A stretch of DNA of 20,000 nt from an uncultured virus (IMG/VR IMGVR_UViG_3300035698_015449) (taxonomy: Duplodnaviria; Heunggongvirae; Uroviricota; Caudoviricetes): IMG/VR virus record IMGVR_UViG_3300035698_015449; one strand, written 5' to 3'. The notes below the pieces were generated by a model that ran no database searches, was not told where the DNA came from, and saw nothing but the letters and a program-made list of their open reading frames with translations. Positions 1 through 20,000 of the stretch are shown piece by piece. The position numbers and the translations under genes were made by a program. Numbering within the stretch: position 1 is the first letter of the stretch; each line of letters begins with the position of its first letter.

Positions 1-327
1 CAAACTACTTCCCTTTTCGAGAATCTTAAGCTGTCCGTCAGCCCTATCAATTATATGAATCGCAAACGTCTTCCTTGGATAGAAACCTGCCTGCCATGCG
101 GGTTCATCGGCCTTATAATCGGGATGAGTAATGACTCGTTCCGTGAAAGGACTCCAATGTCTGAAAAACTTGACATGGTTTCCTACCAAACGAATCTCAT
201 AATCACCGGGGCCTTCAAACTTCATGAAAGGAGTTCTTCCTGAACTCGAATTTCCACCCTTCTTGTCTTCATCTTTGGGAAAATCTGCATCCCAGTTACC
301 TACATCAGCTTGCTTATTTTCGCTCAT
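1..327 (-). CDS. Probable phage single-stranded DNA-binding protein (gp32-like), N-terminal part; runs off the window
   Basis: Not in the ORF track. ATG at 327 with GGAGG upstream; open frame MSENKQADVGNWDADF...FMKFEGPGDYEIRLVG...FFRHW...FAIHIIDRADGQLKILEKGSSL to base 1. Pattern resembles large-phage SSBs and fits the replication-gene context. Confidence 0.6.
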   Translation of the reverse strand, partial: MSENKQADVGNWDADFPKDEDKKGGNSSSGRTPFMKFEGPGDYEIRLVGNHVKFFRHWSPFTERVITHPDYKADEPAWQAGFYPRKTFAIHIIDRADGQLKILEKGSSL

Positions 328-408
328 GTTAATCGCCTCCATTTTACTGCTTTTTGTTATTTGTTACTTTCCATCATCGACTGTTCTATCATCAAACTCA
401 ACAGAGTA

Positions 409-418
409 ATTATACAGC
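409..418 (-). promoter_or_regulatory. Sigma70-type -10 element (GCTGTATAAT) upstream of the SSB-like gene
   Basis: Intergenic perfect TATAAT; the same 10-mer recurs at 9863-9872; -35 is weak (TTCAAA, 18-nt spacer). Confidence 0.55.
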
Positions 419-469
419 AAAACTCCGGAAATTTTGAAAAAAGTGAAAAACTTTTTTCCATCGTTACAC

Positions 470-1294
470 CTAGAAGGTTCTCTCTTCCGCTTCTAGGCTT
501 TTACCTTCATCTAATGGTTCTTTCGTTGTCTCTTCTACAGAGGGTTTCTCTACAGGCTCCCCAATTTCATGCGGACTAGGTGAACTGAACGAGTCAGATA
601 ATTGAGCATCATTGAAATTAAAGTCAGGCAATGCACCACGACCTATGTCAAATAGCTTCAACTGAGACTGAATGATCGTAATCTGTCTAGATATCGCATT
701 GCTTTGACTGTCTAGATTCTTCAGAACATGATCACAAACATTATGCAAAGACTCAATCTGAGCTAAATCAATTGTAAAATCGCTCATACGAAATGCACAA
801 TCAGCCTTTCTTTTGTCAGCGCTAGCTCCTTCTGCGAACTTACCCCACGCTTCTGACAAAATGTTCACCGCCCTCTTCTTGAGCGTATGGCATCTAAGCA
901 CATCTTGGAATATCTCAGAGAGTCTGTCCTTGTTCCCTTGAATCATTTGCAACTTGAGATTAATCAACTGCAATGTGGGAGTTGGATCTGACTTTACATT
1001 TAACTGAGCAACTTCCGTATGCACTTGTTCGTAATCAAGCTTGGGGAGGTTCTCGTAAAGTATCAAAAACCTATTCGCAACCTGTTGAAACTCAATGGGA
1101 TACCCATCTCCAACCAACATCGGCAAAGGACTCGGTGCTTCTAATTCAGCTTCAACTTCCTCAGGCTCAGTTGCGTTTTCATCAACTTCGTCCTCAGAAC
1201 TAGTGCTACTCATTTCGCCTCCATCTCCGATGTCTTCTCCAAGTGCGCCAATGTCCTCAAAGAAGTCATCACCTAATATATCTTCTTTACCCAT
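470..1294 (-). CDS. Hypothetical protein: acidic disordered termini with a long helical/coiled-coil core
   Basis: 274-aa ORF in the operon direction, GAGG RBS; no recognisable catalytic motif. Confidence 0.75.
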   Translation of the reverse strand: MGKEDILGDDFFEDIGALGEDIGDGGEMSSTSSEDEVDENATEPEEVEAELEAPSPLPMLVGDGYPIEFQQVANRFLILYENLPKLDYEQVHTEVAQLNVKSDPTPTLQLINLKLQMIQGNKDRLSEIFQDVLRCHTLKKRAVNILSEAWGKFAEGASADKRKADCAFRMSDFTIDLAQIESLHNVCDHVLKNLDSQSNAISRQITIIQSQLKLFDIGRGALPDFNFNDAQLSDSFSSPSPHEIGEPVEKPSVEETTKEPLDEGKSLEAEERTF

Positions 1295-1311
1295 GATTTA
1301 CCTCGTAAGGC

Positions 1312-1647
1312 TTATTCAGATTCGTATACGATGAGATAGTCATTGCCACTTACGAATGTAGTCAATTTGGGGATCAAATCAAACTTCATTTCGCCAATGT
1401 CATCTCTTTGGATCGTAACCGACTCACTCGCTTCGACTTCACCATTACGAAACTGATCAATCGTTGGCGTTCCAGCATGACCCGAAATATCTACGTTAAT
1501 CTGAATGGGCTTACCAAGCTGTCTATCGTTACACTCTACTCCGAAAGCGCCGATGGCATTCAAACTAGCCACCTGAGTTTCAAATGCCTCTTCAAACATT
1601 GTGATTAACTCTTCGCTACTTACTCGACTCAATTCCATTTTTTTCAT
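1312..1647 (-). CDS. Hypothetical protein
   Basis: 111-aa ORF, AAGGAG RBS, tightly packed in the operon. Confidence 0.75.
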   Translation of the reverse strand: MKKMELSRVSSEELITMFEEAFETQVASLNAIGAFGVECNDRQLGKPIQINVDISGHAGTPTIDQFRNGEVEASESVTIQRDDIGEMKFDLIPKLTTFVSGNDYLIVYESE

Positions 1648-1658
1648 ACTTCTTCTCC

Positions 1659-2297
1659 TTAGACATCACCAAAAAGGTCGTCATCTTCATCATCAAAGAT
1701 GCTGTCTAATTCGGCCTTTTTAACATCGGGTTCGGTCTTTTCGACCTTTTCCTCGACTTTAGTTTCTACTGCTTCAGCTTTCTCAGCCTCTTCAGTCACA
1801 TCATCAGCATTTTCAAGCCTTTCTGACTTCGGCATTTCAGCCTCTTCAAAAAGGTCTTCCTCTTCCTCAGCAGGTACAACAGGAGCAGGTACAACAGGAG
1901 CCTCTACTTTGGTCTCCACAACTACTTCTGCCAAATTCTTAGCGTTAGTGTCTTTGTTGTCTTTTTGCTCTGCCGCATTACGAAGGTTCTCGTTAGCTGC
2001 CTTGTTCGCTATATTGGGAACAGGGCCATTCTCAAGCCATTCGGGGATTGCTTTTTGAATCGCTTCTTCAATTTCCTGAGCCGACTCAACACCCTTGCCA
2101 AGCTTCTCAGGAATGGCTTTCATGCTGCGAATCATGCTTGCAAGTAAGTCATCTCTTAAAGAGTCTTCCTTTGTGATCAGATCTTCTTGACCTTCATATT
2201 CAATTTGTTCTTCAGCGTACTTTGTCAACTCAATATGCTGATAGTTACCAACATTAATACGTAAACTAATACACTCTGCTATTTTTCGGTTTGCCAT
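1659..2297 (-). CDS. Hypothetical protein with a long acidic C-terminal tail
   Basis: Start reassigned to ATG 2297 (MANRKIAEC), preceded by AGGAG; ends ...SIFDDEDDDLFGDV. Confidence 0.75.
   Translation of the reverse strand: MANRKIAECISLRINVGNYQHIELTKYAEEQIEYEGQEDLITKEDSLRDDLLASMIRSMKAIPEKLGKGVESAQEIEEAIQKAIPEWLENGPVPNIANKAANENLRNAAEQKDNKDTNAKNLAEVVVETKVEAPVVPAPVVPAEEEEDLFEEAEMPKSERLENADDVTEEAEKAEAVETKVEEKVEKTEPDVKKAELDSIFDDEDDDLFGDV
1869..1901. repeat. In-frame 15-bp tandem duplication (encodes APVVPAPVVPA)
   Basis: agcaggtacaacagg twice, plus agc. Confidence 0.9.
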
Positions 2298-2334
2298 ATC
2301 TCGCTCCTGTTTTTTATTGTCAATCTCTGGAGAC

Positions 2335-2342
2335 ATTATACA
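2335..2342 (-). promoter_or_regulatory. Sigma70-type -10 element (TGTATAAT)
   Basis: Lies just downstream of the last dnaE piece and about 40 nt upstream of ATG 2297; no good -35. Confidence 0.45.
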
Positions 2343-2352
2343 TTAAACTCCG

Positions 2353-3063
2353 TTAGATTTTAATTCCTTTCCCGCCTAGTTTGGAAAAGATATTGTTTCC
2401 ACCGTACTGCTCCATTCTCTCGTCTTGTTTCTTCTTCTGTTTTTTCTCTTTGTCAACAAGAGCCTTCACTGTAGTATATTTATCCAACAAAGTCTCTTTA
2501 CCAATCTTCCAACTCTCCTGCATACAATCAGCTTCAACCAAAGATTTAAACACTTTGCTATGAACCTTTCTTGTGTCAACTGTATGTAAGAAGTCTCTCA
2601 AGTCCGCAAACGGTTGATTATCTACAATACTCTGAACAGCTTTTTCTCCTACGCCACCAATAATCGTCAAAGGTGTCCTTATTCCATCCCTCTCTTTGCC
2701 CGATTTATCATCAACGAATGTAGCTATTTTATATTTAGTACCGCTTTTGTTAATACATGGCCCGTTAATAATAAGCCCCATACGTCTTGATTCGCTCTGA
2801 TAGGACTCAAGCTTAATCCCCTTATCGCTGTTATTGATCTCAGACGACAAAAGATTACACATGTACTCTAAAGGATAGTAAACTTTGAGCCAAGCCGTTT
2901 GATAAGCCAACATAGCATAAGCTGCGCTGTGAGAGTTTTTCGTGTAAAGCCCTCTGCCGCAAGGACTTATGATTTTGTAATTATGTTGCTCGCCTGCCAT
3001 AGTCACGTTATATGTTGTTTGCTTCCCTAATGACCTAATAGATTTTACTCTGCACTTTTTCAT
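2353..3063 (-). CDS. dnaE: DNA polymerase III alpha, piece 3 of 3: split-intein C half (43 aa) plus C-terminal extein (fingers/HhH region)
   Basis: MKKCRVKSIRSLGKQTTYNVTM..QHNY..LYTKN, then SHSAAYAMLAYQTAWLKVYYPLEYM (DnaE motif), PCINKS and IGGVGEKAV (HhH). RBS AAGGAG lies inside the upstream HEG. Confidence 0.95.
   Translation of the reverse strand: MKKCRVKSIRSLGKQTTYNVTMAGEQHNYKIISPCGRGLYTKNSHSAAYAMLAYQTAWLKVYYPLEYMCNLLSSEINNSDKGIKLESYQSESRRMGLIINGPCINKSGTKYKIATFVDDKSGKERDGIRTPLTIIGGVGEKAVQSIVDNQPFADLRDFLHTVDTRKVHSKVFKSLVEADCMQESWKIGKETLLDKYTTVKALVDKEKKQKKKQDERMEQYGGNNIFSKLGGKGIKI
2935..3063 (-). mobile_element. Split intein 2, C-terminal half (IntC2)
   Basis: Basic N-terminus, block F-like TYNVTM..HNY, terminal Asn followed by a Ser nucleophile; penultimate residue is Lys. 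Confidence 0.9.
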
Positions 3064-4150
3064 ATTTTCTCCTTAAATAAAAATCGTTCTTATCATTATA
3101 CATCCAACAAAACGCTTTGCAAATCTGTTTCTCCCCTCCAAGAGTTCTTAGATTATAGATATATCCTGTTTTTGTTTTTTGTCCCGTTACCGACCAAACA
3201 AACTGGTTTATGCTTGTCAAGTCAGTCAAGAAATCTTTACTAGCTGAAGTAAGAGATAGCCAAGGATATCCATTCTTCTTTAAACCAACCGTTCCATCCC
3301 CATCAATAAGTCCCCTGAAAAATGAACTTAAAAACTCATCAGGAACACATCCATTATACCTCAATATCTTCGTCTTACGCTTTACTACTCCTAACTTTTT
3401 TAAATCTTCTGCAATCTTTCGGTTATGAACGGTTAAACGTATCATATCTTTAGCGTTTGAAAATCCAACTTTAGTTCTTTTATGCGAACAGTCTATCTTT
3501 TGAACAGGATGCGTTTTAGATGCGCCTATAAGATCCCCTATCTTTTCAAGTATATATCCGTCTTCTTCTGTTAGTTGTATTTCAAATCCATTATAGTCTT
3601 TGATAATATTACCATCTGTCATTATCAGACCAAGAACGTATGCTTTTTCGTGACTATTAATTTTCTCAAAAAATGATTCATCGTAATGAGTTTGTATCTT
3701 TGGTTCTCTTCGTTCAATTCCATATTTATCTAGGATTTGATATACGGTTTCCTTCCTCTTGTATCCTATTGAATCAACTATCTGCTTTCCTGTTCTACCT
3801 TTTTCATAAAGTTGTATTACTTTTTGTTCTAATTGATCTGACCGCTTACTATTCCATGCTACTCGTTTCGCTTGCTTTACTTTGTATTTCTTCCTTATGC
3901 GGCAAAGGCCATAGTAATTCACGCCCGTTTGTTCTGAGACTTTGCATAAAGAAAGCCCCTTTGTATACGAGATATGGCACAGCATTTGATAATACCGCTC
4001 TCTTACCGCTTGCCAATTGTTTTCCTGAATCACTCTCCGTATTACTCGCTCCGTTAAATCCGTTTGGCGTTCTATCTCCTTCATTTCCTTTTTTTGGAAG
4101 AACAATTTGCGGATCTTCTTTTGTAATTGTTTCGGTATCGGTTGTTTCAT
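3035..4150 (-). CDS. Free-standing LAGLIDADG homing endonuclease with N-terminal HTH-like repeats (HEG1)
   Basis: Two motifs, AYVLGLIMTDG and FFRGLIDGDG; C-terminal LRRKY; GGGAGG RBS. Confidence 0.9.
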   Translation of the reverse strand: MKQPIPKQLQKKIRKLFFQKKEMKEIERQTDLTERVIRRVIQENNWQAVRERYYQMLCHISYTKGLSLCKVSEQTGVNYYGLCRIRKKYKVKQAKRVAWNSKRSDQLEQKVIQLYEKGRTGKQIVDSIGYKRKETVYQILDKYGIERREPKIQTHYDESFFEKINSHEKAYVLGLIMTDGNIIKDYNGFEIQLTEEDGYILEKIGDLIGASKTHPVQKIDCSHKRTKVGFSNAKDMIRLTVHNRKIAEDLKKLGVVKRKTKILRYNGCVPDEFLSSFFRGLIDGDGTVGLKKNGYPWLSLTSASKDFLTDLTSINQFVWSVTGQKTKTGYIYNLRTLGGEKQICKAFCWMYNDKNDFYLRRKYEKVQSKIY

Positions 4151-4619
4151 TTTCGGCCTCCCATATTTTATGCTGCTGCTTATGGGATACTTCTGTAAGA
4201 TACTGCGAATCTCCTTCTAATTTTATGATTTTATTTTTTAGTTCATTATTACGATTACCTATCATATACCCCACCAATACAGAAAAAATACATGTAATAA
4301 AAACAGATATGATTTTTATTTTTATTTCACTCCATATTACATCATCCATGTGAAGTTTTTTGTTATCTAGATTGCATTGTTGAATTTCTATATTGTCTCC
4401 CTCTATACTCCCATGATTCGCATACGTTTGAGCATTCTCACTTACACTTTCAGCGCCATATGACACAGCAGTAGATAAATCTTTTTCTCGATCAATAAAT
4501 GGTTCGGTAGGGTAATCAATAAATTTTACGAAAAGGAATTTTAATGGGTTGTTGAACCTTGTCCCAAATTTATCTTTAGGATAACTAATATATTTCATCA
4601 AGAACGGCTTAATCTTCAT
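3849..4619 (-). CDS. Putative membrane-anchored hypothetical protein; last ~100 codons overlap HEG1 in another frame
   Basis: ATG 4619 with GGAG RBS overlaps the end of dnaE piece 2; hydrophobic segment IISVFITCIFSVLVGYMIG; fills the otherwise empty 4150-4609 gap. Confidence 0.5.
   Translation of the reverse strand: MKIKPFLMKYISYPKDKFGTRFNNPLKFLFVKFIDYPTEPFIDREKDLSTAVSYGAESVSENAQTYANHGSIEGDNIEIQQCNLDNKKLHMDDVIWSEIKIKIISVFITCIFSVLVGYMIGNRNNELKNKIIKLEGDSQYLTEVSHKQQHKIWEAENETTDTETITKEDPQIVLPKKGNEGDRTPNGFNGASNTESDSGKQLASGKRAVLSNAVPYLVYKGAFFMQSLRTNGRELLWPLPHKEEIQSKASETSSME
4159..4217 (-). promoter_or_regulatory. SigmaH-like promoter plus RBS-occluding hairpin for HEG1
   Basis: GAAGGA-N18-GAAGTA; stem TCCCATA (4187-4181) / TATGGGA (4165-4159) overlaps GGGAGG. 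Confidence 0.75.
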
Positions 4620-4956
4620 ACAAAATCTCCAATTCTTCATGCACAATGTCCTGCAAAGTATGTGCTTCCCCGTCAGAACAAATAAACTTATGATCCATTG
4701 TGCATTTTATCACAACACCATTATCAAGTTGAACTTCAAATAGCTCTCTCTCGCCAACTTCAAAAACATCTACCACGACATCTTCTACGATTTCCCCATC
4801 TTTAAATGACTTAAGAATTATCTCAGGTGTTTCAACTTCCTCACCCGCTCCAAATTCCTTCCATCCTTGATAATTAAAGAACCATTTCTCTAAGTCTTCT
4901 AATCTATAGACTTTCCCATCCTTTTCGTTTAGGACTTCGGTATCTCCAGAGAGACA
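4609..4956 (-). mobile_element. Split intein 2, N-terminal half (IntN2)
   Basis: Block A CLSGDTEV and block B CTMDHKF, acidic composition, followed by a stop codon. Confidence 0.93.
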
Positions 4957-6300
4957 TTTGTTGAATCCATACCCACCGAAGTATTCGATCTGTTCAAATA
5001 TCGCTTTTGCAGTTCTTTCGTCAATATCACATTCGGCCTTACAACCCTCAATGAACAGAGTGTCAAGCTTTTCTTTCTTGATCAACTCAGGTTTCTTCTT
5101 ACCCACAACCTTTCTCAACCAGTCTGCCTGACCTAGAGTAAATCCTGCGAGCTTCTGTACAACCTTCATGATGTTCTCTTGGAAAACCATGATCCCGTAA
5201 GTCTCATCCAAAACCTCTCCCATCTTAGGATGCAAATATTCGATTTTCTTACGGCCATGCTTGTAGTCACTGTAAAGGTCGTGAACTCCTGCACCTAATG
5301 GGCCGGGACGATACAAAGCATTACATACAACCAAATCATTGAACGTATCAACATGGATGTTCTTTAACAATTTAGAGATGCCATGAGCTTCAAACTGGAA
5401 TATACCCCTATTGTCCATATTTTTGTATTTACCATTAAATAAATCAAATACCTTAGGATCATCAGGCTCAAGTACATCAACGTCTATATACGTCCCGTAA
5501 CGGCTCTTAATCATCTGAACAGTATCCTCTATTACCGTCAGAGTCTTCAAAGCCAACATATCGAACTTGAGCAAACCAAGATCATCAACCTCTTCCATGA
5601 CAAACTGAGAGCAGATAGCGCCCTTAGACTCCCTCAAAGGAATGTGGTTTACAACAGGCTCTTTACAAATAATGATGCCAGCAGGATGCACTCCCGCAGA
5701 TGATACAGTGTTCTCAACATGTCTTGTCGTATCGAGTAACTTAGGGTTCTTTAACATCTCTCTTCTGAATGACTCATCCTCTTTAAGTGCTTGTTCAATG
5801 GTCATGCCGGGACTATTGGGGATTTGTTTGGCAATGAAGTCCGCCATATCCAAACTCCTTTTTGTCATCTCAACTTTTTTATCAGGGTTACGCTTCTTAG
5901 CTGCCTGATAAGTCTCCCAATCATTACCAATATCCAACGCTTTAGCCGCATATCTAACCGCAGCCCTTGCTTTGAATTTGTTGTACGTCCCAATTTTGCA
6001 ACAATACCCCTCTCCATACTTACGAATGATGTAATCAAAGATCTCATCTCTACGATAGTAATCAAAGTCAATATCTACATCAGGGGGACTTACACGCTCA
6101 GGGTTGATGAATCTTTCAAAAAGTAAACCGTACTTAATTGGGTCAAGTTTCGTAATACCTAGAACATACAAACACAAACTGCCTGCTCCAGAATTATGAA
6201 CTGACAACCCATCTATATTGTATGCGCTCAAATCCTTAACGGTAAGATCATGAACTTTTCCTTCATACTTAGTCTTTTTGATGCTTTTTATTTTAGCCAT
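4609..6300 (-). CDS. dnaE: DNA polymerase III alpha, piece 2 of 3: IntC1 (36 aa) + catalytic palm/thumb/fingers + IntN2 (115 aa)
   Basis: ...GLSVHN|SGAGSLCLYVLGIT, LLFERFINPERVSPPDVDIDF (catalytic Asp residues), HPAGIII, LLKFDML, GIFQFE, LYRPGP, ETYGIMVFQE, GYGFNK|CLSGDTEV...KCTMDHKF. Confidence 0.97.
   Translation of the reverse strand: MAKIKSIKKTKYEGKVHDLTVKDLSAYNIDGLSVHNSGAGSLCLYVLGITKLDPIKYGLLFERFINPERVSPPDVDIDFDYYRRDEIFDYIIRKYGEGYCCKIGTYNKFKARAAVRYAAKALDIGNDWETYQAAKKRNPDKKVEMTKRSLDMADFIAKQIPNSPGMTIEQALKEDESFRREMLKNPKLLDTTRHVENTVSSAGVHPAGIIICKEPVVNHIPLRESKGAICSQFVMEEVDDLGLLKFDMLALKTLTVIEDTVQMIKSRYGTYIDVDVLEPDDPKVFDLFNGKYKNMDNRGIFQFEAHGISKLLKNIHVDTFNDLVVCNALYRPGPLGAGVHDLYSDYKHGRKKIEYLHPKMGEVLDETYGIMVFQENIMKVVQKLAGFTLGQADWLRKVVGKKKPELIKKEKLDTLFIEGCKAECDIDERTAKAIFEQIEYFGGYGFNKCLSGDTEVLNEKDGKVYRLEDLEKWFFNYQGWKEFGAGEEVETPEIILKSFKDGEIVEDVVVDVFEVGERELFEVQLDNGVVIKCTMDHKFICSDGEAHTLQDIVHEELEILYED
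6193..6300 (-). mobile_element. Split intein 1, C-terminal half (IntC1)
   Basis: MAKIKSIKKTKYEGKVHDLTVKD..AYNIDGLSVHN followed by Ser; canonical His-Asn end. Confidence 0.95.
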
Positions 6301-7232
6301 GCCTTAATCCTCTTCTTTATTGCGTCAGTTTTTTCATTATTGTAAAATGTTATTTCAGAATAATATCTTTTATAAAATGGTTTAAGATAAGTTTCTCTTT
6401 TTACAAATATACCTAAATCAAACAAATCCTGAAATCCATATACAACATACATTATACCAAACTCCTTTCTTGCTGCTTTAAATTTTTCATGGAAGTTGTT
6501 ATACTCCTTCGACCCTTTAATTTCAACGATTCTTTTTTTATCATTGCTATAGGTAACTATGAAATCAGGATAATACTGCCGTTTTTTACCTTTATCGTCT
6601 TTATAAGCAATACTCCCCTTATATCTTTCAATCTTTTTTATACTCTTAGAGTCCCAACAAAAACATAGAAAATACAATTCCCAACTACTATCAAATCTGA
6701 TACCTCGTATTGTACCGCTTATAAAAGATTTTGAACATCTTTTTTCTGCATACATCGGATCGGATTTCATTAATTTCAGTTGGGCATCTCTTTGCTTTTT
6801 TAAAACCTCCGGTCTATTTTGCGCTATCAATTGAGCTTTTGAATTACTATCCTTCCATTTGTCAGTATTTGTAGCAAACTTTAGGGAACATTTTTTACAG
6901 ATAGGTTTGGTTCCACAAATCTTCCTTTTTTGCATAGCTAAAATCTGCATAACACTATCTTTGCCACATTCTTGACATTTAAATTTTACTTTCTTTTTAG
7001 TTTTTAAAGAATTTATACAAGGTTGTACTAATTTATAATCCCAATATTCATCATTTAGCTTATCCTGCAACTCAACCGGATAGTAATCAACTCCGTATTT
7101 TCCGCCCCTACTATATTTTTTGTAGCATTTCGGACAAATTGGCTCTGAAGTTTTTTCCCTTCTTCTTTTTAAACATCCTCTTTGAATTTTAAAATCATTA
7201 CCACAATCCTGACATTTCATTCTAACACTCAT
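6288..7232 (-). CDS. Free-standing putative homing endonuclease: CxxC zinc-binding repeats plus TnsA-N-like PD-(D/E)xK nuclease (HEG2)
   Basis: CQDC, CPKC, CQEC, CKKC; C-terminal FDSSWE...YYPDFIV...IVEIKG; sits between the halves of split intein 1. Confidence 0.8.
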   Translation of the reverse strand: MSVRMKCQDCGNDFKIQRGCLKRRREKTSEPICPKCYKKYSRGGKYGVDYYPVELQDKLNDEYWDYKLVQPCINSLKTKKKVKFKCQECGKDSVMQILAMQKRKICGTKPICKKCSLKFATNTDKWKDSNSKAQLIAQNRPEVLKKQRDAQLKLMKSDPMYAEKRCSKSFISGTIRGIRFDSSWELYFLCFCWDSKSIKKIERYKGSIAYKDDKGKKRQYYPDFIVTYSNDKKRIVEIKGSKEYNNFHEKFKAARKEFGIMYVVYGFQDLFDLGIFVKRETYLKPFYKRYYSEITFYNNEKTDAIKKRIKAWLK

Positions 7233-7235
7233 AAA

Positions 7236-7290
7236 ATAACCTCCTTAACTTTATTAGGTTATATTCTTGATGAATGCCAAAACCTCCTCC
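7236..7290 (-). promoter_or_regulatory. SigmaH-like promoter plus RBS-occluding hairpin for HEG2
   Basis: GGAGGA-N18-GAATAT; stem ATAACCT (7262-7256) / AGGTTAT (7242-7236) overlaps AAGGAGGT. Confidence 0.75.
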
Positions 7291-7317
7291 TTTAAACTCC
7301 AACTCGTACAACCAACC

Positions 7318-7611
7318 TCAAACGACTCCCTCTCTAATATCAAATATTTCATCATCAGTAGTTAGTTTTCCTGCTTCAACCCATATAAGGTCTCCTTTGC
7401 GATCAATATGAATCTTATGATCGCTTGTGCATGAAAACCGCCTTCCGTCTTCTAACTCTATTTCTATTAATTCCTCATCTACATCATATTCTAAAACATT
7501 TAAAACATCATGATACTTTCCATCATAAGATAAAACTTTATCATTTATACAAACATCTTTAATATTTTTTATTCCGTCCTTACACTCAACCTTAGACTCT
7601 GGTGTAAAACA
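7318..7611 (-). mobile_element. Split intein 1, N-terminal half (IntN1)
   Basis: Block A CFTPESKV, block B CTSDHKI, WVEAGKLTTDD, then a stop codon. Confidence 0.95.
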
Positions 7612-8715
7612 CCCCCTACCAACACCAACTCGAATTCCTTGCTGATTAGCGTAGTTAATAATATCCCAAAGCGTAAGGAAGTATTTGACAAACCCACAAC
7701 CAATAATCAAGCTCATCTCCATCTTGATACGTTCTCTGTATTCAGGTTTATCTAGAAACCCCTTCAATTGCATCCCGTCTTTCACTAAAGCCTTAAGATA
7801 CATGTCACCGCTAGTAAACCCTTGTGGAACCTTGAAAGTAGGCAACAGGTCTTCAGATGGTGTTAATATCGCTCCCTTCTCTACCTTTTCTGCAATCTCA
7901 ACCGTATTGCTCATCATTTCGGGAGCGCTCTTGTACAACTCTTGCATCTCTTCATACGGCTTAAGGTAGAATTCATTTCCGTTGAAAGTGAAACGTTTAG
8001 GATTTTTTATATGGTTATGGGTTTGCATGGCAAGCATGACATCATGATACGGCGCATCAGTTCGGTTGGCATAATGAGCGTCATTGGTACAAACGGTTTT
8101 GATGTCGAGCTTCTTAGCCAACATATACATTTGCTTGGCTAGTTTTCGTTCACGGTCTTCTTGATCCTTGGATGCCTCAAAATATTTGTGCATCATGATC
8201 TCAATGTAAAAATCGTCCCCGAATAACTCTTTATGCTCATTTGCAAAAGTAATAGCCCCGCTCTCATCGCCCTGCCATAGCTTTGCAGGGAACTCTCCTA
8301 TGCAACAAGCGCTTAGACAGATCAAGCCCTCATGATACTTCTTAAGTAATTCAAAATCAATTCTAGGCTTTCTATACTTACCTTCAATCTCGGCAATGGT
8401 TGAAAGCTGCATTAGGTTCTTAACCCCGGTTCGGTTCTTAGCTAAAAGCACCAAATGGTATCTTGGATCTTTGGGATCTCTAGATTTGTGGTCAGGACAA
8501 GTGTAAACTTCATTGCCCAATATTGGCTTAACGTCTTTAGCTAAACAAGTCTTCTGAAAGTTATACCATCCCCCGCAAGTTCCGTGATCTGTTATTGCTA
8601 AGGAATGAGAACCATTAGCTATACAGGCATCTACCATTTCCGTTGGTGATGAAAGCCCGTCTAATGCGCTGTAGTAACTATGATTGTGTAAATTAACGAA
8701 TCTGTCTTCTGTCAT
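7318..8715 (-). CDS. dnaE: DNA polymerase III alpha, piece 1 of 3: PHP domain plus IntN1 (97 aa)
   Basis: FVNLHNHSYYSALDG, AITDHG, PILGNE, YHLVLLAKN, KPRID, LSAC, TNDAHY, ...GIRVGVGRG|CFTPESKV...SCTSDHKI. Confidence 0.97.
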   Translation of the reverse strand: MTEDRFVNLHNHSYYSALDGLSSPTEMVDACIANGSHSLAITDHGTCGGWYNFQKTCLAKDVKPILGNEVYTCPDHKSRDPKDPRYHLVLLAKNRTGVKNLMQLSTIAEIEGKYRKPRIDFELLKKYHEGLICLSACCIGEFPAKLWQGDESGAITFANEHKELFGDDFYIEIMMHKYFEASKDQEDRERKLAKQMYMLAKKLDIKTVCTNDAHYANRTDAPYHDVMLAMQTHNHIKNPKRFTFNGNEFYLKPYEEMQELYKSAPEMMSNTVEIAEKVEKGAILTPSEDLLPTFKVPQGFTSGDMYLKALVKDGMQLKGFLDKPEYRERIKMEMSLIIGCGFVKYFLTLWDIINYANQQGIRVGVGRGCFTPESKVECKDGIKNIKDVCINDKVLSYDGKYHDVLNVLEYDVDEELIEIELEDGRRFSCTSDHKIHIDRKGDLIWVEAGKLTTDDEIFDIREGVV

Positions 8716-9194
8716 GCGTCTCCCTGATCGAATATTTTGGTTTCATAAGACTTCACCCTTGCATATATTACCTGATGTATGAAATGCAATAGCTTATCTA
8801 CGAATTCAACCCAATTGTAACTATCGAAGTCAATATCCCTTATGACCTCATTCTCTTCAAAATTCAAACCCGACATATGTGAGTAGTGAGCAGTTTTGAC
8901 AGTAATGTTTGAACCATCAGTATATACGTAAACGGACTTGTCATATCCCTTTTTAGTCAACTTGAAAGAAAAACAGGAGACATCTCCGTTCATCTCAGGC
9001 CCTTCTATTACATGGTCAATAACACCTGATTCTACGAAACATTTGACGATAGTTGCGATCCTCGTAGCCATACGCTTTACGACTAACTGATGATCTGATG
9101 TGATTTTGTACGGGATTTGTCCAACAGCTTCTACAAAGTTTTTATGCGTCGAATCTACCCTCTCTTTGATAAATGGAATGTTAAGCATGCTCAT
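8712..9194 (-). CDS. Hypothetical protein
   Basis: 160-aa ORF with 4-nt ATGA overlaps to both neighbours. Confidence 0.8.
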   Translation of the reverse strand: MSMLNIPFIKERVDSTHKNFVEAVGQIPYKITSDHQLVVKRMATRIATIVKCFVESGVIDHVIEGPEMNGDVSCFSFKLTKKGYDKSVYVYTDGSNITVKTAHYSHMSGLNFEENEVIRDIDFDSYNWVEFVDKLLHFIHQVIYARVKSYETKIFDQGDA

Positions 9195-9805
9195 ATTTTC
9201 CCTCCGTATTTTTGGATCAACAATTTTGTCATTTCAAGGACTTGCTCTTCGGATAGAGATGTTGTGTCAATCACTTCAACAGGAATGTCAAATGTTTTGA
9301 GATAACGTGGCAATTCCTCACGATAAAGTCGAATTAACTCAACCATCGTTTCTCGCTCCTGAGTCCATCTGCATTTTCCATGTTCAGGATTTTTTTCACG
9401 CTCTGCAATGACCCTATTAATAAGCTCATTGTCGTCTCCATCAAGAAGGATCACTAAATCAATCTGCTCATCAGGATCGATAGTATGTTCCAAAAAATCG
9501 ACAGATAACCCCTGCAATAAGCATTGGTATATGTAAGTTGATGTCCACCATCTGTCGGCTATGACTGCTGACGATTTGCCTTTAACGCAATATAGATACT
9601 CATCTAATCTCGCTGCGCTAAACAACATGAATTGGACTCGTTTGTCTATGCCTGTCCATGGTTCAGTTCCCCTGCAAGCTGATCGTAACATTTTTGCTAA
9701 TGGGGTTCCGTTAGGACTTGACAAAGTGATATACCCTTTATCAGAAAGGTTGTTGATTAGGGATGTTTTCCCAGCTCCGTTTGGCCCCTCTACTACACAA
9801 AACAT
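9191..9805 (-). CDS. tmk: Thymidylate (dTMP) kinase family protein
   Basis: P-loop VEGPNGAGKTS, LFSAAR and IADRWWTSTYIYQ motifs. Confidence 0.9.
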   Translation of the reverse strand: MFCVVEGPNGAGKTSLINNLSDKGYITLSSPNGTPLAKMLRSACRGTEPWTGIDKRVQFMLFSAARLDEYLYCVKGKSSAVIADRWWTSTYIYQCLLQGLSVDFLEHTIDPDEQIDLVILLDGDDNELINRVIAEREKNPEHGKCRWTQERETMVELIRLYREELPRYLKTFDIPVEVIDTTSLSEEQVLEMTKLLIQKYGGKI

Positions 9806-9862
9806 AATTGCCCCTTAGATTTACATCGTTAATAATTTAAATTCATTGATAACTTCCTTTCT

Positions 9863-9872
9863 ATTATACAGC
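9863..9872 (-). promoter_or_regulatory. Sigma70-type -10 element (GCTGTATAAT) upstream of the tmk-dnaE run
   Basis: Identical 10-mer to 409-418, intergenic. Confidence 0.55.
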
Positions 9873-9884
9873 CAATCATGCTCC

Positions 9885-10694
9885 CTAATGATAAAGATTT
9901 TTGTACTTTTGCCTTTTACGATCCATATATATTGTGGAATCTTCATACATCCAATTTAATATCTTATAAGCATTTTTTCCGCTATAACCTATGTGTCCCG
10001 CTTTAAAGTGTTTATTTGCTATATATGGGGCATATTTATTTTTAGATTTTAATTTTATATGAAGCTCCTGTACCCAATATTGTGAAACTGGATCTAACAA
10101 ATCGTATTCTCCTGCTATACTTATTAGGCAAACATGATTTTTTGGGACAGTTACACACCCATCTCCATCAAATAATCCTCGAATGAAATGCCTATGGTAT
10201 AACTTTGGGATTAAAGTTAGTGGATGAATCTCAACTTTTTTCCCCCTGCATAATCCAAAATTAGATTTGAGGTCATTTATAAACCAAGAACCACAAATAT
10301 CTACAGACACATATTTTGGGTAGCTTTCATCACGATGGGCATGACGATATTCCCCCACTTCTCTATCACATTTTATGCAATTAAGAAATTTTTTCAAATG
10401 TAATTTATCAACCGAACTTATTTTTATATGAACAATATCTCGATCCTTTCTGATATGTCCATCTGCCCATAAAAACCCCGCCCAATAGCAGCTTTCTTCT
10501 GTAAAGGCATTAAAAAAGTCCACATTATACTCATAGTGTGGACTTCCCTTTCTAATAGAAATATTACTACGCTTAATAATCCGTTGAATTGTTGAGCGAT
10601 GAACATTAAATCTTTTCGACAATTCTCCAGTTCCTATGCCTTTTCCATATAGTTCTAATATTTTATCGCACACTTCATTTTTTATTCTTTTCAT
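9885..10694 (-). CDS. Free-standing LAGLIDADG homing endonuclease with N-terminal HTH (HEG3)
   Basis: CYWAGFLWADG and FIRGLFDGDG; start reassigned to ATG 10694 (MKRIKNEV) after GGAGG. Confidence 0.9.
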   Translation of the reverse strand: MKRIKNEVCDKILELYGKGIGTGELSKRFNVHRSTIQRIIKRSNISIRKGSPHYEYNVDFFNAFTEESCYWAGFLWADGHIRKDRDIVHIKISSVDKLHLKKFLNCIKCDREVGEYRHAHRDESYPKYVSVDICGSWFINDLKSNFGLCRGKKVEIHPLTLIPKLYHRHFIRGLFDGDGCVTVPKNHVCLISIAGEYDLLDPVSQYWVQELHIKLKSKNKYAPYIANKHFKAGHIGYSGKNAYKILNWMYEDSTIYMDRKRQKYKNLYH

Positions 10695-10695
10695 C

Positions 10696-10745
10696 TTACA
10701 TCCTCCAATACCATGTAATTCAACATTTGGAAGATGCATTCCTTT
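10696..10745 (-). promoter_or_regulatory. SigmaH-like promoter plus hairpin enclosing the RBS of HEG3
   Basis: AAAGGA-N18-GAATTA; stem TTACAT (10718-10713) / ATGTAA (10701-10696) with GGAGG in the loop. Confidence 0.7.
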
Positions 10746-11530
10746 TATTGTTTTTCAAAAATGTCTTGAATCTTTGACCTCATTTCTAAATGTGTTTTAG
10801 GTGATGGTGAAATTTTCCATTTACCCCTCATTGCTGTCCCTTTATCTGATGTTATCTCAACCAGTTCTTTAAAAGCTACAAATCCAGTTTTCCTTTCTTG
10901 TTGAACATCATTCCAATTTATTCCATGTGTACTAAAAAGCATTTCTTGCATCTCAGAGCTATTTTTATTTTGAAGTTGCTTATGACTAAATTTTGATTGT
11001 GCCAACATGGATATTGAATTTCTAAGGGCATCATTTTGTCTCCATATGAAGTAATTATTTACATCTGACTCGGGAATGTTGAAACAACGACAATCGAACA
11101 TAGGCCAATTCTCGTCCCATGTTAAAATGTTCTCATCACCGGGATAATGAGCGCCAGCGATTGACTCTTTAGAAAGAATCTTGCAAAGTTCAGCCGTAGC
11201 CATACTTGAAATGACAGAAACAATCTTCTGTACGTTGTAATCAAAGTACGAATCCGTATTTACTTTGTCGTAATCAGTAATAAGAATAGAGATCTCATCT
11301 GAGTGACGTTCCGCAAATTTTGCCCCTTGGACGTTCTCGCAAATGAACTTCATAGCCCCATTCATACTCTCATTAAAGAGTTTGTCATAAGGACGTTCAA
11401 AACGTTTACAAAAAGTCGAAAAACATTTACCGTCAACCCTAACGACAACAGGAATACGACGAACCAAACGGGTTTTAGATACCTGTTCGTAAATTTTCAT
11501 CCTGTCTCCGAGCGCATCATTTTTATTCAT
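10745..11530 (-). CDS. tRNA(His) guanylyltransferase Thg1-like protein (3'-5' polymerase family)
   Basis: VVRVDGKCFSTF, SDEISIL, QKIVS, FDCR, YFIWRQNDALRNS and GINWND motifs. Confidence 0.93.
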   Translation of the reverse strand: MNKNDALGDRMKIYEQVSKTRLVRRIPVVVRVDGKCFSTFCKRFERPYDKLFNESMNGAMKFICENVQGAKFAERHSDEISILITDYDKVNTDSYFDYNVQKIVSVISSMATAELCKILSKESIAGAHYPGDENILTWDENWPMFDCRCFNIPESDVNNYFIWRQNDALRNSISMLAQSKFSHKQLQNKNSSEMQEMLFSTHGINWNDVQQERKTGFVAFKELVEITSDKGTAMRGKWKISPSPKTHLEMRSKIQDIFEKQ

Positions 11531-11531
11531 T

Positions 11532-12341
11532 TTATCTCCAATACTTCTCTTTTAACTGATATTTTCCATTATAATTTTGTTTCCTTTTACCGTTCGTCCT
11601 ATCGGTAAACTGCCTGCCACAACCTGAACATAAATATTTCTGCTCTCCTCTTATTTTTCCATTTTTACTTATTTCGTATCCTTTACAAAAGGCACATGGA
11701 GGTAAAGCGGGAATAGAACTAAATAGTCTATACTTAGGATCTCTCCATATATCAGCCTTTCTTTGCAAAGGGAAGCCTAGATCTATAGCTTTTAAAAACT
11801 TCCTACAATCATCGGTTCTTATCAGTCGAATTGTTGGAAAAGAGTCGTCTAAATACATTTTGAAATCAACTTTGTATAAACGATTTAGTGACTCTACTAA
11901 AAACTCAACCTCATTTATTGAAAAGCCTTGTGTCGCCAACTTAACATCAAATCTTAACTGATTTAGTTTGTCCTTTGGAGGGATTACACATCCATCATCT
12001 GCCATCCAAACCTGAACCGTCTCGTTGTTGAGTTTCAAATCATTAGGTACTTCTTTTATCCCATTACAATACCACTTATCGTGACATTCTGTAAATATTG
12101 CACTACATCTACTTCTCAAACATATCTGATAATAAGTTTTACCCGTCCTTTTATCAAATGTCTTCTTTTTATAGACCCCTTTTGGCGTGATATACTCTTT
12201 TAATAATTTAGCACTCCACACTAAATAATCTTCATCAGTTATAACTCTGTTTATCTTCAAACTAGCATTATAACTTAACTTTCTACGCTCTAAGTATCCA
12301 TCACCTAACATTAATCCGTTTAATAAATTTTCTATCTTCAT
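11532..12341 (-). CDS. Free-standing LAGLIDADG endonuclease with C-terminal zinc ribbon (HEG4)
   Basis: GLMLGDGYL, WMADDG, LATQGFS; C-terminal CAFC..KNG...QKYLCSGCGRQF. Confidence 0.88.
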   Translation of the reverse strand: MKIENLLNGLMLGDGYLERRKLSYNASLKINRVITDEDYLVWSAKLLKEYITPKGVYKKKTFDKRTGKTYYQICLRSRCSAIFTECHDKWYCNGIKEVPNDLKLNNETVQVWMADDGCVIPPKDKLNQLRFDVKLATQGFSINEVEFLVESLNRLYKVDFKMYLDDSFPTIRLIRTDDCRKFLKAIDLGFPLQRKADIWRDPKYRLFSSIPALPPCAFCKGYEISKNGKIRGEQKYLCSGCGRQFTDRTNGKRKQNYNGKYQLKEKYWR

Positions 12342-12403
12342 GTTTCATACTCCTTATTTTATTGTATGAAACGTATTTCTGCACAACCGTAACGCATCCC
12401 TTT
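12342..12403 (-). promoter_or_regulatory. SigmaH-like promoter plus hairpin enclosing the RBS of HEG4
   Basis: AAAGGG-N18-GAAATA; 9-bp stem GTTTCATAC (12372-12364) / GTATGAAAC (12350-12342) closing over AAGGAG and ending next to the ATG. Confidence 0.75.
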
Positions 12404-12411
12404 AAATTTCC

Positions 12412-12834
12412 TTAAACCTTGTCTGCCACCAAATCCGCATCTGACGGTTCTCTAATTAACAACTTGGGGAGCTTCTGATTTGTTGGATTCGGCTTTGGAG
12501 TAACCCTACGTCTATTCACTTTCTTCGCCTTCTTTTGTTGATTCTGCTTCTTCTGTTGATTTGGCTTCGCCTTTTGTTCTGGTGCGGCAACAGGGTCATG
12601 CGCCAAATATGACTTAATTTGCAATATCGAAATTGCATGGTCAGGCGTCAAATAAATGTACCCGCACTCAAACGCATCTTGCATGAATTGTTCAAAGTTT
12701 TCTCTGTACGACACGCTATCGCTGAAAACCGTATTTCTCTCGCTGAATGGTGCCAACGCAGATTGCAACTCGGTTACGAATATACCACCTTCTTCTTGAA
12801 CATCTTCATATATAACTTTAACATATTTCCTCAT
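12412..12834 (-). CDS. Hypothetical protein with basic Q/K-rich tail
   Basis: 140-aa ORF, AAGGAG RBS. Confidence 0.75.
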   Translation of the reverse strand: MRKYVKVIYEDVQEEGGIFVTELQSALAPFSERNTVFSDSVSYRENFEQFMQDAFECGYIYLTPDHAISILQIKSYLAHDPVAAPEQKAKPNQQKKQNQQKKAKKVNRRRVTPKPNPTNQKLPKLLIREPSDADLVADKV

Positions 12835-12905
12835 TGATACTCCTTTGTATAATATAGCAACATTACATTATAACCTAAAACCGTTGAAATACAAGGACTT
12901 AAATT

Positions 12906-13577
12906 ATGGCGAACATACATATCATAGAGGACTTTAATTCCTTTGACCGCATAAAAGAAGAAATGGAACTTCATCACATAGAAAAATTCCGTTCATATGA
13001 ACATTTTGCTACATGGAAAAATGAATGCAGAGCGTGTCCCATTGGTAAAGTTTATGATCAAGTTATTCAAAGTAGCGGAAATACTGTAAATCCGAAAGTT
13101 GTAGTCGTGGGAGAGGCCCCGGGAGCAGACGAGTTGGATGCAGGTAAACCATTCGTCGGCAAATGCGGTAAACTGTTACGAGCTACATTAGAGAAAGCAG
13201 GGTTTAATGACGAGAATTCACTAATCACAAATACGATTCCCTGTAGACCCGAAAACAACAAATTTCCCAAAGATGATACCATTGTGAAAAACTGCAAAAG
13301 CATGTGGCTTAAATCAGAACTTCAAATCCTTAATCCCGATTACTTACTCTTGATCGGCAGTCAGTCATTGAAATTCCTTTTAAACATACGAGGCATTACC
13401 AAAGCTCACGGTATATGGAACAAACGTAAACTTAATGGGAAAGTAATTCAAATCATGCCTACGTTTCATCCATCATACATCTTAAGGGTTCAATACTCTC
13501 CTGATAAAAAATACATCGTACAGGAGTTTGAGAATGACATTATGAGAGTTGGGAAAACCGCAGGATTCATTCAGTGA
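12906..13577 (+). CDS. Uracil-DNA glycosylase family 4 (Fe-S type)
   Basis: CRACP, VGEAPGADE, PFVGKCG, TNTIPCRP, FHPSY; four Cys consistent with a 4Fe-4S cluster; the only convincing plus-strand gene. Confidence 0.93.
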   Translation: MANIHIIEDFNSFDRIKEEMELHHIEKFRSYEHFATWKNECRACPIGKVYDQVIQSSGNTVNPKVVVVGEAPGADELDAGKPFVGKCGKLLRATLEKAGFNDENSLITNTIPCRPENNKFPKDDTIVKNCKSMWLKSELQILNPDYLLLIGSQSLKFLLNIRGITKAHGIWNKRKLNGKVIQIMPTFHPSYILRVQYSPDKKYIVQEFENDIMRVGKTAGFIQ

Positions 13578-14035
13578 TGGATAATCTTGATAGCATCTAG
13601 TCTGAACTCATGCGGTTGCCTTCTCCAATATTTTCTTATCTTCCCAATGTTCTTCAGTTCCTCAAAAATCATATCTAACGGAGATGATAAAAAATCGGCT
13701 TCAGTGATATCAATATGATTTGCCGTTTTGGACAGAACTTGGGCCAATAACGCTTCTGATCGTTTTTCAATTTCCTTTTCTAGTCGAGGCTCAACATGCC
13801 GCTGACTAATTTTCGGATAGTAACCTTCAGCCATACGAGATTTATTTGAATACTTTTTATTCTTTTTAGGTTTACCTTCAGTTACCTTTACATAACACCA
13901 CAATACAGATACGAGTATACCTAATCCAATCAGCAAATATGGCATCAACGAAACAATCCATACAAGAAAGCCCATCACGGTCAATCCTGCAATGACCGAT
14001 AATACAAACTTAAATATTTCCCAAAAAGGTGGCAT
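13571..14035 (-). CDS. Hypothetical membrane protein (two N-terminal TM segments)
   Basis: Hydrophobic first ~48 aa; GGGG RBS; start coupled to the upstream stop. Confidence 0.7.
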   Translation of the reverse strand: MPPFWEIFKFVLSVIAGLTVMGFLVWIVSLMPYLLIGLGILVSVLWCYVKVTEGKPKKNKKYSNKSRMAEGYYPKISQRHVEPRLEKEIEKRSEALLAQVLSKTANHIDITEADFLSSPLDMIFEELKNIGKIRKYWRRQPHEFRLDAIKIIHH

Positions 14036-14529
14036 TACATCCCCTTGTTAAACTGCTTGGCATACTCATAAAGAACAATGGACGCCGCTACAGCTACGTT
14101 CAAGCTATGGGGCTGACCGTATAAAGGTATTTCAATAACCTCATCTAATTCATTCAACAATTCCTGCTTCATTCCCTTGCATTCATTACCTACAATAAGA
14201 AAAATAGGCTTGAACGGAAACTCATAAGCATGTATGTTGCAAGAGCTTGTGGACTGCTCAATGCCCACGACATGATACCCGTTCTCTTTATATCTTCTCA
14301 TTACAGGAAGGATGGATCTATGGTGTATTATTTCAAGAGAACAATCTCTGGAGATATGTGGGTTTACCCGATTCTGACCCGATGTAATAAAACGACTTGC
14401 TCCCATACAACTAGCGGTACGAGCAATCATAGATACATTGTCGTTGTTCTTCATTGGTGGACAAGCAACAACTATATCAAAACCGTAACTACCTAGTGGC
14501 TCTCTTTTTACCTGTTCAAAGTGTCCCAT
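14035..14529 (-). CDS. SpoU/TrmH-family RNA methyltransferase (SPOUT)
   Basis: NVSMIARTA, IVGNECKG, IEIPLYGQPHSLNVAVAASI; start probably ATG 14529 (the ORF track extends it to 14583). Confidence 0.9.
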   Translation of the reverse strand: MGHFEQVKREPLGSYGFDIVVACPPMKNNDNVSMIARTASCMGASRFITSGQNRVNPHISRDCSLEIIHHRSILPVMRRYKENGYHVVGIEQSTSSCNIHAYEFPFKPIFLIVGNECKGMKQELLNELDEVIEIPLYGQPHSLNVAVAASIVLYEYAKQFNKGM

Positions 14530-14755
14530 TGAGCGACCTGACTGCAAAAATCTCAAGAGGAAGAACCTGTCCCGCTTCCCCATTTTTGCTTTTTAACACA
14601 GACACATTCCCACCATTATCAATTCGTCCAACTACATGTGCCTCTGCGATTTCTTTTTTTGTATATCTATATGCTTGGGTATTTGTACCAGACCCCGAAT
14701 CAAAACCGTCCGGGAATCCTGCGTCTCTTTCGTCCATTAACAATACTTTAATCAT
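14516..14755 (-). CDS. Hypothetical protein
   Basis: 79 aa, AAGGAGG RBS, ATGA coupling. Confidence 0.65.
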   Translation of the reverse strand: MIKVLLMDERDAGFPDGFDSGSGTNTQAYRYTKKEIAEAHVVGRIDNGGNVSVLKSKNGEAGQVLPLEIFAVRSLNGTL

Positions 14756-14952
14756 AGTGCCTCCTTAGTTGCTCCATCAATACTTCTGCCTATATCTACT
14801 ACACCATCTGCTCCACAATGATCGCATTTATACCAATCGATATCATCAACACCAAAATAATTAACCTTGCCGCAGCAATAACATAAATCCGATTTGGTCT
14901 GTTTGAAAAAATCAGAAACAACCCCTCTCAAAAATGTAAAAGACAATTGCAT
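14752..14952 (-). CDS. Small zinc-ribbon hypothetical protein
   Basis: ATG 14952 after AGGAGG; CYCC and CDHC motifs. Confidence 0.6.
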   Translation of the reverse strand: MQLSFTFLRGVVSDFFKQTKSDLCYCCGKVNYFGVDDIDWYKCDHCGADGVVDIGRSIDGATKEAL

Positions 14953-14960
14953 GACGCCTC

Positions 14961-15347
14961 CTAATATGTAAATGATTTCATGTGTATATGATTGCATGTC
15001 TGACTAATACTCAATGTCGTCCGACAATCCATTTCAGGCAATTCGAGAATAAATCCGCCCACATCCTTTATCGCTTGAATCTCTTTACCAACTCCTGCCG
15101 ATATTGATCCATTAGGTAATGCCCTGAATGCAACACCATCACAAGTCTTAACGACAGATACGAAGTAATCCATGATTTGGGTGCCGGTCTTTCCATCCCG
15201 TTTCATCTTCGCAACTTTACCTTTGTAATACGTTGAATTGGGGTTTACAACACGCACCTTAAGCTTGTCGAGTGTTGCTACATCCTCCCACTCTTGTTCC
15301 GTTCCATATAAAGCCATACAGTGAGCATAGTATATTCTTATTTTCAT
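14961..15347 (-). CDS. Nucleoside 2-deoxyribosyltransferase-like (NDT fold) protein
   Basis: IYYAH...VVNP...CDGVAF...SAGVGKEI pattern typical of NDT-like Rossmannoid proteins. Confidence 0.55.
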   Translation of the reverse strand: MKIRIYYAHCMALYGTEQEWEDVATLDKLKVRVVNPNSTYYKGKVAKMKRDGKTGTQIMDYFVSVVKTCDGVAFRALPNGSISAGVGKEIQAIKDVGGFILELPEMDCRTTLSISQTCNHIHMKSFTY

Positions 15348-15589
15348 TCGAAATCCCTAATTACGTCATCAGGAAACAAAAAATACAGAATCCAAGACAC
15401 CAAATGAAATAGAATTCCGATCCCGATCATCAATACTACCAATGAAGAGAAAAAGTATAAGATAAACAGACACAGCGTATTAAGCCATACCCATCCGATA
15501 GCTGCCGCAATTGGAGTAACTAATCCCATAGTTATTCCGAAGATTGCTAGCAACCAAAGTGATTCAACATGTCCCTGTCTTCCATCCAT
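15344..15589 (-). CDS. Small membrane protein
   Basis: 81 aa, largely hydrophobic, GAGGAG RBS. Confidence 0.65.
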   Translation of the reverse strand: MDGRQGHVESLWLLAIFGITMGLVTPIAAAIGWVWLNTLCLFILYFFSSLVVLMIGIGILFHLVSWILYFLFPDDVIRDFE

Positions 15590-15743
15590 AATTCTCCTCT
15601 ATCATTCCCATAGTTAAAACCCAAGGCCAATAGCCATCAGGACATTTCAATACGAACCACATAGTGACGTAAAAAGGCAGAAAAATGACATCCGTAATAG
15701 CCAAAACTATCAGAATGCCGATTGCTAACAATATATTGATCAT
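15564..15743 (-). CDS. Small membrane protein
   Basis: Likely start ATG 15743 (MINILLAIG); hydrophobic. Confidence 0.55.
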   Translation of the reverse strand: MINILLAIGILIVLAITDVIFLPFYVTMWFVLKCPDGYWPWVLTMGMIEENYGWKTGTC

Positions 15744-15754
15744 TGTAGTTCTTT

Positions 15755-16081
15755 CTATATTTTGGGGAGGTTGTCCCACCATGTTACACCAGAGTCAGGA
15801 ACAGAAGTGTAACCCCAATATGTGTTCCCCTCTTCTGTTGGGACTGCCGCTACCAACCATCCAATAGTATGTTCACTTAATAAGTCAGGTACTTCTTTAT
15901 TCTGATCGGACATAGCACATGCTCGACAACGTAAATGTTGGTAATCGAGGAAAGTGTTGTATTCTCTGTATAGTCTGACACCTGTTGCGCCACAATCTTT
16001 ACAGAAATAACCTTCGGGAGATTCCATTTCTGAGTAAGAGAATGGAGTACAAATGTTTCCCCATGCTAATTCGGTCATCAT
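15755..16081 (-). CDS. Hypothetical protein with two CxxC motifs
   Basis: CKDC and CRAC, Trp-rich C-terminus; AAAGGA RBS. Confidence 0.7.
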   Translation of the reverse strand: MMTELAWGNICTPFSYSEMESPEGYFCKDCGATGVRLYREYNTFLDYQHLRCRACAMSDQNKEVPDLLSEHTIGWLVAAVPTEEGNTYWGYTSVPDSGVTWWDNLPKI

Positions 16082-16113
16082 TCCTTTCTATGCTTTACAA
16101 CTATTTTATAAAG

Positions 16114-16476
16114 TGGTGGAAGCGGGGGGGTTCGAACCCCCGTGTTGTACGAGAATTAACATAATCTCATTCACATGCTTAGTTGATTGATTAAGGATCT
16201 AACAACAAATCCTTCTCAGTTCTTGTCCTGAGTTGCAAACTGTCTTGCCAGCTTGTCAGGTTTCTAAAGGCTTTCACCACTTGCCACCTTGTAAATGACG
16301 TTACTAGGGGTTACTAAGACTATCTCACCCTGTTCTCGGGTTGCTTTATTTAAGCAGCCATTGCTAAACGTGTTTCGCCGTTTATTGCGTTTTCATGGAA
16401 TATTAAAGAGGCCAACCATGATCCTCTGCATGCGACTATATCTATTCATTCGCCAATCGATACCAAATTCGCTCCC
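16114..16476 (-). ncRNA. ssrA: tmRNA (363 nt), tag peptide (A)GETRLAMAA
   Basis: Acceptor stem GGGAGCG/CGCTTCC with G3:U, discriminator A and encoded CCA; T arm GGGGG-TTCGAAC-CCCCC; pk1 stems AGAGG/CCTCT and TCATGG/CCATGA; ATAAAC then GGC GAA ACA CGT TTA GCA ATG GCT GCT TAA (16379-16350). Confidence 0.95.
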
Positions 16477-17216
16477 TTTTTTATTTTACTGGGTTTTTCA
16501 GCCCATTCCTTTAGTTTATCCAATTTGTATTTATAGCAAACCGGCCATTTAAAATTAAGCAATCCTTCTGCAATTTTTGACTTATTGGTAACATTACTTT
16601 TTATATATATGCTATGATCTTTGGTAATAGTGGCAGTTAATCCGTAATTCCCCAATTTCTTAATTAATATTTCCAAAGAGGATTTGTCAAATCCCATCGT
16701 GCATATCTTGAAACTTCCCCGTTCTATATTCCCATCGCCCAACAACCAGTGCGACAAAACCTCATCGTCTATTTCCAATTCATCAGGAACATGCTTTTTA
16801 CCATTAATATACCATTTTTTTCTTAGTCCCTTAAAATTTGAACGAGTCGCCAGAAGAGTTCTATCATAATAGTTACCAGTTCTTTTTTCAAGCCTGTGAT
16901 CATCCCACAAATTAACGTGAATCCCCAATTTACCAAATTTACTTTTTAAAAAATCGGCGTATTCTCTATATTTGGTGGTATGTGCGTACTTCCCTCCTAA
17001 TCCAATAGACCCATCTCCCAATAATTCTCCAATAATCCAATTTGGGGTTTTTTCACATTGTTTAGCCTTAATCCTATTCCTTTTTAGATTTAAAGATTCA
17101 GATTTTTTTTGTATAGATTTCCAAGTTCTTTCAGGAAATAATTTAAGAACATCACTCTTTTTGAATTCTCCCCACACCTTACATAAAAGATCAGTTTGAC
17201 GCCCATCCCATTTCAT
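16446..17216 (-). CDS. Free-standing LAGLIDADG endonuclease with N-terminal Myb/HTH-like region (HEG5); overlaps the tmRNA 5' end
   Basis: WIIGELLGDGSI, HWLLGDG, ICTMGF; last 31 nt lie inside the tmRNA. Confidence 0.88.
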   Translation of the reverse strand: MKWDGRQTDLLCKVWGEFKKSDVLKLFPERTWKSIQKKSESLNLKRNRIKAKQCEKTPNWIIGELLGDGSIGLGGKYAHTTKYREYADFLKSKFGKLGIHVNLWDDHRLEKRTGNYYDRTLLATRSNFKGLRKKWYINGKKHVPDELEIDDEVLSHWLLGDGNIERGSFKICTMGFDKSSLEILIKKLGNYGLTATITKDHSIYIKSNVTNKSKIAEGLLNFKWPVCYKYKLDKLKEWAEKPSKIKKGANLVSIGE

Positions 17217-17218
17217 AC

Positions 17219-17268
17219 TACCCCCATTTTTGGAGATAACATTCTTTCAAAAACGTTTATTATCCTTC
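17219..17268 (-). promoter_or_regulatory. SigmaH-like promoter plus RBS-occluding hairpin for HEG5
   Basis: GAAGGA-N18-GAATGT; stem TATCTCCA-AAAA-TGGGGGTA (two G:U pairs) burying the GGGGG RBS. Confidence 0.72.
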
Positions 17269-17279
17269 TTTTTCTTTGA

Positions 17280-17300
17280 AATCGATACCTTTGCGTCCCC
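17280..17300 (-). pseudogene. Orphan tmRNA 5'-end fragment (GGGGACGCAAAGGTATCGATT)
   Basis: Typical tmRNA 5' sequence; shares GGTATCGATT with the intact copy (16464-16455); begins 13 nt after a -10 box. Confidence 0.75.
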
Positions 17301-17313
17301 ATTTGTTACTAAT

Positions 17314-17342
17314 ACTATACCAGAAAACAGTCCTAGAATCAA
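17314..17342 (-). promoter_or_regulatory. Sigma70-type promoter for the tmRNA locus
   Basis: TTGATT-N17-TATAGT with an extended TGn. Confidence 0.75.
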
Positions 17343-17351
17343 GTACATTCT

Positions 17352-17819
17352 TTACCCCTTACTGTTTCCGAAAAACTTCTTTACGTAAGTGCTTAAACCA
17401 AAGACCCTTACGCCACAATAATATGTTCTCGCCAATTTAAAATCTGATCGCTTTAACACATCATAAAACATTCTGTCTGTGAATTTCCTAACTCTGTATA
17501 GGCTAATCCCTGAATCTTCATGCGTTTTACACAAATACTGATACACGTAGTCATGTAGGAGTGAAGCGTTAAGCGTATCAGTGTAACGATATTCGCTCGT
17601 CAATATCTTAGGCATCCATATTTTAGGTTCAATCGTCTTCCCTTGCCATACGTTGCCCGAACATCCATCCCAAGCATATCCTTTGCCCAAGAGAATTTCA
17701 TCTTTAGTGATTATGCCTCGTTCAGTAACCAATCTTTTAACGTGCTTCAAGAGAGGGGAACAATCATAAGCATAACTGAAATCCTCTCTAAGAATGTATT
17801 TGTAAACTCCTTTTTTCAT
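17352..17819 (-). CDS. DUF1353-like protein
   Basis: GYAWDGCSG...ASLLHDYVYQ...TDRMFYDVL...YYCGVRVFG pattern. Confidence 0.7.
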   Translation of the reverse strand: MKKGVYKYILREDFSYAYDCSPLLKHVKRLVTERGIITKDEILLGKGYAWDGCSGNVWQGKTIEPKIWMPKILTSEYRYTDTLNASLLHDYVYQYLCKTHEDSGISLYRVRKFTDRMFYDVLKRSDFKLARTYYCGVRVFGLSTYVKKFFGNSKG

Positions 17820-17825
17820 ACAGTG

Positions 17826-17855
17826 TAGTTCAAAAAGAGAAAAATAGATTCCTGC
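17826..17855 (-). promoter_or_regulatory. Sixth sigmaH-like promoter, probably giving a leaderless mRNA
   Basis: GCAGGA-N18-GAACTA; the A of the ATG is the 7th nt after the hexamer; no SD sequence. Confidence 0.65.
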
Positions 17856-18256
17856 TACACTTTCTCCAAAGGTTCCTTTTCGTATTCAACCTTAGAGACT
17901 TCAAACCCATGTTTTTTAGCCAAGCGTCTCAGGTCTTTAATCTCTTTAGCTTTTACCTGTTTCTTCCGTTTCTCTTTCATGCGCTTTTGATACTCTTTAT
18001 CACGTTTTTCTGTAAGGAACTCTCGGTCAGTCATGGGCCTTCTCCCCGTAATGAATGCTTGACGGGAATCACTATACCAGCTCCTACCTGTATCGGGAAC
18101 ATATGGATGAAACTCAATATCCTTCCACCCTGCATCTTTCAACGTTTCTATCTGACCCTGAACTCTAGCCGCAGAGTCCATCCTCCCCATGCCAAGTTCA
18201 TCTGTTACGTATTTTTTTCTTGCCATAACCATACTCCTTCTCTTGAACTTCGCCAT
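17855..18256 (-). CDS. Hypothetical basic protein
   Basis: 133-aa ORF; the real start may be a downstream ATG after AAGGAG. Confidence 0.65.
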   Translation of the reverse strand: MAKFKRRSMVMARKKYVTDELGMGRMDSAARVQGQIETLKDAGWKDIEFHPYVPDTGRSWYSDSRQAFITGRRPMTDREFLTEKRDKEYQKRMKEKRKKQVKAKEIKDLRRLAKKHGFEVSKVEYEKEPLEKV

Positions 18257-18404
18257 GAGTAAGGACTTCTAACCCACAGTATTCTTCGAAAACTTTACCG
18301 CATTTCCAACAAGGCCACTTTACGTTTCCGTTAGGCGTTTCTCTTCCAACTAAGTCCTTGTAGTCGAATTTATGGCTACACGTCTTTCGTTTGAACCAAC
18401 TCAT
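18198..18404 (-). CDS. Small hypothetical protein (CSH...CWKC)
   Basis: 68 aa, GAGGA RBS, ATGA coupling with the upstream gene. Confidence 0.6.
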   Translation of the reverse strand: MSWFKRKTCSHKFDYKDLVGRETPNGNVKWPCWKCGKVFEEYCGLEVLTHGEVQEKEYGYGKKKIRNR

Positions 18405-19033
18405 GCGTTCCTCACCATTTCTTCAAGATCTCGTTTAAATGGAAGCAACATATACTTGAAGTCATTCCACTTTACATGTTTCGACTCGTCAATGTCTCTC
18501 CATCGACTATTACACTCTGAGAAATCGTAAATGTTGCCCTCGCTCAATATCTGATCTGCGAACATAAGAATCCTCAATGAATGCCAAAGACTCTTCATGC
18601 CTCTATACATATCTCCGTCATTGATCATACGCTTACCACGCATCCATGAGCTATGAGACTCCGAAAGAGCCGATCTCATAAGTTTGTGTCTTACAATAGT
18701 AACATCTTTGAAAGATTCCTTCTCTTTTAGCTTGGCAAATTCAGGAGCGAAGACGCATTCCATCGTATACATCTTGTGACCCCGCAGTTCATCTTGAAAA
18801 ATATCAGGAGTCTTCGTATGTACGTTGTAGGTTCCGTCATGAAACTCTCTGTGAGCATCAAGACTACATCCTATTACCATAACATCGAAATCAGACGAAT
18901 GGTTGTTTGTCCCATATACCTGAGAGCCGTAGAGATAGATGCATTGAATTCTATGTTCAGGAATTTTGCACAAATCTACGATACGCTGTCTGTCAAGTAT
19001 AGGGGGATTTAAAGATACCGCTGAATAACTCAT
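18401..19033 (-). CDS. Pol-beta superfamily nucleotidyltransferase with helical C-terminal domain
   Basis: IYLYGSQVYGTNNHSSDFDVMVI (hG[GS]...DxD motif); KSLWHSLRIL helix. Confidence 0.8.
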   Translation of the reverse strand: MSYSAVSLNPPILDRQRIVDLCKIPEHRIQCIYLYGSQVYGTNNHSSDFDVMVIGCSLDAHREFHDGTYNVHTKTPDIFQDELRGHKMYTMECVFAPEFAKLKEKESFKDVTIVRHKLMRSALSESHSSWMRGKRMINDGDMYRGMKSLWHSLRILMFADQILSEGNIYDFSECNSRWRDIDESKHVKWNDFKYMLLPFKRDLEEMVRNA

Positions 19034-19377
19034 TTTTCGCTTTCGACAGGCCCGACTTTAACAACTTCAACCTGCAAAGGGCCGTTGCCATATTCTTCTT
19101 CACTACCGTACTGCTTTTTGAAGTCTGCTTTGCATTGATTTGCAAATTTCTTAGTAAGGAATACCTGTGGAGGGCCACCATAATCATGCCAACAGTAATT
19201 CCACTCTTCCGCATCCCATACATGTCCTCGATACCTAACAATATACCAAGGTGGTTTGGCTGGCGCTGTACTATTGAATCCACAACCTTCTTTTCGGCAG
19301 AATTCCATCGATCCACCACGCCAATGAATAATATGTGTTTTATCCCCTTTAGGTTTCATTTCTTCCCATTCTTCCAT
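19030..19377 (-). CDS. Hypothetical protein
   Basis: 115 aa, GGGGG RBS, coupled to the downstream gene. Confidence 0.65.
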   Translation of the reverse strand: MEEWEEMKPKGDKTHIIHWRGGSMEFCRKEGCGFNSTAPAKPPWYIVRYRGHVWDAEEWNYCWHDYGGPPQVFLTKKFANQCKADFKKQYGSEEEYGNGPLQVEVVKVGPVESEK

Positions 19378-19380
19378 AAT

Positions 19381-19635
19381 TTACCCCACTACATACTCAA
19401 ACCCGCCATCAGGAAGGTCTGTGTCGCCTTTAGAAATAGTTTCAAATCGTCTTGCTGCTTCGTACAGGATAGGCCAAACGCACTTCTCCATCATATCGGC
19501 AGGCTTAACCTCTGCCTGTTCCATCTTCACCAAAGAATCTGTCATGGTACGTAAAGCATTCGTAGCTATTGTGCAACGAAGTTCTTTTGGGTCAACCTCG
19601 CCGCCCAAGATTGGTATGCCTTTATCCGTTTCCAT
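19381..19635 (-). CDS. Hypothetical protein
   Basis: Likely start ATG 19635 (METDKGIPIL), immediately after the upstream stop. Confidence 0.65.
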   Translation of the reverse strand: METDKGIPILGGEVDPKELRCTIATNALRTMTDSLVKMEQAEVKPADMMEKCVWPILYEAARRFETISKGDTDLPDGGFEYVVG

Positions 19636-19636
19636 A

Positions 19637-19870
19637 TTAACCTTTGTACGCTGAGTTGTAAGAGATCCAAGTACAAGCATTACAAGCTCTGCAAATGTAG
19701 CCCACCGCACCGCCCGAATCAGTGTCAAATGACTTCCAAACGCCTTCTTTACAGTACGGACAGTCACCGTGGTTCCAAGACTTACGCTCTGCACTTATCG
19801 CCCACAAACACATGCTTAACATAAAGACAAGCATCCCTACTCCAAAGAATACTCCAAAAACTTCAATCAT
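19637..19870 (-). CDS. Small membrane-anchored zinc-ribbon protein
   Basis: Start ATG 19870 after GGGAG; TM segment, then CPYC...DSGGAVGYICRAC. Confidence 0.65.
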   Translation of the reverse strand: MIEVFGVFFGVGMLVFMLSMCLWAISAERKSWNHGDCPYCKEGVWKSFDTDSGGAVGYICRACNACTWISYNSAYKG

Positions 19871-20000
19871 TTTAGCTCCCTTTTTACTTGTCTCCAACGA
19901 TAAACCATGATGTTCTTTAGATATGTGATCATTTTCTCAGGCATACCGCTTTCGTCAATCGTCTTTGTAATGTCGGTATGAAATAGACAAGCTAGATTCC
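19867..20000 (-). CDS. 3' end of a hypothetical gene entering from beyond the window
   Basis: Open frame NLACLFHTDITK...RWRQVKRELK* ending in an ATGA overlap with the next gene. Confidence 0.55.
   Translation of the reverse strand, partial: NLACLFHTDITKTIDESGMPEKMITYLKNIMVYRWRQVKRELK

Follow-up and report, generated by a model that had tools for sequence, protein, structure and literature searches.

The dnaE locus described here raises the question of how a replicative DNA polymerase can be obtained from a gene that is interrupted twice. In the window (the whole 20,000-nucleotide stretch of DNA that was analysed, from a large uncultured phage of a salt-lake habitat), this gene consists of three ORFs, all on the (-) strand (Table 1). 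The original prediction that DnaE is divided into three polypeptides bearing two distinct split inteins is confirmed at the level of sequence, where the splicing residues, the matches to TIGR01445, and the tiling of the exteins agree, and both inteins belong to class 1. Very probably, judging from sequence comparison, the locus encodes a phage replicative DnaE that has received two independently mobile cassettes, each composed of a split intein and a free-standing endonuclease, and that would be trans-spliced to 973 aa. The phage origin of the window rests on its IMG/VR relatives and its gene content; no match to a terminase profile was found in two related virus records.

Table 1. Features of the three-piece dnaE locus, with positions in the window
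Feature	Position	Strand	Description
Piece 1 ORF	8715-7318	(-)	465 aa: extein of 368 aa to GVGRG, then IntN-A of 97 aa
DnaE piece 1 extein	7612..8715	(-)	368 aa; PHP domain and start of palm; ends in GRG (E. coli G363)
IntN-A	7318..7611	(-)	97 aa plus stop; Cys1; block B T-x-x-H; net charge -12
Nuclease 1 (predicted)	6288..7232	(-)	314 aa; break A; CxxC zinc-ribbon-like repeats and TnsA-like PD-(D/E)XK
Piece 2 ORF	6300-4609	(-)	563 aa: IntC-A of 36 aa, extein of 412 aa, IntN-B of 115 aa
IntC-A	6193..6300	(-)	36 aa ending in VHN; block F Asp, penultimate His, terminal Asn, Ser+1
DnaE piece 2 extein	4957..6192	(-)	412 aa, SGAGSL to GYGFNK; palm, thumb, fingers
IntN-B	4609..4956	(-)	115 aa plus stop; Cys1; block B T-x-x-H; net charge -21
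ORF X	3849..4619	(-)	256 aa; break B; ATG overlaps stop of piece 2; orphan
Nuclease 2 (predicted)	3035..4150	(-)	371 aa; break B; N-terminal HTH-like repeats and two-motif LAGLIDADG
Piece 3 ORF	3063-2353	(-)	236 aa: IntC-B of 43 aa, then extein of 193 aa from SHSAAY
IntC-B	2935..3063	(-)	43 aa ending in TKN; block F His (QHNY), terminal Asn, Ser+1
DnaE piece 3 extein	2353..2934	(-)	193 aa; S759 equivalent through HhH domain

The extein of piece 1 matches PF02811 (E 2.5e-46) as well as PF07733, and scores 62% against residues 6-371 of an intact relative of 978 aa (L002). That of piece 2, with matches to PF07733 and PF17657, begins at residue 372 of this relative, continues past its GFN motif, and aligns with residues 363-758 of E. 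coli Pol III alpha. The alignment places in it the equivalents of D401, D403, and D555 of the E. coli enzyme, which we take to be the catalytic Asp residues of DnaE. The extein of piece 3 matches PF14579, scores 54% against L002 residues 787-978, and has the same end as the intact relatives. As had been predicted, the three exteins (368+412+193) add up to 973 aa, and they tile without gaps onto intact relatives of 978 and 984 aa. PHP, palm with three Asp, fingers, and HhH are all present, as in a C-family polymerase; no match to an OB-fold or C-terminal domain was found in the DnaE of the locus, and the intact relatives stop at the same place. By alignment to E. coli Pol III alpha, break A lies at G363/S364 (GRG/S) and break B at K758/S759 (GFNK/S), both within conserved active-site motifs.

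Class 1 inteins have been defined by Cys or Ser at position 1, a terminal Asn, and Cys, Ser, or Thr at position +1 (PMC4031507, in its accessible part). Both pairs carry Cys1, terminal Asn, and Ser+1, together with the block B Thr and His of this class. The first three residues formed part of the patterns by which homologues were selected, and their invariance was not counted as evidence; the invariant residues that bear evidence (TxxH, His-Asn, QHNY) lie outside those patterns. The comparison with intein profiles suggested in the original prediction succeeded for both N-terminal halves: IntN-A matches TIGR01445 with 30.1 bits (cut-off 24.5) and IntN-B with 42 bits. Neither IntC half gave a separate match to the C-terminal intein HMM in the profile search, and these halves were assigned by motifs, conservation, and the predicted complex. 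The closest solved structure to IntN-A is the gp41-1 intein (E 1.3e-5), and the closest to IntN-B are DnaE inteins (E 1.4e-8 to 3e-5); block B TxxH is kept in 8/8 alleles of IntN-A and in 38/38 of IntN-B.

The assisting residues of class 1 inteins (F4 Asp, F13 His, and the penultimate His) are less conserved than those named above. IntC-A of the window (net charge +3) holds Ser at the block F His position, which is His in 18 of the 26 alleles, while the His-Asn end is found in all 26. IntC-B (net charge +8) has Asn instead of Asp at F4 and lacks the penultimate His; across its 39 alleles QHNY is invariant, the penultimate His never appears, and F4 is Asn in 34 and Ser in 5. Splicing without a penultimate His is a known phenomenon in the accessible literature. 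When the four halves were compared with those of four relatives, pN ranged from 0.13 to 0.33 and pS, near saturation, from 0.63 to 0.86. The two pairs are distant from each other, with 27 identities in 84 aligned columns between IntN-A and IntN-B, and 36 versus 43 aa in the IntC halves. However, mean charges have the same polarity in both (IntN -13.6 and -15.5; IntC +3.6 and +6.1), so the sign of the charge cannot be what separates the pairs.

Association of the halves of pair B is supported by structural modelling. The model of IntN-B with IntC-B, in which IntC-A was included as a competitor, scored 0.88 (best of 3 controls, 0.01), passing a mark that is reached by 116 of 157 solved pairs versus 2 of 215 mismatched pairs, a pass that may reflect memory because solved inteins similar to pair B exist. 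The runs agreed in 97% of contacts, the partner pLDDT was at least 84, and confident contacts were predicted only between IntN-B and IntC-B. A single-sequence AlphaFold2 model of the contiguous intein B of L041 (pLDDT 40) was set aside.

Each break is occupied by a predicted endonuclease of a different family, as originally proposed. The product in break A matches PF08722 (37.3 bits; cut-off 26.5), the last 13 nt of its gene overlap the start of piece 2, and 15 of the 18 differences from a second allele are synonymous. Of 8 loci split at site A, 7 have a homologue in the corresponding position. The product in break B matches PF14528 (45.3 bits; cut-off 22.5) and phrog_4645 (E 5e-46), with homologues in 5 of 8 loci split at site B; the last 29 nt of its gene overlap piece 3, whose AGGAG site and ATG lie inside the 3' end of the nuclease gene.

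Break B also contains ORF X, which was absent from the original account of this break. It encodes one hydrophobic stretch (residues 103-121), and it shares its last ~300 nt, in a different frame, with the gene of nuclease 2. The 156 non-overlapping codons have a codon score of 0.18 (0.01-0.31 in 16 window genes), and the chance of such a stop-free frame is about 7e-7. No homologues were found in Pfam, PHROGs, the Atlas, the related loci, or a protein search (0 of 138 candidates, E up to 1); two NCBIfam matches (E 0.04-0.07) were disregarded.

The same breaks recur in relatives, which have been surveyed among the top 120 of 5423 matches. These comprise 13 double-split middle pieces (53-79% identity), 21 proteins split at B only, 10 split at A only, 2 split at A with a contiguous intein B, 69 intact, and 5 unscorable, counts that are biased to split forms because the query carried both halves and proteins longer than 986 aa lay outside the search. 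Double splits are in excess (13/10/21/69, Fisher p 0.004), but this was dropped as evidence, since the query favoured them. Three-piece loci account for 5 of 38, two of the five being near-identical. The search for this layout in other phages thus gave positive results, and the arrangement, originally regarded as rarer than known ones, is indeed seldom described in print, yet it is not rare among the phages of this clade. Among the best 25 of 1299 records, no cultured phage exceeded 40% identity in the extein of piece 2, one of 31 candidate stretches in a genome collection was a 3-kb MAG contig split at B, and no second split at GFNK/S was found among 50,697 phage records. The three-ORF DnaEs of L088, L090, and L098 were rejected as precedents, the second break being devoid of splicing residues.

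Other relatives show further allele states. Pieces 2 and 3 are each preceded by a separate ribosome site and begin with an ATG of their own, and the position of these signals is conserved in every IntC allele. In the nuclease-free loci L039 and L042 the 3' ends of the nuclease genes are the sole remnant of them, the stop, ribosome site, and ATG are retained, and the gaps at site B measure about 24-30 nt. Four relatives hold intein B in one piece, two of them still with the old ribosome site and ATG; in L041 and L054 it is a contiguous insert in a single-chain DnaE. The L054 fusion is about one base apart from a split allele and could be a sequencing error. In the extein tree (which omits P0028 and the five unscorable rows) split alleles have intact sisters with support of 99-100. 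Double-split rows require 10 changes among grouped rows, 7 of them forced by starred branches, and 90 of 500 shuffles were as low as 10. The IntN-B tree conflicts with it for P0002 and L033, on unstarred branches (86-92). As allele states are scattered on the polymerase tree, they look like the outcome of two cassettes, each an intein plus a nuclease, that move independently and repeatedly come together in the same gene.

From these data, a course of events can be proposed. Three precursors would be made from the co-oriented genes; IntN-A of piece 1 would capture IntC-A at the start of piece 2, and IntN-B at the end of piece 2 would capture IntC-B of piece 3, each pair following the class-1 route from the Cys1 thioester through Ser+1 attack to Asn cyclisation. 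The product would be a 973-aa enzyme resembling the DnaE of intact relatives. Since piece 2 shows the order used in engineered protein cyclisation (IntC, extein, IntN), the two pairs would need to be orthogonal in effect; pairing of the wrong halves would turn piece 2 into a ring or link piece 1 to piece 3. Comparison among relatives suggests that homing into empty dnaE alleles is the most likely way in which the cassettes spread, giving a three-piece state wherever both land, and that nuclease loss, and sometimes a return of intein B to contiguity, may follow invasion.

Splicing might be limited to one pair or absent, the intein halves mainly clasping the pieces into a non-covalent polymerase. 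With all three catalytic Asp on piece 2, such an assembly is possible in principle, and it would fit both the non-canonical positions of IntC-B and the DnaE breaks of other phages, L088, L098, and L146, which have short, residue-poor intein-like ends without Cys1 or Asn. Nevertheless, we regard it as improbable, given that both sites interrupt active-site motifs and that Cys1, block B Thr/His, an assisting His in the C-terminal half, terminal Asn, and Ser+1 are conserved over 8-39 alleles per half. Furthermore, intein B is contiguous inside the single-chain DnaEs mentioned above, and related contiguous inteins lie at or next to site A in the cultured phages 949 and PhiF1, from whose DnaE they must be excised. 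There is a slim chance that both pairs splice but are not strictly orthogonal. Kinetics, capture during translation, or folding of the exteins would then lead to the right product, and some piece 2 would be cyclised, or some piece 1 joined to piece 3, as a by-product. The distance between the halves, their matches to different solved inteins, and the orthogonality reported for unrelated natural split inteins (PMC11766414, in its accessible part) argue against this, as does the model, which placed the cognate IntC-B on IntN-B despite the competitor. On the other hand, charge polarity is alike in both pairs, IntC-A and IntN-B share one chain, and each cassette is found alone (31 of the top 120 of 5423 matches), so joint evolution is not required.

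It is very unlikely that the transcript loses the nuclease genes as introns, or that translation bypasses them, with the inteins splicing in cis. Rfam intron models miss divergent introns, but no Rfam match was obtained at E up to 1 in positions 2300-8800, pieces 2 and 3 have their own start signals, and nuclease-free loci retain these together with the stop. That the locus results from faulty assembly, or is a pseudogene in decay whose function the host polymerase supplies, is hardly credible either and has been largely refuted: the breaks recur in 13 middle pieces and 5 of 38 loci, pN is far below pS throughout, and contigs of two other runs cover both stops and the nuclease 2/piece 3 overlap with 0 differences, even though none of the contigs from other runs reaches across the complete locus. 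A run X2 contig with the joint 3070-4678 was considered too weak (30-letter side). Both objections foreseen in the original prediction, assembly error and removal at the RNA level, are therefore disfavoured, and trans-splicing of the three pieces by two split inteins is the preferred reading.

With three pieces and two split inteins, the dnaE locus of the window represents a doubled form of the fractured genes described by Dassa, London, Stoddard, Schueler-Furman, and Pietrokovski in 2009 (PMC2677866, here and below in its accessible part). Those loci also affect conserved replication enzymes, DnaE among them with the GOS loci DnaE-1 and DnaE-3, and present on one strand an N-part with IntN, a free-standing endonuclease, and an IntC with the C-part, the 3' end of the endonuclease gene overlapping the IntC gene by 6-69 bp (13 and 29 nt in the window); endonuclease-free derivatives exist as well. 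In contrast, each is fractured in two, and their nucleases are GIY-YIG or Vsr-like rather than TnsA-like PD-(D/E)XK and LAGLIDADG, although LAGLIDADG enzymes were predicted to be able to fill such a role. Reversion to a nuclease-free contiguous mini-intein is missing from the steps in the legend of their Figure 5. A hairpin, often with a T4 late promoter, was reported upstream of the endonuclease start (PMC2677866). Hairpin z values there are 0.39 and -0.17 in the window and -2.8 or lower in 6 of 9 leaders of relatives; the T4 late promoter sequence TATAAATA is absent from the locus, and a promoter/terminator scan gave chance-level results (27 vs 21.5 +/- 4.4).

The Ssp and Npu DnaE of cyanobacteria is likewise joined by trans-splicing, with an acidic IntN and a basic IntC that, like IntC-B, lacks the penultimate His in the accessible descriptions. 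However, it has one split, unlinked genes, and no nuclease (PMC2677866), and it is not split at site A, about 400 residues upstream. Its junction is EY/CFNK with Cys+1 (PMC2664965, accessible part), whereas site B is YGFNK/S with Ser+1, four residues downstream as originally stated. At GRG, Lactococcus phage 949, Methanobacterium virus PhiF1, and Bacillus phage G gp329 carry a related IntN 1-2 residues or less from the motif, but their intein is contiguous in one ORF. Engineered tandem trans-splicing also joins three segments by two orthogonal split inteins (PMC12707363; bioRxiv 10.1101/546465), and SICLOPPS uses the IC-target-IN order of piece 2 (PMC2874743), all in their accessible parts. 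Those tandem systems were built by hand, while the pairs of the window are natural, lie in one gene, and serve an enzyme that the phage probably needs. No natural double-split gene was found in the literature searched, in which subscription journals are thinly covered.

A wider reading, towards which we lean, is that this locus represents natural, previously undescribed three-segment tandem trans-splicing, in which an essential polymerase would be assembled by naturally orthogonal split inteins, orthogonality being kept because the catalytic middle piece would be cyclised if the wrong halves paired. The clade would display the complete cycle, from invasion through double fracture and loss of the nucleases to re-fusion on repeated occasions, and the splitting of a gene by such inteins would then be reversible.

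Tandem trans-splicing is regarded as a tool of protein engineering, which depends on orthogonal inteins that are in short supply. In this locus two intein families (8-39 alleles per half), one with an unusual C-terminal half, occur naturally and must work together on one chain. As intact, singly split, doubly split, nuclease-free, and re-joined alleles occur at the same two sites in one clade, models for the origin and fate of split inteins become directly testable, including whether the break is one-way. The locus would be a natural counterpart of a protein-engineering trick that recurs in related phages and sometimes reverts, its three pieces being most likely stitched into one polymerase.

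The dnaE of this phage is distributed over three minus-strand ORFs (pieces 1, 2 and 3), whose products match successive parts of the DnaE profile NF004226 (positions 2-366, 366-752 and 751-914). With boundaries set at GRG/C, HN/S, FNK/C and KN/S, the exteins measure 368, 412 and 193 aa, and the intein halves 97 (IntN-A, ending piece 1), 36 (IntC-A, starting piece 2), 115 (IntN-B, ending piece 2) and 43 aa (IntC-B, starting piece 3). In alignments, the three exteins lie end to end along the intact DnaEs of two syntenic relatives, L002 (978 aa) and L003 (984 aa), and breaks A and B correspond to G363/S364 and K758/S759 of E. coli Pol III alpha. ORF layout, profile coverage and tiling thus bear out the original prediction of a DnaE in three pieces with two split-intein breaks. 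Its placement of site B is also correct, since the cyanobacterial junction, EY/CFNK (PMC2664965), lies four residues upstream.

Features of the window
Feature	Coordinates	Strand	Product or remark
DnaE piece 1	8715-7318	minus	465 aa
Nuclease 1 (break A, between pieces 1 and 2)		minus	314 aa
DnaE piece 2	6300-4609	minus	563 aa
ORF X (break B)	4619-3849	minus	256 aa
Nuclease 2 (break B, between pieces 2 and 3)	3035-4150	minus	371 aa; free-standing LAGLIDADG ORF
DnaE piece 3	3063-2353	minus	236 aa
Free-standing LAGLIDADG ORF	9885-10739		same PHROG family as nuclease 2, only 23% identity
Free-standing LAGLIDADG ORF	11532-12341		
Free-standing LAGLIDADG ORF	16446-17216		end overlaps the tmRNA 5' end
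Thymidylate kinase, tRNA-His guanylyltransferase (Thg1), uracil-DNA glycosylase, SpoU methylase	9191-14583		uracil-DNA glycosylase is the sole long plus-strand gene
tmRNA	16114-16476	minus	Rfam RF00023, 82 bits; tag peptide GETRLAMAA

That the two split inteins are different, as had been proposed, follows from their N-halves, which both score above the TIGR01445 cut-off, are identical at 27 of 84 aligned columns and have different nearest solved structures (gp41-1 for IntN-A, E 1.3e-5; DnaE inteins for IntN-B, E 1.4e-8). Judged by eye, with no score, intein A is also similar to the IMPDH-1 halves shown in the supplement of Dassa et al. 2009. Motifs outside the patterns used to select alleles are conserved: block B TxxH is invariant (8/8 IntN-A and 38/38 IntN-B alleles), IntC-A always ends in His-Asn (26/26) and IntC-B always holds QHNY (39/39). 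Against four relatives, the four halves give pN of 0.13-0.33 and pS of 0.63-0.86. Two histidines assist Asn cyclisation in inteins. The window IntC-A shows Ser at the block F His position (His in 18 of 26 alleles), and the penultimate His is absent from all 39 IntC-B alleles, where F4 is Asn or Ser. Each window C-half thus keeps one of the two assisting histidines (roles as in PMC4031507).

When IntN-B was modelled with both IntC halves together, IntC-B scored 0.88, a mark reached by 116 of 157 solved pairs and 2 of 215 mismatched pairs, and the best control 0.01; because solved inteins resemble this pair, the score shows likeness, not binding. The runs share 97% of contacts, with partner pLDDT never below 84, and the confident contacts listed for the three-component model join IntN-B with IntC-B only.

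The expectation of a different nuclease family in each break also held. By profile, nuclease 1 is a predicted TnsA-like PD-(D/E)XK nuclease with CxxC repeats, and nuclease 2 a predicted HTH and LAGLIDADG protein. Their 3' ends overlap the next start codon by 13 nt (break A) and 29 nt (break B), the ribosome site of piece 3 sitting within the final codons of nuclease 2. In a second allele of nuclease 1, 15 of 18 listed differences are synonymous. ORF X, with gene-like codon use over its free 156 codons, has no homologue in PHROGs, the protein search, the Atlas or the examined loci, and an Rfam search of 2300-8800 at E up to 1 returned nothing. Break B of locus L043 holds a 94-aa ORF (7666-7950) running into nuclease 2, and L051 carries a 101-aa ORF (7541-7846) in place of most of nuclease 2, beginning at the same ATG as ORF X, inside the IntN-B end. 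Passenger genes may use this gap as a landing site.

With piece 2 as query, 5423 of 8000 scored candidates matched, forms longer than 986 aa falling outside this search. The best 120 of 5423 comprised 13 double-ended middle pieces, 21 split at B only, 10 split at A only, 2 in which a split at A accompanies a contiguous intein at B, 69 intact and 5 unscorable. Piece 3 gave 52 matches, and most of the best 38 begin with the same IntC. Three-piece dnaE occurs in 5 of 38 loci examined (L034, L035, L039, L040 and L043); across all 38, nuclease 1 is present at 7/8 site-A splits and nuclease 2 at 5/8 site-B splits, and neither was found in intact loci. A third site in the clade (YGIM/C) bears a contiguous intein with a LAGLIDADG domain in the near relative L001 (6888-11000), in protein rows P0017 and P0028, and in the middle piece of the near-identical L034 and L035, whose dnaE need three splicing events.

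In a quick, unrooted tree of 115 middle exteins, 10 changes are needed among the grouped rows to account for the 13 double-split ones, starred branches forcing at least 7 of these changes; the double-split rows cluster no more than shuffles do (90/500), and several split alleles have intact sisters with support of 99-100. In the IntN-B tree (42 rows), P0002 and L033 stand apart from the window on moderate, unstarred branches, with exteins inside its 100-supported clade. These trees fit two cassettes moving independently, although without a root repeated loss would look the same as repeated gain. L039 lacks both nucleases and L042 nuclease 2, and the final codons of the lost nuclease, with ribosome site and ATG, are still present. 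Contiguous mini-intein B occurs in four sequences (L041, L044/P0032, L054 and P0042) that are not one clade (AU p 0.0008). The L054 linker retains AAGGAGAAAGTATG, which matches split allele L042 in 13/14 letters and is no longer in frame; the L044 linker retains AAGGAG and an in-frame ATG. We read these alleles as putative re-fusions of the split intein, although the L054 case could be a one-base sequencing error; for L041, ancestral contiguity is a possible alternative.

The two metagenome runs with the largest shares of the locus (0.44 and 0.28) come from salt lakes, and either may be the sample from which the window derives. Their contigs show zero differences from the window over the piece-1 stop (7268-7616), the piece-2 stop (4526-4713) and the nuclease-2/piece-3 overlap (2801-3208), and none of them spans the entire dnaE locus. 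The nearest relatives are IMG/VR virus records (161 kb, with an estimated completeness of 87%, and 186 kb, with 82%) that have the same genes flanking dnaE; L001 has RecA and primase genes downstream.

The arrangement works like the fractured genes of Dassa et al. 2009 (PMC2677866), most of whose features recur at each break. However, each of those loci has a single fracture, with a GIY-YIG or Vsr-like nuclease, whereas here there are two, with TnsA-like PD-(D/E)XK and LAGLIDADG ones. Their DnaE-1 locus, which is fragmentary and includes part of an additional intein, may be an unrecognised case. In the literature searched, which covered few subscription journals, three-segment splicing was found only as an engineered method, not in nature. 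Cultured phages carry contiguous inteins close to site A, and gave no match to site B with its intein.

Among distant phage DnaEs, L088, L090 and L098 (and L094, L146) have three ORFs, and PHROGs 13169 and 21652 match this type in length. In this group a split intein that looks live is inserted one residue downstream of site A (in L088 with a nuclease 1 homologue, 31%, E 4e-18), and the second break has an HNH gene between short intein-like ends. L088, L090 and L098 were rejected as precedents, since those ends are devoid of splicing residues. L129 (3713-8295) is split at site A around a GIY-YIG-like ORF (motif by eye). In L156 (Bacillus phage G gp329-331) the intein close to site A is contiguous, DnaE is also broken in the vicinity of the catalytic motif, and gp329 is followed by a gene annotated as a homing endonuclease. 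In L064 (4903-7990) the break lies a short way upstream of the catalytic PDVD motif; the ORFs overlap, and their ends resemble inserts other than inteins. L073 (G002 53500-58500), a relative whose DnaE is intact, has an RNA ligase gene that a split intein breaks into halves separated by two ORFs.

Layout, motifs, conservation and recurrence are observed directly. On this basis, three separate precursors would be made and joined by two class-1 trans-splicing reactions, each with Ser+1, into a 973-aa DnaE, with homing presumably driven by the nucleases. Piece 2 has the IC-target-IN order used for engineered protein cyclisation (PMC2874743), which means that any cross-pairing would ruin the catalytic segment. 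Since both pairs combine an acidic IntN with a basic IntC, their separation must come from shape; IntC-A measures 35-37 aa and IntC-B 42-44 aa across alleles. The three-piece split-intein DnaE is real and probably functional; it is built from known parts and common within its own phage clade.

Follow-up and report, generated by a model that had tools for sequence, protein, structure and literature searches.

The five endonuclease genes in a 20,000-nt window of the uncultured virus contig IMGVR_UViG_3300035698_015449 are each preceded by AGG and GAA boxes exactly 19 nt apart, and this element, together with a predicted hairpin over the ribosome-binding site (RBS), is likely a late-expression switch of the endonucleases that acts via a SigH-like sigma factor. 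Our data are best read as delayed translation in the style of T4 I-TevI and mobE, which here is likely placed on a sigmaH-type late promoter. The initial annotation, which had proposed the promoter, overlooked the ribosome-site hairpins, which supply the proposed mechanism. Coordinates below are those of the window; the contig extends beyond it.

Endonuclease genes and their setting

Nuclease identity was obtained by Pfam for all five ORFs downstream of the AGG-N19-GAA sites, as follows:

3035..4150, minus strand: endonuclease 1, free-standing LAGLIDADG, 371 aa, flanked by split-intein pieces of dnaE and overlapping the dnaE-C start
6288..7232, minus strand: endonuclease 2, free-standing TnsA-like PD-(D/E)xK, 314 aa, likewise flanked by split-intein pieces of dnaE
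9885..10694, minus strand: endonuclease 3, free-standing HTH-LAGLIDADG, 269 aa, from a Shine-Dalgarno-led ATG
11532..12341, minus strand: endonuclease 4, free-standing LAGLIDADG_2, 269 aa
16446..17216, minus strand: endonuclease 5, free-standing LAGLIDADG_2, 256 aa, running at its 3' end into the tmRNA gene (16114-16476)

The longest ORF of endonuclease 3 begins at 10739, as against the Shine-Dalgarno-led ATG at 10694. All five genes lie inside longer transcription units, on the same strand as the flanking genes, and dnaE is a single ORF without the endonuclease inserts in the relatives G001, G002 and G004. The claim that the genes belong to different nuclease families was overstated, because four of the five are LAGLIDADG and one is TnsA-like; relatedness can be detected within two pairs (23% over 272 aa and 33% over 91 aa).

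The AGG-N19-GAA element

The five minus-strand sites reported earlier were all present, with their positions, 19-nt spacers and hexamers, and a sixth site lies before another gene:

4188..4215, minus strand: predicted promoter 1, AGG 4215-4213, 19-nt spacer, GAAGTA 4193-4188, predicted +1 at 4181
7261..7288, minus strand: predicted promoter 2, AGG 7288-7286, GAATAT 7266-7261, predicted +1 at 7254
10716..10743, minus strand: predicted promoter 3, AGG 10743-10741 directly 3' of the Thg1 stop, GAATTA 10721-10716, predicted +1 at 10709
12374..12401, minus strand: predicted promoter 4, AGG 12401-12399, GAAATA 12379-12374, predicted +1 at 12367
17239..17266, minus strand: predicted promoter 5, AGG 17266-17264, GAATGT 17244-17239, predicted +1 at 17232
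17826..17853, minus strand: sixth site, AGG-N19-GAACTA, 6 nt 5' of the ATG of a DUF1353 gene (17352-17819) that has no Shine-Dalgarno sequence and a predicted leaderless start

The spacers are indeed unrelated, with 2-9 of 19 positions identical in pairwise comparison. The motif had also been expected to be more frequent upstream of genes than in shuffled sequence; as a bare pattern it is at chance level window-wide (18 matches versus 13.4 +/- 3.6 in shuffles; 24 of the 200 shuffles had at least 18), and what stands out is its position before endonucleases. Among bare matches on the contig minus strand, a spacer of 19 was not favoured (43, versus 52 for spacer 17). The signal is positional and not one of overall abundance. 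AGG-N19-GAA is the sole trimer-gap-trimer common to all five window leaders, and when five other genes were drawn at random 20,000 times, any such common pair turned up in 11 draws. With AGG placed 40-80 nt upstream of the start codon, the element precedes 5/5 window endonucleases and 1/87 other contig genes, and spacers from 14 to 24 other than 19 gave 0-1 of 5 in the same placement. Held-out contig endonucleases carried it in three of five cases versus 1/87 other genes (Fisher p 3e-4), a rate of 3/8 if three left-out nuclease-like ORFs are counted; allowing N18 too, the figures were 4/5 and 2/87 (Fisher p 3e-5).

In independent DNA, a spacer-19 peak before genes was observed in G004 (29 versus 3-10 for other spacers, 575 genes), in G001 (14 versus 2-6, 234 genes) and in 77 metagenome loci (22 versus 1-8, 734 genes), and no clear peak was found in G002 (6 versus 0-6). 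When endonucleases of the relatives were picked blind, the strict motif stood 30-80 nt upstream in 5/19, compared with 45/693 (p 0.008), and by our own start calls none of eight nuclease-like matches in the metagenome loci had it. The motif is not universal, and many endonucleases of relatives lack it.

The distance from hexamer to ATG peaks at 6 nt, with 18 protein families versus 3.8 for control spacers. These predicted leaderless genes peak at 6-7 nt after the -10 hexamer, which indirectly suggests a +1 about 7 nt downstream of the GAA hexamer; a SigH-type promoter would start at about 6-9 nt.

The SigH-like sigma factor

A phage sigma-factor gene, which the initial annotation had sought, is present on the same contig and is SigH-like. 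The best five NCBIfam matches of its 297-aa product are all SigH-type (E 1e-24 to 5e-20), and sigma-H 3mzy is the sole significant PDB match. The protein is 33% identical to one SigH and about 30% to Bacillota SigH in general; it differs from SigH in being extended at the N terminus and in carrying an insertion in region 4. It scores 72-87 bits against curated SigH cut-offs of 208-414 (TIGR02859, NF006145, NF006148), and hence, as judged from its sequence, we call it SigH-like and do not class it as SigH. Its recognition motifs in what we take, from general sigma-70 anatomy, to be regions 2.4 and 4.2 are kept as in SigH in an alignment with three SigH sequences, and are invariant or nearly so across 24 homologues. 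As regards a sigma-70 fold of domain 2 plus domain 4, our predicted structure has pLDDT 62 and pTM 0.33, and an Atlas model matches sigma-70 clusters at TM 0.48-0.65.

The gene was found in 5/5 related viral contigs and 134 confirmed metagenome stretches, which by sequence marks it as a core gene of an uncultured large-phage clade; among nine GenBank collection matches from cultured phages, none covers 80% of the protein as a full-length relative would. A second sigma-like gene (contig 50214-51116), conserved in 5/5 relatives, is 24% identical to SigH over 175 aa, in an alignment that stops before region 4.2, and a SigH family match was not found for its product. Taken together, the sigma-like genes of the contig match SigH and sigma-70 families. 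The contig also encodes spoVS.

Hairpins over the ribosome-binding region

The hairpins and opening energies given here are computed predictions, the cost being that of opening positions -16..-1, on read-through RNA versus RNA starting at +1:

4159..4187, minus strand: hairpin 1, core of 7 bp that takes in part of the endonuclease 1 Shine-Dalgarno, 6.7 versus 2.8 kcal/mol
7236..7262, minus strand: hairpin 2, core of 7 bp in which the Shine-Dalgarno is paired over its 3' half, 9.3 versus 2.0 kcal/mol
10697..10738, minus strand: hairpin 3, 16 pairs including 2 G-U, 5' arm in the promoter spacer, z -3.9, 11.8 versus 0.1 kcal/mol
12342..12372, minus strand: hairpin 4, 9 bp, mainly the stretch from Shine-Dalgarno to ATG, 6.3 versus 0.5 kcal/mol
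17219..17238, minus strand: hairpin 5, 8 bp, 2 of them G-U, over the Shine-Dalgarno, 8.4 versus 0.2 kcal/mol

The median opening cost was 9.7 kcal/mol for the 10 contig endonucleases versus 4.0 for 65 other genes (p 4e-5), and a cost of at least 6 kcal/mol was reached by 9/10 and 14/65, respectively. For the five window leaders, the predicted cost falls from 6.3-11.8 kcal/mol on read-through RNA to 0.1-2.8 from +1. Leader shortening reduces structure generally, and other genes go from 4.0 to 1.1-2.9 kcal/mol. Between 3/7 and 12/12 of the predicted 5'-arm bases in the window endonucleases lie upstream of the probable +1. In all nine contig cases the predicted +1 falls past the hairpin release point, by no more than 3 nt in genes 4 and 5. 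Compared with shuffles of the folded regions, hairpins 1 and 4 show no added stability (z -0.3 and -1.6), and across 17 genes the arm end does not track the +1 position (rho 0.10).

Two promoter classes and gene categories

A second class of putative promoters, TGTATAAT, has no -35 consensus and was noticed at the following positions:

3095..3102, minus strand: TGTATAAT, 37 nt 5' of dnaE-C and within the 3'-terminal part of endonuclease 1
9870-9863, 2342-2335 and 416-409, minus strand: further TGTATAAT sites
12846-12853, plus strand: further TGTATAAT site

In G004, a near-complete 476-kb relative, the AGG-N19-GAA class stands before 19/46 genes of the morphogenesis block, compared with 15/142 of the small-ORF and replication blocks (p 1e-5); the replication block has it at 6/42 genes, and the block before the morphogenesis block at 13/50. 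The sites precede endolysin, tube-like, tail, protease and terminase genes, so that the enrichment anticipated before structural and lysis genes is seen in this relative. The major capsid, portal and tape-measure ORFs of G004 had no AGG-N19-GAA site of their own; a strong site lies 211 nt upstream of the gene immediately 5' of the capsid gene. The portal ORF carries TGTATAAT, a class found at 8/46 genes of that block.

Orthologues of replication genes rarely have the AGG-GAA class (clamp 1/46, clamp loader 1/59, topA 3/33) and commonly have TGTATAAT-type elements (34/46, 45/59 and 25/33, respectively). The proposed distinction is upheld for the replication genes, which carry TGTATAAT; the element before the tmRNA gene is ambiguous and could not be placed in the TATAAT class. 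Non-structural genes are also led by the AGG-N19-GAA motif; the AGG-GAA class precedes a PAS gene in 19/20 orthologues and two small genes in 25/26 and 19/24.

Proposed mechanism and alternatives

We propose that AGG-N19-GAA is a sigmaH-type promoter that would be read late in infection by the contig-encoded SigH-like sigma. Read-through mRNA from the upstream replication genes would include the 5' arm of the hairpin, leaving the nuclease untranslated, and a transcript beginning about 7 nt past the GAA hexamer would be without all or most of that arm and would be translated. Virion, packaging and lysis genes may be driven by the same AGG-GAA class across the clade, and replication genes would use the separate TGTATAAT class.

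The sigmaH likeness noted initially is borne out by the available part of PMC7438776, where AGG, 18 or 19 nt and GAA(T/A/G) agree with C. difficile SigH promoters mapped by TSS (nine rows of Table 3, counted by eye), and 4/5 window hexamers occur there verbatim. This closeness, in both spacings, would also suit promoters and hairpins that are real and have a host SigH (Bacillota, transition phase) as main reader, in which case the phage protein would be redundant or would target host genes. The host may possess its own SigH, the contig carries spoVS, which is SigH-controlled in that source, and some phage sporulation-like sigmas are described as dispensable in the accessible part of 10.1101/2021.11.12.468384. 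We consider this unlikely, since the SigH-like gene is core to the clade (in the viral contigs and metagenome stretches counted above) with its 2.4 and 4.2 motifs invariant, and virion genes tied to a host transition-phase sigma would presumably limit lytic growth. More improbable still is a middle or condition-dependent programme, rather than a late one, with the phage SigH-like protein as reader of the class. PAS-domain and small unknown genes led by the class, the G004 capsid, portal and tape-measure ORFs without own sites, and the replication-block sites would fit such timing; the density, highest in the morphogenesis block and next in the block preceding it, the endolysin, terminase and protease sites and the strong site near the capsid gene argue for late expression.

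That the second sigma-like protein reads AGG-N19-GAA is very improbable: its conservation and weak SigH likeness favour it, but its SigH match ends before region 4.2, it has no SigH family match, and the TGTATAAT class without a -35 consensus would suit it better. Chance, or an origin as relics of Shine-Dalgarno sequences that were displaced within A-rich intergenic DNA, can be given hardly any weight. The bare motif is not enriched window-wide, the Shine-Dalgarno consensus contains AGG and the pattern was chosen post hoc, but the rarity of any shared motif in random sets, and the way spacers 18-19 stand out in held-out genes, in independent genomes, by orthologue footprinting and in the leaderless peak, largely refute it. 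Least credible of all is that the hairpins are part of antisense RNA from the opposite strand; 6/20 leaders fold slightly better as antisense, but the mRNA strand folds better in 14/20 (mean 2.3 kcal/mol), G-U pairs number 27 versus 14, a facing AGG-N18/19-GAA site was not found near any of the five starts, and the leaders, having no sequence in common, do not constitute a portable cassette.

Comparison with known systems

In T-even phages, I-TevI, I-TevII, I-TevIII and segB, as well as mobE of Aeh1, combine a late promoter with an RBS-sequestering hairpin, as set out in the available part of PMC2988022. The endonucleases of this study resemble those systems in being embedded in earlier transcription units, in the RBS hairpin on read-through RNA (here predicted), and in a promoter placed so that the transcript lacks the 5' arm (here from a probable +1). 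They differ in the two-box AGG-N18/19-GAA element as against a T4-type -10-only late box, in a SigH homologue as candidate sigma as against gp55, and in nucleases that are, by their sequences, LAGLIDADG and PD-(D/E)xK in the window rather than GIY-YIG or HNH. The T4-type late promoter TATAAATA, read by gp55, is not the shared leader element here; AGG-N19-GAA is.

Dassa et al. 2009 (PMC2677866, available part) described genes that are fractured at split inteins, with endonucleases lying between the pieces. As there, dnaE is split at split inteins by free-standing endonucleases, leaders have hairpins (predicted here, 15/16 in that study) and endonuclease 3' ends overlap the following gene piece. 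Ten of those hairpins had the Aeh1/T4 late element TATAAATA plus two shared motifs, whereas our leaders share sigmaH-type boxes only, and here one dnaE is broken twice.

Phage-encoded sigma cascades include SPO1 gp28/gp34, T4 gp55 and the sporulation-like sigmas of Bacillota phages (10.1101/2021.11.12.468384, PMC7824862). This large phage is similar in that it encodes two sigma-like proteins and has two classes of candidate promoter; the accessible portions of these two sources mention no SigH homologue tied to a phage late regulon. The predicted phage regulon comprises late genes, in contrast to the sporulation entry of the Bacillota SigH regulon.

From sequence alone, this study pairs a candidate phage sigma, promoter consensus, start-site position and regulon in a widespread clade that lacks cultured members, and a laboratory Bacillus strain or an in vitro system would allow the pairing to be tested directly. 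The delayed-translation logic is itself already known, and late-promoter plus hairpin control was described with T4-type promoters (PMC2988022 and PMC2677866, in the parts available); the promoter type is likely different here. If our proposal is true, this control of homing endonucleases evolved anew on a promoter of the sigmaH type, and a sigma of sporulation entry was put to use in phage morphogenesis.

A wider reading, which we put forward tentatively as slightly short of an even chance, is that the clade runs its late programme by a captured, hairpin-restrained SigH homologue, which endonucleases of unrelated families have repeatedly joined in three ways: with a promoter and a hairpin, with a leaderless start, or with a promoter and a small repressor-like ORF. 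In that case the T4 delay switch would be a design reached by convergence, whatever the promoter type, and the leaders of endonucleases could reveal late promoters and their sigma in ungrowable phages. A ribosome-site hairpin is predicted at the SigH-like sigma gene too, conserved in 71 of 74 homologues.

Genomic setting and gene calling

The virus record is 74,311 bp long, and the window is its terminal 20 kb (54312-74311). Three pieces of dnaE, bearing split-intein halves, lie here along with a tmRNA, five free-standing nucleases (nucleases 1-5) and genes for dTMP kinase, Thg1, UDG and SpoU. Outside the window, the contig (G000:C1) encodes ligase, RecJ, clamp, clamp loader, topA, recA, primase, spoVS, a tail-tube-like gene and two sigma-like genes. 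The three dnaE genes (window 2353-8715) are separated at two split inteins, with a free-standing endonuclease in each break, and IMPDH (G000:C1 21391-22937) is also broken at an intein, with no nuclease in between. Genes were called with custom scripts, so some start codons are possibly wrong, and genes crossing the borders of 20-kb loci were left out. Loci L068, L101 and L121 were excluded as duplicates of the related viral contigs G002, G003 and G004, and a search for further viral contigs with an alignment returned only the same five relatives (G001-G005). Among five sequencing runs listed for the virus none is of RNA; four of DNA cover the contig in patches and are silent on transcription.

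A shared putative promoter motif ahead of the nuclease genes

The initial annotation had described a promoter common to the five endonuclease genes, an AGG box and a GAA hexamer separated by 19 nt (AGG-N19-GAA), and all five sites and their hexamers were recovered exactly. The bare motif is not significantly enriched window-wide: 18 occurrences were counted against 13.4 +/- 3.6, a number reached by 24 of 200 shuffles. The non-random feature is position relative to genes, not bare frequency. The motif with its AGG box 40-80 nt ahead of the start is present at 5/5 window nucleases versus 1/87 other genes; AGG-N19-GAA is also the sole gapped trimer pair common to the five leaders, any such pair being found in 11 of 20,000 random five-gene sets. 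The spacers are unrelated, as had been noted (2-9 of 19 positions identical), and the description of the genes as different nuclease families was overstated: four are LAGLIDADG and one TnsA-like, with two pairs related at 23% and 33%.

Among five held-out nuclease genes elsewhere on the contig, the N19 form precedes three and the form with an 18-nt spacer (N18) a fourth (p = 3e-4 and 3e-5), three motif matches having been known before the genes were classed, one gene without a family match (43847-44026) having been counted on judgement, as the opening fragment of a split DUF4379 nuclease, and the N19 rate becoming 3/8 once three left-out nuclease-like ORFs are counted. The fifth held-out nuclease sits behind a 52-aa ORF whose ATG has an N18 site 6 nt upstream. 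A generic sigma-70 scan gave no information (62 versus 61.1 +/- 9.2). Since an iterated weight matrix drifted toward GTATAAT and AGA variants, plain patterns with spacer controls were used for the counts. Taken as a whole, we regard the AGG-N19-GAA promoter as very probably real.

Several arrangements around these sites were also noticed. Promoter 1 lies within an ORF of 265 aa (window 3849-4646, minus strand) that contains a hydrophobic stretch and continues for 300 nt inside endonuclease 1 in a different frame; this ORF has no Pfam or PHROG match and no tblastn match among the fetched loci. Two overlapping divergent AGG-N19-GAATGA sites (G000:C1 15917-15950) serve genes of opposite strands, and a similar pair flanks the endolysin of G004 (L053:2432-2516). 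Short tandem repeats of about 21 nt (G000:C1 10681-10740, plus strand) overlap an AGG-N18-GAA site ahead of a plus-strand operon.

The predicted regulon in related contigs and a second candidate promoter class

The five related viral contigs were examined whole; they are related, so the counts below are not independent events. A spacer-19 peak before genes is clear in G004, G001 and G005, weak in G003 and present in 77 metagenome loci, while in G002 spacer 19 is not prominent before genes. The 476-kb, 98% complete G004 has a morphogenesis block with terminase, portal, protease, capsid, tube-like, tape-measure and endolysin genes. The proposed enrichment ahead of structural and lysis genes held for this block in general, where 19 of the 46 genes with an upstream gap bear the motif (other spacers 0-3 in the same genes), but not for the capsid, portal and tape-measure ORFs, none of which is preceded by its own site; a strong one precedes the capsid gene's upstream neighbour. 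Of 142 genes in the replication and small-ORF blocks of G004, 15 carry the motif. It is kept across orthologues of a PAS gene (19/20), of two small genes (25/26 and 19/24) and of the tube-like gene (25/38, other spacers up to 10).

The separation from the elements before replication genes was borne out, as clamp, clamp loader and topA are nearly devoid of the motif and bear TGTATAAT-type elements. The latter class, with 157 sites and no -35 consensus, lies ahead of replication genes throughout the clade, and its reader may be a second sigma-like protein (G000:C1 50214-51116). This second sigma-like gene is only 24% like SigH, with the match ending before region 4.2.

Sites of the TGTATAAT class in the window
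3102-3095, minus strand, inside the 3' end of nuclease 1
9870-9863, minus strand
2342-2335, minus strand
416-409, minus strand
12846-12853, plus strand

Upstream of the tmRNA, inside endonuclease 5 (window 16477-16530, minus strand), lies an element of AGG, 18 nt and GTAAAA that falls clearly into neither class; read by eye, its end is separated from the mature 5' terminus by 7 nt.

The SigH-like sigma factor

A phage sigma-factor gene, which the initial annotation had suggested looking for, is present on the contig (31500-32393, 297 aa). The five best NCBIfam matches of its product are all SigH-type (E 1e-24 to 5e-20, below cut-off), its sole significant PDB match is a sigma-H, and it shares 33% identity with a SigH that clears two SigH cut-offs, with the region 2.4 and 4.2 motifs kept. 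Homologues number 338 in the protein search and 134 confirmed metagenome stretches. No full-length relative was found among 50,697 GenBank phage records, and a search for the host across 185,579 prokaryote genomes gave just three weak partial matches. The SigH likeness, together with a two-domain SpoVS protein (G000:C1 49338-50060) and a multi-PAS protein (38079-39299) conserved across the clade, gives hints of a Bacillota host rather than establishing one.

The claimed resemblance to sigmaH promoters agrees with C. difficile, whose SigH promoters with mapped starts read AGG, 18 or 19 nt, GAA (PMC7438776); nine rows of its Table 3 were counted by eye, and four of the five window hexamers occur there. 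The phage SigH-like protein is likely to be the reader of the AGG-N19-GAA promoter.

The ribosome-binding site of the SigH-like gene itself lies under a predicted hairpin in 71 of 74 distinct homologues, with arms that differ in sequence, and its leader has a median opening cost, the energy needed to unpair the bases before the start codon, of 10.4 kcal/mol versus 2.1-4.0 in neighbours. Such a conserved hairpin may serve to hold back the onset of late transcription.

G000:C1 32393-32440; L002:13393-13440 (minus strand); homologous loci L064-L143: predicted hairpin of the SigH-like gene

Predicted leader hairpins and start site

A stem is predicted over part of the ribosome-binding region in 5/5 window nuclease leaders. 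An initial accessibility measure for the Shine-Dalgarno, which in two genes (2 and 4) fell on loop bases, gave a weak result (p = 0.026); the opening cost of positions -16 to -1 was used in its place. In 70-nt leaders the median of this cost is 9.7 kcal/mol for 10 contig nucleases versus 4.0 for 65 other Shine-Dalgarno genes (p = 4e-5), a contrast repeated in each of the five relatives (1-9 nucleases each, p = 0.0004-0.04). Promoter-bearing non-nuclease genes are mostly unblocked (median 4.9; 11/31 at 6 or more). An antisense-RNA origin of the hairpins is not favoured, as the mRNA strand folds better in 14/20 leaders.

The distance from hexamer to ATG peaks at 6 nt in six genomes (12 cases for N19 and 7 for N18, control spacers 2.2), recurs at 6-7 nt in 77 further loci and is seen in 18 protein families versus 3.8 for controls. 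One case lies in the window:

17853-17826, minus strand, hexamer directly before the ATG of a DUF1353 gene

We infer that such genes yield leaderless mRNAs, so that transcription would start (+1) at the seventh base past the hexamer, which in the window predicts starts at 4181, 7254, 10709, 12367, 17232 and 17819 (+/-1). From this predicted +1 the opening cost drops to 0.1-2.8 kcal/mol in the five window nucleases, and +1 lies beyond the point of release in 9/9 contig cases. As any leader loses structure when shortened, and arm end and +1 position show no correlation, the weight rests on the high opening cost in read-through RNA.

Proposed mechanism and comparison with known systems

Under the proposed model, the ribosome site of the nucleases would be masked on read-through RNA made early or midway in infection, and a short RNA later initiated by the SigH-like factor would free it, at a time when phage DNA is abundant and homing feasible. 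Continued expression of dnaE-C would be secured by the TGTATAAT element within the 3' end of nuclease 1. Late timing of the promoter class is likely, and the whole model of read-through silencing with a late SigH-type start seems moderately probable.

Our literature search, which covered main texts and few subscription papers and so does not establish absence from print, returned no report of this combination, and none of the titles listed dealt with a late phage sigma resembling SigH. The same delay logic is described for T4 I-TevI and Aeh1 mobE (PMC2988022) and predicted for fractured genes (PMC2677866). The present system works like that of T4 I-TevI/mobE, but its two-box sigmaH-type promoter means that it is not a member by promoter type.

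Nucleases of the relatives

Nine nucleases of relatives used as seeds carry the strict motif in 7/9, a biased set because most were noticed through their motif. Nucleases found blind by homology have it 30-80 nt upstream in 5/19 versus 45/693 other genes (p = 0.008); three of these five are leaderless, and three more blind nucleases have it 143-194 nt upstream. The blind set excluded fragments of at most 108 aa (L023:16289, L112:14484, L119:347), one likely false match (L064:3281), two intein-bearing clamp loaders, weak long matches and HNH genes conserved as orthologues. The arrangement of nuclease and motif is frequent, not universal. Because dnaE is one uninterrupted ORF in three relatives (G001, G002 and G004) and orthologous neighbours lack the motif, promoter and hairpin likely arrive with the insert or arise after it.

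In G005 and G002, endonucleases adjoin tmRNA or tRNA-like genes as well. Some endonucleases are preceded by a 50-60-aa ORF, with a sigmaH-type site ahead of it in three cases; these ORFs have no family match and give the impression of small repressors.

Endonucleases behind a 50-60-aa ORF
G000:C1 26600-27467, plus strand
L024:5511-6777
L029:3827-4972
L087:8480-9523
L096:11786-12847

Follow-up and report, generated by a model that had tools for sequence, protein, structure and literature searches.

The window, by which we mean the whole 20,000-nucleotide stretch of DNA analysed, very likely carries a mobile cassette built on a distinct subfamily of LAGLIDADG nucleases that is specialised for the 5' boundary of phage tmRNA genes. 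On the minus strand, a promoter is followed by a relic of a tmRNA 5' end, a LAGLIDADG nuclease gene and an intact tmRNA, each found where the initial annotation had placed it. Judging from its ORFs, which include DnaE, Thg1, thymidylate kinase, UDG and a PHROGs tail-chaperone match, the window is derived from a large phage-like genome. Its DnaE shares at most 40% identity with those of named phages, and short identical contigs are present in the salt-lake metagenome runs X1-X4; no RNA run was among the matching runs listed.

The promoter (17314..17342, minus strand) is Sigma-70-like, reads TTGATT-N17-TATAGT with a TG extension and agrees with the consensus at 9 of 12 positions. A scan of the window for promoter patterns found 7 sites against 6.0 expected, so that the match by itself is weak; similar promoters precede the tmRNA in the related phages L128, L119 and L154. 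The promoter probably drives the relic, the nuclease gene and the tmRNA as a single transcript. A gap of 13 nt separates its -10 box from the relic, a 21-nt element (17280..17300, minus strand) composed of GGGGACG, CAAA and GGTATCGATT. The relic and the nuclease ORF are 63 nt apart, and the part of this spacer immediately 3' of the relic (17261..17279, minus strand), which contains AAAAAGAAGGATA, is homologous to the post-relic spacer of homolog locus L022. Folding predicted a 12-bp RNA hairpin (17215..17242, minus strand) that takes in the ribosome-binding site, GGGGG, together with the start codon's first two bases.

The nuclease ORF (16446..17216, minus strand) encodes 256 amino acids with the C-terminus KGANLVSIGE*. 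Its last 10 codons and stop overlap the tmRNA by 31 nt (16446..16476, minus strand), the TGA falling at tmRNA position +29. The tmRNA (16114..16476, minus strand) was recovered intact and in one piece by ARAGORN and by Infernal with RF00023, the checks suggested in the initial annotation, and scored 82 bits (gathering threshold 47) with the full model (1-374) covered and the T-loop uninterrupted. It has the tRNA-like domain, G3:U acceptor pair, tag ORF and CCA end of a standard one-piece RF00023 tmRNA: the acceptor is GGGAGCG/CGCTTCC, ACCA is encoded and the tag GETRLAMAA* lies at 16379-16350. Between 15900 and 17900, neither a group I intron nor any other Rfam family reached threshold, no intron matched at E<=10, and a domain search of the nuclease ORF detected no Hint domain; the nuclease gene lies outside any intron or intein. 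The proposal that it lodges without an intron at the tmRNA 5' end, next to a duplicated 5' segment, therefore holds, and the layout recurs in homologs.

The duplication claimed on both sides of the nuclease gene was recovered as two exact copies of GGTATCGATT in the window, at 16455-16464 and 17280-17289. With at most one mismatch there were 5 matches against 1.25 expected, a number reached by 2 of 200 shuffles. A position weight matrix (PWM) for tmRNA 5' ends, trained on 10 other phage tmRNA 5' ends, had its top position in the whole window at the relic, with 26.1 bits (p=0.002, 500 dinucleotide shuffles), a score inflated because 2 of the 10 training ends came from a pattern containing GGTATCGA; the working end scored 22.6 bits and the next site 16.6. 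The maximum among 49 controls, many of them contigs of just 1-2 kb, was 11.8 bits. Direct alignment of the relic with the window's own working end was marginal (p=0.04). It had also been stated that only the downstream copy pairs cleanly with the 3' strand CGCTTCC, and a comparison of the pairings bears this out: the working end forms six Watson-Crick pairs plus G3:U, whereas the relic has an additional G:U and an A-C mismatch. The relic is instead a clean pairing partner for the CGTCTCC-type tmRNAs of other phages (L013, L143). Among viral sequences its exact pattern gave a single match, by chance and in a coding region, and the exact pattern of the tmRNA 3' end gave none.

The association of the nuclease with tmRNA extends beyond the window. 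Among the 80 of 190 confirmed loci listed from the metagenome scan, the best 8 (38-47% identity) are subfamily members, and 6 of these have DNA past the nuclease stop, while L026 and L027 end inside the gene. In five of the six (L020, L022, L023, L024 and L025) a same-strand tmRNA overlaps the nuclease stop or begins less than 60 nt from it; in the sixth, L021, the tmRNA is divergent and lies 89 nt before the ATG. A tmRNA was detected in none of 20 distant LAGLIDADG loci scanned, many of them short, and a tRNA-Pro in one. The difference between close and distant loci (5/6 against 0/20) is significant by Fisher's test (p=9e-5, a value that overstates the case because the loci are related). As L022, L023 and L025 form one clade, the downstream layout is found in about four independent lineages, the window included. 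The genes flanking the tmRNA vary among loci, which leaves the tmRNA as the sole shared neighbour. Phage neighbours include a tail tube gene in L020 and, in L023 and L025, genes common to IMG/VR genomes of 219-548 kb; about 20 further subfamily proteins carry no genomic context. Searches with tmRNA 5'-end patterns yielded 15 loci at first, 3 with a tmRNA by ARAGORN, and later 45 loci, where a tmRNA was present in all 8 checked by Rfam, one of them permuted, and the other 37 were screened with ARAGORN, whose blanks weigh little since at default settings it missed 5 of the 6 close-homolog tmRNAs. A complete working tmRNA 5' end was found downstream in all six cases.

Regarding the protein, the nuclease matches LAGLIDADG_2 (E 3.4e-16, 60.1 bits, cut-off 25), as do all 25 members of the subfamily alignment. 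Its architecture is that of a free-standing monomer with two motifs, carrying D68 and D161, and a three-helix N-terminal domain (residues 1-48) whose match to Myb/SANT is weak and limited to 2 of 25 members; D68, D161 and W238 are invariant in all 25 aligned members. The structure model (pLDDT 93.3, with 69 and 56 in the last two blocks, a low-confidence tail) gave I-WcaI (E 8.4e-10) and I-SceI (E 1.5e-9) as best Foldseek matches, and the modelled nuclease has an I-SceI-like fold with both catalytic aspartates. In 16 of 28 subfamily proteins the C-terminus lies no more than 4 residues from W238, indicating that the 18-residue tail of the window nuclease is read-through into the leader and the tmRNA. 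The subfamily comprises 26 representatives at E<=1e-30, against 143 at 1e-10, and the 26th is followed by a drop in score from 124 to 96 bits; it falls on one side of a branch relative to 4 outgroup rows (support 91/96, branch not starred). The tree is largely unresolved, with 5 of 31 branches starred, and thus cannot order events; the tmRNA-adjacent members do not fall together in it (3 changes, a number as low being reached in 46 of 500 shuffles). Searches with the nuclease and the alignment returned no close relative from IMG/VR (3 distant loci), from GTDB genomes (2 distant loci) or from GenBank phages (3 records at 28-31%), and sequence look-ups returned nothing resembling the subfamily. 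The hairpin over the ribosome-binding site of the window (-9.9 kcal/mol, z -2.7, equalled by 3 of 200 shuffles) has strong counterparts, lying over that site or directly next to it, in L022 (z -5.9) and L027 (z -5.8) and weak ones in L024 and L020; it is likely to be a translational damper on the nuclease.

Our analysis also revealed relic-like sites in 4 of the 6 homolog loci with upstream DNA, namely L020, L022, L024 and L027. Their scores, 13.2-14.7 bits (shuffle p 0.008-0.018), exceeded that of every one of the 49 controls (maximum 11.8). L026, which has no downstream DNA, showed no relic (6.0 bits). Several other candidates were rejected: GGGGCTA in L021 (7.4 bits, p=0.16), a second G-rich stretch in L027 that is a hairpin arm, the top PWM site of L020, which is promoter-like by inspection and distinct from the true duplication, and a promoter-like match in L145 to the L023 leader, which by inspection lies within the coding sequence of a short ORF. 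Relics recur in several lineages, 55-104 nt upstream of the ATG. In L020 the locus's own leader and 5' end are duplicated (54 alignment columns, p=0.0005, about 105 nt upstream of the ATG), and alignments of relic and own working end were not significant in L022 (p=0.26) and L024 (p=0.16). The L022 relic is preceded by the leader GTTCTTTAAAAA, the same as before the tmRNA of the nuclease-free L119 and L106; this leader resembles boxA. The acceptor bases of the relic match the local tmRNA type at 7 of 7 positions in L020 and 6 of 7 in L024. The TCGA core is changed in four of five relics (L020, L022, L024 and L027), as would be expected if half-sites were selected for immunity, though decay accounts for the change equally well. 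The post-relic spacer of L022 is homologous to those of the window (p=0.001) and L024 (p=0.003), while the other 8 of 10 pairs were not significant (L022 against L027, p=0.054). Since window and L022 share the spacer, it is part of the cassette, with relic, spacer and gene travelling together.

The initial annotation regarded the relic as the old 5' end of the gene, displaced by the nuclease, and predicted that nuclease-free relatives would start with GGGGACG. Two syntenic IMG/VR relatives bear on this: G001 (L128/L153; DnaE 71%, 11 of 26 tested window ORFs matched in order) and L154 (DnaE 69%, 10 of 26 ORFs, tmRNA 72% over its length). Contrary to the prediction, the tmRNA of L128 starts with GGGAGCG (3' CGCTTCC) and that of L154 with GGGAGTG (3' CACTTCC), and L154 has TCGATTGGC in common with the working end. 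Their starts agree with the working end at 7/7 and 6/7 positions, respectively, and with the relic at 5/7 and 4/7. The working end of the window is thus of the native type and the relic is the odd, foreign-type copy; GGGGACG is the working acceptor strand in L013, L143 and L022. Moreover, the idea that the new end is divergent and cleavage-resistant finds no support: L023 and the nuclease-free L145 have the same sequence at their working ends between -7 and +25. The nuclease is absent before the tmRNA in G001/L128 and L154 and also in L106, L119, L143, L145, relatives of L023 and L025, so that its presence at the homologous site is optional, as for free-standing homing endonuclease genes (HEGs). 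In the syntenic relatives G001 (82% complete) and G006 (15% complete) only matches to the N-terminal domain were found and no full-length subfamily gene, and the complete genome G002, which bears on the nuclease-free L145, contains no subfamily match. Contigs from the sequencing runs included no joint across the insert and none reaching a relative's 5' end, gaps that are uninformative.

Taken together, the best explanation appears to be a cassette with a carried-in relic and a subfamily specialised on the tmRNA 5' boundary, which we consider reasonably probable. Such a cassette consists of a tmRNA 5'-end stub, a hairpin spacer, the nuclease gene and a working leader with 5' end. Its ancestor would have inserted into a tmRNA gene within its first ~20 nt and duplicated that segment, an event best preserved in L020. 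RNase P would free the tmRNA at 16476, leaving the insert as a harmless 5' leader; no intron would be needed, because all of the inserted DNA would become 5' leader that is trimmed. The nuclease would use the tmRNA promoter and have its translation dampened by the ribosome-binding-site hairpin. Spread would occur by homing during co-infection: nuclease-free alleles would be cut at a site between roughly -15 and +25 relative to the tmRNA start, and repair would copy the cassette, homology arms being provided by the relic side and by the tmRNA body. In the window, the cassette would most likely have arrived sideways, with relic and spacer from a GGGGACG-type donor. Given the native-type working end and the donor-type relic, the relic would be the left homology arm of the cassette and not the displaced end of the gene.

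The opposite polarity, with the same cassette but with the relic as the gene's own displaced end and a cleavage-resistant working end and matching 3' strand imported, seems to us rather doubtful for the window. It would require the 3' strand to have changed too, the working-end acceptor type occurs in both syntenic nuclease-free relatives, with TCGATTGGC also present in L154, and the identity between L023 and L145 argues against it, as does the post-relic spacer held in common with L022, whose nuclease is 41% identical and belongs to another phage family. On the other hand, the relic is very well preserved, as if renewed from local alleles, and its distance from the -10 box is that expected for a tmRNA start. 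Mitochondrial mORFs provide a precedent (PMC3630166, relevant sections), and the relics of L020 and L024 match the local acceptor type. Because those relics track the local type, the displaced-end scheme does fit the founding event and these two loci, whereas at the window locus it is the working end that the relatives match. Close relatives are also variable: in run X3 a tmRNA body that is 93% alike carries a different helix 2, and fragments from X3 and X4 vary in helix 2 and the T arm. As the two relatives are distant (~70% in DnaE) and the X3 helix 2 differs, the polarity of the carried-in relic is likely rather than settled.

It is also conceivable, if improbable, that the nuclease is a SegB-like passenger in a variable tmRNA leader which cuts elsewhere nearby, the relic being an old recombination by-product and the overlap a lost stop. 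The promoter-tmRNA interval is indeed variable (in L154 it contains a short ORF, in G001 an RNA-like stretch lacking annotation), relics are missing from L021 and L026, and the frequent protein ends close to W238 described above would suit a lost stop. The cut sites of T4 free-standing enzymes, moreover, lie hundreds to thousands of bp away from the gene that encodes the enzyme (PMC2988022, parts on these enzymes). However, a passenger would not explain why the tmRNA is the only neighbour common to the loci, nor why several lineages have relics at the distances from the ATG given above. The notion that the relic is the true 5' end, through an alternative start or with the insert removed from the RNA as an unrecognised intron, is highly improbable: the direct repeat of GGTATCGATT at both insert ends, the clean pairing of the L020 relic with the 3' strand and the chance that surveys missed introns outside the T-loop (PMC11915505, main text) would favour it, but no intron model matches, the relic mispairs in the window and L024, the TCGA core is altered in L020, L022, L024 and L027, and a complete working 5' end is retained downstream in 6/6.

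Returning to the preferred cassette with a carried-in relic, the position of the nuclease stop deserves attention. It lies inside the tmRNA at 4 of 6 loci (+29 in the window, +11 in L022, +6 in L023 and L025), which represent two lineages, and upstream of it in L020 (-56) and L024 (-9). The tail of subfamily protein P0014 back-translates to a tmRNA start with a score of 27.8, exceeding 120 C-terminal (maximum 23.2) and 368 internal controls (maximum 25.2), while that of P0008 (22.7) is within the control range. According to PMC3985003, RNase P generates tmRNA 5' ends, and cleavage of arfA mRNA yields a non-stop message, the product of which is degraded via trans-translation. By analogy, a nuclease with its stop in the mature tmRNA could be held in check by the parasitised RNA in an ArfA-like feedback, a possibility that we regard as unlikely. 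The RNase P cut would remove the stop and create a non-stop nuclease mRNA, the tmRNA would tag the nuclease for destruction, and the nuclease level would go up only if processing or trans-translation fell behind. As the stop of most members probably precedes +1, the overlap could be incidental. If the feedback is real, a host RNA would be degrading the product of its own parasite.

With respect to known systems, the nuclease resembles I-SceI and I-WcaI (LAGLIDADG_2) in fold and in both catalytic aspartates, and differs in its low identity to them (~21%) and in the three-helix N-terminal domain that the subfamily adds. I-SceI and I-WcaI are intron-encoded in yeast mitochondria. The genomic islands that integrate into tmRNA genes replace the gene's 3' end. 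The cassette resembles such ssrA islands as an insertion that restores the gene by a duplicated end, but it lacks an integrase, measures about 0.8 kb and concerns the 5' and not the 3' end. Integration of islands into tmRNA genes is covered in the main text of PMC11915505, which also lists three tmRNA gene forms, none of them, supplements aside, like the arrangement of the window. The same text describes group I introns that occupy four subsites in the tmRNA T-loop, close to the 3' end, with LAGLIDADG HEGs in 23 of 844 introns. The window is similar in that a LAGLIDADG gene is associated with a tmRNA gene (PMC11915505, main text), but there it sits in a self-splicing intron in the T-loop, whereas here it is at the 5' end and no group I core occurs in the T-loop. 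A literature search covering few subscription journals and no supplements turned up no account of nuclease cassettes located at the 5' ends of tmRNAs, and the accessible parts of PMC6221350, PMC10448965 and PMC7162821 contain nothing on such a layout. The window may thus represent a fourth arrangement beside the three catalogued forms; such cassettes go unnoticed because gene finders report just the intact tmRNA. It also suggests that a selfish nuclease may occupy a processed RNA gene without splicing, at the cost of ~20-40 duplicated nt, the rest being discarded by RNase P. With at least 26 I-SceI-like proteins that are compact and have a predictable target within a highly conserved motif, the subfamily is a possible source of new meganucleases, and it is a candidate driver for the swapping of tmRNA parts between large phages.

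The closest parallels are found in two other groups of intron-less elements. T4 free-standing HEGs home without introns, as the window nuclease would, and a hairpin over the ribosome-binding site controls their expression (PMC2988022, in part). SegB, encoded in the T4 tRNA cluster, is likewise a free-standing phage nuclease beside structural-RNA genes that uses host-gene promoters and such a hairpin; the Seg and Mob enzymes differ in being GIY-YIG or HNH proteins with cut sites far from their gene, and the sections of PMC2988022 devoted to them describe no duplicated RNA-gene end. In the mORFs of fungal mitochondria (atp6 of Allomyces macrogynus; atp6, atp9, cox2 and nad3 of Glomus), as presented in the relevant sections of PMC3630166, an intron-less LAGLIDADG gene sits in a host gene, a duplicated end keeps the gene working and the other end is stranded. 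The window and L020 show the same duplicated gene end flanking a nuclease with the host gene intact. However, mORFs target protein-coding mitochondrial genes, replace the 3' (C-terminal) end and rescue the gene by in-frame fusion, whereas in the window the target is a non-coding phage tmRNA, the 5' end is duplicated and rescue would occur by RNase P trimming. Unlike in mORFs, where the working end is foreign and the stranded end is like that of element-free relatives, the foreign-looking copy in the window is the stranded one, as judged from both relatives. In its anatomy the window works like the mitochondrial mORFs and the free-standing HEGs of T4, by analogy with which cleavage and mobility are putative.

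Close relatives carry mosaic tmRNAs. The differences, at window 16140-16165 and 16441-16457, come from contigs of the salt-lake metagenome runs X3 and X4. One contig, from X3, is 93% alike to the tmRNA body of the window and differs in both strands of helix 2; another contig from these runs departs from the window tmRNA in the T arm. At L020, a metagenome locus with a close homolog of the subfamily nuclease, the tmRNA (950-1469) is unusually long at 520 nt and has insertions beyond its resume region. A second endonuclease-like gene (2865-3794) adjoins the tail tube gene at the same locus. A permuted tmRNA was also observed in a viral contig (L124, 2501-2665, minus strand).

In the syntenic, nuclease-free relative G001, about 240 nt separate the promoter from the tmRNA (locus L128, about 2870-2650, minus strand), and the ends of this stretch are complementary (GAGCAT...ATGCTC). 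An Rfam search of it returned 0 matches, and it is regarded as a candidate unannotated RNA. Similar non-coding stretches lie upstream of the tmRNA in two jumbo-phage records, L106 (about 2180-2420, plus strand) and L119 (about 2880-2640, minus strand), neither with an Rfam match at the gathering threshold; a comparable one precedes the relic, the stranded tmRNA 5'-end copy, at the metagenome locus L022.

Other placements of nucleases beside RNA genes were found. At L021 (384-1601) the subfamily nuclease is divergent from an intact tmRNA, with 89 nt between them, possibly representing an inverted or displaced cassette. At another locus (L050), a distant LAGLIDADG gene occupies 2860-3704, and a tRNA-Pro begins 8 nt past its stop. 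The N-terminal three-helix domain of the subfamily nuclease also occurs in other open frames, of 376-397 aa, in related phages (G001:C1:93028-93183, G001:C1:156211-156354 and G006:C1:2379-2522).

The 20-kb window holds five nuclease genes. Two free-standing LAGLIDADG genes (9885-10739 and 11532-12341, both minus strand) flank the Thg1 gene, and the Thg1 neighbourhood of G001 is without ORFs as large as these. Furthermore, dnaE is split into three ORFs on the minus strand (2353-8715): the first (7318-8715), with Hint/intein matches at its end, the second (4609-6300) and the third (2353-3063). Between the pieces lie two free-standing nucleases, one TnsA-like (6288-7232) and one LAGLIDADG_3 (3035-4150). 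In the relatives dnaE is unbroken, a single ORF of 978 aa in G001 and 984 aa in L154. The dnaE layout of the window resembles that of 'fractured genes' with split inteins (PMC2677866).
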